This document shows positions 1 through 64,000 of a stretch of 64,000 bases of DNA, piece by piece (the first letter of the stretch is position 1; every line of letters starts with the position of its first letter). The stretch lies in NCBI GenBank assembly GCA_963828125.1, contig CAWHDP010000002.1, positions 1,312,001 to 1,376,000 of the forward strand, given 5' to 3'. Under the pieces are notes generated by a model, which did no database searches, was not told the origin of the DNA, and was given only the letters and a program-made list of their open reading frames with translations. Both the position numbers and the translations under genes were made by a program. The stretch comes from an uncultured Chlamydiae bacterium. Its GTDB lineage: Bacteria; Chlamydiota; Chlamydiia; Chlamydiales; SM23-39.

Positions 1-602
1 AGAGTCAGGAAGTCGAAGATATAGGGATCTTTCGTGGTTTGCTGTGCCAAATCTGATTGAAGGGCTGGCAAAACTGCCTTGAAGTTTGTGATCGCCTTAC
101 CTTCTCTGCGATAGAGATCATTTTCAATCCAGATTGTGAGCATGCTCCTGCTCCAACCATGCTCTATTGCCTTAGAAGCATACCAAAGACGTTCGTCGTG
201 ATTCTTTATTTTTTGAAGGAGAAGGATGTTATGACCCCATGGAATCAAGAAAATAGGCAGAGATTCCAATTGTCGCACAGCTTGTGCGACTTTTTCATAG
301 GCAATGAAAAAGGCCTTCATTCTAAAGATATTAGCCCTAGAAAACCCCTCTACGCCTGGGAACTCATTTTGGAGGTCTTTAGCTACCCTTTCTAAAACCT
401 TGCTACCCCATCCCTCTCGATTTTGTTTTTCAATTATTTCCTTGCCAATCTCCCAATACAGTTTGATCAGTTCGCTGTTGACGGCGACTGCCGCCTTGAT
501 CTGGGCAGACCGTATTTTGGATTTCAAGGAGGTGATGAATTTCACATAATCAGCCGCAGATACTTCGGCTTTTTTAGTGGCAGTAGGGATTTTTTTAGCC
601 AT
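1..602 (-). CDS. YhcG/DUF1016 family PD-(D/E)XK nuclease, N-terminal part (runs off the window)
   Basis: Manual translation from ATG at 602: ...KIRSAQIKAAVAVNSELIKLYWEIG...GWGSKV...GFSRANIFRM...IPWGHN...GWSRSML...KDPYIFDFL, all typical DUF1016 motifs. No stop inside the window, so it is absent from the ORF track. Confidence 0.9.
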   Translation of the reverse strand, partial: MAKKIPTATKKAEVSAADYVKFITSLKSKIRSAQIKAAVAVNSELIKLYWEIGKEIIEKQNREGWGSKVLERVAKDLQNEFPGVEGFSRANIFRMKAFFIAYEKVAQAVRQLESLPIFLIPWGHNILLLQKIKNHDERLWYASKAIEHGWSRSMLTIWIENDLYRREGKAITNFKAVLPALQSDLAQQTTKDPYIFDFLT

Positions 603-786
603 TGGAAGCCCAAATTTCTTTCTCGAATAATAGTCGGATCCCTTCACAGAGAAGGGCTGATTTGTCGGTTTTTCGACGCTCCCTGAGTCTTTTAATGAAC
701 AGTTCGTTTAGAAGGGTCTCCTCCTCCTCGGTCATATAAACGGTGGTCTTCGCCTTTTTGGGCGTTTCGGTGTCTTTCGCTGACAT
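595..786 (-). CDS. Small ribbon-helix-helix/CopG-like DNA-binding protein
   Basis: 63 aa with KTTVYMT strand followed by two helices (KSALLCEGIRLL). Overlaps the start of the DUF1016 gene. Confidence 0.55.
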   Translation of the reverse strand: MSAKDTETPKKAKTTVYMTEEEETLLNELFIKRLRERRKTDKSALLCEGIRLLFEKEIWASNG

Positions 787-922
787 AATCGTCCCTAAAA
801 AATAGTGTTGACTATGATGCCAACCTCTTCAAAAAAAGTCAAACTTTCGTGCCGATTTAATGGTTTGATGCTTTGAAGGCCATATGGTATCCTTAATCAG
901 GAATTTTTAAGGAGAATTTTGA

Positions 923-2026
923 ATGCTCATTTTGAAAATTGAAGAAATAAATCCCATTTCATCCAGTTCATCAGCTATGCCACCCCCCGCGATAGCTTCT
1001 CAGTCAGCAATCACAATAAGTGGCTCTTATCGAGCAGGCCAACGAAGATTGAGAACAGAAACGGCTGGTACTTGCGCATCCCAAACTATTTCAGATGAAC
1101 TTGTGAATGTCATAGTTAAATATGGAAATAATCCGGACGGGATCCCTGCACTACTATACGCTGCGAAAGTCGGGGATTTAAAAGCCGTTGAGCTGTTGGT
1201 TCAGCATGGAGCAGACCCGTATACTAGAGATCATGAAAAGAATACAGCTCTGCATTTTGCACTGCTGTCTAAAAATCTTCAGGTTGTCAGATTTTTTTTA
1301 GAAAAGGGTCTTGATCCCAATGCCAGTAATAATTGGCTGCCAATTTGGTACGAATCGATAAAGTTTGATGATGTAGAATCGTTTAAGCTGCTGGTCGAAT
1401 ACGGACTTAAAATTAACACAGATTCTGATCTAAACAAAAATCCAGCATTGGCTGCTGTGCAATGTGGAAGCCTGAATCTATTAAAATTCATTCTTGTGAA
1501 TGGCGGGAATTTGCCTCACACAGGGATGTTTAATGGACAAGATCCAATTTTATGGTCGATTACCTCGAGATATGAAGGCAAGGGCAAAGAAAAAATCGAG
1601 TGCTTGAAGTGGCTTGTTTCCACTGGCATCTTAAATTTGAAAAACACTGATGAGTTTGACATTGCTAATTCCTATCCAGAGTTTGTTGAATATTTGCTCG
1701 ACAACAACCATATAAGTATCAATCAAAGATTTCATGGGATAAACCAATACCCCATAGTCTATGGTGCTTTTCATAACCCAGCAATTCTTCGACTCGTTAT
1801 AAAAAGAGGCGCGGATGTAAACGCAAAAGATGCATACGGAAACACACAATTGCATATTGCAGCAACAGTTTCCGGCCCTGACCAAAATTATTTGGAGTCT
1901 ATTAAAATCCTACTTGAAAATGGGGCCAATCCCAATCTCAAAGATGGTATGGGTAGAACTCCTTTATCAAGAGCACAAGACCCAAGGGTGAAAAAGTTAT
2001 TGACCGAGTATGGAGCAAAGATCTGA
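923..2026 (+). CDS. Ankyrin-repeat protein, candidate host-targeted effector
   Basis: Several ankyrin consensus units (ALLYAAKVG..AVELLVQHGAD, TALHFA, GNTQLHIA, GRTPL). Ser/Pro-rich N-terminus. AAGGAG RBS upstream. Confidence 0.9.
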   Translation: MLILKIEEINPISSSSSAMPPPAIASQSAITISGSYRAGQRRLRTETAGTCASQTISDELVNVIVKYGNNPDGIPALLYAAKVGDLKAVELLVQHGADPYTRDHEKNTALHFALLSKNLQVVRFFLEKGLDPNASNNWLPIWYESIKFDDVESFKLLVEYGLKINTDSDLNKNPALAAVQCGSLNLLKFILVNGGNLPHTGMFNGQDPILWSITSRYEGKGKEKIECLKWLVSTGILNLKNTDEFDIANSYPEFVEYLLDNNHISINQRFHGINQYPIVYGAFHNPAILRLVIKRGADVNAKDAYGNTQLHIAATVSGPDQNYLESIKILLENGANPNLKDGMGRTPLSRAQDPRVKKLLTEYGAKI

Positions 2027-2079
2027 AAAACACAAAGGGCAAGCAGGGGGATCACGCGCGCGCATTAAGGCGCCGGAAA

Positions 2080-2313
2080 CTATTGAACTTTCCGCCCGAT
2101 CTCCCTGCTAAGACCTTTCATTTCATTCAAAAAGGCCCGTTCCATTTTCCGTTCACTTTTTGCCCTTAAAGTCATTCTTCCATGCTTCTCACGCTTAAAA
2201 AACACCCCTCCGTGCATCCGGCAACGTCCATTTTTCATGCCAGGTTGGGCACACGGAGCCCCGCCTTTTGTTCTACATTTGGCCCCACATGGCCTTATTC
2301 CGAAGACCGGCAT
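2080..2313 (-). CDS. HGGxSTG-domain-like small protein
   Basis: CGAKCRTKGGAPC..PGMKNGRCRMHGG matches the HGGxSTG Cys/His motif. The STG part is degenerate. Confidence 0.75.
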   Translation of the reverse strand: MPVFGIRPCGAKCRTKGGAPCAQPGMKNGRCRMHGGVFFKREKHGRMTLRAKSERKMERAFLNEMKGLSREIGRKVQ

Positions 2314-2783
2314 TAGTGGCCTCCTTTCGGCAATACTGTTTGCATCAAAGCATTCCCTTGCCCGTTATAGCTGTAGTTCACGACGATGTTTTGGGTAGCT
2401 CCCGTTTGTTTCTTAATGAGCATCTGCATAGCCTCACTGCTAAAGCGGAGCAGATTCAGACCGATCCTCTGATCATCAGGACAGCCCTCGGAGAGCTTTT
2501 TCATCCCCAATAAGTGACCAACGACTATTTGGGAGGCGAATAGGGTCTCTAAAGAATCCATCGGTTTAATAGACCTAATGAGAGAAACAACCCCATCCAG
2601 TTCCGCTTTTGAAAAAGATTGCCTGCCATAGTCGCCCTGCCCATAAATAGCTCTTGCTGCCTCTACAACCAACGCTTTTGCGACCTTATCCGATTCAACA
2701 TGGAATGCCTCCATGATTGGAGCGATTGCCTTTGGCGCGTCGACCATAGGTGGGGGAATGGATGATTTTTCGTCCTTAGCCAT
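2313..2783 (-). CDS. Island-associated hypothetical protein (paralog of 2985-3527)
   Basis: Probable start ATG 2783 (MAKDEK). Shares the P.D..E...ASQ motif and a C-terminal Q-N-I-V-V-N-Y..GQ motif with 2985-3527. Coupled to the HGG gene. Confidence 0.6.
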   Translation of the reverse strand: MAKDEKSSIPPPMVDAPKAIAPIMEAFHVESDKVAKALVVEAARAIYGQGDYGRQSFSKAELDGVVSLIRSIKPMDSLETLFASQIVVGHLLGMKKLSEGCPDDQRIGLNLLRFSSEAMQMLIKKQTGATQNIVVNYSYNGQGNALMQTVLPKGGH

Positions 2784-2787
2784 GCCT

Positions 2788-2988
2788 TCAATACCAGTAG
2801 TACCCGACAGCACGGGCACGTTTTTTAATTTCATCTGTTTCCTCCTCGTGCGTTCGCATCGCTTCTTTAGCTTTTGGATCACCTTTTTTCATCTTCACAT
2901 AGAGCTTTATCCAAGCTCTCGCTCTCTTCTCCTGCAATTTTTCTAGCCCATCAAAGTCGTAGTAATCGATGTAGTCAGAATAGCTCAT
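2788..2988 (-). CDS. Hypothetical protein (66 aa)
   Basis: ATGA overlap with the upstream ORF and fills the gap in an operon-like run. Confidence 0.5.
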   Translation of the reverse strand: MSYSDYIDYYDFDGLEKLQEKRARAWIKLYVKMKKGDPKAKEAMRTHEEETDEIKKRARAVGYYWY

Positions 2989-3527
2989 AAATTTTCGGCC
3001 TCGATAGTTGATGGTTCATCTTTTTTAATATTCTTTATATTAACGACCTGCCCCTGATTTACATTGTATTGAACACTGATTTGCTGCGCGCCTTTGCTGC
3101 GGTATTTTTGGAGCGTTTCAAGTGCCTTATGGCTAAATTCAAAGAGATCGATCTGGATAGTATGCCCTACCGATTCTTCGATGCCTCGGACGTAAGTGAT
3201 AGCAAACTGAGAGGCAAGAGCAGCCTCGATTGCATCAGCTGGTTGAAGTGTCTCGATGAGGTGCATGACCATTTCGACTTGATCTCCAGTCGCAACGACC
3301 TTTTTCCCAGCTCCCTTGTATTCTATTTCGTAATCGGTCGGGTCCTTCAATCCATAGGCGGCTTTGACAGAACCCTGCACGATTCTTCTGATGACATTCA
3401 GATTAACGGACGATTTTTCAGTTTTGACAGGATTGAAATCCAACGGGACTGGGTAGTAAATGTCTTCCGGAGCCCTTTTTTTCTTTTTAGTCGTCAAACG
3501 CTTCTTATTTTGTTTTGCATTATCCAT
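2985..3527 (-). CDS. Island-associated hypothetical protein
   Basis: 180 aa with LQPADAIEAALASQ and KYRSKGAQQISVQYNVNQGQ motifs. RBS-like AGAGGGG upstream. Confidence 0.65.
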   Translation of the reverse strand: MDNAKQNKKRLTTKKKKRAPEDIYYPVPLDFNPVKTEKSSVNLNVIRRIVQGSVKAAYGLKDPTDYEIEYKGAGKKVVATGDQVEMVMHLIETLQPADAIEAALASQFAITYVRGIEESVGHTIQIDLFEFSHKALETLQKYRSKGAQQISVQYNVNQGQVVNIKNIKKDEPSTIEAENL

Positions 3528-3645
3528 GAGCCCCTCTTAAAGCCTCTAAATTCATCGATTTTACATTGCCCCAACTGAAATGCCAACGAGACACGAAAAA
3601 GGATTGTAGGGTATTTAAGAGCCATAAATTTGAAAAACGCCATTA

Positions 3646-4650
3646 TCATCCTTTCCCTTCCCAATATCGGAGACCGCCTTCAAACCATTTTCTTAAGTCC
3701 AAACCATCGAGAATAAACGAATCCGCGGGAGATTTTCTCGTTTCTGCCGGCCACGCCCGAAGATTTGGGAATGCCGAGCGCCAATAGTCATATTGTTCCC
3801 TCCCTGCCTCATCGCAATCCAAGCTGTATAGAATTCTAGCTCTTTTTCGGAGCCATTCAAATGTCTCCAGATCAGGTTTCTTAGTTGCGCCTCCCAAAGC
3901 CACGCAAGTGCAAAATTCCCCGATTTCCTGAACAAGAAGCATTGCATCGAATTCACTCTCGACAACTAAGGCAACCTGATTGGCTCGAAAGCCGACGATA
4001 GACATTCGATTTGAACCGCCGGGAATCTGTTTGTATTTCCCGTAAGGATTTCCTTCTGCCCAATCGAGATCTCGAATCTTCAATTTAGAAATGCCGCCGT
4101 CAACCATATCAGCAATCACGGGGCCCCTTGGCAAGCAAAGTTTTTTCTGCGGCTCATCCAATCCCCATTCAGACCGATATTGAAAGCGCTTTTCGGGATT
4201 CCAGCCTATGCGATAGCGGTGAATAGTATCGGCGGTCAATCCATACTTTGACCTCAGAAAGACTGCTGCTTCACGGTCAATCAGAAGACGCCGATGAGAA
4301 GTTTCACAAAATTCTTCAGCCTTTTCTTGCCAAGAATGCGCAGGTAAAGGGGCTGCTTCAAGGTGGATCGGTTTAGAAGAAAAATTGTGAGCAGGGTAAG
4401 GCTCACCGACTCGCGCTACCGCCTCTTTAAAAGTCATGCCCAGGAAATCTCTGCAAAATTGAATTGAATCGCCCTGGATACTGCATCGACGACACCAGTA
4501 TCGACCTCCTCGGTCTTGATTGGGCCATATTCTGAACCGGTCATTTCCTCCATCGGGACATGCAGGACAACGAGAGCCATATTCTCCACCTTTCGTTGCC
4601 GCTACCTTTTTAGGATCCAATCCAACCTGCATAGCCAACTCAAGTAACAT
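3646..4650 (-). CDS. Zn-ribbon + Toprim (DnaG/P4-alpha-like) primase
   Basis: CPACPDGGNDRF...YWCRRC zinc ribbon, plus Toprim motifs VVESEFDA and DCDEAG. Likely start ATG 4650; the longer ORF only reads through the iteron array. Confidence 0.8.
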   Translation of the reverse strand: MLLELAMQVGLDPKKVAATKGGEYGSRCPACPDGGNDRFRIWPNQDRGGRYWCRRCSIQGDSIQFCRDFLGMTFKEAVARVGEPYPAHNFSSKPIHLEAAPLPAHSWQEKAEEFCETSHRRLLIDREAAVFLRSKYGLTADTIHRYRIGWNPEKRFQYRSEWGLDEPQKKLCLPRGPVIADMVDGGISKLKIRDLDWAEGNPYGKYKQIPGGSNRMSIVGFRANQVALVVESEFDAMLLVQEIGEFCTCVALGGATKKPDLETFEWLRKRARILYSLDCDEAGREQYDYWRSAFPNLRAWPAETRKSPADSFILDGLDLRKWFEGGLRYWEGKG

Positions 4651-4680
4651 CACAATTCCTTTTCTGCATTTTTGGATTCC

Positions 4681-4891
4681 TTGCGACAATTGCGACACTG
4701 CGACAAAACCATCTCTTTCTATAGAAAAAAAACGAATCTTTTGATCTTGCGACAGCATAGCGACTAGCTGCGACAAATCTGGGAAGGGTAGCGCTCCTTG
4801 TCGCAGTCTGTCGCTCTTTTGTCGCGAGGACTTTTCGAAACCATTTATCCATGCAAAAACCTTCATTGTCGCAATGTCGCAATTGTCGCAA
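4681..4891. repeat. Symmetric 12-copy GCGAC iteron array, putative replication origin
   Basis: GCGAC at 4683/4692/4700 and 4749/4760/4770; GTCGC at 4800/4810/4821 and 4868/4876/4885. The outer 26-bp inverted repeats (4681-4706 and 4866-4891) differ at one base. Confidence 0.8.
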
Positions 4892-4895
4892 ACCA

Positions 4896-6422
4896 TCAAA
4901 AAACACATTCCCACCAATTCTTTTTCTCTGGCACAGACTTCACATACTCATGTTGAAAGAGAATCTGGATCATCCTTTCCGCCATTTTTTTAGTCCGAAC
5001 AGCATTTGGACCATTCCTCATGATCTCGCGCGCATTGAACTGTTTGAGCTTTCTTTTTTGAAGAAATTCCAAAACACCCTGCGCCAGTTCCAACTCTTGG
5101 TCAACGAATGCAATGCCGTTAATCCGTAGAGCTTCATTGAGATACCACTGAGCGATCGTTACAGCTTTTTTCATCGTTTCCACTGAGATCTCTAGAGCCT
5201 GAAGGTCTTGAAAAGTTTCTAAAATCCCGGCAATACGGGCTGCGTGCTCCGCAATTTTCTTCGCAAAGGAATAGCAGGGCCTGTATCGGCCGGTGAGGCA
5301 AAGCTCCGACTCCACTGATTCGTAAAACTCTTTCCACACTTCTTTTGCCTCAGGAGAAAGGTGGATAGGTTGTGGAACGAGTTCATGTTCCGTACCCTGT
5401 TTCAGGGGCAGGCCACCCTCTACGTCTAGAATTTCATTACATCGGTTCCAAAAGGCCAATAAATGCTCGTCTTGATTTAGATCCGCTTTGTTATACGCTC
5501 CCGTATCTCCGGCAGCAGGGGGAAATGCAGTGAGAAAACGGGCCATGATCCCTTGCTCTCGCATTTCAGGATTAGAGATAAGCTTATTGAAAATGACTGG
5601 TTGCAACATCAGATGAGAAGCCAAACGGCGTCCAGCAAGTCGATACCTTTCTTCAGAGCGGATTCGCGTAATGACGTCTCCGTCCCAAAGCTTGGAGAGA
5701 ACAGCTATTGTCTTCAGAAGATTTTCCTTGTTCATCGAATAGCCCCCAATGAATCTCGCTCCCTCGTCAGAGAATAGGCCCAATGATGGGCGACCAAGAT
5801 AATAAAGACGTTGGAGACCCTCTATTGTCGGTTCATCGCAGATAACGATCGGTTCAAGAGGTCGCTGAGGTTCAATCAGAGCAGCCAACTCTTCATTGAT
5901 ATCATCTGGGCAAATCCGTAAAAGTTTTTTTCGTTTAGCAGTCCAAGCCTCATGATCATTTTTGTATCTCTCCATTTCAGCTTTAAATTCCGATTCCAGC
6001 ACCTCGCGCTGATATGCGTGGATCGATTTTAGCGCCTGCTTGTCCGCGGTACTTTTTCGATCTCCACTTGTAGCCACCGTCAAGAAAAACTCCGATAGTG
6101 GGTGGATCCTTCCATCAATGACCACGTCTCTGTGGCCCTGAACACAAAGAGACGCCGTAGATAAAAAAGAACCTCCGCAGATCGAGTCGGCGACCTTCGA
6201 TGAGTGAATGATGCTCTGAGCCGCTCTGTCCATGAACCTTCCTAGTGCCCAAATGGGAAAAGGTTCAGGAGGAGGGACCTCTCTTTGAAGAGGGAGAGGC
6301 TCAGTACTTTTCTGCTTTTCAGAATATTTTGCCTCTAAGGCTTCAGCTTGTCTCTGGGCATTGGAAAAATCCGGTTGTTTTTCCTCGATAGGAATGCTAT
6401 CGATTGATAAAATGTGTGGCAT
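4896..6422 (-). CDS. DUF3987 (YfjI-like) P-loop helicase/replication protein
   Basis: P.PFP..ALG, SGDRKS (Walker A-like), EPTIEGL, SDEG, LWDG, G..ARFL motifs. Clearly homologous to the C-terminal part of 25576-27936. Confidence 0.85.
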   Translation of the reverse strand: MPHILSIDSIPIEEKQPDFSNAQRQAEALEAKYSEKQKSTEPLPLQREVPPPEPFPIWALGRFMDRAAQSIIHSSKVADSICGGSFLSTASLCVQGHRDVVIDGRIHPLSEFFLTVATSGDRKSTADKQALKSIHAYQREVLESEFKAEMERYKNDHEAWTAKRKKLLRICPDDINEELAALIEPQRPLEPIVICDEPTIEGLQRLYYLGRPSLGLFSDEGARFIGGYSMNKENLLKTIAVLSKLWDGDVITRIRSEERYRLAGRRLASHLMLQPVIFNKLISNPEMREQGIMARFLTAFPPAAGDTGAYNKADLNQDEHLLAFWNRCNEILDVEGGLPLKQGTEHELVPQPIHLSPEAKEVWKEFYESVESELCLTGRYRPCYSFAKKIAEHAARIAGILETFQDLQALEISVETMKKAVTIAQWYLNEALRINGIAFVDQELELAQGVLEFLQKRKLKQFNAREIMRNGPNAVRTKKMAERMIQILFQHEYVKSVPEKKNWWECVF

Positions 6423-6494
6423 CTTGTAGTTCCTTGTCGTTAGCAGTCGCCGATGGTCAGATCAGCAACTGCTCTTATGAAATTTCATTATGTT

Positions 6495-6518
6495 GAGGGC
6501 TCTCTTTGAAGAGCCCTC
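6495..6518. promoter_or_regulatory. GC-rich hairpin between the AlpA-like gene and DUF3987
   Basis: GAGGGCTCT-ctttga-AGAGCCCTC, a perfect 9-bp stem. Confidence 0.4.
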
Positions 6519-6521
6519 CTG

Positions 6522-6770
6522 TTATTTTTTCTCTTGTGCGGCACCAGTCTCTGTCTGAGCTCGGATTTGCTTCAGAAACCCAGCTTCATCGATCAAAATT
6601 CGCCGTCCAATTTTGACAAAGACGTTGTTAAATCCATTCGTCTTCCGAAAAAAAGCAAGATGCCTAAGCCCTCCAACCGGAGGCCAAGGATGGTATTTGG
6701 GCCAATCTACAAGCGGTATAAACTTTGTTCCCTCCTGCACTTTGATCTGGTCATCGGGGCTATCTTTTAT
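6522..6770 (-). CDS. AlpA/excisionase-like DNA-binding protein, 5' end abutted or truncated by IS1634
   Basis: WP..GGLRHL and GR..LIDE motifs shared with 27957-28178. The frame stays open upstream of GTG 6740 up to the IS end at ~6771. Confidence 0.7.
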   Translation of the reverse strand: MKDSPDDQIKVQEGTKFIPLVDWPKYHPWPPVGGLRHLAFFRKTNGFNNVFVKIGRRILIDEAGFLKQIRAQTETGAAQEKK

Positions 6771-8208
6771 CCCACATTCCGCACCCTCTCAGCTGTTAGC
6801 ATAGATTTTTTCAAATTGAGGACCAAGAATGGCTAAGACATGGCTCCGAACGGGATTCATGTTCAGAATGATTTCCTCTATTTTGCCTCCTATTGTCCGA
6901 ATTAAAAGGTGCACTCCCTCAAAAAGCTGAAAGATCCAGCGCATTGTGGGGGTTCGTGTTGCTTTTCCCAATTGATTCGGTACGCAAGCTTTAGCTCGTT
7001 CTAGACTCTGCCGTAAATACCGTTGTGCAATCGTGTAGACTAGCAAACAGAGGCACATCACCATAGCAAGAGCAATAATTTTTTTCTCACTTTTCAAATA
7101 TACAGCCGGCGTCATGAAGGCAGGCTCTTTTAAAAAGCGAAAACCCCGTTCCACCGATTGTTGGCCTTTGTAATTTTGTAAAAGTTCTTTGCTTGTTAGA
7201 AGAGCTTCATCTAATTCGTTGGTTGCAATAATGAATCTCCCTTTTGTTTTAAGAATGTGATCGATTTTATTTGGATCTTCTTTAAGCTGTGTTTTGACGC
7301 GGTAGTGATGAGTCACTAGCGCCCCTGCTTTAGGTCTGCCCTTTCCTCGGTGTGTTTTTTTAGATGTGATTTCTATTTCATTCAGGCAGTGATATTTGAG
7401 TTTTTTACTCCAGCGTAGTACAGCCTCTTTCGCATCATTTTCACAATCAAAGTCGGTTCGCAGCCATCGATTCAGTTCACGCTTTTGCTCTTCATTCTCT
7501 TTTTGAACTTGTCTTCTAAGTGTTTTTTCTTCGCGTATGTATGCTTGTTCAGAATAAACAAGCAACCATCGTTGCTTGACTGCCCCGTATTCGCTCTTAA
7601 ACTCCTTTCCTTGATATCCGAGTTCTAAATTTTCTAACGGACCGGTGTATTGGACGATTTGTTTTGCCTCCACCAGCGTCTCTGGAACTCTTGTAACCCA
7701 TTTTATCGATGATGACAAATCTCCAATTGTTGCCTTGGTGTACAATGCGCTGTCGGCCACAAAGTAGAGATTCTCGCCAGCTTGAATTTGTCCTCGTAAT
7801 TCCTTCAATCGTTCTCGGAACAGCTCTTTGTCTGATGTGTTACCGGCCACTGTTTTTGCTAAAAGAGGCACGTCTCCATCCTGGCTCGACATCAGATAAA
7901 TCATAAATTGTTTTAAGTCAGGACGATGATCTTTTGAATATCCAAATGTGACCAATCCTATTCCTTCATTGGTATCGTATTCCCCATGCACCTGCATACT
8001 TGTAGAATCTAAGTGTCGAAATTTTTGAGATACTCCAAAACGCAGAGCAGCTTGAGAGGCTATAGATGCAAATAGAGGATCGCATCCGGAAGCAAAAAGC
8101 TGGTTCAATGTCCTTCTCAATCGATCGTCATTGATCGCATCCTCGCAATCTTTTAATAGAAAGCGATTTACTGGCCGTGAAGAGAAAAATTGTGCTTCGA
8201 GATATAGG
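6771..8208 (-). mobile_element. IS1634-family element, 5'-truncated
   Basis: Transposase motifs HLDSTS, GYSKDHRPDLKQF, ADSALY, VERGFRFLK. Terminus CCCACATTCCGCA at 6771. The frame continues upstream of the TTG (LYLEAQFF...INDDRL) and is cut at 8208. Confidence 0.9.
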
Positions 8209-8265
8209 TGTCAAGCGACACCAGAAAGTGACCCACCGGCGACATTGAAAAGTGACCCACCCCCA
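8209..8265. mobile_element. Isolated IS21-like terminal repeat
   Basis: Begins TGT and holds two copies of GCGACA-N-AAAGTGACCCACC, the multi-repeat end structure typical of the IS21 family. No istAB follows. Confidence 0.65.
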
Positions 8266-8274
8266 ATCCTTTTC

Positions 8275-9650
8275 GGTAGTGTAACATCGTTTCTGTAAAT
8301 TCAGACTAGGATTTTGGCCGGGTCGAAAAACCCTGGTGGAAAATGGTCTGAGATCCCATTCTTCTTTTCTAACTCGTTTCAAAAATTGAAAGGAAGGAAT
8401 GTTATGATCTCAGACCAGTTAAAGGATACCTTAGTGGACCAAATTGTGAAAGGACTCATTGGCCAAGGCATGGATGGGTTGAAGCCCGTCTTAGAGTTAC
8501 TGTTCAATGGAACGATGAAAATGGAAAGGGAACAGTTCCTCGGTGCTGGTTCCCATGAGAGAACAGAGGGCAGGAAGGGGTACGCCAATGGGTATAAGCC
8601 AAAAGAGTTGCAAACCAGGTTGGGAGCCCTGGATCTACAGATCCCTCAGGTAAGAGGCCTTGGGTTTTATCCCCAGAGTCTGGAGAAGGGCACTCGTTCA
8701 GAAAAAGCCCTAAAGTTGGCAATAGCCCAGATGTATTTAGAAGGGGTCTCGACTAGGAGGGTGCAGGATATTACCGAGAAGCTGTGCGGCCTCGAGATAA
8801 GTTCAACCCAGGTCTCGAGGCTGACTCAAGAGCTGGATGGGCAGTTTGAGCTGTTTAGGAATAGACCGATAGGAGAGGTGAGCTATCTGGTCATTGATGC
8901 AATCTACCTCAAGGTGCGGCACAATGGGTCTGTAATCGACATGGCGATCCTTCTGGGCTATGGAATTACTCCGGAAGGGAAACGAGAAATCCTAGGAGCC
9001 TCCGCGAGCCTCTCGGAGGCTGAGGTTCACTGGAGGGAGTTTTTTAAGCACCTTCAGTCTCGGGGGATGCGAGGACTCCGGTTAATCATTAGCGATGATC
9101 ATGCCGGAATGAAAAGTGCGAGGAAGGCAATGTTCCCATCAGTGCCATGGCAGAGATGTCAGTTCCACCTGGCGCAGAACGCCCAAAGCTATGCTCCTAA
9201 GAAATCGATGAGGGTAGAGATAGCAGAGGTAATGAGGGAGATTTTTAACAGTCCGACTGTTGAAATGGCGCAAGAGATGAAACGCCGGGCCATAGAGAGA
9301 TACCAGAAGCGTGCTCCTGAGTTTGCGAAATGGCTCGAGGAGAATGTCGATGAAGGGCTGACAGTTTATCAGTTTCCGAAGGAGCACTGGAAGCGGGTGA
9401 GGACCTCCAATGGTATGGAGCGGGTCAACAAGGAGATTAAGCGGCGGACGCGAGTGGCTGTCTTGTTCCCGAATCCGGAATCAGCGCTCCGGTTGGTGAC
9501 AGGTGTAGTGATCGAAATCCATGAGGAGTGGGTGACGGGCAAACAGTATTTAGATATGAGTCCACTGTTAAATCAGGGACCGAGAAATGAATAACCTCGA
9601 GGGAGAAAAGAGGAAAAAAATGGAATTTACAGAAAAGTTGTTGCTTTGCC
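8275..9650 (+). mobile_element. IS256-family element with intact-looking transposase (ORF to 9594, likely start ~8404)
   Basis: MYLEGVSTRRV, DAIYLKVR, SDDHAG, WQRCQFH, RTSNGMERVNKEIKRR motifs. Imperfect ~28-bp terminal IRs (GGTAGTGTAACATCGTTTCTGTAAATTC and GAATTTACAGAAAAGTTGTTGCTTTGCC). No target duplication visible. Confidence 0.92.
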
Positions 9651-10004
9651 GTCGTTCAAAATATCGGAGGAGTTTCTCAATATGCAGTGAATCAACTCGC
9701 CATGGGGAAAAAGCAAATTGATGCGCGGTTGCCTGATAATCCAGATGAACTATTGAACGATCCAAACTGGGAAGAAACCTCTCATCCAGAAGCTAAAGAA
9801 CATGGGCATAGAACTTTTGAAAACACAAAGACTGGAGAAACAATTCGACATGATGCTGCCAAACCAGGGACAACGGGACATAAAGCACAAGACCACTGGC
9901 ACCGGCATAATCCAGACTCAACAGGAGATATTGATAAATATTTAGATGCAAAAGGAAATCCTGTTCCTGATGGTCATCCAGATTCACATTTATACCCTAG
10001 GTAA
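9651..10004 (+). pseudogene. Orphan polymorphic-toxin (Rhs-type) C-terminal domain, truncated by IS256
   Basis: The frame is open from the IS edge (VVQNIGGVSQYAVNQLAM...). His-rich C-terminus (HWHRHNP...YLD..GNPV...SHLYP) resembles Rhs toxin tips. A small gene follows directly. Confidence 0.6.
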
Positions 10005-10016
10005 GGAGTTGATTAT

Positions 10017-10430
10017 ATGAATTTATCAAAATATAGCGGTTACTTTCACGATGGCAGCTTAATCAATTTCAAACATGGGGGAAATAAGATTGAAATTTCA
10101 ATGTTAAGCGCAGAAATAATCCCAGAACATATGATAGAAAACATGCCGCCTTTAAATAAAAATAGAATTACAGGAAAGCTGTATTTAGAAGGGGTAAAAG
10201 AAATCAAAATAAACAAGAAACCTTTTACTGGCATCTTAAAAAAAACGTATGACAGTGGTAGTGTTTTAGACTTTGAAGTTTCCGATCATAAAGTGTTTTT
10301 AGGCATCGAATGGACAGATTATCCCCCTAAGCCAAGAAAATCTGATTTTTCTGCAATCGAGATAGAAGCTGAAAAAATTCGTTGGGAGAATGTTCCAGAT
10401 CTTTCTGACGATTGTTGCAAAGATGATTAA
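10017..10430 (+). CDS. Putative immunity protein
   Basis: 137 aa with FHDG motif near the N-terminus. AAGGAG RBS overlaps the toxin stop. AT-rich. Confidence 0.55.
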   Translation: MNLSKYSGYFHDGSLINFKHGGNKIEISMLSAEIIPEHMIENMPPLNKNRITGKLYLEGVKEIKINKKPFTGILKKTYDSGSVLDFEVSDHKVFLGIEWTDYPPKPRKSDFSAIEIEAEKIRWENVPDLSDDCCKDD

Positions 10431-10614
10431 CTCGATGTTCTAGTTTTTGCAAAAAGTGCTTAACAGGGGCGCTAAAATAGGGCGCCTTTTCAAAATCGAA
10501 GTGCGAAAAGTAAATCCAAGGCCCATTCAACTGTGAAGTGCGAAAAGTAGATTCAAATTAAAAGTGATCAAATGATGGCGTTACTTTTGAATGACCATGT
10601 ATAACGCGTTCTTC

Positions 10615-10950
10615 CTACTTCTTTTTTCTAGACTTCTTCTTTTTTGGGGTCGGCATAACACTTAATTCGGCCTCAATTTCTTCTATTGTAGGCAGGCTTG
10701 ACTTGAGGTCTTTCGGAAGGTTTTCAACCAATTTCACTTCAAATTCTGCTACTCCAATCGGCCGATTGAAGTTCCTCAGAACATATTCAACAAAAATATT
10801 GTCTTTCGTCTTGCAAAAGATGGGCCCTAGCGTTGGTTTATCGCCTTCACTTCTAAGCTGATCATCTACCGCTGAAAGATAGGCGCTCATTTGCCCGGCA
10901 TCGCGGCTATCGAATTCCCCTGCCTTAAGCTCATATGTTGCGCACCACAT
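10615..10950 (-). pseudogene. YhcG/DUF1016 C-terminal fragment
   Basis: ELKAGEF...GQM..YL.AVD, VEY.L....PIGVAE, LKSSLPTIEEIEAEL. N-terminal two thirds missing. Confidence 0.8.
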
Positions 10951-10956
10951 AAAAGC

Positions 10957-11232
10957 TCAACGACTATGTAGCATTTCAACTCTTCTCACTGAAGATTTGA
11001 GACGAAAGGTAGCACTTACTTGTCTGATGATATCTGAGTCGTAGGCTATTTTTTGAGCATCTATAGGTTTTCTATCCATAGGGCAGGTATTATTCAGTCG
11101 AGCCCAAGTTCCCAGGCAATCGGCATCAAAAATATGACCACACTCTAACCGTATTGGATAACTCAACGGTTTAGAACAAATTATACATGAAGGAATCTCA
11201 GTAAGAATCTTAGATATACTAGAACTAGCCAT
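10957..11232 (-). CDS. Eukaryotic-type RING-finger protein (candidate E3-ligase effector), possibly C-terminally truncated
   Basis: C-II-C...CGH.F.(D)..C...W.....CPMDR pattern. Probable start ATG 11232. Confidence 0.7.
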   Translation of the reverse strand: MASSSISKILTEIPSCIICSKPLSYPIRLECGHIFDADCLGTWARLNNTCPMDRKPIDAQKIAYDSDIIRQVSATFRLKSSVRRVEMLHSR

Positions 11233-11308
11233 TTTCAACACCTTATCGTTTTACAAAAGCATTTTATCAAAAATAAAATAAAATACAATCAAAAAATTAT
11301 TAACATAG

Positions 11309-11385
11309 TCATTTTTTATTCTCATCTTTAGAAAGTTTAGCCTCAATCTGTTCAATAGTCGGCAAACTAGATTTTAGATCATTTT
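11309..11385 (-). pseudogene. Second YhcG/DUF1016 extreme C-terminal remnant
   Basis: Manual translation KNDLKSSLPTIEQIEAKLSKDENKK*, matching DLKSSLPTIEEIEAEL of 10615-10950. Confidence 0.6.
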
Positions 11386-11532
11386 TGGCTATTAGATCGG
11401 GGGTCAAGCAAACATTGCAAGGATGGCCATCAACTCGATTAATTGGAAGGCTCAGGAAGAAAAGCTGCTCCGTCCAATTGCCTTAACGCCACCCATTCTG
11501 AAATAGCCAAAGAAATGCATTAATAGTATATA

Positions 11533-12270
11533 TTAGTTCAAATAAAGACTCTGACTATCCCCTTGAATAACCATAATAGACCCATGGGGAATACTTCTTG
11601 TACCTTCTTCTTCAGAATAGTTCCCAAGATAAAAATTCAAGAGTTTGAAAAGCCCCCCATGAGTGACGATGACTATTCTTTCTCCTAAATGAGCCGCACA
11701 AATCTCTTTGATCACAGGCACCATTCTGCATGCCATGTCGACCTTGCTCTCTCCTCCTTCTCCGCAAGGAAAGAAAATCTCTTTTTCAGGAGGTAGGCTG
11801 TCATAGAATCGAAAATGGGATTCTTGGACATACTGCTCTTTTGTATATCCTTCAAATTTCCCGTGAAATTCACCTTTCAAACGCGAATCTCCATATAGGG
11901 GACAGTTCTCTAATTTGTCTTGTATGATATGAGCTGTTTCAAGAGCTTGTTGAAGAGTGGAAGAATAAATTGCAGAAACAGACTGGTCGAGGAGCAGTTC
12001 TCCAGTTTTTTGCGCCTCATTTCTACCTTTTTCATTAAGTGGAATATTATTCCACCCTTGCAACCGACTTATTTCCGTCCAATCTGTACTGCCTTGATTC
12101 ACAAGATAAATCGTACAGACTTCTTTATTGACAGAGATTTCTCGAATGCCGAGTTTTTCTTTCAATACATGAGGGCTAGTGTTAAAAAACTCAGCACTCT
12201 GCGGAAAGGCAAAGTCTCCTTCGTCTGCTTGGAGAGACCCGAACAGCAAGCAAAAAATTAATAAAATCAT
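11533..12270 (-). CDS. Histidine-phosphatase-fold protein with signal-like N-terminus; RHG motif replaced by NQG
   Basis: IYLVNQGSTDW, RLQGW..IPLN..G, IYSS.L..A..TA, GES, VTHGG. Probable start ATG 12270 (MILLIFCLLFGSLQA). Confidence 0.8.
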   Translation of the reverse strand: MILLIFCLLFGSLQADEGDFAFPQSAEFFNTSPHVLKEKLGIREISVNKEVCTIYLVNQGSTDWTEISRLQGWNNIPLNEKGRNEAQKTGELLLDQSVSAIYSSTLQQALETAHIIQDKLENCPLYGDSRLKGEFHGKFEGYTKEQYVQESHFRFYDSLPPEKEIFFPCGEGGESKVDMACRMVPVIKEICAAHLGERIVIVTHGGLFKLLNFYLGNYSEEEGTRSIPHGSIMVIQGDSQSLYLN

Positions 12271-12414
12271 CTTTATTCCGTCAGCATGCAACATAGGTTT
12301 TCTTAATTGGCATAGGCCTTCATGAGGCCCTATTTTGCCTGTAGTTGCAACTTTTTGCAACTTCGAGAAGAGGAAGGTAGGGCAGAACTTTCGACTAAAC
12401 GCCTGAAAAATCCA

Positions 12415-12458
12415 TTGCCTGAAGCCAGAATCGAACTGACGACCTTCGCATTACGAAT
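12415..12458 (-). repeat. att site: duplicated 3' part of tRNA-Thr
   Basis: 44-bp match to 30250-30293 with 2 mismatches (12427, 12437). Confidence 0.92.
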
Positions 12459-12575
12459 ATGCAGGTCGCGCCCCACACCACTGCATCCCGCAGCAGCTGA
12501 CAGCAGAGAAGTTTAAGCGATTCTTTCTTTTCGATCTACTGTGGTTTGCATTGGTTTGAGGCACTTTGCTGCCCC

Positions 12576-12600
12576 CATTTGGTCCACCGTTGGTCCACGG
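12576..12600 (+). repeat. Putative integrase arm-binding tandem repeat (left end)
   Basis: CATTTGGTCCAccgTTGGTCCACGG; 22/25 identical to 30139-30163. Confidence 0.7.
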
Positions 12601-12680
12601 GACAAGTGATTAAGACAAATGAAAATCAGCAGGTTAAGGAGACTTCTTGCGGTTTCTAAAGGAGTTTGTTAGAATTAAGG

Positions 12681-12742
12681 CAAATGGATTGGGGGTTACC
12701 CGGTCGGCGCTAGACCTCGGAGAGATCCGGGGTCTTTCGCTT
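12681..12742 (-). ncRNA. Putative DUF3800-associated structured RNA
   Basis: Directly after the DUF3800 stop: AAGCGAAA-GACC C CGGA tctc TCCG A GGTC-TAGCGC-CGACC-GGG taa CCC-CCAATCCATTTG. GC-rich hairpins in AT-rich context with no poly-U tail. Position matches described DUF3800 RNA motifs. Confidence 0.65.
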
Positions 12743-13537
12743 TCAGGTCCTTGCAAAATCAAGAGCTTTTTGAAGATCAAATAACTTTATGACTTCACTG
12801 TTTTTTGGGAAAATTTTCAATCCCTTCTGCAAATAATTTGGGAATTTATAAAATTTTTGCTCGATGATTTTAAAGGCCAGATTTTCTTCCTGAGGCTTTA
12901 GCACACGTCGACCAATTGGATAGGCGATTAAATCCGCGAGCTGCAAACCTATGCTATTCGCTTTTTTGTCTCCAAAGATTAATTTTACAGGACACTGATC
13001 TTGCAATGGTTTATTTTTTTCGAGCATTCTAAGAAAGGCTTGGTCTAATTCCTTATTCTGATTGTCCATTCTTGACTCGATGACGACATGAGTAGTTCGT
13101 CCATTCTGATTCTTTTCTGCAAGAAATCGATAGAGTCGCTCTAGACAAAATTGCAGCCCAAGCTCGTATGGATTCGCGGGATTTACATATTGTTTCTGAA
13201 GCAACCGCTTGTCAATACCAGTAGCTATAATTGTGAATGGAGAATCCTTGATCGCTTGACTCAGAGTTGTCATGAACATTCCCCTCTGAGCCTGGCCTTG
13301 AAGAAAGCGAAAATCGTCAGCTTGAATTCTGATTTTTTTGCTATGAAGAACGGTCATGTCATGACCCCATGTGGCAAATTTGAATCCCTTTATATGCCTA
13401 ACTACGTCTGTAAGATATTCACGTTTAGAAAAAACGCAAAACGCGAGAACGAACACGGGATACTCTTTATCCTCTAAAGAAAGGTCGCCGCTTTCATCAG
13501 CATACACAATGTAATCACTATAATGATTTTCTCTCAC
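12743..13537 (-). CDS. DUF3800 family protein
   Basis: YIVYADESG, FVLAFCVF, LHS..IR, GLQLADLIAYPIG, GLKIFP motifs. Confidence 0.88.
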   Translation of the reverse strand: MRENHYSDYIVYADESGDLSLEDKEYPVFVLAFCVFSKREYLTDVVRHIKGFKFATWGHDMTVLHSKKIRIQADDFRFLQGQAQRGMFMTTLSQAIKDSPFTIIATGIDKRLLQKQYVNPANPYELGLQFCLERLYRFLAEKNQNGRTTHVVIESRMDNQNKELDQAFLRMLEKNKPLQDQCPVKLIFGDKKANSIGLQLADLIAYPIGRRVLKPQEENLAFKIIEQKFYKFPNYLQKGLKIFPKNSEVIKLFDLQKALDFART

Positions 13538-13701
13538 TCTATCACGCAGAAATGAGCCAGTATCTCATGCAGCAAAATTTTATTGCAATCGATTGATCGA
13601 AGGGCAGAGTACTGCTAATAAGACGAACTGGAAGCTTATCTCTCTATGGAAATGGGAATGCAATACTCAAGGGAGGGAGCAATGGGGAAAAAAAGAAATC
13701 C

Positions 13702-14745
13702 CTATGAACTTGCCGATTGGCGAATTACCTCTTGAACTGAGAAAAATTCAGTTTCTTCTAAAGTCGGAGAAAAAATCGTTACAGTTCCAGGACAGAAGTT
13801 CGTTTTAAATCCGCGCATCTCCATCTCTCTTAAATTTTCCGCCAGACATATCAATCTTCTTTCAATGTCCGCCCTCTTCTCTAAGGTGACGATGTGTACT
13901 GGTTGCTGACCCTTTCCAAGCAATGCAAAGTTGATAGAATCCGTATCAGCCATATCATCCCAGGTCCGCATTAAAATATCGTATTTCTCCTGATCCGGAT
14001 TTAAACTGTTAAGACACCCGCCAATTCTATTGATTTCTGAAAAAAGACCCAAAGCACTGCAATCGAACCCAAGTGAGCGAACTTCAAAATAGACTCGCGT
14101 TAACCGCCCCATTACCTCTGCCCACAGTTTTGCAGCCTGTAAGCGATCTTTCTTTTCTATTTTTTTGAGATCGATAAATGGATATCGGAACACGGTATCA
14201 AGGAAAATTGCTTTTGCGAAAGCCTTATAATGATCAGGATCTCTTATGTTTTTTGCCCATCTCTTAATCCTAGCAACAATCAAATGAGAATGCCGATGAT
14301 TTTGATGCTTTCTCAAAAAATGAATGGTCGCCTGTCGATATAACTTATTAGGTGGGAGATATTTCAATAGAAAATCTTTAACTCGTTTACCAACGTGATC
14401 GCAAAAAACATCAGACCGGATCTCCTGGTCAGAGACAAAATTTCTCCACTCGATTGGAATGATTTCAGAAATCTGCGCCCGCAATCTATGCTTGATTTGA
14501 CCAAGACCAATTAGCTCCAAAAATACCGCAGGAGTCCAAATCCATGTAAAATCAGTGTCTGCAAAGTTGGAGTGATGTCGATCCATCTGATCCAAGAATC
14601 GTTCCCAATTTTCAACCGCGACAGCTAACTGTTGCCCCTCTCCAACAAAAGCAATGGGAGACAAAATTGAAGTGTCAAAAAAGAAATTTTTTTTCAGCTT
14701 TATCTGGGTCGTATTGATCACAGTCTTTTCTAATGTGGATATCAT
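13702..14745 (-). CDS. Hypothetical protein with PIN-like motifs, coupled to AbiEi
   Basis: FFFDTSIL, WTPAVFLEL, DMAD, IVTLE fit PIN acidic positions. ATGA overlap with AbiEi. No nucleotidyltransferase GG..R.S.DxD motif seen. Confidence 0.5.
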   Translation of the reverse strand: MISTLEKTVINTTQIKLKKNFFFDTSILSPIAFVGEGQQLAVAVENWERFLDQMDRHHSNFADTDFTWIWTPAVFLELIGLGQIKHRLRAQISEIIPIEWRNFVSDQEIRSDVFCDHVGKRVKDFLLKYLPPNKLYRQATIHFLRKHQNHRHSHLIVARIKRWAKNIRDPDHYKAFAKAIFLDTVFRYPFIDLKKIEKKDRLQAAKLWAEVMGRLTRVYFEVRSLGFDCSALGLFSEINRIGGCLNSLNPDQEKYDILMRTWDDMADTDSINFALLGKGQQPVHIVTLEKRADIERRLICLAENLREMEMRGFKTNFCPGTVTIFSPTLEETEFFSVQEVIRQSASS

Positions 14746-15338
14746 GTTGTTAAAGCCATAATGTATTTATTGATATTGATTCTTAATGCTTTGGCGTATC
14801 TTGAAAGCTTTGGCAGGTCAGCCTTCTTTTCGCCAGAGGGTTGTAAGTAGGCTTGAAGAGCCTTGATGGCAATTTCGTCGCTCAAATATCGAAATGAGTC
14901 AACAACAGTCCTCTCTCGATCAAAAATTTTTACCTCATATTTCCCCATCTTTACGGTTGTTAGTCCGAGGCTCATATTCCTCATTCGAACGATTCGAATA
15001 TGGGGGCGCTTCGGGCTCTTATCGGTGTTGGGAATGGCAATCCAATACTCCCTCATGATCTGATCGGTCAAATTATAATAGCAAAGGGCTGAGACGAGAC
15101 AAATAACCCCTCTGGGGATACTCGAGGCGGTTAGCACAAGCTCTTCAAAATCAAGGTTGACTCCGCTAGAAGCCTCGGCTACCCGATATAGCCCGCGCCC
15201 GACCCTTTCAATCAGCCCTTTCTGACAAAAATGCGCAAGCATTCTAGGGGGAATACCCCTAGAACGAGCCTCACTGGCCTTGAATATAGGCTCTTTGAGA
15301 AGAGGGTCAAGAAGATGCTGATACTTAGATCGTTTCAT
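14742..15338 (-). CDS. AbiEi-family (type IV TA) antitoxin/transcriptional regulator
   Basis: wHTH N-terminus (GLIERVGRGLYR), ICLVSAL.YY.LT, IFDRERTVVD..R motifs. Likely start ATG 15338. Confidence 0.85.
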   Translation of the reverse strand: MKRSKYQHLLDPLLKEPIFKASEARSRGIPPRMLAHFCQKGLIERVGRGLYRVAEASSGVNLDFEELVLTASSIPRGVICLVSALCYYNLTDQIMREYWIAIPNTDKSPKRPHIRIVRMRNMSLGLTTVKMGKYEVKIFDRERTVVDSFRYLSDEIAIKALQAYLQPSGEKKADLPKLSRYAKALRININKYIMALTT

Positions 15339-15346
15339 ATTTCTAT

Positions 15347-15393
15347 ATGTAACACAGGCACTCACTAAAAGTCAATGAGTGCTTATATTACAT
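15347..15393. promoter_or_regulatory. Inverted-repeat operator over the AbiEi promoter
   Basis: ATGTAACACAGGCACTCA-N11-TGAGTGCTTATATTACAT (15/18 match). A minus-strand TTGACT -35-like hexamer lies in the spacer. Confidence 0.65.
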
Positions 15394-15525
15394 GAACTTC
15401 TGATGAAGGCGAAGGTTCGATCATCGTACAATTTTAAGATGACTCTAAACAATCCTTTATACCCATTATTTCTAAAATCAAAGCTTAGCTAAATCCAGAG
15501 AATTAAAAATATGTTTTAGTTTTAA

Positions 15526-18378
15526 ATGATTTACTCATTTTGTTATTCTATAACGGAATTAACAGTTAGAAGTTTAATGACTTACTTTCATACAAAATAT
15601 TGGGCGCATGCTTTAACTTTGAAAAAAGCATCAAGTAGTATTCAAAGTTTATCGCGTTCGATTGCAAGCGCAAAAGTAGATCTCAATCCGCATCAAGTTC
15701 ATGCTGCACTTTTTGCGCTTCAATCTCCATTTTCTCGTGGAGTCATTCTTGCTGATGAAGTTGGTCTTGGTAAAACAATTGAGGCAGGGCTTGTGATCGC
15801 CCAGAAATGGGCGGAGAAAAAAAGAAATATCCTTCTGATTGTTCCTGCATTTTTGAGAAAGCAATGGGAATTAGAACTTAAAGAAAAATTCTATCTTCCA
15901 GCTCGGATTTTGGATTCAAGAGGATTGGGAGCTAGCAATCCATTTGACGCTTCCGATGAAATTTTAATTTGTTCGTATCAATTCGCTGCTCAATACGCTA
16001 ACTCCCTACGAAAGAAATGGGACTTAGTCATCATCGATGAAGCCCACCGGATGCGGAATGTTTACAAGACCTCAAATAAGCAAGCCAAGGCCATTTCCGA
16101 TGCTCTCAGAGACAACTTCAAAGACGAAGGCTTTAAGATTGTTCTACTCACCGCAACCCCCCTCCAAAACAACCTAATGGAGTTATACGGACTGGTCAGT
16201 GTGATTGACCCCTATGCCTTCGGCGATGAGATGAGCTTTCGAGATCAATATGTGTCTAGGAATGAAGAAGAACGAAACAAAGAGCTGAAGAGAAGACTTC
16301 AACCACTTATTGTCCGCACTCTTCGAAAACAAGTCCAAGAATACATCCCTTTCACCAAGCGAAAGGCTATCACCCAGAACTTTACCCCCAACGACGACGA
16401 ACAGAGCCTTTATGAGGCCGTTTCCGCCTATTTGCAAAGAGACGATCTGGCAGCCCTTCCGAACAGCCAAAGACAACTCATCACCTTGATTTTAAGACGT
16501 ATTTTGGCCTCGTCTTCTTTTGCGATTACAGAGACCTTGAAAAAAATGATTGAGCGTCTGGAAACAGCAGGTCAGAAATCGCTCTACGAGGAGATGAGTC
16601 TTGAACAAATTGAAGCCTTAGATGAAGAACTGAAAGAAAGAATCCTATCGACCGCTCCAGATCAAGAAACAAGAGCTGAAAAAGAAAAAGTACGGCAAGA
16701 AGCCATTGAACTGAAATCCTATCTAGCTTTGGCTGAAAGAATTCAAAAGAACTCCAAAGGAGAAGCTCTTCTTGTCGCATTAGTGAAGGCTTTTAATCAG
16801 GCAGTTGAGTTAGGTGCCTCAAAAAAGGCCGTGATCTTTACCGAATCTACGCGTACTCAAGCCTATCTCTACAATCTCCTCAGCGAAAATGGGTATGCCG
16901 GAAAAGTGATCCGAATCAATGGATCGAACAATGATCCCGATTCTAAGGCCATCTATCAGGCTTGGCTAGAACAGCAAGACGAAAGTGGGCGACGATCTTC
17001 CAGCCGAGCAGTTGATATGAAAGCAGCTCTTGTCGCTGCTTTCCGCGACCAAGGAACCATTCTTCTTGCAACAGAAGCCGCAGCAGAGGGAGTCAATTTG
17101 CAATTCGCCTCTCTCGTGGTCAATTATGATCTTCCTTGGAACCCTCAAAGAATCGAACAACGGATCGGTCGCTGCCACCGCTATGGCCAAAAACATGACG
17201 TGGTCGTAGTGAATTTCGTAAACACTCGAAATGAAGCAGATAAACGGGTGTTTGAACTACTCAATGAAAAATTCAAGCTCTTCGACGGAGTTTTCGGAGC
17301 AAGCGATGAAGTTTTAGGAGCTATTGAATCCGGCGTTGATATTGAGTTGCGCATCCATCAGGTTTATCAGACTTGTCGAACCTCTGAGGAGATTCAACGG
17401 GCATTTGATCAATTACGTGAAGAGCTCGACGAGCAGATCCAAGCGAATCTTCAAAAAACCCGTCAAAATATCCTCGACCATTTCGATGAAGAAGTATCTT
17501 CACTCCTTAAAACGCGCCAGGCAGAAACTGAAAGTGCTCTTGGACAACGTGAGCGCTGGCTATTAAATCTTACCTGCCAAGAGTTAAATCAACCATCTTC
17601 CTCAGATCGTTCATTCGTACACGAAGGAATCCGATATTGTCCCGATTGGCGATTAGCTGAACAAAAAGGATGGACCTTCTTCCGTGAAGAAGATCCCTTA
17701 GCTGTTGACTTGATTCAACAAGCACTTCATCGCCCCCTTTCACCCGCCCGACTTATTTTTGATTACTCCTCTTATGATCAAAAACTTTCCCTCTTAGAAC
17801 CTCTTCAGGGACGCTCGGGTTGGATCGAATTGAACCGGATGGCAATCGATACATTTGAACGGGTTGAATCATTTATCTTTTGCGGTATCTCAGATGATGG
17901 GGAAATCATTGACCCAGAAACATGTGAGAAGCTCTTCTATTTGTCAGGACGCCTTGCTGAAAGAGCGCCCGATGAACCCGTCCCCTCATTCGTATCGCAA
18001 AGAGAAAAATTAAAAGAAGAGGCAATTTTAGAAGCCGAATCTCTGGCGGGTGGCGTCTACGACCAGGAAGTAGAAAAATTAGAGGAATGGTCTGATGATC
18101 TAAAAGAGGGCCTTGAGCGAGAAATCAATGATTTAAACAAACAAATCAAACAGGCCCGTAAAGGGGCCGCTTTATCTAAAACTCTCGCTGATAAACTGAC
18201 TCATCAAAGAAACATTCGAAATCTAGAAACACAGAAGGCTGAGAAACGACGAGCCCTCTTTGCTGAACAAGACCGCATCGATCTGCAACGAGATGAGCTA
18301 ATCTCTCGTCACGAGAAACGGCTTACCCCAAATGTTTCCATAGAACCCATTTTTACAATCCGCTGGAGCGTCGAGTAA
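15526..18378 (+). CDS. SNF2/RapA-like SF2 helicase
   Basis: ADEVGLGKT, DEAH, LTATPLQN, EGVNLQ, QRIGRCHRYGQ motifs; coiled-coil C-terminus. Confidence 0.92.
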   Translation: MIYSFCYSITELTVRSLMTYFHTKYWAHALTLKKASSSIQSLSRSIASAKVDLNPHQVHAALFALQSPFSRGVILADEVGLGKTIEAGLVIAQKWAEKKRNILLIVPAFLRKQWELELKEKFYLPARILDSRGLGASNPFDASDEILICSYQFAAQYANSLRKKWDLVIIDEAHRMRNVYKTSNKQAKAISDALRDNFKDEGFKIVLLTATPLQNNLMELYGLVSVIDPYAFGDEMSFRDQYVSRNEEERNKELKRRLQPLIVRTLRKQVQEYIPFTKRKAITQNFTPNDDEQSLYEAVSAYLQRDDLAALPNSQRQLITLILRRILASSSFAITETLKKMIERLETAGQKSLYEEMSLEQIEALDEELKERILSTAPDQETRAEKEKVRQEAIELKSYLALAERIQKNSKGEALLVALVKAFNQAVELGASKKAVIFTESTRTQAYLYNLLSENGYAGKVIRINGSNNDPDSKAIYQAWLEQQDESGRRSSSRAVDMKAALVAAFRDQGTILLATEAAAEGVNLQFASLVVNYDLPWNPQRIEQRIGRCHRYGQKHDVVVVNFVNTRNEADKRVFELLNEKFKLFDGVFGASDEVLGAIESGVDIELRIHQVYQTCRTSEEIQRAFDQLREELDEQIQANLQKTRQNILDHFDEEVSSLLKTRQAETESALGQRERWLLNLTCQELNQPSSSDRSFVHEGIRYCPDWRLAEQKGWTFFREEDPLAVDLIQQALHRPLSPARLIFDYSSYDQKLSLLEPLQGRSGWIELNRMAIDTFERVESFIFCGISDDGEIIDPETCEKLFYLSGRLAERAPDEPVPSFVSQREKLKEEAILEAESLAGGVYDQEVEKLEEWSDDLKEGLEREINDLNKQIKQARKGAALSKTLADKLTHQRNIRNLETQKAEKRRALFAEQDRIDLQRDELISRHEKRLTPNVSIEPIFTIRWSVE

Positions 18379-19943
18379 TGAATCAACCACAACAATATAA
18401 ACTCGAATTGGTTTTTCCCGGGAAGAGAGAAAGACAAAGACCGGAACCCCGAATCCTAATCAAAAAAGAGGTGGTCAAGGGAAAGAAGAAAGGCCTCGAC
18501 GACAATTTGCTGATTCATGGAGACAATCTTCTTGGGTTGAAGGCTCTTGAGAGAGAATACACGGGCAAAATCCGTTGTATTTACATCGATCCACCCTACA
18601 ACACAAAAAGCTGTTTCACCCACTACGATGACAGTATGGAGCATTCGCTCTGGCTGAATATGATGAAAGAACGACTCATCATTCTCCAACGACTCCTGCG
18701 CAAAGATGGGACTATATGGATTTCGATAGATGATGATGAATGTCACTATTTGAAGGTGCTTTGCGATGAGATTTTTGGACGCAAAAATTTTGTGACCAAC
18801 ATTATCTGGCAGCATAGCTTACAACCAAAAGGCTACAAAAACATCTTCTCTGTTCATCACAATCACATATTGGTTTACAGAAAATCAAAAGATTTTAACC
18901 TAAAGCAATTTGAAAGGACTGACGCTCATAATAAAGCCTATTCCAATCCTGATAAAGATCCAAAAGGACTCTGGAGAAGTGGTGATGTTAGAAACAGTTT
19001 ATATAGACCGAATCTGATTTACGAAATTCGTTCACCCTCTGGAAAAATCATAAAACCCCCTTCCAATGGATGGAGATGGAGTAAAGAAACCATACAAGGA
19101 AAAATCAAGAGCGGCGAAGTCATATTTAGCGAAGATGAAACTCGAATAATAAGAAAAATTTATCTCAAAGACCAAGAAGGAAGATCTCCAGAAACAATTT
19201 GGTTTGCACAGGATGTTGGATCAACCAGAGAAGCCAATAAGGAAATCAAAAAAATATTCCAAAAAGACCCGTTCTGCACCCCCAAACCAGAGCGTCTGAT
19301 CCAACGTATTCTCTACCTTGCTACCGATCCTGGGGACATCGTCCTTGATTGTTTTGCTGGTTCGGGAACCACGGGCGCAGTCGCTCATAAGATGAAAAGG
19401 CGCTGGATCATGATTGAAATGGGTAAGCACGCCGAAACTCATATTCTTCCCCGTCTTAAAAAAGTGATTAATGGGGATGATCCTGGCGGAGTCACTATAC
19501 CAGTTGAGTGGGAAGAAGGAGGGGCATTTCGTTTTTGCAAATTAGCCCCCTCTCTGCTTGAGAAAAGCGTGCTAGGCCGTCCTGTTCTGAGCAAAAAATA
19601 TGATGAAGAGATGCTACAGGAAGCGATCTGCAAGCTCGAAGGATTCTCCTACGTTGTTCCTGCTGAAAGAGAATCCTGGTGGCATCACGGCTATTCTTCA
19701 GATCGGGATTTTATTTATGTGACCATCTCAACACTGTCTCGGGCCCAACTGGCTGCCTTGAGCGAAGAAGTTGGGTCCAGTCGGTCACTGTTGATCTTCT
19801 GTGGGGCATTCACTTGTGATACCAGTGATTTTGAAAATCTTACGGTAAAGAAAATCCCCAAAGCCATCTTAAGCAAACACGAATGGGACCAGGATGATTA
19901 CAGCCTGAAGCCAACGAATAAACGGAAAACTGCAAGAGTTTAA
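18378..19943 (+). CDS. mod: Type III restriction-modification Mod (N6/N4 DNA methyltransferase)
   Basis: GDNL, IYIDPPYN, TPKPERL, DCFAGSGTT in beta-class order. Start overlaps the SNF2 stop. Confidence 0.9.
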   Translation: MNQPQQYKLELVFPGKRERQRPEPRILIKKEVVKGKKKGLDDNLLIHGDNLLGLKALEREYTGKIRCIYIDPPYNTKSCFTHYDDSMEHSLWLNMMKERLIILQRLLRKDGTIWISIDDDECHYLKVLCDEIFGRKNFVTNIIWQHSLQPKGYKNIFSVHHNHILVYRKSKDFNLKQFERTDAHNKAYSNPDKDPKGLWRSGDVRNSLYRPNLIYEIRSPSGKIIKPPSNGWRWSKETIQGKIKSGEVIFSEDETRIIRKIYLKDQEGRSPETIWFAQDVGSTREANKEIKKIFQKDPFCTPKPERLIQRILYLATDPGDIVLDCFAGSGTTGAVAHKMKRRWIMIEMGKHAETHILPRLKKVINGDDPGGVTIPVEWEEGGAFRFCKLAPSLLEKSVLGRPVLSKKYDEEMLQEAICKLEGFSYVVPAERESWWHHGYSSDRDFIYVTISTLSRAQLAALSEEVGSSRSLLIFCGAFTCDTSDFENLTVKKIPKAILSKHEWDQDDYSLKPTNKRKTARV

Positions 19944-19946
19944 ACC

Positions 19947-22550
19947 ATGAATCCAACGATACGCCAAATTACTCAGAGAATGAGCCTTAGAAAGCCTCAG
20001 ATTGAAGCATTAGAAGTTCTAGCCGGAGCCGTTGAACTGTTGCCGATGGATCAAACGACCGATTTGAAGGAACGCCTTGCTAAATTGCAAAGCAAATATC
20101 CTCAGGTTTCCGATTTCGAGAGAGACTTCCCAAACTTAAGTTTTGCTCTAGCAACTGGTGTAGGTAAAACAAGGCTTATGGGAGCCATGATCGCTTATCT
20201 TGCTTCAGTTAAGAACTTGCGCGATTTTGTTCTTCTTGCTCCCAACAATACTATTTTGGAAAAACTCGTCCGAGAATTCTCTAATCCCAGTGATCCAAAA
20301 TATGTATTTCGAGGAATTAGTGAGTTTGCCAATCAACCGCCTACTATTGTGACTAATGAAAATTTCGATGAAGGATATGGCGTCAGAAATGAATGGGCCA
20401 ATCAGTCTGATCTATTCGGAGGTGAAGACGTTCACATTTACATTTTCAACATCTCAATGATCAACAGCGACAACAGACGGATGAAAAGTCCCCGAGAGAT
20501 GATCACTGGTGGAATTAGTTATTTTGAATATCTTTCACAAATTGAGAACCTTGTTGTTCTCATGGACGAAGCTCACAGATATCGCGCTCCAAATTCAGCA
20601 AAAGCAATTGGAGAGTTAAAGCCGATTTTGGGAATCGAAATGACTGCAACCCCACAAATTGAAGTCAGTGGTCGCACCATAATGTTTCAAAACATTCTTT
20701 ACGAATATCCCCTATCGGAAGCACTTAAAGATGGCTATGTTAAAGAACCTTGGGTCGCTGGCAGAGAGAATTTTAAAAACAGTCAATTAACAGATGAGGC
20801 TCTTGAGCGCCTCAAGATTGAAGATGGGTTGCGTATTCATGAGGGGACAAAGATCCACCTACAAAATTACTGCTACGAATCTGGCCGCTCTCTAGTCAAA
20901 CCTTTTATGCTGATTATCGCAGTAAATTTGGCCCACGCAAACCGATTAGAAAGTTTGGTCAAAAGCGATGACTTTTTCGAAGGACAGTACAAAAACAAGG
21001 TTCGTGTCGTCCATTCGGGAGTAAAACTTGAAGAGGAAGAAAGAATGGTGCGAGATCTCCTTGAGATCGAGTCATTCGAGAATCCTATCGAGATCGTCAT
21101 CCACGTCAACATGCTGAAAGAAGGTTGGGACGTCGTTAACCTCTATACAATCGTTCCCTTGCGTGCAGCTAACTCCAAAACATTGATTGAACAATCGCTG
21201 GGACGCGGTCTTAGGCTCCCGTTCGGTAAGCGCACAGGAAATACCGAAATCGACCGCCTCACAATTGTCTCGCACGATCGCTTCGACGAGATTGTATTGG
21301 AAGCACAGAAATCTGATTCCCTCATCAAAAAAGGATTCATGATTGGCCGGGATTTCCCCGAAGAAGGATTACAAAATATTGAAGTTAAACCAGCAATCAT
21401 GACTGAAGTCGAGTCTTATGGCGAAATCAAGAAGTTGATTGCGGAAAAGACATTTGAACAAATCGAGAAAATAGGCACCAGGGACCCCATCAAGATTGGT
21501 GAAGCTGTAATCGATAGTATTGGTGAACAAGCCCAGAGCGAAACAATTACTCAAACCGTAGCTGATGTCTTAAAGAGATATGAAGCCCTTTCCATCCGCA
21601 TCCCCAAAATTTATGTTGAGCCAGCTGTGGTCAAGGCGGGACGATATCGCCCATTTACTCTAGATCTAAAATATCTGAATCTGCAACCGATGGTTTCGGC
21701 CATTATAAAAAAGAATCTGGAGAGTGGCTATCAAGAACGAATGACAACCGTATCTCCTATTCAACTGGACGAGTCCCCAGTTGACTATTTGGCTAAGTCT
21801 CTTCTTGATTCTGATTCGATCTCCGAAAGTGAAGAAAATACTGACCTCGCTTTGAATTTATCAAACCAGGCTGTCCTACACCTACGTTCCTACCTAAAGT
21901 CTGAACGGGATGTAGAGACTGTACTCAGTCAACATGGGCCAGCAATAGCGCAGCAGATTTACTCTCAAATGAAAATCCATTACGAACCCCCAGTGCAGCG
22001 GTTCACCTCCTCATCCGGCCGAGATTTTACATTTTTGAAAAGCGTTCATCACGCTATGCCAAAAGGAGCTGTTGAAATCCTATTCAGTCAGACACCCGAA
22101 AATAAATCCTCACTCTCGCGATATCTCTTTACTGGATTCAAAAAATCCATCTACCCTTCAGTAAAATTTGATTCCGATAGTGAACGAATTTTTGCCTGCG
22201 TTCTTGAGCAAGATACAAGCGTTCTCAAATGGGTAAAGCCTCCTCGTAAATCAATCCGCCTCTACTATCTCCGAGACCTTCGATACGAACCAGATTTTAT
22301 CGTAGAGACTCAAGATGGACTCTTCATGTGCGAAGTAAAAAGTAGCGCTGAAATGGAAGATCCTATTGTCATCCAAAAAAAGGAGGCCGCGACTCATTGG
22401 TGTGCGTTAGCTACTCAACACGCTCAAGAGCATCAGGCCAAACCCTGGGCATATCTTTTGATACCCCACAATGAAGTGCGACTCACTACGTCATTTTCAA
22501 GTTTTATTGCCCAATTCAAAGTATTTGAACAAAAAACTGGGGTCGAATGA
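19947..22550 (+). CDS. res: Type III restriction Res subunit (helicase + PD-(D/E)XK nuclease)
   Basis: ATGVGKT, DEAH, TATP, LKEGWDV, EQSLGRGLR, C-terminal YEPDFIVE...EVK. Confidence 0.9.
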   Translation: MNPTIRQITQRMSLRKPQIEALEVLAGAVELLPMDQTTDLKERLAKLQSKYPQVSDFERDFPNLSFALATGVGKTRLMGAMIAYLASVKNLRDFVLLAPNNTILEKLVREFSNPSDPKYVFRGISEFANQPPTIVTNENFDEGYGVRNEWANQSDLFGGEDVHIYIFNISMINSDNRRMKSPREMITGGISYFEYLSQIENLVVLMDEAHRYRAPNSAKAIGELKPILGIEMTATPQIEVSGRTIMFQNILYEYPLSEALKDGYVKEPWVAGRENFKNSQLTDEALERLKIEDGLRIHEGTKIHLQNYCYESGRSLVKPFMLIIAVNLAHANRLESLVKSDDFFEGQYKNKVRVVHSGVKLEEEERMVRDLLEIESFENPIEIVIHVNMLKEGWDVVNLYTIVPLRAANSKTLIEQSLGRGLRLPFGKRTGNTEIDRLTIVSHDRFDEIVLEAQKSDSLIKKGFMIGRDFPEEGLQNIEVKPAIMTEVESYGEIKKLIAEKTFEQIEKIGTRDPIKIGEAVIDSIGEQAQSETITQTVADVLKRYEALSIRIPKIYVEPAVVKAGRYRPFTLDLKYLNLQPMVSAIIKKNLESGYQERMTTVSPIQLDESPVDYLAKSLLDSDSISESEENTDLALNLSNQAVLHLRSYLKSERDVETVLSQHGPAIAQQIYSQMKIHYEPPVQRFTSSSGRDFTFLKSVHHAMPKGAVEILFSQTPENKSSLSRYLFTGFKKSIYPSVKFDSDSERIFACVLEQDTSVLKWVKPPRKSIRLYYLRDLRYEPDFIVETQDGLFMCEVKSSAEMEDPIVIQKKEAATHWCALATQHAQEHQAKPWAYLLIPHNEVRLTTSFSSFIAQFKVFEQKTGVE

Positions 22551-23389
22551 CCCATCCATTCACCATTAATCTTTTCCTGCCTGATGGCATTCCAGAGGGG
22601 CTAAAAATTATTGAGAAATCAAACTGGAGCGGCTGCGGCCTCTCTTTGCCACGCGCTTCATTTTCCAAACACAAACAACGCCTCGAATTCCAAAAACCTG
22701 GTATTTATTTCCTAATTGGAGATTTGGACGTCGAACCCAAAATGTATATTGGAGAAGGAGATCCTCTTTTAAATCGAATCCTCTCACATAGCCAAAATAA
22801 GAACTTTTGGGATCTTCTCATTGCTTTTACCTCTAAAGATCAAAATCTTAATAAATCAGCGATCCAATATTTAGAAGCTCATCTCATTCAGCTAGCTCAT
22901 AATACAGGCCGATTCTCAGTGATGAACGAAAAAAATCCAAGAGAACCCTCTCTTTCGGAAATGGATCGTGCTGTCTGCGATGGATATCTGAGAGAGTTGT
23001 TGCTTTGTTTGCCCCTACTCGGGATCAATCTAAGTAGAGAACCAGCGGGTTGCCATCCTGCCAACAAACTTTTTATTAGAGCAAAAAATTTAAATGCTTC
23101 TGGGTCAGAAAGTCCCGAAGGTTTTTTAGTGCACAAAGAATCACAAGCAACATTCATTGAAGCTCCTTCGATTCCTCCAGGCATTAAAGCTCTTCGAAGC
23201 ACCTTAATTGAAAGAGGCATTTTAACAAAGTTAGAAACAAATACTTTTAAATTCTCTCAAAATTATCTCTTCAGCTCTCCATCTACAGCCTCCTCCGTAA
23301 TCTTAGGAAGAAGTTCAAACGGCCGTCTTGAGTGGAGAAATGAAAAAGGTCGCTCTCTGGGAGAAATTGAGGACTCTAATGAAAACTAA
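22547..23389 (+). CDS. GIY-YIG nuclease with C-terminal DUF4357-like domain
   Basis: GIYFLIG...YIGE...R...H; C-terminal FSSPSTASSVILGRSSNGRLEW. Confidence 0.85.
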   Translation: MTHPFTINLFLPDGIPEGLKIIEKSNWSGCGLSLPRASFSKHKQRLEFQKPGIYFLIGDLDVEPKMYIGEGDPLLNRILSHSQNKNFWDLLIAFTSKDQNLNKSAIQYLEAHLIQLAHNTGRFSVMNEKNPREPSLSEMDRAVCDGYLRELLLCLPLLGINLSREPAGCHPANKLFIRAKNLNASGSESPEGFLVHKESQATFIEAPSIPPGIKALRSTLIERGILTKLETNTFKFSQNYLFSSPSTASSVILGRSSNGRLEWRNEKGRSLGEIEDSNEN

Positions 23390-24128
23390 GGTAACTTTCG
23401 ACCCTTCTTCGGAAAAATCATTCAAACTTAGTCGATCAAAAATTGATCTCTATTGCGAATGTCCCCGTTGTTTTTATCTCGACCGACGGCTTGGAGTTAC
23501 CCGTCCACCAGGATTTCCATTCAATCTCAATTCAGCCGTCGATCATCTTCTTAAAAAAGAGTTCGATTCATATCGGACTCAAGGCTTGCCTCATCCACTG
23601 ATGACACAAAATAATGTAGCTGCGATTCCCTTCACACATGAAAAAATAGATGAATGGCGGAATAACCGTAAAGGGATCACATTTTTACACAAGGCAACCA
23701 ATTTTCTCGTCTATGGAAGTATTGACGATCTCTGGCTCAGTCCCAGCGGTGAGCTGATCGTTGTAGATTATAAGGCGACCAGTAAAAAAGAAGAGGTCAC
23801 TCTCGACTCAGCCTGGCAAGATGGTTATAAACGCCAAATAGAGATCTATCAGTGGCTCTTTAGACAAAACGGATTCAACGTGTCCAATACAGGGTACTTC
23901 GTCTACTGCAATGGTAAAAAAGATAGAGAGCAGTTCGGAGCTAAATTAGACTTTGATATCTCGGTTCTACCCTATGTTGGAAACGATTCATGGATTGAAC
24001 CAAAATTGATCGAAATTCGTCAATCTCTTGACTCCAACGCTTTGGCAGAACCAAGCCCTGAATGTGATTATTGCAGTTATCGCGCAGCAGCAAGCAATCT
24101 TGAAGGCATTTCTAGACAATTGTCCTGA
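23379..24128 (+). CDS. PD-(D/E)XK nuclease (RecB/Cas4-like, Cys-containing)
   Basis: LSRS.I..Y..CPRCFY, G.IDD, VDYK, Q...Y, C-terminal CDYC. Probable start ATG 23379 overlapping the GIY-YIG end. Confidence 0.85.
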   Translation: MKTKVTFDPSSEKSFKLSRSKIDLYCECPRCFYLDRRLGVTRPPGFPFNLNSAVDHLLKKEFDSYRTQGLPHPLMTQNNVAAIPFTHEKIDEWRNNRKGITFLHKATNFLVYGSIDDLWLSPSGELIVVDYKATSKKEEVTLDSAWQDGYKRQIEIYQWLFRQNGFNVSNTGYFVYCNGKKDREQFGAKLDFDISVLPYVGNDSWIEPKLIEIRQSLDSNALAEPSPECDYCSYRAAASNLEGISRQLS

Positions 24129-24202
24129 TTCTATTTCACTTAGAAATATTCCCGTTTTTTAATATTATTTGTGGCTTAGACGAACGATCGGGGAAACTCC
24201 AT

Positions 24203-24640
24203 ATGCCTGAAAATACAGGTCGAATACAGGCAAAAGGCCAATTTCCGAAAGGAAAATCTGGAAATCCCAGAGGCAAGCCAAAAGGCGCCCGCCATAGGTC
24301 CAGTCTTATCGCCGAACAGCTATTCGCTGGTGAAATCCAAAACATCTGCAAAATAGTGATTGAGGAGGCCAAGGCTGGCGATATACAAGCGGCGAAAATG
24401 ATTCTAGACCGGCTTCTGCCACCAAGGAAGGACAACCTGATCCAAATCGATCTCCCCAAAATAGAAAGCAGCTCTGACATCCTGAAAGCTGTGGGATGCA
24501 TTACCGATGCGGTAGGGGCTGGTCAAATCTCCCCTTCTGAAGCTGAAGCGCTCGCCCGCATTATCGACATTCACACAAAAGCCCTAGAGTTGAATGAGTT
24601 CGAAAAACGGCTTGTCGCGCTGGAGGGGGGCAAGAAATGA
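24203..24640 (+). CDS. DUF5681-like protein (motif seen at phage TerS-like N-termini)
   Basis: GQFPKGKSGNPRGKPKG followed by AKAGD..AAK.ILDR..P. Confidence 0.75.
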   Translation: MPENTGRIQAKGQFPKGKSGNPRGKPKGARHRSSLIAEQLFAGEIQNICKIVIEEAKAGDIQAAKMILDRLLPPRKDNLIQIDLPKIESSSDILKAVGCITDAVGAGQISPSEAEALARIIDIHTKALELNEFEKRLVALEGGKK

Positions 24641-24858
24641 AAGCTTCCAATAAAAAGCGCATAGAATCCCTAGAGAAGACAAAGACAGGATCTGTATCAG
24701 CATCTGTCGTCATATACGATCCTAGAGCTCCCTTCCATGTAAATTCACTCCATGGCACAGGTGTTTGCATTCTCATCCCCGATAATGGAAGAATGAAGTA
24801 CCACGCCATAGCACAAGCAGTTGAAAGTTCCTCGAAAGATCTAATGCCTGAGAAATGA
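24637..24858 (+). CDS. Hypothetical protein coupled to the DUF5681 gene
   Basis: ATGA overlap; KRIESLE N-terminus; LIPDNGR motif. Confidence 0.5.
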   Translation: MKASNKKRIESLEKTKTGSVSASVVIYDPRAPFHVNSLHGTGVCILIPDNGRMKYHAIAQAVESSSKDLMPEK

Positions 24859-24913
24859 TATGAACCTTCAAAAATATCCCAGAATTGAGTATACTTCAAT
24901 CGACTAAGGGTCA

Positions 24914-25420
24914 ATGACAAAAATTCGAATTTATCGTGATTCCGGCGCCGACATCTCTATCTTGAAGAGCATTGCTTCCCAGTGTGACTTTTACCAATTT
25001 CCCTATGATTCCCCGGATCGACCCAAGAAAAAACTTTTGCTCGCAATACCCTCTGAATGCCCATGGCAAGATTGGCATGTTCCTTGGGAAGAAAGTTCAG
25101 GAACATCCTGGGAAGGCATGATCGGAAGTACTCTCTATAGTGAAATTGAAGCGATTATAGGAGCGTCAAATCGCAGGGATGTCCTCCACTTCGATTCGGC
25201 GTATAAAACCGGATGCCATGTATTCCTTACCTCCGATAAGGGGGATATCTGGTCGAAAAGAGCCTCTCTTGAAAATCTGACAGGAATCAAAGTTTTTCTC
25301 ACCCCATTCGAATCCGAAGCAGCTCTCATGTACATCTCTACCCTCCTGAACGCCCCGCCGGTTGAAAAACCGCTTGATTCGGGGAAAGAATGCGCCAATC
25401 AGAATGACCCTCTACCTTGA
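24914..25420 (+). CDS. PIN-like domain protein
   Basis: IYRDS near the N-terminus and D.LH..SA....C..FLTSDK, the PIN C-terminal signature. Confidence 0.6.
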   Translation: MTKIRIYRDSGADISILKSIASQCDFYQFPYDSPDRPKKKLLLAIPSECPWQDWHVPWEESSGTSWEGMIGSTLYSEIEAIIGASNRRDVLHFDSAYKTGCHVFLTSDKGDIWSKRASLENLTGIKVFLTPFESEAALMYISTLLNAPPVEKPLDSGKECANQNDPLP

Positions 25421-25505
25421 CGTTCTTGAATAGGAGATCGATGATTCTAGCGACCATTAAAAGCGCCTCTAGTGTCAGGCTCTTTTGAAAGTTTACTGCT
25501 CGCTC

Positions 25506-25569
25506 TTGCTAAAATTGCTGAGCCTGCTAAAGCCATTCATTTCCTTTAGCTATTTTAGCAAAATTAGCA
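25506..25569. repeat. Convergent 3+3 GCTAA iteron array, putative origin
   Basis: TGCT(A/G)A at 25507/25516/25525 and TTAGC at 25546/25555/25564, 9-bp periodicity, right after the DUF3987 stop. Confidence 0.65.
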
Positions 25570-25575
25570 CCCCGA

Positions 25576-27936
25576 TCACGCCTCTGACTTCACGATTTTC
25601 CAAACTTCCTTGTATTTTTTCCCATCTATCTCCGCGCCTGGGCACGGGATTGCCCAACCGCTCTCTTCCAGGACTTTCAAAACTTTTCGCGCTTTTGCCG
25701 CCGCTCGAATTTCATTTGGGCCATATTGGTTAAGCACACTCAATGGAATGAGGTCTGTCCCTTTAGTTTCTTGCCGTCGCCAACACCATTCAAGAACTTT
25801 GCAAGCCGTCAAAGTATCTGGCGGAACTGATAAATATCCATGGAGGCGCAGCCTTTCGGTTAAATAATATTCCATGAGAAAGATGCCCCTCTCAACGTAC
25901 TCCACCCCAATTTCACAAGTATCGGGGTTTTCAATCATCGATAAGGTTACCGCAAGACGGCCTACATGTTCAGGGGCTTTACTGCCTAGATCCCGGATCA
26001 AGGCCAGTCGTTTTCCTTCCCCCAATTGCCCTTCAATCTCGTTGTAATAGCTCATCCAGGTCTTTTTCGCTTCCTCGCTTAACTGCAAGACAGGAGGAGT
26101 TAATTCTGTATGTCGCGGCGGTTCCCCTAAGGGCATTTCACGATCCATTAACAGTTTGATTCTCAGCCAATATTGCTGCATGGATTGGTCACGACTGAGA
26201 TCCTCCTCAACATAAAACCTAGTGCCTGCCGTAGATGCCGGAAAAGAGAACAGGCACCGGCTTAAAAACCCCTGACCAACCATCATCTGGTCGGAGATTA
26301 GATCAGCCAAAAAAACTTCTTGAATCATGAGATGCATGGATACTCTTTTACCAAATATAAGAGTGCTACCATCCCCGCTGCGCATTCTAGTAATCGCCTT
26401 TCCATCCCACAGTCCCGATAAGCCAGCAGTCGTTTTGCCATTGTTATCCTTACTCATGGAGTAACTCTTCAAGAACCGTCCCCCTTCATCGCTAAATAAA
26501 CCGACACTTGGCTGTCCTATCGTTAAATATTTGACCAACCCTTCATAGGTTGGCTCCTCAAATAGTATCATTGGATACAGTGGAGGAACAGGGGGTGGAT
26601 TATCGAATTTGGTTGCTTCCTCTTTCCCGCGAACTATGCCCTGTTCCCACTTCTTTTTTTTAGCCTCCCAAAACCTTTGATCTCTTAGATAATTCGCGTA
26701 ATTCTTCTGATACTCCTCATATAAAAGCTTTTGGTGCTCGTAAACGGGCTTGAGAGCTACCTTATCGGCAGCACTTTTCCGTTCTCCCGAATTAGCAATC
26801 GTCACAAAATGTTCGGATATTACAGATTGTCTGCCATCGATGATCAAATCTGCATGCGCTTGACAGGCAAAAGTTGCCGTTGCCAATACACTCTGACCAC
26901 ATACAGCATCGGGAGCTTGAATCACTCGCTGCATTGCTTTTGCCGCGGGACCGAGAATATCCCCCAAAGCTTCAAATGGAAATGGAATCGCGGATGGCAA
27001 TTCTCGGAAAAGAGGCGTCGGCTTCCCCAGCGGAGGATCATTCAACCCTAGAAATACCAACAGGTCTTTTGCCGTTTTACCATCGCAATGAGTGTGGAAA
27101 CATTTGAAACCATGTCCAGGATAGCCATTCGTGTTCGGTTCATAGTATTTTGTTCCATGGTCTTGAGCAGAATGGAGATCTCTCCAGGGGCAATGAATCG
27201 TCCAAGTTCCAAAAGGGCTCTTTTCCTTTTTGATGATAAGAGCTTTTTCATGCAAAGCTTTGAACACAGGATTGGAAAATGTAGGCGGCGGTTCCGACAA
27301 TTTCGGAGGCGGTGAGGGAACTTCAAAAGATTTTGCAAACTCCTCAAAAGAGAAAGGAGGCCCCTTCCTCTCTTGAATGATCTTTGTGGCGAAAGGCTCT
27401 TTCTTAAGATGCAAAAAACCTGGCAGCCGCATCGCTCTTGGAAGATCTTTCACAGCAGGGTCTCCTTTAAATCGAGCACTCAAAATCTCTTGCATCTCTG
27501 TAAATCGATCTAAGGGGACGCCCTCTACGATCCAGTAGGCATGATAACGACCGGAGCTTGACTCTATCACAACATGTGGCGGTAGCGGCGCCCCGAGGAT
27601 CGGTTCCAGCGGACTCCCGTCTAGATCCACAAAAAGGGCGCGGATCTTTACGATGTTTTCAGCTTTCCTTCCTTTTCCGTCAGTGAGATTCACAGTGACG
27701 GTTACCGCACTTCCGGTAGTGTTGACCTTTATTAAATGCTTCTGACATTCCGCGAACGTACCATGAATAGTATGAGGATAGATGCTCTGGCCATTTGACC
27801 CCTCTCCGAAAATCTGAAATGTGAAAGGGCTCTTTTGATCGTGTTCTGAGAGTATGTTTAGAAATTGCTCAGCGGTCTTCAGATCTATGAGTGAATGCTC
27901 ATCTTCAGGAAACATTTTAAAATCTTGCTTGTTCAT
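25576..27936 (-). CDS. RepB-type AEP primase + Zn finger + DUF3987 helicase fusion
   Basis: ALFVDLDG, ESSSGRYHAYW, MRLPGF.H; CPW..H...FKCFH.HC; SGERKS, EPTYEGL, SDEGG, LWDG, GFLSR. Confidence 0.88.
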   Translation of the reverse strand: MNKQDFKMFPEDEHSLIDLKTAEQFLNILSEHDQKSPFTFQIFGEGSNGQSIYPHTIHGTFAECQKHLIKVNTTGSAVTVTVNLTDGKGRKAENIVKIRALFVDLDGSPLEPILGAPLPPHVVIESSSGRYHAYWIVEGVPLDRFTEMQEILSARFKGDPAVKDLPRAMRLPGFLHLKKEPFATKIIQERKGPPFSFEEFAKSFEVPSPPPKLSEPPPTFSNPVFKALHEKALIIKKEKSPFGTWTIHCPWRDLHSAQDHGTKYYEPNTNGYPGHGFKCFHTHCDGKTAKDLLVFLGLNDPPLGKPTPLFRELPSAIPFPFEALGDILGPAAKAMQRVIQAPDAVCGQSVLATATFACQAHADLIIDGRQSVISEHFVTIANSGERKSAADKVALKPVYEHQKLLYEEYQKNYANYLRDQRFWEAKKKKWEQGIVRGKEEATKFDNPPPVPPLYPMILFEEPTYEGLVKYLTIGQPSVGLFSDEGGRFLKSYSMSKDNNGKTTAGLSGLWDGKAITRMRSGDGSTLIFGKRVSMHLMIQEVFLADLISDQMMVGQGFLSRCLFSFPASTAGTRFYVEEDLSRDQSMQQYWLRIKLLMDREMPLGEPPRHTELTPPVLQLSEEAKKTWMSYYNEIEGQLGEGKRLALIRDLGSKAPEHVGRLAVTLSMIENPDTCEIGVEYVERGIFLMEYYLTERLRLHGYLSVPPDTLTACKVLEWCWRRQETKGTDLIPLSVLNQYGPNEIRAAAKARKVLKVLEESGWAIPCPGAEIDGKKYKEVWKIVKSEA

Positions 27937-27956
27937 CTACTACCTTCTGATTATGT

Positions 27957-28178
27957 TCATTTTCTCGAATCAGCGAGGGAGGGGCGGTTATCCCGCGCCC
28001 AATTAAAAAACTCCTCCTCATCTATGAGGACGCGCCCTGCGGCTTTGAAAAAAACTCGATCACACTTTTTCTTCCTCCTAAAAGCATAGAGGTGCCTAAG
28101 GCCTCCTAGGGAAGGCCAGACATGGTATTCATTCCATTTGGTAACGGGAATCAATCTAGATTTCTTTTCATCTGACAT
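27957..28178 (-). CDS. AlpA/excisionase-like DNA-binding protein
   Basis: 73 aa, WPSLGGLRHL...GRVLIDEEEF. AAGGAG RBS. Lies between the integrase region and the primase. Confidence 0.75.
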   Translation of the reverse strand: MSDEKKSRLIPVTKWNEYHVWPSLGGLRHLYAFRRKKKCDRVFFKAAGRVLIDEEEFFNWARDNRPSLADSRK

Positions 28179-28237
28179 AAACGCTCCTTAATTTGCGTTA
28201 TGACAGAGATTAAAGAAGATCAAATGATTAAAGCCTA

Positions 28238-28274
28238 TGCTCCCCAATCATGGAATTCCCACTGGTGGGGAGCA
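28238..28274. promoter_or_regulatory. Inverted repeat upstream of the AlpA-like gene
   Basis: TGCTCCCCA-N19-TGGGGAGCA. Confidence 0.4.
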
Positions 28275-28286
28275 AATGAAGAGTTG

Positions 28287-28943
28287 CTAGCTTCTTTCTG
28301 TAGTTGAAAGAAGATTCACATCATCTGATGTTGGAAGAACCAGATTGAGCATTTTTTCTACTTCCGCTATCTGGTCGTCTGAGATTCTAGTATCATTCAA
28401 TACGATTCGTTCCTCGCTGAGCCATTTTCTCCTTGTTTTTTCCGATGGCAATTCGCAAGGAATCTGCGATAATTTCATGAGAGCCGTAATATCTTTGAGA
28501 CGAACCTTCGGACAAATATGTAAAGCAATTCTTGCGGCTGCTAAAAATGAAACTTTTGTTTCTCTCTCGCCTTTGTCCCTATATGACTCCTTAGGCCGAG
28601 GGACATTATCCGCACCAATCCCCGCAGCCTCCAGCAACGAGGGATTTATAGATATTGAAGGTTTTTTCATAGCCCATTTTAGCCATGCAATACAGGGTGC
28701 TCGATAACCGATCCAAGGTATTAAAGTTAATTCCCCTATCGAGCCGTCCACTTCTACAGAAGCAACTAGATCAAAAATGTGCTGGCCTTGTTTCGACTGA
28801 CGCAACTGATTACAACAAGACTCATTTCCTGCATTAGAGGGCGATACCCCCATAAAAATGCAAAATACCTCTGCCGTTGTCCACCAACCGCGCTCTAATA
28901 ATCCAGCAAAATCGTAGATTCCTTCCGTAGATAAAACTGTCAT
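28287..28943 (-). CDS. Hypothetical protein coupled to the integrase
   Basis: 218 aa; start overlaps the integrase stop; possible C-terminal HTH (PSEKTRRKWL). Confidence 0.6.
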   Translation of the reverse strand: MTVLSTEGIYDFAGLLERGWWTTAEVFCIFMGVSPSNAGNESCCNQLRQSKQGQHIFDLVASVEVDGSIGELTLIPWIGYRAPCIAWLKWAMKKPSISINPSLLEAAGIGADNVPRPKESYRDKGERETKVSFLAAARIALHICPKVRLKDITALMKLSQIPCELPSEKTRRKWLSEERIVLNDTRISDDQIAEVEKMLNLVLPTSDDVNLLSTTERS

Positions 28944-30220
28944 TATTTCTCCCCAAAAAGTTCTCGGTCGAGGTCCTCGACCATTTTTGATTTACGTTCT
29001 GTTTGAATGTGGGTGTAGCGGGCAGTGCTGCGGGAATCTTTGTGTCCCAGCAGCGATCCAATTTCATAGAGATCTTTGCCCTGCTTTCGAAGGGTTGTTG
29101 CATTGGTATGTCTCAAATCATGAAAGTGAAAATCGCAAATGTTTGCCCGTCTGAGCGCAGCTTCCCATGCGCTTCGGATGTCATAGGGCTTCGAAGGATT
29201 ACTGGGAGCAGGAAACACTAAGGCTTCTTTGATTAGATGCCGCCCCCTCCTTTGATGATCGGAAAGAAGGCTACGGGCGTATCCCATCAGCGGAATGGTG
29301 AGAGGTTCTCCATTCTTGGTGGTACGGAGTCGAATGACGCCCTCTGCAAAATCCACGTCTCCCCATGTGAGGTTCTTTATTTTACCGGCACGCATCCCTG
29401 TGGAAAGGGCGAGGACCGCAATCGGTAGAAGCACCGGACACTTGCTTTTCTTGACCTCTTCAAGAAGCGCTGTCTGCTCCTCGCGGGAGAGATAACGCTG
29501 TCTTGCATTTGAGAGGGAAGGCTTGGCGATCTTGAAGACGGGGTTCTCAGGAATCCACTCCCACTCTTTCCAGGCGACGGATAGGAGGTGGGAGAGGGAG
29601 GCGATGTAGCGGATCACTGTGCCTGGCGCGCGCTTGGTCTTTTTGGCGGACTCTTCAGTTTCTAGAATCGAAATAGTCGCCTTGATGAGTGAGGGGCGAA
29701 TTAGAGCCAGCGAGGAAGCTCCAAGATGTTGATTCCACCAGTCGAGATGCTGTTTTCGGTTTCTGGCATCGTTCCCTTTCTTGGGCAGCTCTTCCTTGTA
29801 ATAGCGCGCGACGGCCTCCGCAAAGGTTTTTTTGGAAGCAAGGGCATTAGGAAGGTAGATCCCAAGATCAAGGTTTCGCTGTTGCTCGTTGAGCCAGCCT
29901 TTGGCTGCCTTGACATCAACGAATGTTTTCATGAGGTCGGGATAGCCCGTGCGCCTGAAACGGGCGCGGAATGTGATGATGTTCTTGGAGTTGATGCGAA
30001 TATCTATGCCTGGGGGCAGGCGCTTTTTGAGCGCTTCTAACTGCTTCATTGTGATGACCCTATTTTTTAGGTTAAAAATTGGGTCAGCTGCTGCTCTTGG
30101 GGTGGAACTTGTTGTAGGTTCCTGTGGCTTGCTGTGCTCATTTGGTCCAGGATTGGTCCACGGCAGTGGTTTTGCCGAAAAACTTGAATCTGGAGGACCT
30201 AATGGCTTGCCCTCGGACAT
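28943..30220 (-). CDS. int: Tyrosine integrase
   Basis: TGMR, HDLRHT, LLGH, TARY catalytic motifs; adjacent to the tRNA 3' end. The start may instead be ATG 30049. Confidence 0.93.
   Translation of the reverse strand: MSEGKPLGPPDSSFSAKPLPWTNPGPNEHSKPQEPTTSSTPRAAADPIFNLKNRVITMKQLEALKKRLPPGIDIRINSKNIITFRARFRRTGYPDLMKTFVDVKAAKGWLNEQQRNLDLGIYLPNALASKKTFAEAVARYYKEELPKKGNDARNRKQHLDWWNQHLGASSLALIRPSLIKATISILETEESAKKTKRAPGTVIRYIASLSHLLSVAWKEWEWIPENPVFKIAKPSLSNARQRYLSREEQTALLEEVKKSKCPVLLPIAVLALSTGMRAGKIKNLTWGDVDFAEGVIRLRTTKNGEPLTIPLMGYARSLLSDHQRRGRHLIKEALVFPAPSNPSKPYDIRSAWEAALRRANICDFHFHDLRHTNATTLRKQGKDLYEIGSLLGHKDSRSTARYTHIQTERKSKMVEDLDRELFGEK
30139..30163 (+). repeat. Putative integrase arm-binding tandem repeat (right end)
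   Basis: CATTTGGTCCAggaTTGGTCCACGG, matching 12576-12600. Confidence 0.7.
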
Positions 30221-30250
30221 ACCTCCTAAAACGGGTTAGGTTTTGATGGT

Positions 30251-30323
30251 TGCCTGAAGCCGGAATCGAACCGACGACCTTCGCATTACGAATGCGCTGC
30301 TCTACCAACTGAGCTATTCAGGC
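30251..30323 (-). tRNA. tRNA-Thr(CGT)
   Basis: GCCTGAA TAGCTCAGTTGGTAGAGC A GCGCA TT CGT AA TGCG... GGTTCGATTCC...TTCAGGC A forms a full cloverleaf. Confidence 0.95.
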
Positions 30324-30386
30324 CAAAATGAATCGACAAGATTACTAGAGAAGCTATTTTTCCCTCAATAAGATATCATTGCCTCC

Positions 30387-31079
30387 ATGTATGAAGGGAA
30401 AACAATTGGCGCCGTATTGCTGATGGGAGGCCAGGGACTCCGTTTTGGAAGCGAGGTTCCTAAACAATTCCATCTCCTCGGCGAAACAATGATTTACTGC
30501 TATCCCCTCGACACTTTAATCCGCTCAGCTCTCTTTGACGAGATCGTCCTCGTCTGCCCTCCAAACCGGATGGATATTCCGGAAGATCACGTCGCCAAGG
30601 GCGGGGCCACCCGCCAAGAATCTTCCTATCTAGGTATTCTCGCCTTCAAGCAGCGCCCTGATATCGTCCTCATCCACGATGCAGTCCGCCCTTTCGTAAC
30701 TCTCAGAATCTTGAAAGATAATGTGGAGGGGGCCGTCCGTTGGGGCGCTGTCGATACCTGCATCCCTTCTGCCGACACCCTAGTCTATGCCCCATATCGA
30801 GAAAGGATCGAATCCATCCCAATCAGAGAACACTACCTGAGAGGTCAGACGCCGCAAACTTTTCGAATGGACTGGATCTTAGAAGCCCACGAAAGGGCGC
30901 TCGCTGACGGGATCAAAAATGCAAGCGATGATTGTTCCTTGGTCTTGAGATTGGGAAAACAGGTGCATATCGTAGCGGGGGACGAGACAAATATCAAAAT
31001 CACCTCAGAATTCGATCTCGCGATCGCTAAAAACCTGCTCAAAATCCAAGCGGCGCGAGAAAAAAACAAAAATCTTTGA
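30387..31079 (+). CDS. ispD: 2-C-methyl-D-erythritol 4-phosphate cytidylyltransferase
   Basis: GG.G.RFG..PKQF, GGATRQES, IHDAVRPF, QTPQTF, NIKIT. Confidence 0.9.
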   Translation: MYEGKTIGAVLLMGGQGLRFGSEVPKQFHLLGETMIYCYPLDTLIRSALFDEIVLVCPPNRMDIPEDHVAKGGATRQESSYLGILAFKQRPDIVLIHDAVRPFVTLRILKDNVEGAVRWGAVDTCIPSADTLVYAPYRERIESIPIREHYLRGQTPQTFRMDWILEAHERALADGIKNASDDCSLVLRLGKQVHIVAGDETNIKITSEFDLAIAKNLLKIQAAREKNKNL

Positions 31080-31149
31080 AGAAAAAATCTTAACCATGGC
31101 AATTTTCAAGAATTGCTGATACAATCCTGTCTGTTTTTGGAGAATTCGA

Positions 31150-32064
31150 ATGACCGCTGTTACCTCAGAATCAAGACAATTGCATAACAAAGCCCTCCTC
31201 GGCGTGCTGCTCATGCTCGGAGGCCTCGCCCTTTACGCCCTCTCAGACGCCTTCATCAAACAACTAATGGGTACCTACTCAGTCCCTCAAACTAGCTTTT
31301 TACGGGCTTTCACAAGACTCGTCCCCCTTTCAATCGCAGTCTTTATGCAGGGCGGAGTAAAGCGGATCTTCTCGACGCAGCATCCAACCCGCCACATCGC
31401 CAGGCTCGGAGTCAATCTAGCCTACACGTATTCATTCATGTACGCCTTCTCAATCGCCTCCCTCACAACCATCTATACTGTTAGCTACACTTCGTCTCTC
31501 TTCATGATCGTCTTGAGCGCACTCATCCTCAAAGAAACAGTGACCCAAGAAAAATGGGTCGCCGTCGCGATCGGTATGATCGGCGTCCTCATCGCTATGC
31601 GACCAGGGACAGCCGTTTTTGAAACAGCTGCAATCGTTGTCCTCTTCGGCACTTTCCTCGGCAGCCTCAATAAGATCCTCATGCGGCGCCTCGCTGCCAC
31701 AGAACACAGCTTGGCCATCGCTATCTACCCAAATGTCGCCATGATCCTGGTCACCTTCCCTTTCTTGATCCATACTTGGCAACCCCTCTCTCTTCACGAT
31801 TGGGGGTTTTTCGCTATCGTAGGGCTCATCACCGCAACCGGCCAGTACGCAATTGCTCAGTCTCTCCGGTTCGCACAAGGATCGACGCTCGCATCCATGG
31901 ACTATTCCACTTTCTTCTGGGTCGTCGCACTCGATTTTTTCTGGTGGGAAAAAACCCCAGATCTCTTCACCCTGACCGGCGCCGCCGTAATCGTGGGGAG
32001 CAACCTGTATATCCTTTTCCGCAGTAGACGGGAACAGGCGGAAAAAAAATTATCCCCAACGTGA
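31150..32064 (+). CDS. DMT/EamA family transporter
   Basis: About 10 hydrophobic segments in two EamA repeats. Confidence 0.85.
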   Translation: MTAVTSESRQLHNKALLGVLLMLGGLALYALSDAFIKQLMGTYSVPQTSFLRAFTRLVPLSIAVFMQGGVKRIFSTQHPTRHIARLGVNLAYTYSFMYAFSIASLTTIYTVSYTSSLFMIVLSALILKETVTQEKWVAVAIGMIGVLIAMRPGTAVFETAAIVVLFGTFLGSLNKILMRRLAATEHSLAIAIYPNVAMILVTFPFLIHTWQPLSLHDWGFFAIVGLITATGQYAIAQSLRFAQGSTLASMDYSTFFWVVALDFFWWEKTPDLFTLTGAAVIVGSNLYILFRSRREQAEKKLSPT

Positions 32065-33213
32065 TTCGCAAATCTCTTTCACCGCATCGGCAAACACATC
32101 GATCTCTTCTCTCGTATTATATAAGCCAAATGAGGCCCGAGCAGCCGCCGCAAGGCCAAATCGGCGGAGCAGGGGCTGGGCGCACAGGTGGCCTGACCGA
32201 ATGGCCATATTTCTCAAATCTAAAAGAGTGGCCAGATCCAATGGATGAACCCCATCGATGTGGAAGGTGAGGATCGGCCCTTTCTCGGGCGCTGTGCCGA
32301 TGATTCTCAGTCGAGGAATTTCAAGAAGCCGTTCGGTAGCATAGGGGAGGAGAAGATCAGGTTGCCGATACCGTTCAACAAACTCAAGGGCGGGCTTGAG
32401 GGCAATCACAGATCCAATCAGCGGAGTGCCCGCTTCAAAACGGAAAGGGGGCTGTTGGTACGAACTCTCTTGATCGCCCACTTGCTCAATCATGTCGCCG
32501 CCGCCTTGGAGCGGGGGCATCGTTTCAAGAATTTTCTTTCGCCCATAGAGGACGCCCACCCCAGTTGGCCCATAGCATTTGTGGCCAGAAAAAGCGTAAA
32601 AATCGGCGCCAAGAGCCGCGACATCCATCTTCAGATGAGGCGCTGCTTGAGCGCCGTCAACGAGAAGTTTGGCCCCTACTGCATGGGCCGCTTGGCCGAT
32701 CTCTTGAATCGGATTGATGGTGCCAGTGACATTCGAGATGTGGGCGATGGCAACAATTTTTGTCCGAGAAGTGATACAGCCGTGCCACTGAAGGACGCCC
32801 CGCTCGTCCACGGGAATGTAGCAGAGGATGGCCCCCGTTTGTTTAGCTAGCATCTGCCAGGGGACCAGATTGGAGTGGTGCTCCATTTCGGAGATGAGAA
32901 TCTCATCCCCAGGCTGCAAGATCGTCCGACCATAACTTTGGGCAACAAGATTGATCGCGTCGGTCGTGCCGCGGGTAAAGATAATTTCTTCAGGCAATGC
33001 ATTGAGAAAGCGGGCGGCGGTCAGCCGGGTTGCATGGTACTGCTCACCCGCCTTAATCGATTGGGAGTAAATAGCCCTATGGACGGTTGCATAGTCTTCA
33101 GCATAAAACCGGGTCAGGGCGTCGATGACGGACCGGGGTTTGTGGGCAGTGGCCGCGCTGTCAAGATAGACCCAGTCCGGGTGTTTTTTAAAGATCGGGA
33201 ACTCATCGCGCAT
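32050..33213 (-). CDS. sufS: Cysteine desulfurase SufS
   Basis: YLDSAAT, EHHSN, DGAQ, FSGHK, RSGHLCAQP. Confidence 0.95.
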   Translation of the reverse strand: MRDEFPIFKKHPDWVYLDSAATAHKPRSVIDALTRFYAEDYATVHRAIYSQSIKAGEQYHATRLTAARFLNALPEEIIFTRGTTDAINLVAQSYGRTILQPGDEILISEMEHHSNLVPWQMLAKQTGAILCYIPVDERGVLQWHGCITSRTKIVAIAHISNVTGTINPIQEIGQAAHAVGAKLLVDGAQAAPHLKMDVAALGADFYAFSGHKCYGPTGVGVLYGRKKILETMPPLQGGGDMIEQVGDQESSYQQPPFRFEAGTPLIGSVIALKPALEFVERYRQPDLLLPYATERLLEIPRLRIIGTAPEKGPILTFHIDGVHPLDLATLLDLRNMAIRSGHLCAQPLLRRFGLAAAARASFGLYNTREEIDVFADAVKEICESRWG

Positions 33214-34324
33214 GATCTAGGATCTCCTTACAAAAGCCGCCAATGAGCCAGCGTTGCGCCTCCTCCACGCTAAGGCCGCGGGAACGGAGGTAAAAAAGCG
33301 CCTCCTTGCTGAGCTGGCCGGTCGTCGAGCCGTGGGACGCTTTCACATCATCGGCAAAAATCTCCAAATTGGGCTTCGCATTGGCAGAGGCCCCATCGGT
33401 TAAAATCAGATTGTTGTTCAATTGGTAAGCTTCTGTTTTTTGAGCCTCCGAATGAACGTAAATCTTCCCCTCAAAAGAGTAACGGCTCTCATCCTTCACA
33501 ACGCTTTTAAAATGCTGTCTGGATCTCGTATGCGGGGCCATATGTTCGATCCGAGCATGAATATGCGCCTCCCCATCGCCCTCTAACTGAGCCAGTCCAT
33601 AGAGTTCCGCTTCGCTATTCTCCTCAACCAACTCGACGTGAATCGACGTTCTCAGCCTCTTTCCCAATAAAACAGCCTTCGATTTGCTGTCCCGCTTCAA
33701 GGTAGCCCGGATCGCTTGAAAATCGCCCTCCGCCTCATCGATGAATGTCAACAAAGCTCCTTGATCAAGCACTAAGTCGACAGCGCTATTCGAAAACCCA
33801 TAACTCCCCTCCGACGTCTGGGTCAGCCGGAGTTCGGCCCCCCTCCCCAAGTATATGTGGAGCCGCGGGCTTGCCATCTCTTTGCCCGTATAAATCTGAA
33901 GACAATGTAAAGCAGCTTTACATTTAGGAGGAACATAGAGAAAAAGACCTTGTCCGTGAAAGGCGCTATTGAGGGCGGCAAAGGGATCGGTCTCTTGCTT
34001 GAGGGTTTTCGCGAGGCGGCTTTGCAAAAAGAGGCTGTACGAGTGGGTCGCTGTCTCAAGAGGAAGAGAGACGAGGGACCTAGGGATATCAGATAGGGCC
34101 TCTTCAAAAAAACCGTCGACGAAAACGAGACCTTGCGCGCGGGGCCTCACGATTTTTTTTCGCTCAGCGAGTTTTGGAAATTGGAGTTTTTTTGTCAGGT
34201 ATTGGAACTCTTCTTGCTTAGGGCGGGGCAGACCGATCGCAGTAAACAGATTCCACCCTTTCGTCCGATAGCCAACTAGGGGATCTTTTGGATTGAGCCA
34301 TTCCGCCCAGTAGCTCTCAAGCAT
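33203..34324 (-). CDS. sufD: Fe-S assembly protein SufD
   Basis: FEGKI.V...AQKT.A.Q, KPNLEIFADDVKASHG, FYLRSRG. Likely start ATG 34324. Confidence 0.9.
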   Translation of the reverse strand: MLESYWAEWLNPKDPLVGYRTKGWNLFTAIGLPRPKQEEFQYLTKKLQFPKLAERKKIVRPRAQGLVFVDGFFEEALSDIPRSLVSLPLETATHSYSLFLQSRLAKTLKQETDPFAALNSAFHGQGLFLYVPPKCKAALHCLQIYTGKEMASPRLHIYLGRGAELRLTQTSEGSYGFSNSAVDLVLDQGALLTFIDEAEGDFQAIRATLKRDSKSKAVLLGKRLRTSIHVELVEENSEAELYGLAQLEGDGEAHIHARIEHMAPHTRSRQHFKSVVKDESRYSFEGKIYVHSEAQKTEAYQLNNNLILTDGASANAKPNLEIFADDVKASHGSTTGQLSKEALFYLRSRGLSVEEAQRWLIGGFCKEILDHAR

Positions 34325-35009
34325 AGCCCTTCTCTTCGAGCTCCAGGGCAAGCTCAGCTCCCCCTGTCCGGATTATTTTTCCATCCGCAAGGACGTGAAC
34401 GAAATCGGGACGGATGTAATCGAGAAGCCTCTGATAGTGAGTGATGATGAGAAAGCTCCTCTCCGGACTGCGCATCGCATTGACTCTCTTAGCGACAATC
34501 CGTATCGCGTCGATATCGAGCCCAGAGTCGGTCTCATCTAAAACCGCTAAATCGGGGCTGAAAAGGGCCATTTGTAAAATCTCATTTCGCTTTTTCTCGC
34601 CGCCGGAAAACCCCTCGTTGAGATTCCGGTCTAAAAACTCAAGATCCATTTCGAGTTCGCCCATCTTCTCTTCGATCTTCCCCTCTTTGCCTAAAGCCCT
34701 CATCGCGGCCTCCAAAAACTGCCGATTGGTGACGCCGGAAATCTCGAGCGGATACTGGAAGCTCATAAAAAGCCCGACCCTTGCCCTCTCTTCCGGATCC
34801 ATATCGAGGAGATCTTGCCCCTTAAACCAAATTTCGCCGCTCGTCGCCTCGTACGCAGGATGGCCGGCCAAAATATTGGCAAGGGTCGATTTCCCAGCGC
34901 CGTTAGGGCCCATGACCGCATGGATCTCACCCCTCCCAATCGACAAGCTCAAACCCTTTAAAATCGGCTTGCTATCGACACTGACACAAAGATTTTTGAT
35001 TTCCAACAT
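34317..35009 (-). CDS. sufC: Fe-S assembly ATPase SufC
   Basis: GPNGAGKST, FSGGEKKR, LDETDSGLD. Confidence 0.95.
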   Translation of the reverse strand: MLEIKNLCVSVDSKPILKGLSLSIGRGEIHAVMGPNGAGKSTLANILAGHPAYEATSGEIWFKGQDLLDMDPEERARVGLFMSFQYPLEISGVTNRQFLEAAMRALGKEGKIEEKMGELEMDLEFLDRNLNEGFSGGEKKRNEILQMALFSPDLAVLDETDSGLDIDAIRIVAKRVNAMRSPERSFLIITHYQRLLDYIRPDFVHVLADGKIIRTGGAELALELEEKGYA

Positions 35010-35010
35010 C

Positions 35011-36423
35011 TTATCCCACCGAATGTTCCAATTTTAAAGCCAATAACTTCTGCGCCTCTTGCGCGAATTCAAGCGGGAGCTCCTGGATCACATCTTTGCA
35101 AAAACCGTTCACGATCAAATTGATCGCATCTTCCCGTCCGATCCCGCGGCTCTGCAAATAAAAAATCTGATCCTCATTCATCTTTGAAGTCGACGCCTCA
35201 TGCTCTACCTGCGCCGTACCGCTTGCCACTTCGATATACGGAAACGTGTTGGCCGAACACTCGTTCCCGATCAACATCGAATCGCACTGCGTATAATTCC
35301 TCGCCCCCACAGCCTTTGACGGCATGTAGACGCGCCCCCGGTAGCTGTTGTGCGACTGGTCTGCCGAAATCCCCTTCGAAATGATCGTCGAGCGGGTATC
35401 TTTGCCGATGTGGATCATTTTCGTCCCTGTATCCGCCTGCATTTTTCCGTTTGTGAGCGCCACCGAATAAAACTCGCCGACGGACCGGTCGCCCCGCAAA
35501 ATGCAGCTCGGATACTTCCACGTGATCGCTGCCCCTGCCTCCACCTGCGTCCAAGAGATCTTCGCATCCTCGAGCGCAAGGCCCCGCTTCGTCACAAAAT
35601 TGTAGATCCCCCCTTTTCCCGTTTTCGGATCGCCCGCATACCAATTTTGCACAGTCGAATACTTAATCTCCGAACGATCCTTCGCGATCAACTCAACGAC
35701 TGCCGCATGGAGCTGGTTCGTGTCGAATGCGGGGGCCGTACACCCCTCCAAGTAACTGACGTAAGAGCCCTCCTCAGCGATGATCAGCGTCCGCTCAAAC
35801 TGACCCGTCTCTTTCTCATTGATCCTAAAATAGGTCGAAAGTTCCATCGGAGAGCGAACCCCCTTGGGCACATAGACAAACGAACCATCGGAAAAGACCG
35901 CCGAATTGAGCGCAGCGAAAAAATTGTCGCCGATCGGAACCACCGAACCTAAATATTTTTCGATCAGCTCAGGGTAGGTTTTCACCGCCTCGGAAATCGA
36001 ACATAATACGACGCCGGCGTCGGCCAGCTTTTTTTGGAACGTCGTCCCCAGCGATACCGAGTCGAAGACCACGTCCATCGCCACGTTCGTCAGCCGCTTT
36101 TGTTCATCCAAGGGGATGCCGAGCCGCTCAAAAGTCTTCAGAATTTCAGGATCCACTTCGCTCAGACTCTCGAGCCTCGGCTTGTTCTTCGGCTCAGAAT
36201 AATAAGAGATTTCTTGATAATTCATCGGAGGATATTTGAGGTTCGGCCATGAGGGCGCAGCCATCTTCTGCCACTGCCGGAAGGCTTTAAGTCTAAACTT
36301 TAACAGAAACGGAGGTTCCCCCTTCCTCTCAGAAATCGCCCGGATCGTCCCTTCGCTCAAGCCCTTAGGAAAAACCTCCGACTCAACCTCCGCCACAAAC
36401 CCATATTTATATTCTGTCGTCAT
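35011..36423 (-). CDS. sufB: Fe-S assembly protein SufB
   Basis: [29 protein letters not shown]. Confidence 0.96.
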
Positions 36424-36536
36424 ACGATTGAAGAAGATTTTACCTGACTGACCCTTTCAACGTCAACCAACTAGAATATGGCAATTGTTTATTACAATAA
36501 TAAACAGTATAATTCAGAAAAGCGGGGTTTTAATAG

Positions 36537-36830
36537 ATGTCGCAACATCCAGCGCAAGAACTTCCTATTCGCTCTAAACTGCAAATGCTCGATGACATCA
36601 TCCAAATTATTCACTATTTGCATGCAGGCAATCGAAAAAAAGGGGAACCTCTCATCGATGATTTAAAAATCCGCTCTCTATTTTTAGACGATGCAATCCA
36701 GCAAGACGTCCTCATTTTTTGTGAGCAGGTCTGCTTTCAATACGACTACGATCCGTGGCACAAGGTCACTCAGGATGTGCAGCAATCGGCCGACAAGTTG
36801 ATCGATCACCTAGGATTTACAATGTCTTAA
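36537..36830 (+). CDS. Conserved-looking hypothetical protein (97 aa)
   Basis: Clean ORF with natural composition in the intergenic space divergent from sufB. Confidence 0.55.
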   Translation: MSQHPAQELPIRSKLQMLDDIIQIIHYLHAGNRKKGEPLIDDLKIRSLFLDDAIQQDVLIFCEQVCFQYDYDPWHKVTQDVQQSADKLIDHLGFTMS

Positions 36831-36906
36831 CACGAATTTAAAAAAAATCTTGCGCATATTTTTTTTTTGCGATACGATGGCCTTTCACATTTTTTTTGGA
36901 GGTAAC

Positions 36907-37461
36907 ATGAATATCAAGCAACTATCATTATCAACACCGCTCGAAGCTGTGTATCATAAGTTCTTAAAAGACATTCCATCTTCTCCTGTCAATGAGAAAA
37001 AGATGCAGGAGCAGTGCTGCAAGCAAGTAAAGGAATGCGTACAAGTCTACGCGCGACCTAACAGCCTTTTAGGGTATATACCCTGGCTGGTTCAGCGTGT
37101 GTGGCAGGCTGTTAAGGGAATTTTTGGGTATTCCACTTGGCAAACCACCCGCCAATTGATTTCAAGCACCATCCTCGAACTCATGGATAAAAAGCTCAAA
37201 GCGGACTTCGGAGATGAAATCGCCGGTCTGCTTCCCCCACTCGTAGACTTGGCTTTGCAGACTTTAGTCACTATCGAGAACTGGAAAGCCGAGCCTTCCA
37301 AAGAGCTGCTTAAGCACTTCAATTTGCAACTGCCCGAAGAAGAGACCGTGGCGGTTCAGACCTACGCTAGCGATCCGGTAGGAGTTGAGACAGAAGTTGC
37401 AGCAAGTAGCCAGTCACAACCATCGACGCTGCGAACCTCAATAGCAGAATCGTTGAACTAA
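36907..37461 (+). CDS. Hypothetical protein
   Basis: GGAGG RBS before ATG 36907; Ser/Thr-rich tail. Confidence 0.6.
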   Translation: MNIKQLSLSTPLEAVYHKFLKDIPSSPVNEKKMQEQCCKQVKECVQVYARPNSLLGYIPWLVQRVWQAVKGIFGYSTWQTTRQLISSTILELMDKKLKADFGDEIAGLLPPLVDLALQTLVTIENWKAEPSKELLKHFNLQLPEEETVAVQTYASDPVGVETEVAASSQSQPSTLRTSIAESLN

Positions 37462-37573
37462 AAGGGACTTTCCCTTAAAAATTGATTCCCCGCGGCTTAT
37501 CTGCGGGGAATCGTTTTTTATTGCCGAAAATGTGTTCATATAGGAGAATGCTCCCTCCATTCAGGAGAAGTAT

Positions 37574-38917
37574 ATGGACATTCAAATTCCTTTTTTCAGC
37601 ACTTCAGTGGTTGTTTCCCTTCTCATCTCCGCCCTCACCCTGTATTCTCTCGCAAAGCTCTATCGGAGATGCCCATCCAATAAAATACTGGTTGTCTATG
37701 GGCGGGTGGGCGGAAGTCGAAACGTCCGCTGCCACCACGGGGGCGGGGCCGTCGTTTGGCCGGTGATCCAGGGGTGTGCTTTTCTCGACCTGACCCCGCG
37801 GACCATCCATATTCCGCTCAAAGGCGCCCTTTCCCATCAAAATATCCGCGTCAACGTCCCAAGCACCTTCACGGTCGCAGTGGGCCTTGCGCCAGAGATC
37901 ATGAATAACGCTGCGGTGAGACTTCTTGATCTCGACAACCGAGGCATCGAATCGATGGCGACCGAGATCATCATTGGCCAACTGAGGCTCACCGTCGCCT
38001 CGCTCCGAATTGAGGAGATCAACCAAGATCGGGAGCGGTTCTTAGAATCGATCAAGAAAAATATTGAACCTGAGCTGCACAAAATCGGCCTCACTCTCTT
38101 GAATGTCAACATCACCGATATCACCGACGAGTCGGAATACATCGACAGCATCGGGAAAAAAGCCTCCTCGACCGCGGTTAACCAAGCCAAAGTCGACGTC
38201 GCCGAGCAAGAAAAGCAGGGGGATATCGGCAAAGCGCTGGCCGAAAGAGACCGGCGCATTTCAGTCGCCTCCTACCATGCGGCGGCCGTACAAGGGGAAA
38301 ACGAATCGAAAGCCCAGATCGCTTTGACAAACGCGATGCTCGCCGAAAAAGAGGCGCAAGCAGGCCAGCGGAGCCAAGTGGCCAAGCAGCAAGCAGAGAC
38401 CGAAATCCAACGGGCTCGAGCTTTGGCGCAAATGCAGCTCCTCGAAGCGGAACAGATTGTCCCGCAAGAGATCGCGAAAAAGAAAATCGAGATCGAGGCG
38501 GCGGCCGAGGCCCAGAGCAAAGTGCTGATCGCCCGCGGCGAGGCTGAAGCGCTCCTCGCTGTCCGCCAGGCTGAGGCCGAAGGGATCCAAAAATTGCTCG
38601 ACGCCAAGGCGAAAGGTTATAAACAGCTCATCGAGGCCTGCGGCGATGACGCCAAGAGCGCCTCGACTATGCTCCTCATCGAAAAACTCGAAGAGATCGT
38701 CGGGCTCCAAACGGAGGCGATCAAGAACATCAAGATCGACAAAATCACCGTTTGGGATAGCGGAAATGTGGGCGGAGATCCTGCAAAGGGGAGCTCCACA
38801 TCGAACTTCATCAGCCAATTCGTCAAATCGCTCCCCAGTTTGCACGACGTGACCGCCATGGCGGGATTGGAACTCCCTCCGTTTTTAGGCAAAATGACAG
38901 AAGAAGCGAAGAAGTAG
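37574..38917 (+). CDS. Flotillin/SPFH-domain protein
   Basis: N-terminal TM, GG..VWPVIQ, IN.DRE.F, AEA-rich coiled coil, IDKITVWD. Confidence 0.92.
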   Translation: MDIQIPFFSTSVVVSLLISALTLYSLAKLYRRCPSNKILVVYGRVGGSRNVRCHHGGGAVVWPVIQGCAFLDLTPRTIHIPLKGALSHQNIRVNVPSTFTVAVGLAPEIMNNAAVRLLDLDNRGIESMATEIIIGQLRLTVASLRIEEINQDRERFLESIKKNIEPELHKIGLTLLNVNITDITDESEYIDSIGKKASSTAVNQAKVDVAEQEKQGDIGKALAERDRRISVASYHAAAVQGENESKAQIALTNAMLAEKEAQAGQRSQVAKQQAETEIQRARALAQMQLLEAEQIVPQEIAKKKIEIEAAAEAQSKVLIARGEAEALLAVRQAEAEGIQKLLDAKAKGYKQLIEACGDDAKSASTMLLIEKLEEIVGLQTEAIKNIKIDKITVWDSGNVGGDPAKGSSTSNFISQFVKSLPSLHDVTAMAGLELPPFLGKMTEEAKK

Positions 38918-38919
38918 GA

Positions 38920-40110
38920 CTATTTTTTTAAGCGGCACCGAACGAAAGAAATGGAGCAAGGCCGCCCCGACATGGGGTACGTTTGGTTGCACGCGTCCAA
39001 CAGTTCTTTTGGCGAATGGATCGATAGGGTGCCTATGTTAGGATCAAAGAGAAAATATTGATCCCCATGAGCTTTGATGAAGGCGACAGCGTGCGGGTGA
39101 TAATCCTTCTCCGAAGTATTCGGAAGAATCTGTAGAGCGTAAGCGCCTTCAGCCAGTCCTTTCGTAAACTGTTCCAATGACTCATTCGAAAGATCTGGGC
39201 TGACTGTCCCCGCGTCATTCCCAGATAGTCCCATCATTTGCAGATACGTCGCATTGGCCGCCAACCAGTCTACTTCGGCCTTGAAGCTCTCTAGCGGACC
39301 TAATCGTTTGGGCTGCGGATAGCCTAACCTAACACGTATTGAATCGGAGATGAACCTCAAAACATAAAAGATAAGCAACAGCGGACAAAATATCGTCTGC
39401 ACGATCAGCTTGATCTTAAATATGAGCCATGTTTTGTTGATGATTCGAGTGATGGCTTTAGAATCTTGCGCAGCATGAAATATATGGGTTAACGCCGCAG
39501 TGTCAGGTGCGCCATTCGCATATAACGGGGCGATAGTCTGAACGGAGTCTAGCGGAGTTTTTCCCTCTTCAAGCTGCTTTAAGTAGCAAAAAATAAAATG
39601 GGCGCTCATCCCAGCGCACAATCCTTCCCTTCTATATCGGATTTTTTGTGGATCGATTTTGTAACCATACATCGGCTGCCACTTCAATCTCTGATTGATC
39701 GGTTCATTGCCATACGCCTTCCGCAGCGCGTCTAACTCAGAAACGGCTCGCAACGAAGGATCCACAGATTTTGTCGCTCTATTTAGGGAAAAATCTATCA
39801 GTTTATTTTTGTATTGCCGATGGATCGACAGTTTGTAAGATACGTGCAAGCGTTTAATGAAAAAGGCATCAGACACAGATTCATAATACTCGAATAATTT
39901 TGAATTGAATGGATAAAAAAAACTCGCAACATTCCTGTACCAATTGGATGCAACAAGAGAGGAACACCAGTCGGCTCTCAGCCGGCTCGCTTGAAATTTT
40001 TGCTTGCAAAAGGGAGTTACGGGCGACTGCTCTATGGCCCTCAGTTCTTGAACTGTTGAGCGGGTAAGATCTGTCGTGAACGTTATTGGCCGACGGTGAC
40101 ATACACTCAT
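38920..40110 (-). CDS. YopT/AvrPphB-like (C58) cysteine protease-domain protein
   Basis: GLCAGMS (Cys), HAVAFIK (His), FDPNIG (Asp) in C58 order. Confidence 0.7.
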   Translation of the reverse strand: MSVCHRRPITFTTDLTRSTVQELRAIEQSPVTPFCKQKFQASRLRADWCSSLVASNWYRNVASFFYPFNSKLFEYYESVSDAFFIKRLHVSYKLSIHRQYKNKLIDFSLNRATKSVDPSLRAVSELDALRKAYGNEPINQRLKWQPMYGYKIDPQKIRYRREGLCAGMSAHFIFCYLKQLEEGKTPLDSVQTIAPLYANGAPDTAALTHIFHAAQDSKAITRIINKTWLIFKIKLIVQTIFCPLLLIFYVLRFISDSIRVRLGYPQPKRLGPLESFKAEVDWLAANATYLQMMGLSGNDAGTVSPDLSNESLEQFTKGLAEGAYALQILPNTSEKDYHPHAVAFIKAHGDQYFLFDPNIGTLSIHSPKELLDACNQTYPMSGRPCSISFVRCRLKK

Positions 40111-40131
40111 AATAATCCACTTTTACAGGCA

Positions 40132-40980
40132 TTATAGCAGTTTTAGCATTGCACCGCTACCCAAAACTCCCTTAAATAAATCACCCTTCAAAGCCAAACG
40201 GCTAGGGATATTTTTAATAGTAAAATTTTTAGGATCTAGGCCATGCTTCACCTCATTCCAGGAGAGTGGCGTGGAGACGGGAGCCCCCTGGAATCCCCTC
40301 ACTGAGTAGGGGGCCGCAACAAGTTGCCCTTTGGAATTTTGCAAGGTGTCGATATACACTTTTCTCTGCCGTTTCTTCGGGTTCCTTTCGAGCGAGGTGA
40401 TCGAGGGGAGCCTTTGGTTTGTTTCACGGGCGATTTCCATGGCGGCGCTCCGCACCGTCTCATAACCGTATTTGGCTTTGAGCGGGACGAATATATGCAG
40501 TCCCGTGCCGCCCGATGTTTTGCAGAAATGAGCCATTTTTTTCCCTTCGAGGATCTCATGGATCATCAAGGCGGCGTCAACCACCGCATTGAAAGGGATC
40601 GCCTCCGGATCGAGGTCGAGGACCATATAGTCCGGCTTATCGATATGTTTCAAAGTCGAATTGAAGAGATGCAATTCGATCGATCCAAGATTCGCCGCGT
40701 AGAGGAGAGTCTTTACGTTTTGGACGATGATGTAGTGGACTGTCCGGTTCGCATGAGACACGGCGGCTGTTTTGACAAAATCGGGAACTTCTTTAACATC
40801 TTTTTGGTAGAACGCCTCGCCTTCGATCCCATCGGGAAATCGGTGCATGGCAAGAGGCCGGTTCTTCAAATAAGGGAGGATCGCCGGAGCCACTTGGGTG
40901 TAGTACTCAAGGAGATCTCCTTTGGTGATCTTTTCTTTGGGCCAATAGATTTTGTCTAAATTCGATAGTTTGAATTTCAC
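40132..40980 (-). CDS. LigD-type primase-polymerase (stand-alone POL domain)
   Basis: LSNLDK.YWP, RFPDGI, DLDP, KTSGG.GLH, APYSVR, VSTP..W.E. Confidence 0.9.
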   Translation of the reverse strand: MKFKLSNLDKIYWPKEKITKGDLLEYYTQVAPAILPYLKNRPLAMHRFPDGIEGEAFYQKDVKEVPDFVKTAAVSHANRTVHYIIVQNVKTLLYAANLGSIELHLFNSTLKHIDKPDYMVLDLDPEAIPFNAVVDAALMIHEILEGKKMAHFCKTSGGTGLHIFVPLKAKYGYETVRSAAMEIARETNQRLPSITSLERNPKKRQRKVYIDTLQNSKGQLVAAPYSVRGFQGAPVSTPLSWNEVKHGLDPKNFTIKNIPSRLALKGDLFKGVLGSGAMLKLL

Positions 40981-41906
40981 TCTCTCACCACCTTTTTTGC
41001 CGCTTTATCATAGCGCATCCCCTTAAAAATCGGATGACGGAGTTTTCCATCATCGGTCCATTCGGTGAATTCGACTTCGCAGACAAGTTTCGGCTTAACC
41101 CACGTGACTGCGGTATTGGGATGGGGTTCCTCAGCAAAGGGGCAGGCCGAACTCGCCACTTTCCGAAGACTGGCATGAATGTCGCTCAAAAGCTGCCGGT
41201 CGAACCCTCCTCCGACCCGCCCAATATATTGGAGCTTGCCTCTCCGGTAGACCCCGATCAGCAAAGCGCCGAATTTCTTCCGGGTCCCCTTAGGTTCGGT
41301 AAAACCGCCGATCACCACCTCTTGCCGCTGTTTCGTCTTGATCTTGAGCCAATCGTGTGAACGGCGGGACTGATACGGGCTCTCGGCCCTTTTTGCAATG
41401 ATCCCTTCAAGCCCTTTTTTTTCAGCTGCCTTAAAAAGCGCCCTCCCCCGCGTCGCCACATGCTGGCTAAATCGGATATATTTAGATCCAGAAATCAGCT
41501 TTTTAACGACCGTTTTCCGCTCTATAAGAGGCATACTCCTCAGATCCTTCCCATCCAGCATCAAGATGTCGAAAACGTAGTAATAGGGAGTGCCGATCTT
41601 TTTCTTGTAGTAGTTTTGGAGCTTCTGAAAATTCGATTTCCCCTCTTTGTCAAGAATCACAATCTCCCCATCTATGACAAAGGAGCCCTTGAGCCTGGAA
41701 AGTTCGGCGACTAAAGTGGGAAAGCGGGCGTTATACGATTTTTGGCCCCGCGAGAGGAGCCGAACGGCCCCGTTTTTCATGCCAAGGGCCCGGTATCCGT
41801 CCCATTTAATTTCAAAGATCCACCCCTTATCATCGAACGGTTCATCGACCAGGGTGGCAAGCATGGGGGAAACGGAGCGCATAGTGACCTCGCTTTTGAG
41901 ACGCAC
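40977..41906 (-). CDS. ligD: ATP-dependent DNA ligase, LigD ligase domain
   Basis: EIKWDGYR, DGEIV, FDIL, EGIIAK, WLKIK, LRHP.F.G.R.DK. Confidence 0.9.
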   Translation of the reverse strand: MRLKSEVTMRSVSPMLATLVDEPFDDKGWIFEIKWDGYRALGMKNGAVRLLSRGQKSYNARFPTLVAELSRLKGSFVIDGEIVILDKEGKSNFQKLQNYYKKKIGTPYYYVFDILMLDGKDLRSMPLIERKTVVKKLISGSKYIRFSQHVATRGRALFKAAEKKGLEGIIAKRAESPYQSRRSHDWLKIKTKQRQEVVIGGFTEPKGTRKKFGALLIGVYRRGKLQYIGRVGGGFDRQLLSDIHASLRKVASSACPFAEEPHPNTAVTWVKPKLVCEVEFTEWTDDGKLRHPIFKGMRYDKAAKKVVRE

Positions 41907-41931
41907 TATGCGCTATGTAAAAAGGAGCAGC

Positions 41932-42717
41932 TTAGGCGGCAGCCGCTGCAGCGTTTAACGCATTAGCAGTCTTTAATTGTTTAATAAGCTCTGCCAGCAA
42001 TATCCGCAACTCGGCGTCTCCGTCCTTCTCGATGGTGACCGCCAGATCTCCCTTTTCGTCTTGGGTCTTGGATACTTGCGTCCCTTCTGGAGCAACCACG
42101 TTGATATTTACGGTGTTATGGTTGTTATTTGTCTGAACAACGCCCGGATTGGGTCTGACCTGCCTATACAGGCCATACAAGGCCAATGCACTCAAAGCTA
42201 CGGCTGCGACTTGGTACTGGCTGGGCACGAAATCAAGCGCAGATTGGGCGGCCCCGCTGACGGCTTCGGCGGCGCTCGTTCCGGCACTTTTTACAGCATC
42301 GATCCAAGCTTTTACTGCGGACATAAAACCGTTCAATATCGCTGTCCCAAATGGAGTTGTGCTGGCAGCAACCGCTGGGGCTGGCAGTCCGAGGAGAGGG
42401 GTTGCCATTGCGGCCGGACACATACCTTCAACAACTGCTTGGCTCTCTGCAGGGACAAGCAGAGAAAATAAACGGCTGCCCAACTCTGTCGCTCGCATGA
42501 GAGCGATCCCACCGGCTGTATCTGCCGCTTCACGGACGCCGGACGAATCAACAAAATTTGGATTGATTAAGATCCCGTCAGCGGCGTCATTGACTGTTTT
42601 TGTCTGAGGGGTAGCGCCTGCGCAAAGCCGAGATACCAAACTACGCCCAGCGCCTACAGCAGCCAAAGCCGCCGTACCAAAGATGAAATAGTCCACAGAA
42701 TTTTTTACCATGCTCAT
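41932..42717 (-). CDS. Ala-rich hypothetical membrane-associated protein
   Basis: AAGGAG RBS; hydrophobic stretches near the N-terminus and around residues 170-185. Confidence 0.55.
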   Translation of the reverse strand: MSMVKNSVDYFIFGTAALAAVGAGRSLVSRLCAGATPQTKTVNDAADGILINPNFVDSSGVREAADTAGGIALMRATELGSRLFSLLVPAESQAVVEGMCPAAMATPLLGLPAPAVAASTTPFGTAILNGFMSAVKAWIDAVKSAGTSAAEAVSGAAQSALDFVPSQYQVAAVALSALALYGLYRQVRPNPGVVQTNNNHNTVNINVVAPEGTQVSKTQDEKGDLAVTIEKDGDAELRILLAELIKQLKTANALNAAAAAA

Positions 42718-42763
42718 TCGATTTCTCCTTTTTACACATCTTGATTTTCAATAGGGGTCCGGA

Positions 42764-43771
42764 TTATGCCTGAAGATTCAACGGAGTACAAGATCTAGAT
42801 AAATTTTGAAAATACCACCGAATTGTCCGCATTAACCCATCTTTCAAAGAAACAATGGGTTTCCAGCCCAATTCAAATTCTATTTTAGAAATATCGAGCC
42901 CATAGCGGAAGTCGTGGCCGGGCCGGTCTTCTACAAACCGGATCAACTTCCGGTAGTCTCCGGGTCTTTCTATTTGAATCAAATCGATCAACAAATGGAG
43001 CAATTCTAAATTGGAGAGTTCCCCTTTTCCGCCAACGTCGTAGGTCTCCCCTTTTTTCCCATAGCGGAGGATGCGCCAAATGGCCTCGGCATGGTCATCG
43101 ACGTAGAGCCAGTCGCGGACATTGGCCCCTCTGCCGTAGACGGGGAGCGGTCTCTTTTCAAAGCAGCGGTGGATCATGAGAGGAATGAATTTTTCGGGGT
43201 GCTGGCCGGGCCCATAGTTGTTGCTCGAGTGGGAGAGGGTCGTGGAGAGGCCGTAAGTTTGGGCAAAGGCGCGGACGAGGTGGTCGGAGGCGGCCTTGGA
43301 GGCTGCATAGGGAGAGTTAGGGCGGTAAGGAGAGTGTTCGTTGAAGAGGCCGCTCTCGCCGAGGGAGCCATAGACCTCGTCGGTGGATACATGATGAAAA
43401 TGGATATGGGGCATAGAGCGGACCGCCTCAAGAAGGGAGAGGGTCCCTTTGACGTTCGTTTCGATGAAAGGGAGGGCAGAAGCGATGCTCCGATCGACAT
43501 GGGTCTCGGCGGCGAAGTGGACGAGGGCGTCGATTTCGCACTCCAGGAGGAGTTTCTCAACGAGCTGCTGGTTCAAAATATCTCCCTGTACAAAGCGGTA
43601 TCTTGGATGGTCGTGGAAGCCATTTAGGAGAGAGAGATTGCCGGCATAGGTCAGGGCGTCGAAATTGAGGATCCGTCCGCGAAAATCGGCCTCTCGAAGA
43701 AGATGGCGAATGAAGGCGGAACCGATGAATCCGGCGCCGCCGGTTACAAGTAGATTGGCAGTTGTTCGCAT
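42764..43771 (-). CDS. rfbB: dTDP-glucose 4,6-dehydratase
   Basis: TGGAGFIGS, AAETHVDRSI, STDEVYG, Y.ASK, DRPGHD.RY. Start ATG 43771. Confidence 0.95.
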   Translation of the reverse strand: MRTTANLLVTGGAGFIGSAFIRHLLREADFRGRILNFDALTYAGNLSLLNGFHDHPRYRFVQGDILNQQLVEKLLLECEIDALVHFAAETHVDRSIASALPFIETNVKGTLSLLEAVRSMPHIHFHHVSTDEVYGSLGESGLFNEHSPYRPNSPYAASKAASDHLVRAFAQTYGLSTTLSHSSNNYGPGQHPEKFIPLMIHRCFEKRPLPVYGRGANVRDWLYVDDHAEAIWRILRYGKKGETYDVGGKGELSNLELLHLLIDLIQIERPGDYRKLIRFVEDRPGHDFRYGLDISKIEFELGWKPIVSLKDGLMRTIRWYFQNLSRSCTPLNLQA

Positions 43772-44580
43772 AAAAAGTCCTTGAGGCTTAAGCGCCAATG
43801 GCGGATGGATACGAATGGCTCGATTTTGGCCGTGTCGAATGCGGAGTAGGCGGGCCGCTGGCAAGGGGCGGGGAAGGCGTTGCTTGGAACCGCAATGATG
43901 GCCTCGGCTCTGATCGGATAGCCCAAGAGAAGCGCCTCTTCCCTCATCGCAAGGCCAAATTCATACTTTGTGGCAACGCCCGCATTGGCGTATTGATAGA
44001 GTCCAGTCTGATCCAACATTTGCAAAATCGCATCGGCCAAATCGGGGGCATAGGTGAATCGGCTCCATTGATCGTCGGTGAGTCGAATCTCTTTTTGGGT
44101 TTGGAGCGTCTTGAGCAAATTCGAGACGAAATTCTTCCCGCCGCTCCCAAAAATCCACGAAGCGCGGATGACGCAGGCTGAGCGGGCAAGAGCCCTTTTT
44201 TCCCCTTCGAGTTTTGTCAATCCGTAATAGTTGCACGGGAGGGCCGGATCTTTTTCGCTGAGAGGCCGTCGCAACGGGCCCGAGAAGACGTAATCGGTCG
44301 AAATGTGGATCAGTTTGGCCCCCTGTTCGCTGGCAGAGATCGCCAAATTCTCAGGTCCGATCGCATTGGCCCGATACGCCTCTTCTTTAGCCTGTTCCGC
44401 CGCATCCACCGCTGAGAAACCAGCGCAATTGACGATATGGGTGATCCCTCGATTTTTCTTTAAAAATGCGCGCACCGCCGCTAAATCCCCAATATCGACC
44501 TCTCTCCCCGTCTTGAATCCTTCGCTCTTTGCGGAGAGGGCAGAACCTAATAATCCCCGGCTACCGGTGATCCAGAGCAT
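43744..44580 (-). CDS. rfbD: dTDP-4-dehydrorhamnose reductase
   Basis: TGSRGLLG, ISTDYVF, YG.TKL.GE, RPAYS. Start ATG 44580. Confidence 0.92.
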   Translation of the reverse strand: MLWITGSRGLLGSALSAKSEGFKTGREVDIGDLAAVRAFLKKNRGITHIVNCAGFSAVDAAEQAKEEAYRANAIGPENLAISASEQGAKLIHISTDYVFSGPLRRPLSEKDPALPCNYYGLTKLEGEKRALARSACVIRASWIFGSGGKNFVSNLLKTLQTQKEIRLTDDQWSRFTYAPDLADAILQMLDQTGLYQYANAGVATKYEFGLAMREEALLLGYPIRAEAIIAVPSNAFPAPCQRPAYSAFDTAKIEPFVSIRHWRLSLKDFLCEQLPIYL

Positions 44581-45106
44581 AGCGCACCTCCTGGAAAAAC
44601 GGACTCGTTTGGTCGCGAGGCGAGAGGATCGGATTCTTGATAGGCCAGGCAATGTTAAAATCGGGGTCGTTCCAACGGATCGAGCGCTCGGTTTTCGGAT
44701 CGTAGGGCGTGCTCATTTTATAATGGACGCGGGCCGTCTCGCTTAAAACGCAAAATCCATGGGCAAACCCCTGCGGGATATAGAACTGTTTATGGCTTGG
44801 CGCGTCAAGAACGACCCCCTCCCATTGCATAAAAGTCGGCGAATCTTCCCTTAAGTCGACGGCGACGTCAAAAATCTCTCCTTGGACGCAGCTAATGAGC
44901 TTGGCCTGACCGGGTGCGGCCTGAAAATGGAGGGCGCGGATCGTCCCTCGCCAAGAAAAAGAGACGTTGTCCTGCACGAAAGGGCCGACGCCCCGCTCGA
45001 GATAGAGCGGCTCGCGGTAACCCTCAAAGACAAAGCCCCTCTCGTCGTAAAACACGTCGGGGGTAATGAGTTGAAGTCCGCTGATCTTTAAGCCGGTCCA
45101 TTGCAT
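44561..45106 (-). CDS. rfbC: dTDP-4-dehydrorhamnose 3,5-epimerase
   Basis: DERG, QDN.S, LHFQ, DVAVDLR.DSPT, GFAHGF. Confidence 0.93.
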   Translation of the reverse strand: MQWTGLKISGLQLITPDVFYDERGFVFEGYREPLYLERGVGPFVQDNVSFSWRGTIRALHFQAAPGQAKLISCVQGEIFDVAVDLREDSPTFMQWEGVVLDAPSHKQFYIPQGFAHGFCVLSETARVHYKMSTPYDPKTERSIRWNDPDFNIAWPIKNPILSPRDQTSPFFQEVRYALDHR

Positions 45107-45127
45107 GCAGGGCTATTTTCCCAGGAA

Positions 45128-45880
45128 TCACCCTTTCAATGCAATGACTGTTCCGTGGCGCCCTGTATCTTTCTCTCTCCGGTGGGAGAAATAATCTTTC
45201 GGATTGCAATAGGTGCAAGTCTCGGTAATCTCGATATTTTTATCGAGAATCCCCATGGCGCTCAACTGTTTTCGGCTGATTGCCCAAAGGTCGAAATAAT
45301 TGGGCTTGACTTGGAAGGGCCAAAAATCTTGAGGGAATTCTTGTTTGTAATTTTTGAACTCGGCGTGATCGGGCCCGAGCGACGGGGAGATACAGACAAG
45401 GAGGTTTTGCGGTTGAGTCCCGATATCGCGCTGCATCGCTTCGAGGGTGCGGGCATAGATGTTCTGCGCCAGACCGCGCCATCCAGCGTGGACGACGGCG
45501 ATCGCTTCATGAACCGGATCATAGAAAATGGCGGCCTGACAATCGGCGTGGGTCACGCCGATCGCAAGATTTTTTTCCGTGGTGAAGAGAGCGTCGGCTT
45601 GAAACGTTTTATCGAGATTTTTCGGGGTGACCCGCTGGACGTTCATTCCATGGGTCTGGTGAGGGAACACTAATTTGGGCACATCGAGCGCCTTCCGAAC
45701 CAGTTCCCGGTTCGTTTTGTAGTGATCGGGATGATCGCTCGTCCCATCGCCTAGATTCAATGTTCCACAATTTCCTTTGCTGGCTCCGCCATGCCGCAAG
45801 AATACGCCATGCGCGATATGCGGAAAGGGTTCCAAGAGATCAAATTCCAGCCATTCCATTTTTGCTCGATCAAATTCCAT
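45128..45880 (-). CDS. pgeF: PgeF/YfiH (laccase-domain) protein
   Basis: Q.HG, ADC, HAGWRG, CT.C....FS.RR...GR. Confidence 0.9.
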   Translation of the reverse strand: MEFDRAKMEWLEFDLLEPFPHIAHGVFLRHGGASKGNCGTLNLGDGTSDHPDHYKTNRELVRKALDVPKLVFPHQTHGMNVQRVTPKNLDKTFQADALFTTEKNLAIGVTHADCQAAIFYDPVHEAIAVVHAGWRGLAQNIYARTLEAMQRDIGTQPQNLLVCISPSLGPDHAEFKNYKQEFPQDFWPFQVKPNYFDLWAISRKQLSAMGILDKNIEITETCTYCNPKDYFSHRREKDTGRHGTVIALKG

Positions 45881-45938
45881 ACGACACCTCTCTTACCCTA
45901 TCTACCAAATTCGGAATTGAGTTAACATAAAAATCGGT

Positions 45939-46862
45939 ATGAAAGAAGAGCAAACCCCTCCCCGCATGGCGCTCGGCATCGCCCTTTGTCTTCTGGCCTA
46001 TGTCTTTTTTGTGACGGCCAGTTCGCTCGTTTGGAGTTTTAAAACGACTTTCCCCACGATCCAGATTATTTTTTTTCAAAATTTCGTCAGCCTCCTCTGC
46101 ATCTTGCCGCTCGCCCTTCGAAAAGGGGTGAAGCGGCTGAAGACCTCTTTTTTCCCCATCCATCTACTGAGAGACCTATCGGGCGTCCTGAGCTACTACC
46201 TCTACTTTGTCGCGATCCGCTACCTCGATTTAACCGATGCGACAACACTCAATTACACGGCCCCGTTTTTTGTGCCGATCGTTTGGTGGATCTGGATGCG
46301 GGAAAGAATTGGACTCCACATCTGGTGGTCGATCATCGTCGGCTTTATCGGCGTGGCCGTCATTTTGAACCCAACCAAGCAAATTTTTCAAGAAGGATTT
46401 ACATTCGGCCTCTGTGCGGGAATTTGTTCTGCGATCGCATTCACCGCCCTCCGGGTGCTCAATTTAAAAAGAGAGCCGATGAGCCGAACCCTTTTCCTCT
46501 ATTTTCTCTTCGGCGCCGTGATCAGCGCCCCCTTTGCCGCCATTTATTGGGTTCACCCAAGCGGGCTCCAATGGCTAAAGGTTGTCTGCGTAGGCCTTGC
46601 AACAGTGGTCGCACAAATGCTCCTCACCGTCGCCTACCGTTTTGGGACCGCGTCGTTTCTCTCCCCGCTCGGATACTCGACAGTCATCTACGCAGGCTTG
46701 AGCAGTTGGCTTTTGTTCCATATCCCCCTCGGATTCCGCTCGATTCTAGGGACTGTCCTCATCGTCATTGGGGGGACGTTGACCTATATTTTAAAGAAAA
46801 AGCCTGAAAAGCTCTCCGAAACATTCGAAATCCCCGAGCCCAAAGAGAAGCCCCCGCTTTAG
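45939..46862 (+). CDS. DMT/EamA family transporter
   Basis: About 10 TM segments; A..LNYTAPFF, GF.GV..IL.P. Confidence 0.85.
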   Translation: MKEEQTPPRMALGIALCLLAYVFFVTASSLVWSFKTTFPTIQIIFFQNFVSLLCILPLALRKGVKRLKTSFFPIHLLRDLSGVLSYYLYFVAIRYLDLTDATTLNYTAPFFVPIVWWIWMRERIGLHIWWSIIVGFIGVAVILNPTKQIFQEGFTFGLCAGICSAIAFTALRVLNLKREPMSRTLFLYFLFGAVISAPFAAIYWVHPSGLQWLKVVCVGLATVVAQMLLTVAYRFGTASFLSPLGYSTVIYAGLSSWLLFHIPLGFRSILGTVLIVIGGTLTYILKKKPEKLSETFEIPEPKEKPPL

Positions 46863-46866
46863 CCCG

Positions 46867-47109
46867 TTAACGAGGACGCTCTTTTTCGGCCTCGATCGCC
46901 CTCTTGGCTGCGCTTTTCATACCCGTTTCGTCGCTGCTCTCCATCGACCGCTTGGCCGCCCCTTTCCGCTCAGCTTTTTCCTTATGCATCTGCACCTCAT
47001 TGACAACGCACGGCTGAGCCGGCACAACATGCACCTCTTTCCGCGGAGACTGGCCAGACATACAGATTACAGCTAAACCGCCCCATATCGCTAACTTGCA
47101 CATAGACAC
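46867..47109 (-). CDS. Small hypothetical protein with hydrophobic N-terminus
   Basis: 80-aa ORF between the DMT gene and speD. Confidence 0.35.
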   Translation of the reverse strand: MSMCKLAIWGGLAVICMSGQSPRKEVHVVPAQPCVVNEVQMHKEKAERKGAAKRSMESSDETGMKSAAKRAIEAEKERPR

Positions 47110-47191
47110 CTCTTCCCTTCATCCGCACCCTACTCATCCTCTCCTCAAATTTCAATACAATTTTAAACGAAAACCTGGTAATCTCCCACTC

Positions 47192-47623
47192 ATGAATCGG
47201 ATTTTTCTCATCATTCTCTCTGTGACGACCTCCCTTCTTTACGCTGAAGATTTCAGCTTTCGAGGAAAGCACTTCGTCGCAAGCTACATGGATTGCGACA
47301 TCAGAGCTTTAACCGATCTCGATAGTCTCATCCGCGCCATGGATGGCGCAGTCCGCGCATCAGGAGCCACGATCCTCGATCAAACTCCCTATGTTTTTCC
47401 GCCCAATGGCCTCACCATCGTCTACCTTTTGTCTGAAAGTCACGCGAGCCTCCACACTTACCCCGAGCATGGCGCCTGCTTTGTCGACCTGTTCACTTGC
47501 GGCGATCTCTGCTCACCGGAACGTTTTGACGAGGCCCTCCGGAATTACCTACAGCCAAAAACCGTGAATGCGCGTCTTTTTTTGCGCGCTGACGAAGTCC
47601 AAGAGATTGTCCATTCTCCATGA
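47192..47623 (+). CDS. speD: S-adenosylmethionine decarboxylase proenzyme family (class 1B), with signal-like N-terminus
   Basis: GKH, F.PNG.T, LSESHASLHTYPE (pyruvoyl cleavage site), DLFTCG. Probable start ATG 47192. Confidence 0.85.
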   Translation: MNRIFLIILSVTTSLLYAEDFSFRGKHFVASYMDCDIRALTDLDSLIRAMDGAVRASGATILDQTPYVFPPNGLTIVYLLSESHASLHTYPEHGACFVDLFTCGDLCSPERFDEALRNYLQPKTVNARLFLRADEVQEIVHSP

Positions 47624-48546
47624 AAAAATTCTCTATCCTCCTTTTATTAGCCCTCCTATCGGCCCTTTCCGGGGAGCTGTTGTACTATCTGAAGGACGGC
47701 TTTAGCGCAAGGCGAGTGCAAAGCTTGCCCTATCCAGTGGCAGAAGGGTGGGACACGGATGCTGGAGGAGCGCTCGAACAGCCCTTTCGCTATATCGGAC
47801 GGGGCAGGCAGTGCTTTGCCTTCAGTAGCGCTGACAGGAAATACGTCCTCAAACTCCCTCGCACAGACATCTACAAAACCCCATTTTGGGTTCGCTCGCT
47901 GCCCCTCCCCTCTTATCGGGCCCGCCTGGAAGCAGACCACCTCGAAAGGGAGACATTTATTCTCAACAGCTTCCAACTCTCGGCAAGCGAACTCAAGCGC
48001 CAGACAGCTCTTATAGCCCTCCACCTCGGCCAGAGCGCCCCCAGCGGCAAGGAGCTCACCCTGATCGACGCCCTCGGCTGCACCCACCGGTTCCCCCTCC
48101 ACAAAACCCCCTTCATCCTCCAACTCAAACAACCCATTTTGATGCAATCATTTCAAACCGCTCTTGCCAAAGGAGATCAGAAAGAGGCCGAGCGGATCCT
48201 CGACGCTCTTCTCGCAGTCATTGTTGAAAGGGCAAGCCAAGGGATCCTCAATCGAGACCGCTCCTTTCTCCGCAACTATGGTTACGATGGGCAAACGGCC
48301 TACCAAATCGACGTCGGCAGTTTCTTCCGGAAACCCGATTTGACCCCCTCCGACGCCTACGAAAAATCGATCCGCGATTCGACAGACCCCATCCTCGAAT
48401 GGCTCGCCCAAAACGCCCCACACATGCGCGATTATTTCAGCGCGGCGGTTCAAGAAAACGGACTGTCTCTGAAGCAGAGAGCAAAAACGGGCTCATGGCC
48501 AACAAAACCTGGCCACCGCTCCCATCGCAGTACCCCCGACTCCTAA
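47620..48546 (+). CDS. Protein-kinase-like fold hypothetical protein with N-terminal signal/anchor
   Basis: YIGRGRQC (Gly loop), YVLK (Lys), NRD....RNYG (catalytic-loop-like), IDVG (DFG-like). Confidence 0.55.
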   Translation: MKKFSILLLLALLSALSGELLYYLKDGFSARRVQSLPYPVAEGWDTDAGGALEQPFRYIGRGRQCFAFSSADRKYVLKLPRTDIYKTPFWVRSLPLPSYRARLEADHLERETFILNSFQLSASELKRQTALIALHLGQSAPSGKELTLIDALGCTHRFPLHKTPFILQLKQPILMQSFQTALAKGDQKEAERILDALLAVIVERASQGILNRDRSFLRNYGYDGQTAYQIDVGSFFRKPDLTPSDAYEKSIRDSTDPILEWLAQNAPHMRDYFSAAVQENGLSLKQRAKTGSWPTKPGHRSHRSTPDS

Positions 48547-48762
48547 GACGACTGCAAGCATAATGTTATCGGAGCGGTCTTCCTCCGATTTCGCCGCAGA
48601 AATGGCAAAGAAAATCGAAGCGGCATAGCAAGCAATCACCGAAACCCTAAGAGCCCAGACACGAAAGCAATCCGCACGCGCAGGGCAGAGCCACTGGCCT
48701 AACAAAGATCGGTTCGATGACAAGAAGGGCTGATTAACAGGCTCGATCAAGTCGAATATCAT
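48493..48762 (-). CDS. Small hypothetical membrane protein
   Basis: Two hydrophobic segments; RBS-like AAGGA upstream. Confidence 0.4.
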   Translation of the reverse strand: MIFDLIEPVNQPFLSSNRSLLGQWLCPARADCFRVWALRVSVIACYAASIFFAISAAKSEEDRSDNIMLAVVLGVGGTAMGAVARFCWP

Positions 48763-48794
48763 ATTTGCATCCTTTATAGTTTTTTTTCAATGCA

Positions 48795-49640
48795 TCACCA
48801 GTTAAAATCTTGTTCATAGCCGAGCTCAATGAGCAGATCTCCGATCTCCTCTTTCACCGCGGTTTTATGTTCCTCTTTAAAATACTCCTTCCATGCACCG
48901 ACTTTCCCTTTGAAAAAACTATACCCTTTTCCAAAGTTCGATTTATATACGTTGTATAGATCCTGATCGGAAATATCGACTTTTAGCGCAGCTGCAATTT
49001 TCTTTAGTTCTCCCAAAGCGTCCAAGTCTGTAGCGGCGCCGCCGTGATTCCCCATCAGCTTGCTGAAATCCAAGGTGCAGCATGCCGGCGAATGGACCCA
49101 ACCCTTGAAATAGAGCGTCTCCCTTCTTAAATCCTTCCGGATCATGAGAAGCAACTTCTCGTCATCCGAAACAATCGACGCTAGCGATGGATCATTCAAA
49201 TGGATGTGTTTATAGTGGTTGAGTAACGATACGATTTGATCTCTTGGATCCCGTTTGATAAAAAAATTGATGCAGCTGTGTTCAAGAAGATAGTTTTCCA
49301 ATGTGACGGTAAAGGGTGCGTGCAAATGCAAGAACGTCCCATTTTTTTCGTTTTTGGCCCAGATCTGATCCATGGTTTTCCGGTTCCAGGGCGCCCGGCC
49401 GCTTGAAAAATAAATATCCTGAGGATCTTCAGTTAAGGTCTTATTCTCCGCTAAAAGTTTCGTCTCCTCTTGATATTTCTTCGCCCAAAAGACCTTCTTC
49501 CCTGTTAACGCAGTCAAAACGGGGATCAGCAAGTGGGTTCCTGTCTTGGGTTCCGTAAATAAAACAAAATTTTCAGACCACAACGATAGATGGACGCAAA
49601 TCGACGCCAATAATAGCGCCTTAAAAAAATTTAAACTCAT
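48795..49640 (-). CDS. PAPS-dependent sulfotransferase
   Basis: PKTGTH (5'-PSB), RDPRD..VS (3'-PB), FFKGKVGAWK; signal-like N-terminus. Confidence 0.88.
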   Translation of the reverse strand: MSLNFFKALLLASICVHLSLWSENFVLFTEPKTGTHLLIPVLTALTGKKVFWAKKYQEETKLLAENKTLTEDPQDIYFSSGRAPWNRKTMDQIWAKNEKNGTFLHLHAPFTVTLENYLLEHSCINFFIKRDPRDQIVSLLNHYKHIHLNDPSLASIVSDDEKLLLMIRKDLRRETLYFKGWVHSPACCTLDFSKLMGNHGGAATDLDALGELKKIAAALKVDISDQDLYNVYKSNFGKGYSFFKGKVGAWKEYFKEEHKTAVKEEIGDLLIELGYEQDFNW

Positions 49641-49646
49641 ACATTC

Positions 49647-50654
49647 TCACCTTTGTTCTTGTTGAAATTTGAGCATTCTGTGCATGGAGTCGATTTGGAG
49701 GAGTTGATCGGTCATCGAGAACCGAGTTTCGAAAATCCGGTGGGCCTCCTCCGCCATTTTCCACGCCATCTCAGGATCTCTCTGAATGTGGGCCATGTGT
49801 CCCTGGATTTGTCGATAGATTTCCTCTGAGGATTGGCTCGTGTCAACGTAAAACACAGCATCGCCAAATACCTCCTTTACAAAGGCGTTTTGATCCGAGA
49901 TAATCACAGCGGACGCTGCGGCTGCTTCGAAAATCCGCGAGGAGGGGATTTGAAACTTATTGTGGAGAGCAGAATGGAGAACGAGTACAATTCCGTGCCG
50001 TTGATAGGCTTTAATAACGGAAACGCCGTCAAAGCGCAGTTGTCCCATGTATCCGTCTCGAATCAGGTCGGGGTGGTGGTTGACGCCATAAAATTTTGTA
50101 AAGCCGCTTTGGCTGAGAAATTTATAGAGATTTTTATACTTGTCGCTCTTAGAGCGGTTGCTCCAAATAGGGAGGATCGTGGCGAGTTCGTTCAAAGCCA
50201 GTCTCTTGTAATGGATCGGCTGTAGAGTTGGATAAAAGGGTATTGTAGACAGCCGTCTGTTTTTGGACTGGAAGGTTTCGGGTTTGATAGTGAGTAAATA
50301 GGCGTCGTATTTTTCATAGAGGGGCAAGAGATATCCCTCCTCATCAAAAAAGCCAAAGGGGTGCAAGACAGCCATGTAGTTGCCGCAATCCGTTCTCAGG
50401 GGTTCGATATTGGGAATGAGGCAAAGGATCCAATCGAGGCGGTGGACGCGCTGAATGATCTTACCTCTATCTTCATCTAGGAAGACCCTCCAGCCGAGTT
50501 CTTCTGCCGCCCGTTTAATCCGCCATCCCAATTCTCTCTCTCCATAATAACTTTTGTCGCTGACGATTCCGATTGAAGTCACGGCCTGAACGCTGAGCTG
50601 GAGCAGGACGAAAAGAATGAGAAGAGATGGGCGAAGCCGACACATAAAGAACAT
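49647..50654 (-). CDS. GT-B-type glycosyltransferase-like protein
   Basis: C-terminal SSRIFEAAAA...IISD motif typical of Glyco_trans_1_2-like domains; signal-like N-terminus ending in VQA. Confidence 0.65.
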   Translation of the reverse strand: MFFMCRLRPSLLILFVLLQLSVQAVTSIGIVSDKSYYGERELGWRIKRAAEELGWRVFLDEDRGKIIQRVHRLDWILCLIPNIEPLRTDCGNYMAVLHPFGFFDEEGYLLPLYEKYDAYLLTIKPETFQSKNRRLSTIPFYPTLQPIHYKRLALNELATILPIWSNRSKSDKYKNLYKFLSQSGFTKFYGVNHHPDLIRDGYMGQLRFDGVSVIKAYQRHGIVLVLHSALHNKFQIPSSRIFEAAAASAVIISDQNAFVKEVFGDAVFYVDTSQSSEEIYRQIQGHMAHIQRDPEMAWKMAEEAHRIFETRFSMTDQLLQIDSMHRMLKFQQEQR

Positions 50655-50778
50655 CCCTGACCTGGTTTCCTGAAGGATTCTAGAGATGTATAGAAATTAT
50701 TTCTACAAAAAGTTGAATATGGATCCCATTTTTTTATTTTTTTGAACTGGACATTGGCCAGTTGAATCTGACCAAGAT

Positions 50779-51576
50779 GTGTGGTATACGTCGACGTCCA
50801 AAAGGATGTTTCGGATGAGGTTATTGTTCTTGAGTTTTTTTCTCGTTTTCGGCCGAACGGCTCCTGCCGGCGAGAGTCCCGTCCGAGTGAAATTGTTTTG
50901 CTTGTTCACGCCCGAATTCCAAATTCTCTATGAGCGCTATTTTCTCCCGAGCATTCAGGATGATTTTGATGTGATTGTAAGAGAGTATCCTCAGGAGTGC
51001 CCTACAGGGGTCTATCGCTCCGAGGGGTGGGATAAAACCATGATCCATAAATTAGAGATGCTGCAGGACGCTGCCATTGGCTGTGCGGAGAATCAGGTTT
51101 TTATTTACGCAGACGTCGATATCATTTTTCTTAAACCGGCGCTGCCGGCGCTCTTAGAATGTTTGGGAACGAACGATTTTGTCGTGCAGCAAGGCTGGCC
51201 AAGGAGAGGTTTGTGCGCCGGACTGATCGTCCTACGAGCCAATGAGAAAACCTCAACATGGATCAAGAGAGCCCGCGCATTGCTGGAGAGAAAAATGTGT
51301 CCTGATGATCAAGTGGCCCTGCAAAGGTCATTGGAGAGTTTTCGAGAAGGGGAGATCTCGTGGGCGTTTCTCCCTTCCGAACAGTTTCCGAACGGGAGGC
51401 GAGTTTTAAAAGCCTATTCTCAGGAGAAAAACCAGCTCTATACAAGGGATTCTGAACTCGCTCTCGACGATTCGATTGTCCTGTTTCACGCCAATTGCTG
51501 CTTAGGGCTGGAAGATAAGTGCCATTTCTTAACGCGCGTCCAAGAAGAATATTTGAAAAATAGGTGTCATTTATGA
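50779..51576 (+). CDS. Nucleotide-diphospho-sugar transferase (GT77-like, GT-A)
   Basis: FIYADVDIIFL, CAG...LR, DDQ.AL, FHAN.....K; signal-like N-terminus (start likely ~50815). Confidence 0.75.
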   Translation: MWYTSTSKRMFRMRLLFLSFFLVFGRTAPAGESPVRVKLFCLFTPEFQILYERYFLPSIQDDFDVIVREYPQECPTGVYRSEGWDKTMIHKLEMLQDAAIGCAENQVFIYADVDIIFLKPALPALLECLGTNDFVVQQGWPRRGLCAGLIVLRANEKTSTWIKRARALLERKMCPDDQVALQRSLESFREGEISWAFLPSEQFPNGRRVLKAYSQEKNQLYTRDSELALDDSIVLFHANCCLGLEDKCHFLTRVQEEYLKNRCHL

Positions 51577-52379
51577 AGTGTTTTCTATCGATTGGGATAT
51601 TTTTACTTGCCTCTCTAGCTCCTTTGTTCACTTGTGCCGAGGAACTCCTCGACGTCGAGACACTGCCTCGCATGAGAACCAAACAGTACAGAATAGAGCC
51701 TTGGAAAAAAATTGTGGTTTTTTCAGCGCCGAGAACGGGCAGCTCCCTCCTTTATAATATCCTCCGATTCCTCTTTGAAAAAGATCAAAATCTATGGCGC
51801 CGCCATGATCAATTTTATCGAGGTTGCACGGTGGTAAAAACCCATAAGTACGCCGACGCGAGTGCAGTGGAAAGGGGCGATACATTCTTCGTGGTTCCGA
51901 TTCGGAACCCACTTCATGCGAGCATGTCGACCTATAGAATTCACTACCGGCCTATCGAGGTACTGCAGGATTTTTGTAAGAATCTCATCACCCGCCAGGC
52001 GGATCACCTCATGTTTGCTGAAACGTTGCAGATGAAAGGACAGAAAGTTGTGTTCCTCCGGTATGAAGATTTTGAAGATCATCCCGATTACGTGATGGAT
52101 TTTATTGAGGATCAGTTTCAGATCGCGATTTCTCCTCGCGACAGGGATCTGATTCGGAGAGGATATAGCCGAGAAAACATCTTTTTCTCGGTACAAGCCC
52201 TCCGAGATTTCGGGGAATTGCTGCCGATTTCTGGTTTTCACGGCAAACACGTCTCGTTGGAAAATTATACGATACCGGACGAGGCGATGTTTTGGCTCAA
52301 CTTCTATCTAGAAGGGGCAAAGCCGCTCTACAGAAAATATGGGTATTTCGGAGATGTGGATCCGGCTTACAGCAAATGA
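51564..52379 (+). CDS. Sulfotransferase-like protein
   Basis: APRTGSS..YN, VKTH, RNP...S, RYE; signal-like N-terminus. Confidence 0.75.
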   Translation: MSFMKCFLSIGIFLLASLAPLFTCAEELLDVETLPRMRTKQYRIEPWKKIVVFSAPRTGSSLLYNILRFLFEKDQNLWRRHDQFYRGCTVVKTHKYADASAVERGDTFFVVPIRNPLHASMSTYRIHYRPIEVLQDFCKNLITRQADHLMFAETLQMKGQKVVFLRYEDFEDHPDYVMDFIEDQFQIAISPRDRDLIRRGYSRENIFFSVQALRDFGELLPISGFHGKHVSLENYTIPDEAMFWLNFYLEGAKPLYRKYGYFGDVDPAYSK

Positions 52380-53531
52380 CACAGGAGGGTAATTTCTGTT
52401 CATTTTCTCTGGGTATACGTCTCGATAAAGAAAAGACTCGCTCGAATAAAATTGGATCTCCACAGGCGCTTCCCCTATGCAATCCCTCGGGATCTTCCCG
52501 CAATACAGGGAAAAGGGGGCCCCATTTTTCTTAAAAATCTCGAACTCCACGCCATTGACCCTCACTCTGGGGATTACCTCCGGCTTCAGGGGCTGGGCCG
52601 TGAAAGAGAGATTGTAATCTCTTCCCGCCTCCAGAGAAAAATAAATGATCGCAGGTTGGTTCATGACCCACCTGTAGGTGGAGTACACCCCAACGTGTTC
52701 TCCGGTCGACTCTCGGTAGCTCCACCATTTTCCGTTGAGAGGCTGATCGAAGCGGTAGTCTACCTCAGTTGTTTTCGTTAAGAGAGAGTCAAAAGATTTT
52801 GTCCTTAATCGGTATCCGTTTCTTTTCATTTGCAGATGAGTCTTGGCATACTGATACAATTCTAGATCGAGGAGATTGATCTGCCTGATCTCCTTGAGCA
52901 GCTCCTCGGATACAGGCTCCTTTTGAGTAAAGTTCACTCTGGGAATGTCCTGCCGCTCCAAAGAAATGCCAAGTCGCTGAAAAAGAGCGGCAACATCATC
53001 TGCAAAGCGATCGAAAAAGATCACGCAGTCGATCCTTCGCAAGCTCTCCTTTGCGCTTTCCAAAAGCTCCCTTCCCTCTAAGAGCGGGTTAGCCGCCAAA
53101 TGTCTGCAATGGGCATTGTCGATCAAACCACTATTATATTTCGAAACAGGCGAGTCTCTTTCCCTCATCACCGACTCGAGATTGGGAAACTCGGGATTTT
53201 GGAATTTCTTCGCACGGAGAAAAGAGAGATATCTCTCGACAGGATCCCTCAAAATGGTTACTTTGAAAGCCGCTTCAAAATCGGGGTCTAAGTCCTTGCA
53301 GAGCCAATAAGGAAGATGGCCTGAAACAAGCTCTTGAACAACGGGCGCCTTTGCCGTCTTCCGGTTCCGATAGGGATAGATCTCCTCCGCGCTGACTTGC
53401 ATTTCTAGGAGAGTGCGGAGCGTCGTCCCGGCTGTCTTGGGAATGTGTACAAAGTAGAGCCTAGACTCCAAGTCGAATGGCGTCCATCCAGCGAGAATCC
53501 ATAAACACCAAAGAGCTGTGAGCCGCATCAT
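52308..53531 (-). CDS. Sulfotransferase family 2 protein
   Basis: FVHIPKTAGTT, SGH, TILRDPVERYLS, N.LDLELY..A; extra C-terminal beta-rich domain. Confidence 0.88.
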   Translation of the reverse strand: MMRLTALWCLWILAGWTPFDLESRLYFVHIPKTAGTTLRTLLEMQVSAEEIYPYRNRKTAKAPVVQELVSGHLPYWLCKDLDPDFEAAFKVTILRDPVERYLSFLRAKKFQNPEFPNLESVMRERDSPVSKYNSGLIDNAHCRHLAANPLLEGRELLESAKESLRRIDCVIFFDRFADDVAALFQRLGISLERQDIPRVNFTQKEPVSEELLKEIRQINLLDLELYQYAKTHLQMKRNGYRLRTKSFDSLLTKTTEVDYRFDQPLNGKWWSYRESTGEHVGVYSTYRWVMNQPAIIYFSLEAGRDYNLSFTAQPLKPEVIPRVRVNGVEFEIFKKNGAPFSLYCGKIPRDCIGEAPVEIQFYSSESFLYRDVYPEKMNRNYPPVSFAVSRIHISEIPIFSVERLCPF

Positions 53532-54346
53532 AAATCCGTTTTGAAGATTTTCAGATATTTTTCCCAGATGACCGGCGCTCTCTGCTCTAGATACGCATCG
53601 ATCGACGCAAGAACTTCTGGACTGATACCTTTGGTATAGTGGATAGCTTTGGGTCCTTCCGAGGCAGAGGAGCCGCCAAAGTTATGCTGGTGTTGATGTT
53701 TGTAGCTGTCGAGCAGCTTGGCGGCGTATAGCTGTTTATTCATCCTAAAATCGTCGAGATAGGCGGGCTCTTCGCCCATGAATGCAAGCAATCGGAGGAG
53801 GATTTCTTCGTCCCGCTCGATGAAATCCTCATAATAAAACATCATTCTGTTGTCGGGATCCCAGCTATCGTATACCTCGAACGCTTGCAAATAGCGTTCA
53901 AAAAAATCGCGAATGAATTCGGGATCCTCGATGACTGAGGCAGTGGAAGTCAGAAAAAACTTTCTAAACAGGAGTTCTTTGGGATTCCGCGTTAAGAAAA
54001 TGAGCTTGTTTTTATTCGATGGCAACTGGCGTAACTGATCAAAATCGCGGTGGGTTCGGTACAAAAGGGGTCTGTCCGTGATGAGCGGCAGGCCGATCCG
54101 ATTGTAAGAGGGGTGCGTCCTACATGAGTCTACAGGATTCAAAACTCGTCTTCCCCAGTGCAGCCACGAGATTGGCTTTCTTGTGATCGCCGTCAAGCTG
54201 CCAGTCACCCAATTCACTCCTGACTTGGGCGTAGTTAAAAAAATGACGGCGCCCTGGCTTTTTTCCAAACATTCAAAGTTGGGAATTTCTGAGCTGCATA
54301 GGGCGCCCATCGCAAGAAGAAACGAGATAATCGCCGTCCTGAGCAT
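53528..54346 (-). CDS. Sulfotransferase-like protein
   Basis: TPKSGVNW, RTH, TRNPKE, YEDF. Probable start ATG 54346 (MLRTAIISFLLAMGALC). Confidence 0.75.
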   Translation of the reverse strand: MLRTAIISFLLAMGALCSSEIPNFECLEKSQGAVIFLTTPKSGVNWVTGSLTAITRKPISWLHWGRRVLNPVDSCRTHPSYNRIGLPLITDRPLLYRTHRDFDQLRQLPSNKNKLIFLTRNPKELLFRKFFLTSTASVIEDPEFIRDFFERYLQAFEVYDSWDPDNRMMFYYEDFIERDEEILLRLLAFMGEEPAYLDDFRMNKQLYAAKLLDSYKHQHQHNFGGSSASEGPKAIHYTKGISPEVLASIDAYLEQRAPVIWEKYLKIFKTDL

Positions 54347-54410
54347 GGATGAGACCTCCAATTTTTTGAGGGCGATTGTACGAAAATTTTTTATTTCTAT
54401 CAAGAAATAT

Positions 54411-55256
54411 TCACCAATTATCGTCCTGCTCATAGCCCAGAGCGATTAAATGGGCCCCCAACTTTTCTTTGAAAGCTGCCTTATGAATCGGCTTAAAGGC
54501 GGCTCTCCATCCGCCGATTTTCCCTTGGCGGAAGGTGGTCTGATAGTGTTGAAAATTCCCTTGCCCAAACGGGTTTTCTTCGTCGCCATAGAGTCGGGAG
54601 GCAATGGCCTCCACTTCTAGGGCGGATAAAGGCGCGTTGATGTGCCTGGCGATTTTTTCGAGAGTCTGCAGTTGTTTTTCTATAGTTCCTCCTCCTTGGG
54701 GTCCCACGATATCTTCGTAGCGGCACACGAGGATCTGGGGATTTTTGACCAGGTCTGCAGCCTGCTTAGCCACTTTTTGGATCTCTAGATGCTGCTTGAT
54801 TCCTGGGGGAGCGAGTTGATAGTTTTGTTGAATGACAAAGAGGAGCTGCTCATCGAAAGAGAGGTGATTAAAGGCTTTTGTTTTGTTTGGATAGCCCGTG
54901 AATTCGGGCCAAATTCCCTTGCGCATTTGATAGACAATCGATACACAGACGTCGCGCAAATCGCGGATTCCTAAGATACGTTGAGTGAAAGAGGCGTCAT
55001 AAAATCGCAAGAGTTCTGAAGAGAGACAGCAATGGGTGTAAGGAAAGTGGCGGTGATGCAAGGTCTCCTGGATAGAAAGGGGTTCAAGATGCCAATGGGG
55101 AGTAAGTCCCGTCATAAAATAGAGGGCTTTGATCATCAGATGAGAACCCGATTTGGGGATTGTAAAAAGGGCGAACGGCAAGGGTTCTGGATGTTGTTGG
55201 GCAGAGAGGTTACATAGGAACACAAGGAGATGGACGGCGAGGAATTTTTTCAGCAT
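54411..55256 (-). CDS. PAPS-dependent sulfotransferase
   Basis: IPKSGSH, RDLRDVCVS, RYED, FRQGKIGGW; signal-like N-terminus. Confidence 0.88.
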   Translation of the reverse strand: MLKKFLAVHLLVFLCNLSAQQHPEPLPFALFTIPKSGSHLMIKALYFMTGLTPHWHLEPLSIQETLHHRHFPYTHCCLSSELLRFYDASFTQRILGIRDLRDVCVSIVYQMRKGIWPEFTGYPNKTKAFNHLSFDEQLLFVIQQNYQLAPPGIKQHLEIQKVAKQAADLVKNPQILVCRYEDIVGPQGGGTIEKQLQTLEKIARHINAPLSALEVEAIASRLYGDEENPFGQGNFQHYQTTFRQGKIGGWRAAFKPIHKAAFKEKLGAHLIALGYEQDDNW

Positions 55257-56694
55257 ATTGCACTCTTATTTTTTTACGTGATTTCATGAATACAAAGATG
55301 AGAATGGATGAGATAAAAAATACGATTTCGAATCGAAGATAGAGGCTCAACTTATTTTTGAAAGCAGAGAGCCAGTGGGCGATCCGTTCAGAAAAGTTGT
55401 CGGGAGTCACATCGTGGCAGTCCCGAAACCAGATGTTGGCCCATTGATGATTGGCAAAAGGTCTTGCTTCTGAATGAGGGGCAAATGTTCTATTTTTCAA
55501 AGGAAATACCCAGGAGGAGGGGAAAATGAGCGTAGAGCCCTCTTTAATATGTAAATCGACTCCGATTTTGAAGCTGTCGAAAGTTCGACCCAATGTCCGT
55601 AAGAGTACGGAGCTTTTGTCGTTGCAGGGGAAAAGATGTGTATAGAGATCCCAACGGTTGGCTATTTGATCCAAGGTCTCTTTTAAGATCGGATGACCGG
55701 GTTTAGAGCCGATCAAACAGTTGGTCACGATGACCGAATTTTCATCGAAAGCTCTTCGATGAAAGGGCTCCAAAGGGGCATAGAAGGAAAATTGACTATT
55801 CATCGATTCAAAGGAGCGGAAACACTCAATGTCATGATCGACATAGACTCCCCCTTCGTTGAAGAGAATCTGGCAGCGGAGCAAATCGGATTTTTCAGCC
55901 CAATTGGCGGCCTGAGAAAAATAGGGTTCCAGCGGTTCCAAGTCCAATTCGGACAAGAGATGTTTTTCCATGCCCGGAACAGGAAGAGGGCGGGACGGGT
56001 CGTCGGTCCAAAATTTGACAATCCAGCCGGGGTGGAGTTGGATCCAAGATTCGATATTTTTAATCGATTGTTTAGGAAAAGATCTTCCCCCCCAAATGAA
56101 GTGGAGGACGTGGGGAATTTTGGGTTTAATGGAGGGGGGGTGAGGCCCAGGGATGTAGTGTGAAAATAATGCACTGTACATTTGAAGAGAGATCTGGTCA
56201 TCTGCCGTGAGGGATGTAGGGCGACCGGTCTCATTCAGCTCGTAAAAATCGAGCGGTTCCCCTATTTTTTTTGGCCAGATTTTCTCGAGATTCCAGGGGA
56301 GTCCAAATACCAGGGATAGAGGAAGCGCATATTTTAAAACGGGTTTCCAGTACGAAGCGCCGCATTTGGCGCATAAGATTCCTAGGGCGAGGCTATTCAA
56401 GAGGGTGAAGGCGACGAGCTGCCAACAAACCCTTCTGACTTTTTTGAGCTGGGCCATAAAGGCGCTCTCTTCGAGGGTTTTTTTCACTTTAGCCCCATGG
56501 ATGTCATACAAAGCTCGGGTCAAGGTAGGAAGGGACTTAAACTTCCAAAAGCAGACTCCAGAGAGAGGAGAGGGAGAAATGTCGGTCATAAAGACCTGAT
56601 CCCGGGAGGATAAAATCGGCGGGCAAAATTTTTTTCGGCTCGTGTAAAAGACCGGGCATGCAAGCGAGAATCGATGTTCCGTCGGAAGAGACAA
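55210..56694 (-). CDS. GT32-family (DXD) glycosyltransferase with TM segments
   Basis: IPHVLHFIWGG, KSDLLR..IL..EGGVYVDHD, HP.L. True start is uncertain (possibly ATG 56589). Confidence 0.8.
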   Translation of the reverse strand: MSLPTEHRFSLACPVFYTSRKKFCPPILSSRDQVFMTDISPSPLSGVCFWKFKSLPTLTRALYDIHGAKVKKTLEESAFMAQLKKVRRVCWQLVAFTLLNSLALGILCAKCGASYWKPVLKYALPLSLVFGLPWNLEKIWPKKIGEPLDFYELNETGRPTSLTADDQISLQMYSALFSHYIPGPHPPSIKPKIPHVLHFIWGGRSFPKQSIKNIESWIQLHPGWIVKFWTDDPSRPLPVPGMEKHLLSELDLEPLEPYFSQAANWAEKSDLLRCQILFNEGGVYVDHDIECFRSFESMNSQFSFYAPLEPFHRRAFDENSVIVTNCLIGSKPGHPILKETLDQIANRWDLYTHLFPCNDKSSVLLRTLGRTFDSFKIGVDLHIKEGSTLIFPSSWVFPLKNRTFAPHSEARPFANHQWANIWFRDCHDVTPDNFSERIAHWLSAFKNKLSLYLRFEIVFFISSILIFVFMKSRKKIRVQYAEKIPRRPSPCVPM

Positions 56695-57052
56695 ATCCCC
56701 TCTCTTCGCGAACGAGAGATTCTAGCGGTTTGCAGCAAATGAGATCGGGATGAACCCAGACGCCCCCTTCCCTTTCTAAAATCGCGTCTCTTGCCGTTTG
56801 CTCATCTCTCCAGGCGGGATCGATCGGACATAAAGCGGCCCGTTTTGTCTGGAGAGAGGCGTGGGTCCAGATTTTAAACGCATATTTGGGATGGGCGTTT
56901 TGCCAAGATTCGAGAGCATAGAGCTCCTCCTGTGCAAAGGGGGCGCTTTCCAGCCGAATCCAGTGGAAGACCCTCGGGATATCGGAGAGCTCTGCGCACT
57001 CGGCAGCGCCCGCACAGAAAAGGGACACGAGCGCCAAAAAGATTTTTTTCAA
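56537..57052 (-). CDS. Short, degenerate GT32-like protein with signal-like N-terminus
   Basis: IPRVFHWI, SW...HP.Y..KIW, IL.REGGVWVHPD (DxD changed to HPD). Confidence 0.55.
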   Translation of the reverse strand: MKKIFLALVSLFCAGAAECAELSDIPRVFHWIRLESAPFAQEELYALESWQNAHPKYAFKIWTHASLQTKRAALCPIDPAWRDEQTARDAILEREGGVWVHPDLICCKPLESLVREERGFVSSDGTSILACMPGLLHEPKKILPADFILPGSGLYDRHFSLSSLWSLLLEV

Positions 57053-57059
57053 TGGTTGA

Positions 57060-57629
57060 TCACTCTTTAAGGCTTAACGTGCGATAAAATTCCGCGAATC
57101 GGACGGAGATCTCCTGAAGAGATTCTATCTCGGTCGCGAAGATGAGATCAGGACGCTCTGGCGGGTCATAGGGGGCGGAAATTCCCGTAAAATCTTGGAT
57201 CTCGCCCCGGAGCGCTTTGGCGTACATGCCCTTTACATCTCGTTGAATACACGTATTCAATCCAGTTTTGACATAGACGAGATAAAAATCGGCGCCTCCG
57301 CTTTCGATCAATTGCCGTACTCTGTCTCTTTGGGTTTCCAAAGGGCTGATCGTCGTGACGACGACCGTTCCGGCCTCATCCAGCTTTGCAAGGGCCAATT
57401 GGGCGATTCTTTCCAAATTCTTCTGTCTGTCTTCAGGAGAATAGCCTAAGTCTTTATTGACCGTTTTTCGAATTACGTCTCCGTCCAAATGGACAAATTC
57501 AGGAAATGCCTTGCAGACCGATTCGGCAATGGTCGTTTTCCCTGAGCAAGGAAGTCCTGTGAACCAAAAGACTTCTTTGGCATTTGCAGCTGCAATGAAA
57601 GAGAGAAAAAGGAAGAGGTATTTTGGCAT
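57060..57629 (-). CDS. cysC: Adenylyl-sulfate (APS) kinase with signal-like N-terminus
   Basis: WFTGLPCSGKTT, LDGD.IR, DLG.S..DR..N, ISP, RDVKGMY.KA..G.I..FTGI.APY. Confidence 0.92.
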   Translation of the reverse strand: MPKYLFLFLSFIAAANAKEVFWFTGLPCSGKTTIAESVCKAFPEFVHLDGDVIRKTVNKDLGYSPEDRQKNLERIAQLALAKLDEAGTVVVTTISPLETQRDRVRQLIESGGADFYLVYVKTGLNTCIQRDVKGMYAKALRGEIQDFTGISAPYDPPERPDLIFATEIESLQEISVRFAEFYRTLSLKE

Positions 57630-57660
57630 TGGCGATCCTTTTTTTGTTGTCCCACAATAT

Positions 57661-58848
57661 CTAAAGAATTGATTTTTTGTCCATTGAGGAATTCAGCTTG
57701 TCTGAGTGAAAAACTTCGCGAGCGCTCTTAAAAAAAAGTAGGCTCGCCGATATGCTGACGATTCCAAAGACTGCAAATCCGAGCGAATACACTTTCCACG
57801 TTCCGAAGATTCCCAAGATCTGCGGAATGAGGCCTGCGCCGATCACGAACGAACTCGATGCGAAGAGCGAGACGGCGCTCGCTTTTCTCTCTTTCGGCGT
57901 GATTTTTGAGATGCCAGCATAGACCAGGGTCGTCAATCCGATTGCGAGGGCTGATTCGATGCAAAGGGCGACGACGGCGGTTTTTGGATTCAGAGCGCCC
58001 AGAAGGAGGGTGAAACTTCCCGCAAGAAAGAGAAAGGCTGTCAGCGATGCGGCAAGGCCCCAAACATCGAGGATCCACCCCCCTAGGAGAGAGGAGAGGA
58101 GGCCAAGGAGTCTAGAAAAACTGAGAGCCGTATAGAGAATCTCGTCGGACCATCCTTGCTCGAGGATGAAATAGGCAGGAGAGATCGAGTAAATCCCCAT
58201 GTTCAGCCCCATGGCAAGGGCATGGAGGGCCAACATCCACCGATTTATTTTGGAAGAGAGAAAATCCCGTATGTAGTCAAAAGAAGGGAGCCCCCCTTTT
58301 TCATCGCGATTTTTCGCGGTTCGTTGGAAGACAAGTCCCAGCAAGCCAAGACAAATGCCTAAACCGAAGAAGAAAGAGCGGTAGGAAGCGGTTTGGCCGA
58401 TCCAGTTGCCGAAGAAGGGGGTTGTAATCATCGCAAGAGTTTGGAAGGAAGAAAACGAGGCGACGGCCCTTCCTAATTTCTCTTGGGGAATGATGGATCC
58501 TAAATAGGCGATCGCAGAAGGGAGGAAAAGACCCGACAGCCCGCCGAGAGAGAAAAGAAAGATTCCGAGAAAATACCGATTTCCAACCATGGGAAAAAGG
58601 GAGAGGAGGCAACCCGAGCCGAGAATCGAGAGGCTGATTACTTTGTGGTGGCTGATTTTCGCCGACACGAACTGCGAGCTGAATAATGAAAGTCCGAAGC
58701 CGAACGCGAGGAGCAGATAGAGGGCGCCGAGACCCTGCGGCGAGAGGAGGTACTCGTTTGAAAGCCTGCCCGCGAGCATCGGAAATACCATCCGGCCGAT
58801 GACATTGAGGAAATAAAGAGCGCCGAGAAGAAGGAGGGGGCCGATCAT
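57661..58848 (-). CDS. MFS transporter
   Basis: About 12 TM segments; GGW..D.WG loop motif. Start ATG 58848 overlaps the cysN stop. Confidence 0.82.
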
Positions 58849-60074
58849 TCTAGAATGACTCCAGCTCCGAGAATCTCGCAGGAGTCGACAAGGACAAAAC
58901 GTGTCGTATCGAGATAGAGAGGGGAAATATCGAACGCGACCGGCCTGACGGTCCGGATGACGCATTCTACGATATCATAGGCCTTGGCGGCAGCCTTCTG
59001 TTTGGATCCCAAGGTGGCCGAATCATAGATAGCGAGGATTTTTTCAATCGCACATCCTGTTTTGCTCGTGTGGATCCGAAAGATATATTTAGCCCCTTCC
59101 AAAAGGGGATTGCGGCCGATAAAAAAAAGACGAACCTTGAACTGGCTTCCAACAAGAGGGGGCGGAGCGCTGCTATGAGAAATCAGTTCGCCTCGGTCGA
59201 CAAAAAGAGACTCTTCTAAGGTAAAGCCCGTTGCAAAACCTACCCTCGGGGGATCTACATCGGACTCGATGGAGGCGACAACGCCCTCTTTTCCCGACGG
59301 GCTAAAGAGAAGCCGGTCCCCTTTTTTGAGGATTCCTGCACTCACCGTGCCGCTATAGATTCTTCGGGAGTCTCCCCTTTTCGTGAAGCGATAGATGGCC
59401 TGGAGCGGCATCCTCAGATCGGGCCCTCGAGTTTTGTCCACGTGGGAAAAAGAGCGGATCGATTCCCAAAGCGATTTGCCCTTGTACCAAGGCATATTCG
59501 GAGAGGGGCCTAAAAAATGATCCCCCTGTTTCGCGCTGAGAGGGAGGATCTCGTGCGGCGTGATTTGATGGGAAGCGAAGGCTGTAGAAATCGCCTTTGC
59601 AATGGCGAGGTAGGCTGGTTCAGAATAATCGACCTGATCCATTTTATTCACAACAACAACGATCTTCGGAATCTGCAAAAAAGAGAGCAAAAAAAGGTGG
59701 CGGAGGGTGTTGTCCTTGATCCCCTCTTTTGCATCGATGATCAAGAGGGCGATATCGGCCGTCGAGGAGCCGGTGATCATGTTCTTGATGAAGTCGAGAT
59801 GGCCTGGGGTGTCGATAAAGAGGTACTTGCGCCCCTCTGAGCGGATGAAATAGCGAGCCGCGTCGATCGTAATTCCTTGCGCTTGTTCTTTCTCAAGAGC
59901 GTCAGTGAGGAAGGCGTATTCAAAATCTTTGGCGTGCCGTTCGCAATAGCTCTTGAGCTGTTCTAATTTTCCATCGGGCAGGGAGTGGGTGTCGACAAGA
60001 AGCCTCCCTAAAATAGAACTTTTGCCGTGATCGACGTGTCCCACAAATGCGACATTCACTTTATGTTCTTCCAT
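58845..60074 (-). CDS. cysN: Sulfate adenylyltransferase GTPase subunit, no fused CysC
   Basis: [30 protein letters not shown]. Start ATG 60074. Confidence 0.9.
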
Positions 60075-60078
60075 GTTG

Positions 60079-60960
60079 TTACATGTACCCCTCTCTGCGT
60101 AGTTTTTCCAATGTGCCCCGATCTTCGCGATCCTGCGCGCGCCCCGAGCGCTCCGCAATACTGGAGAGTTTTCCCGTCGCAAGCTCCTCGATCACCTCGT
60201 CGACGCAGCTCGCGCTCGAAGAGATCGGACGGGTGCAAGGAGCGCAGCCGAGCGAGCGGTAGCGGAGATGATTCCCCTGGTTGAAGTAGAGGGAACTTAC
60301 GGGAATTTTTTCTTTTTTGATATAGCGCCAAACATCCAGTTCCGTCCAGTCGAGAAGAGGATGAATCCGCATGTGGGTTTTTGGAGGGAAATCGATCTGA
60401 TGATAGCCCCAGAGCTCCGGGGGCTGGTTTTCGACATTCCACTCTCCCTCGACGCCGCGGGGGGAAAAATATCTCTCTTTCGAGCGGCTCGCTTCCTCGT
60501 CAGCGCGAATCCCGAGGATGAGAGCCTGATAGGGAGTTTTGTCGGGATCGACCGCATACCGCCCAGACACAGGGTCGAATTTGTACCGATCGAGCCTTCC
60601 GGTTAAGACCCCTTCTAAAGCCTCGGTTTTTAATTTCTTGCAGCATTGGAGCATGGTCGCCTTCCCGTTGGGGAAGGTGTCCCCTTTGTCCAAAATGTCT
60701 TGGTTTTTCCCGTAGACGATCGGCAATCCCCATTGGGCGGCGAGCTGATCGCGGTACTCGATCATCTCGGGCAATTTATACCCGGTGTCGATGTGAACGA
60801 GAGGGAAAGGGATGTGTCCAAAAAAAGCCTTGAGAGCCAATTTGACTAAGACCGTGCTATCCTTGCCGACCGACCAAAGCATGGCCAAATTAGGAAAATG
60901 GGCGTATGCCTCTCGAAGTAAATAGATGCTTTTATTTTCTATTTTCTCCAGATGATCCAT
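60079..60960 (-). CDS. cysD: Sulfate adenylyltransferase subunit 2
   Basis: SVGKDS, HIDTG, R.DEE.SR.KER.FS.R, WTE.DVW.YI, RSLGC, REGY. Confidence 0.93.
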
Positions 60961-60963
60961 TGT

Positions 60964-61923
60964 TTAGGCTCTCTCCTGTTTAGCAGAACGGGTTCGGAAA
61001 AACATCGTCAAGATCGAAACAACGAGAAAAATGAGAATGGCGAGGATTGCACATTTTGAAAGGAGCGGATAGTTCATTTGCTTACAAATGACTGAAATCA
61101 GGCATCCCAATACAGCCAGGCCGAATTGGGTCTTAATTTTCTGATTCTGGACTCTACAAGCGGCGAGGACGCCGATTTTGGTCCCCATACTTGCGCCTAA
61201 AAACATGAGGGAGGCGGCGAGGAAATCGACCCTCCCCTTCATGGCATAGGAAGCGCCGCCGTATAATCCTGAGAGCATGACCTCAAAAAGATCTGTACCG
61301 ACAGCGATGAGGACAGGACAACCCATGAAATAAATCAAAGCGGGCAGGCGAAGAAGTCCTCCGCCGATTCCTAAAAACCCAGCGGCATATCCGGTGACTA
61401 ACCCGATCAGAATCGGGAGCCAGATGGAACAGCGGATGTTCGAGGTTTTGAAGAAGAAAAGAGGGCGAGGGAGAAGGAGATGGAGAGTCTTCGCCCATTT
61501 AACCTCTCCTTGTTTTCGATGGATAAACATGAGGAGAGTGATCAAAGAGAGGAGAATGATATAGACCCAGCGTAAAATCGATTCTACTTTATGAATTTTC
61601 TCGAGATACATCACGGTTTGCGCCCCCGCCTCGATTCCGACCACCGTTCCGATCAACATGAAAAAGGCCATAGGAAAATCTACATTATTCCTTCTGGCGT
61701 GATAGAAAGTTCCAAGCGCTCCTTTGCCTCCCATGTGGGCGATGTCGGTTCCCACGGCATAAGTCATGGGGAACCCGAGAATATTGAGGGCAGGCGTCAC
61801 AAGCCACGCTCCTCCGATGCCTAAAAAGGCGCTGACGACTCCTACGCCGAATCCGAGAAAGATGAGCGTGGGGATGAAAATATCGATATTTGCATAAGGG
61901 AGGGTGATCGTAAGAGAATCCAT
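60964..61923 (-). CDS. TauE/SafE (TSUP) family sulfur-compound transporter
   Basis: Two G.GGG/G.GGA...P...AVGT repeats; multiple TM segments. Confidence 0.88.
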   Translation of the reverse strand: MDSLTITLPYANIDIFIPTLIFLGFGVGVVSAFLGIGGAWLVTPALNILGFPMTYAVGTDIAHMGGKGALGTFYHARRNNVDFPMAFFMLIGTVVGIEAGAQTVMYLEKIHKVESILRWVYIILLSLITLLMFIHRKQGEVKWAKTLHLLLPRPLFFFKTSNIRCSIWLPILIGLVTGYAAGFLGIGGGLLRLPALIYFMGCPVLIAVGTDLFEVMLSGLYGGASYAMKGRVDFLAASLMFLGASMGTKIGVLAACRVQNQKIKTQFGLAVLGCLISVICKQMNYPLLSKCAILAILIFLVVSILTMFFRTRSAKQERA

Positions 61924-61944
61924 TCTGATCCTTTTTGTTTTTAC

Positions 61945-62802
61945 CTATTCAGCCTCGAACGAATGAAGCTCATAACGGCAATTCAGCAGCTCAACCGGCA
62001 GTTCAGGATTGAAATAGGTCGACCACAAACTGAGATTCGAACTCGTCCGAATGAGAAAGTCGCAGTTCGACAAGATGAGAGCATCGAGGAGAGCCTCTTC
62101 TCCGATTGCATAGGGAGATGGCGGTTGAGAGAGGTGAACTGGCATCACTCCGTTTGAGCGATGAGCGTCGTAGGCGATCACGGAGCCGGGGAACGTCTTT
62201 TTCATCTGGCTCAAGAAAGCAGCTTCGTCAGTGGCGACAAAAATCTTGTAGGGCTGATCGGACGGAATGTGGGCAAAGACGGCTCCGATCGCCTCTGCGT
62301 AGGGGACGCGCGGCGCCTCTTTTTCTTTGTCGGTTCCCCGATAGTGGATCCCTAAGACAAAAACATTCTGAAAGTGACGCTCGATAAATTGCGCGGCCTT
62401 TTCGAGGATCGACTGCTGGATATGAATATATTTTTTTACGAGGGCAGAAGCCTGCTCCCGCTTCAGTTGCCATCTGGCATGAATGGCAGCAAACGACCCG
62501 TCCTTGAATCGAGAGGCATTATTTTGAAGTGCGGAGATTTGGAGATGAATCGGCTCGAAGTAATAGTTCCACCAATTCGGGCCGTAATCGGGATCAAAGT
62601 AGAGTCCCGACTGACCAAAATCAACAGCCAGCTCCGAAAAGCCGCTGTAGGCCCCCATTTCATACAAGTGAAGGTGACCCAAAACGACATTGGCACAAGC
62701 AAACATCCCAGGCTCGCGAAGAGGCGAAGCGTCGATGATCAACAACTCGCCCGCCAGCAATCGCAGTGAGAACCCCAGCGCCACTAGATTCCTAAAAATC
62801 AT
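61945..62802 (-). CDS. NodZ-like alpha-1,6-fucosyltransferase (GT23-like)
   Basis: GMFA, N.W..YFEP, GIHYRGTDK, IFVATD, EAL.D..ILS.C..LI...SNLS. Confidence 0.75.
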   Translation of the reverse strand: MIFRNLVALGFSLRLLAGELLIIDASPLREPGMFACANVVLGHLHLYEMGAYSGFSELAVDFGQSGLYFDPDYGPNWWNYYFEPIHLQISALQNNASRFKDGSFAAIHARWQLKREQASALVKKYIHIQQSILEKAAQFIERHFQNVFVLGIHYRGTDKEKEAPRVPYAEAIGAVFAHIPSDQPYKIFVATDEAAFLSQMKKTFPGSVIAYDAHRSNGVMPVHLSQPPSPYAIGEEALLDALILSNCDFLIRTSSNLSLWSTYFNPELPVELLNCRYELHSFEAE

Positions 62803-63123
62803 AACCTACAGACCTACAGATCCGAAGAGACAATTAAATATTTTATCTAAAAAAAAAGATATGATTTTTTGATGGGCTGAGAGAGAAACGTTGCAGCGGG
62901 ACGGGCCATTTTCATAAATTCATCCCTCCGTATATACCGAAAATAACACCTGGCCAAAGCAATTCCCGCTGAAGATTTTTCGCACAGATAAATAGTTTGC
63001 GTTAATCCACCGCGTTTGCTATCTTTATTTCCTTCTTAAACGAAGATAACCCGTTAGGGATCGTCCAACAATAACTTTTAGAAAGGAACAGCCACTCAAA
63101 TTGTTGGGGCTGGAGGACAAGTA

Positions 63124-63309
63124 TTGGCTCTGAATATCGACGGATCTGATGATCATGCACTCAAGCAAGCTGTAGCTCAAACGGTTGCCAAATTCGGCGC
63201 CGTTGATATCATAGTCAATAATACAAGCGCAACATGCCTTACTGATATTTTACACACATCTCCCGAACAAAAGGATTTTTTATGGCAGCCGCGTCAGCAA
63301 GATCTGTAG
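63124..63309 (+). pseudogene. Short-chain dehydrogenase fragment
   Basis: AV..TV.KFG.VDI.VNN.SA segment without the NAD-binding or YxxxK regions. Confidence 0.55.
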
Positions 63310-63657
63310 CACGGAACTCATTGTTTCACTTTCCTCCTGCTGATATGATTATAAAGCAGTTGTCAGACAACGTACAGCTAATCGAAGCATTGCGAATAGA
63401 GAATTTAACGCCGGATTTTTTCCCGAATCTGGCAAAGCACATTGGCATCTACAAAGGACGCTTGACTCTCCCGCAAGTAGCGTACGTAGCTGAAAGAGCG
63501 ATATTTTCTGCTGGCATAGATATACCAGAATCGGGGCTAGACTTTGAAAAAAACGCCTAGCAGAAATTCCAAGCCAGCACCGACAAGTAAATTTTCCGTT
63601 TAACAAAATCATGACAAAGTTCATGCTATCCCCCTCAATATCAGGGGAGATGGTGAG

Positions 63658-64000
63658 ATGCTCGACATTTCAATTACAGACGAAGATAGAGAGAAAGCGA
63701 GAACCGGACGTTTTGAACATCCGGACGTTCATGTCCAGAAGCGGCTACACTTGCTTTACTTTAAAGCGCTAGGGTACGCCCATAAAGACATTTGTCTTCT
63801 GGCTGGGGTCTCATATACGACTTTGGAGACCGTTTTGAAGTTGTACCATACACAGGGCTTCGAAGAAGTGTGTAATGTGACCTACCCATGCCCCGGTGGC
63901 GCATTAGATTCCCATCGCGTGACGATCGAGGAATACTTTCGCAAAAACCCTCCAACAACAGTTGCTGAGGCATGTAAGGTGATCAAAGATCTGACGGGCG
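63658..64000 (+). mobile_element. IS630-family transposase, N-terminal part (runs off the window)
   Basis: Manual translation MLDISITDEDREKARTGRFEHPDVHVQKRLHLLYFK..G..H..IC...GVS...YFRKNPP.TVAEA...I..LTG. A possible left end at TA ~63558 truncates the preceding ORF. Confidence 0.75.

Follow-up and report, generated by a model that had tools for sequence, protein, structure and literature searches.

A chlamydial sulfation and glycosylation locus with predicted export leaders on its transferases and APS kinase

Gene content of the locus

The window analyzed is a 64,000-nucleotide stretch of DNA from an uncultured Chlamydiae bacterium. The gene content of positions 48795..62802 was supported by Pfam and NCBIfam profile searches. 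On the minus strand lie a NodZ/FUT8-like (GT23-type) predicted fucosyltransferase (61945..62802; PF05830, E 1.7e-6), a TauE/TSUP-family membrane protein (60964..61923; PF01925), the ATP sulfurylase small subunit CysD (60079..60960; above the NF003587 cut-off) and GTPase subunit CysN (58845..60074; NCBIfam), a 12-helix MFS carrier (57661..58848; PF07690), the APS kinase CysC (57060..57629), a GT32-family protein (55210..57052; PF04488) and the sulfotransferases ST5 (54411..55256; Pfam), ST4 (53528..54346; PF00685) and ST3 (52308..53531; PF03567, a carbohydrate-sulfotransferase family). ST2 (51564..52379) and a GT77-like glycosyltransferase with a DVD motif (50806..51576; PF03407) are encoded on the plus strand, and a GT-B-like glycosyltransferase (49647..50645; PF13524) and ST1 (48795..49640), a paralogue of ST5, again on the minus strand. 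The cysN stop and the MFS start overlap (ATGA). A first-pass annotation had named the same genes, but with two GT32 genes where there is one.

Two plus-strand genes flank the locus. An S-adenosylmethionine decarboxylase, SpeD (47192..47623; PF02675), has a leader (heuristic score 5.4), as has its orthologue in genome G342, and an EamA/DMT carrier (45939..46862; PF00892) is a rival candidate for cofactor transport; in G342 and G366 its orthologues are found close to a kinase with a leader. TauE also adjoins cysD in G131, G133 and G366. Genes for dTDP-rhamnose synthesis (rml) were identified by Pfam 4 kb from the locus. The locus itself contains no acceptor, polymerase or export gene, and no flippase, Wzx/Wzy or ABC exporter. 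Promoter and terminator scans gave hits at chance level only.

The GT32 gene appears as two open reading frames because of a one-base assembly error: the contigs of runs X1 and X2 have one base fewer at window position 56601, and the GT32 gene of a relative is one uninterrupted reading frame of at least 595 aa. The protein consists of a leader, a degenerate first domain, one or more hydrophobic segments, a DxD domain and a C-terminal transmembrane segment followed by the basic tail KSRKK. Since the basic flank of a membrane segment faces inside according to the positive-inside rule, the DxD domain is placed outside. A weak TcdA/TcdB Pfam match (25 residues, below cut-off) reflects the common DxD motif, and a toxin was rejected.

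The 5'PSB and 3'PB motifs were found in all five sulfotransferases, with a divergent 3'PB in ST4. ST2 scored below the Pfam cut-off and retains both PAPS motifs, and ST3 has an extra C-terminal domain. The model of ST5 (pLDDT 90) has a SULT fold. By profile and fold, ST1 and ST5 are nearer to cytosolic SULTs acting on small molecules than to glycan sulfotransferases; best matches were SULT7A1 (5x2b), SULT2A8 (7eov), SULT2A1 and SULT1E1. ST1 and ST5 retain the 5'PSB, 3'PB and C-terminal RxGxxGxW motifs of these enzymes but differ from them in having an N-terminal leader and in an identity of 15-18%. A sulfated and fucosylated glycan is a possible product: ST3 matches PF03567, but the nearest relatives of ST1 and ST5 point elsewhere. 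We found no leader-bearing PAP phosphatase in the genome, whose one PF00459 gene is leaderless.

The NodZ-like protein scored just under the PF05830 cut-off, has NodZ (2hhc, E 4e-6) as best PDB match and contains an HYRG motif that fits the H-x-R motif of the GT23 fold family. In the assembly we found no gmd above cut-off and no fkp/fucose pyrophosphorylase, which suggests that donors of the GDP-fucose type come from the host. Similarly, seven of 15 genomes with a NodZ-like homologue had no gmd match, so that their donor would be host-made or different. The reported lack of cysH and cysIJ held for the whole genome (95% complete), in which only CysD matches PF01507 and nothing matches PF01077; a sulfate assimilation operon of cysH and sulfite reductase was thus not found.

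Predicted export leaders and APS kinases across Chlamydiota

Leaders were called with our own n/h/c signal-peptide heuristic (n-region, hydrophobic core, cleavage site), and export is predicted from sequence only. Ten of the 12 soluble enzymes have a predicted Sec-type leader: the five sulfotransferases, the GT77-like, GT-B-like, GT32 and NodZ-like proteins, and CysC, whose 17-residue leader had not been singled out before. These leaders have an n-region of +1 or +2, an uncharged run of 6-16 aa and a predicted cleavage site at residues 14-22 (around residue 17 in the NodZ-like protein); that of ST3 is the weakest. The four leader sequences quoted in the first-pass annotation are all present, and CysD and CysN, described there as leaderless, both fail the heuristic; CysD orthologues are likewise leaderless, and CysD is considered cytoplasmic. 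Of the 1974 genes called in the genome, 316 pass the heuristic while having no more than one additional transmembrane segment. The binomial chance of all ten modifying enzymes passing is about 1e-8, although neighbouring genes are not independent. The heuristic also flags BamA, Pal, Tsp, autotransporters and outer membrane proteins. It gave false positives for four of 93 leaderless CysC homologues and for at least nine cytoplasmic enzymes among 184 flagged genes.

Leaders were retained in orthologues of each enzyme examined. In G045 the orthologues of ST3, GT77 and ST2 are co-directional neighbours, every one with a leader, and in G342 the GT-B orthologue has a leader and is a neighbour of an ST1 orthologue and of a kinase with a leader. 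Among homologues of the NodZ-like protein, 79 of 120 pass the heuristic. The short uncharged cores, positive n-regions and predicted cleavage sites speak against N-out anchors and against type II membrane anchors like those of Golgi carbohydrate sulfotransferases. True starts downstream of the leaders are not an option for CysC, where the stretch from leader to P-loop lacks a start codon, but in the other nine genes in-frame GTG, TTG or ATG codons follow the annotated start, and several lie beyond the leader. The start of ST4 at 54346 is preceded by a GGAGG site.

The leader trait recurs in the genome on adenylate kinase, SpeD and two further glycosyltransferase islands; the canonical Adk with a leader occurs alongside a second, leaderless Adk. 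Altogether, the leaders and their orthologues suggest that the sulfation and glycosylation chemistry of the locus probably runs outside the cytoplasm, as had been proposed. The predictions do not describe a self-contained, organelle-like pathway; the locus is, judged by its leaders, one case of a genome- and lineage-wide exported-enzyme trait.

CysC scored above the TIGR00455 and PF01583 cut-offs and has intact P-loop, LDGD and RDxKGxY motifs. A leader was found in 24 of the 31 closest homologues and in two of 89 more distant ones. Aligned CysC leaders have A or G at -1 in 18 of 18 cases and, less typically, Leu at -3 in ten of 18. Median identity is 23% in the leader and 50% in the domain; hence what is conserved is the leader property, not its sequence. 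The predicted mature N-terminus coincides with the start of leaderless homologues.

Leaders were present on 40 of the 51 chlamydial APS-kinase proteins read, most of these being Sat-CysC (ATP sulfurylase-kinase) fusions with intact catalytic motifs. In a quick tree they fell into two kinase lineages with leaderless non-chlamydial rows between. Because complete fusions also have leaders, synthesis of PAPS itself, and not only its use in sulfation, probably takes place outside the cytoplasm. Six of nine genomes whose leader-bearing kinase has no working sulfurylase domain (G000, G131, G366, G090, G100 and G156) contain cysD, cysN and the MFS gene, and in G366 the leader is kept on a fusion with a decayed Sat half. 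In G295 and G326 the kinase has a leader, yet no CysD, CysN or Sat match was found. G145 and G248, in which the Sat domain looked dead by motif, were left out of this count because of a strong PF01747 score. The kinase and two sulfotransferases of G133 are all leaderless; this is one very AT-rich genome with uncertain starts. In longer CysN orthologues the C-terminal tails resembled decayed kinase domains by eye, a reading that was rejected since our own profile and NCBIfam were negative. CysC scans of genome contigs and metagenomes returned mostly non-chlamydial leaderless kinases, only L200 and L201 being useful.

Proposed pathway and alternatives

We favor, with modest confidence, the reading that an energy-parasitic chlamydia exports a sulfation and glycosylation module through Sec and that this module most likely acts in the periplasm. 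Sulfate would probably enter through TauE, and CysDN would make APS in the cytoplasm. APS would then cross the inner membrane, with the cysN-coupled MFS protein as the best candidate carrier, and exported CysC would convert it to PAPS with host ATP from a periplasmic pool also used by NTT translocases; the genome has four full NTT/TLC genes. Exported sulfotransferases and glycosyltransferases would modify an envelope or secreted acceptor, and donors of the GDP-fucose type would come from the host. Export, compartment, carrier substrate and acceptor are the parts of this model that we infer. More tentatively, the periplasm may be host-fuelled in general (ATP, SAM, nucleotide sugars), PAPS completion may have moved outside at least twice in evolution, and the MFS protein may be the first bacterial APS exporter.

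The enzymes could also travel further, from Sec export through type II secretion or vesicles into the inclusion lumen or host cytosol, and serve there as metabolic effectors that draw on ATP, APS/PAPS and nucleotide sugars of the host. They would modify molecules of the host or the bacterium; sterols or phenolics are possible targets of ST1/ST5. This is rather unlikely in our judgment, since the GT32 protein has a C-terminal inner-membrane anchor and APS from cytoplasmic CysDN would dilute past the outer membrane. In its favor, the genome encodes two secretins, one a T2SS-type protein of 1361 aa, and ST5 resembles cytosolic SULTs. C. trachomatis CPAF, HtrA, CT311 and CT795 are described as reaching lumen and cytosol by Sec and type II secretion (PMC6717882), and glycogen has been shown to be made in the lumen from host UDP-glucose (PMC4829429). 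Host supply would likewise fit G295 and G326, as well as G114 and G361, where leader-bearing sulfotransferases occur with no APS-kinase match. Least probable is that the leaders are non-functional, being uncleaved tethers with cytoplasmic domains or lying before internal starts, and that LPS or capsule is sulfated in the cytoplasm in the usual way. Points in its favor are the normally cytoplasmic location of all donors, a cytoplasmic and co-transcribed CysDN, the nearby rml genes and the internal GTG or TTG codons of most genes. This is outweighed by the form of the leaders, including the fixed A/G at -1, by the lack of an internal start in CysC, by leaders in independent kinase lineages and on Gmd in four of 12 relatives read, by the detection of known envelope proteins with the same heuristic, and by a locus lacking flippase, Wzy and ABC exporter.

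The linkage of the MFS gene to cysN and cysC is genuine but not exclusive. Of the two cargoes proposed for the cysN-coupled MFS protein, APS and PAPS, the latter does not fit: because CysC is predicted to be exported, the carrier would need to move APS. We regard the MFS protein as a fair candidate for an APS exporter. The MFS gene was found in seven of eight genomes with a CysD of this kind; the exception, G133, is the one with leaderless kinase and sulfotransferases. Outside family f31, it occurs in four of 365 genomes, three of which combine it with cysD, cysN and a kinase with a leader, and the cysN/MFS-start overlap was found in two families. These observations argue against another reading, in which export is real but the MFS protein, unrelated to APS, serves as a core carrier of anions or sugar phosphates and cysDN became inserted next to its gene; APS would then leave through an NTT or EamA carrier, or the MFS protein would return PAP, AMP or phosphate. 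We lean somewhat against this reading, but it is a serious one. Within f31 the MFS gene occurs in 26 of 35 genomes, 22 of them without a CysD match and there always before hemH; therefore a dedicated role in APS export cannot hold everywhere. The gene is also intact in G091, where cysDN is broken, and in G096, where cysDN is missing, and G301 has it without cysD or kinase.

In both PDB and fold searches the MFS protein matched the glucose-6-phosphate exchanger SLC37A4 best (E 2e-15, TM 0.86, 16% identity). As in SLC37A4/OPA organophosphate:Pi exchangers (9w1p, 21np), a TM1 arginine is kept (R19, aligned with R28), but the second basic residue, K240 in TM7, aligns with N216; alignment identified R19 and R246 (TM8) as invariant. 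That the protein may work like an SLC37-type exchanger thus stands as a prediction, while membership in OPA/SLC37 does not. It scored far below the NCBIfam PgtP cut-off. The nearest homologues of the MFS, CysC and NodZ-like proteins lie on contigs of equal size (63,129 and 28,000 bases). In the ESM Atlas the MFS protein fell among Thermodesulfobacteriota MFS clusters, which gave no substrate clue.

Relation to known systems

Golgi sulfation and fucosylation employ PF03567 sulfotransferases, FUT8/GT23, GT77 and GT32 enzymes, the PAPS transporters SLC35B2/B3 and nucleotide-sugar carriers. The chlamydial locus shares these glycosyltransferase families, and its donor-dependent transferases would likewise be oriented towards a compartment other than the cytoplasm and depend on a membrane carrier. 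However, the Golgi enzymes are anchored as type II membrane proteins whereas the chlamydial leaders look cleavable, the last step of PAPS synthesis for the Golgi takes place in cytosol or plastid whereas here the APS kinase itself is predicted to be exported, and the gene-linked carrier is an MFS protein of 12 helices instead of one with the DMT/SLC35 fold. In the textbook picture the bacterial periplasm lacks usable ATP and activated donors, and PAPS synthesis is always cytosolic or plastidial. Predicted export signals on an APS kinase, and on whole PAPS synthases across the phylum, speak against this view for energy parasites. The MFS protein would be a novel type of candidate APS carrier, and a possible sulfated or fucosylated coat may mimic or modify protist hosts. 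We found no literature on exported PAPS synthesis or exported glycosyl- or sulfotransferases in chlamydiae in a search that covered few subscription papers and no supplements.

The rhizobial nodPQ, nodH and nodZ genes form a bacterial sulfation cluster. Others are the xss synechan cluster of Synechocystis (PMC8205485) and a cluster in Pontiella (PMC7356697). These too group genes for PAPS synthesis, sulfotransferases and glycosyltransferases, with no need for sulfate assimilation. Their repeat unit is built and modified cytoplasmically and then flipped (PMC8205485); in contrast, the chlamydial locus has leaders on its enzymes and lacks Wzx/Wzy/ABC export genes. Glycogen synthesis in the C. trachomatis inclusion lumen, with GlgA/GlgB and host SLC35D2, is an instance of chlamydial nucleotide-sugar chemistry outside the cytoplasm on host donors; GlgA and GlgB differ in being described as type III-secreted without signal peptide, and neither sulfur chemistry nor an exported kinase appears there (PMC4829429). 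Soluble secreted sulfotransferases and PAPS synthases of the predicted kind have potential use in periplasmic glyco-engineering.

Leaders on the modifying enzymes of the locus

Profile searches confirmed the gene identities given by the first-pass annotation for the sulfation locus (48795-62802), with one correction. The two GT32-like genes reported there are a single gene: one base at 56601 was found to be absent in contigs from two sequencing runs (X1 and X2), and a relative with 85% identity (L200) carries GT32 as one open reading frame. The 5'PSB and 3'PB loops were kept in all five sulfotransferases (ST1-ST5), as were the DxD motif in GT77 and GT32 and the P-loop in the APS kinase CysC. 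At its C-terminus GT32 has a transmembrane helix and then a KSRKK tail; under the positive-inside rule, its catalytic domain would lie outside.

We used an n/h/c signal-peptide heuristic of our own to call Sec-type leaders. All 10 soluble modifying enzymes of the locus passed while CysD and CysN both failed, in agreement with the distribution of predicted leaders first proposed. Genome-wide, 316 of 1974 genes passed, and BamA, Pal, Tsp, autotransporters and outer-membrane proteins were also picked up. The heuristic wrongly flagged 4 of the 93 CysC homologues that lack a leader, and the genes scanned by Pfam (184 of 253 flagged genes outside the window, score 4 or more) included at least 9 cytoplasmic enzymes as further false positives.

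By sequence comparison, CysC is the clearest case for genuine leaders. Among 120 homologues a leader was found in 24 of the 31 closest, compared to 2 of the 89 others, and the leaderless homologues begin two to ten residues ahead of the first strand, where mature CysC is predicted to start. Across 18 aligned leaders the -1 residue was Ala in 16 and Gly in 2, and identity was 23% in the leaders versus 50% in the domain. In CysC, the stretch from the leader to the P-loop contains no start codon that could serve as a true downstream start. For the other enzymes conservation was found as well, but internal GTG, TTG or ATG codons are present in all nine remaining leader-bearing genes. Most ST1-ST4, GT-B and GT77 orthologues from other chlamydial genomes had leaders; 79 of 120 NodZ homologues passed the heuristic, many others having a leader by eye. 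For ST5, 125 of 150 representatives had a readable motif (93 passed, 12 more were hydrophobic, 11 had none and 9 were too short). CysD and CysN orthologues were leaderless, save for one false call on the first strand of CysN.

Compartment of donor synthesis and transfer

We lean towards a sulfation and glycosylation module that works in the periplasm and is fuelled by the host, the two steps of PAPS synthesis lying on opposite sides of the inner membrane: CysDN inside would make APS and CysC outside would complete PAPS. It is rather unlikely that the enzymes are secreted onward to the inclusion or the host cytosol. Precedent for this comes from Sec/T2S substrates (PMC6717882) and from glycogen made in the lumen with UDP-glucose of the host (PMC4829429); however, the lumenal enzymes are described there as T3S substrates without signal peptides, whereas the locus enzymes carry predicted Sec-type leaders. 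Non-functional leaders and ordinary cytoplasmic sulfation would follow the standard bacterial model (PMC8205485; PMC7356697), but fit the conservation data poorly and are improbable. All enzyme families in the favored periplasmic module are known; a bacterium in which Sec signals direct both the making and the transfer of the donor out of the cytoplasm, as predicted here, would be an undescribed kind of system. Among openly accessible papers, screened at title and abstract level, none was found to describe chlamydiae that export PAPS synthesis or transferases.

Across 400 Chlamydiota genomes, 65 APS-kinase matches were obtained with an E-value under 1e-10. Leaders were found on 40 of 51 N-termini read (39 by eye, plus G407, where the kinase is the rear part of a fusion split between frames, whose first half has the leader); of the 14 other matches three were cut by contig ends and eleven were weaker, mostly short and probably leaderless, so the real proportion could be closer to 40 of 62. 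The majority of leader-bearing kinases are Sat-CysC fusions with QTRNxxHxxH intact, which are complete PAPS synthases. The donor pathway is thereby predicted to be exported along with the transferases. In a quick IQ-TREE phylogeny (101 rows, SH-aLRT only, midpoint root) the leader-bearing kinases formed two groups, a stand-alone or nucleotidyltransferase-fused lineage including that of the window and a Sat-CysC lineage. Leaderless rows from archaea and Nitrospira, on starred branches, part the two groups, and we read the leaders as probably gained at least twice.

At L010:17084-18049 and L169:7726-8694 and in loci L171 and L173, a leader-bearing APS kinase is joined to a small nucleotidyltransferase domain with an HxGH motif, which may be a minimal ATP sulfurylase. 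In G295 (L184, 8927-12164) a leader-bearing purine/MTA phosphorylase and acireductone dioxygenase adjoin a leader-bearing APS kinase.

Acceptors, donor supply and the MFS carrier

The family matches are mixed on the sulfated glycan product proposed earlier. ST3 belongs to the carbohydrate-sulfotransferase family PF03567 and accompanies GT77 and ST2 in genome G045, but ST1 and ST5 matched cytosolic SULTs best by profile and fold, so that small-molecule or lipid acceptors are possible for these two. The lack of cysH and cysIJ, taken to indicate sulfation rather than assimilation, extends beyond the window: the genome (2.37 Mb, 95% complete) gave no cysH or sulfite reductase match, which argues that PAPS serves sulfation. 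Neither gmd above the cut-off nor fucose pyrophosphorylase was found in the genome, despite its leader-bearing GT23-like and GT11 enzymes. Of the 15 genomes that encode a NodZ-like homologue, 7 had no gmd match (120 searched). Among 15 Gmd (GDP-mannose dehydratase) loci fetched, 4 of the 12 read had a leader (L460, L462, L463 and L464, from G149, G045, G163 and G161, respectively).

The start of the MFS gene (57661-58848, minus strand) overlaps the cysN stop. The glucose-6-phosphate exchanger SLC37A4 was nearest in profile and fold searches, although the carrier is not a member of the OPA exchangers; because of this likeness and the invariant R19 and R246, an anionic phosphate ester is a plausible substrate. 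The CysD clade of the window was found in 8 of 401 genomes, 7 of which have the MFS. The order cysD-cysN-MFS is consecutive in the genome of the window and in G366, G090, G100 and G156, as well as in G091, where it is broken; G131 has MFS-cysC alongside tauE-cysD. G366 retains the leader on a Sat-CysC fusion with a decayed Sat half and G131 retains it after loss of that half, which would fit a history in which APS synthesis passed to CysDN and the kinase stayed outside. The sole CysD genome without the MFS, G133, has no leader on its kinase or two sulfotransferases (a single case with uncertain starts). The linkage behind the proposal of an APS/PAPS carrier is thus real but not exclusive: of the 35 genomes in family f31, 26 have the MFS, and 22 of the 26 have no CysD match. 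This weakens a dedicated APS role, as do G295 and G326, where a sulfurylase was looked for and not found despite a leader-bearing kinase. The chances that the MFS exports APS are about even, and the EamA carrier encoded in the flank is an alternative candidate. In G301 (L327:6377-8794) the MFS reading frame continues into an RsmB/NusB methyltransferase, either as a true fusion or through an assembly error.

Leader-bearing enzymes elsewhere and genomic setting

The locus is one instance of a trait seen across the genome and the lineage. Two further islands of the genome (both on contig C2) carry leader-bearing GT2, GT6, GT11, GT25, GT92, STELLO and methyltransferase genes. One (C2:1239345-1261569; L369, L370) has ~20 leader-bearing genes (GT25, Methyltransf_24, STELLO, GT92, GT2, pyruvyl transferase) and exported collagen-like proteins, potential acceptors for glycans; the other (C2:994251-1004611; L363, L364) has leader-bearing GT2, GT6, GT11 and unknown proteins. 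Leaders were also found on Nudix, HIT and HAD enzymes, and on SpeD (window 47192-47623), a spermidine-synthase-like protein (by eye; C2:97962-98861) and a cyclopropane fatty-acid synthase (C2:1021354-1022532); because of the last three, SAM-dependent chemistry may be exported too. A canonical adenylate kinase (Adk; C2:381058-381786, L018) carries a leader that resembles a signal peptide or an anchor; such a leader is clear in 23 of the 26 relatives read, which come from several families (L020-L048; 2 doubtful, 1 masked; 30 loci fetched, 4 unmatched by motif). A second, divergent Adk at C2:204487 is leaderless. By analogy with mitochondrial AK2, the leader-bearing Adk suggests a compartment containing ATP.

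Homologues of window proteins are labelled Chlamydiota or Simkaniaceae by their sources, and the genome has four full NTT/TLC translocase genes and two secretins, so it is that of an environmental chlamydia. The runs containing the bulk of the window come from soil metagenomes of a single study, one possibly being the source of the assembly. The locus is flanked by rml-pgeF-EamA-speD genes on one side and a transposase-rich stretch on the other. A leader-bearing protein at window 47620-48546, kinase-like by eye, had no Pfam match and has four paralogues in the genome. Window 1-30220 is an integrated mobile element of lower GC with an integrase, primase-like and DUF3987-type proteins, type III restriction-modification genes and IS elements, and within it lies a leader-bearing histidine-phosphatase (PGM-like) gene (window 11533-12291).
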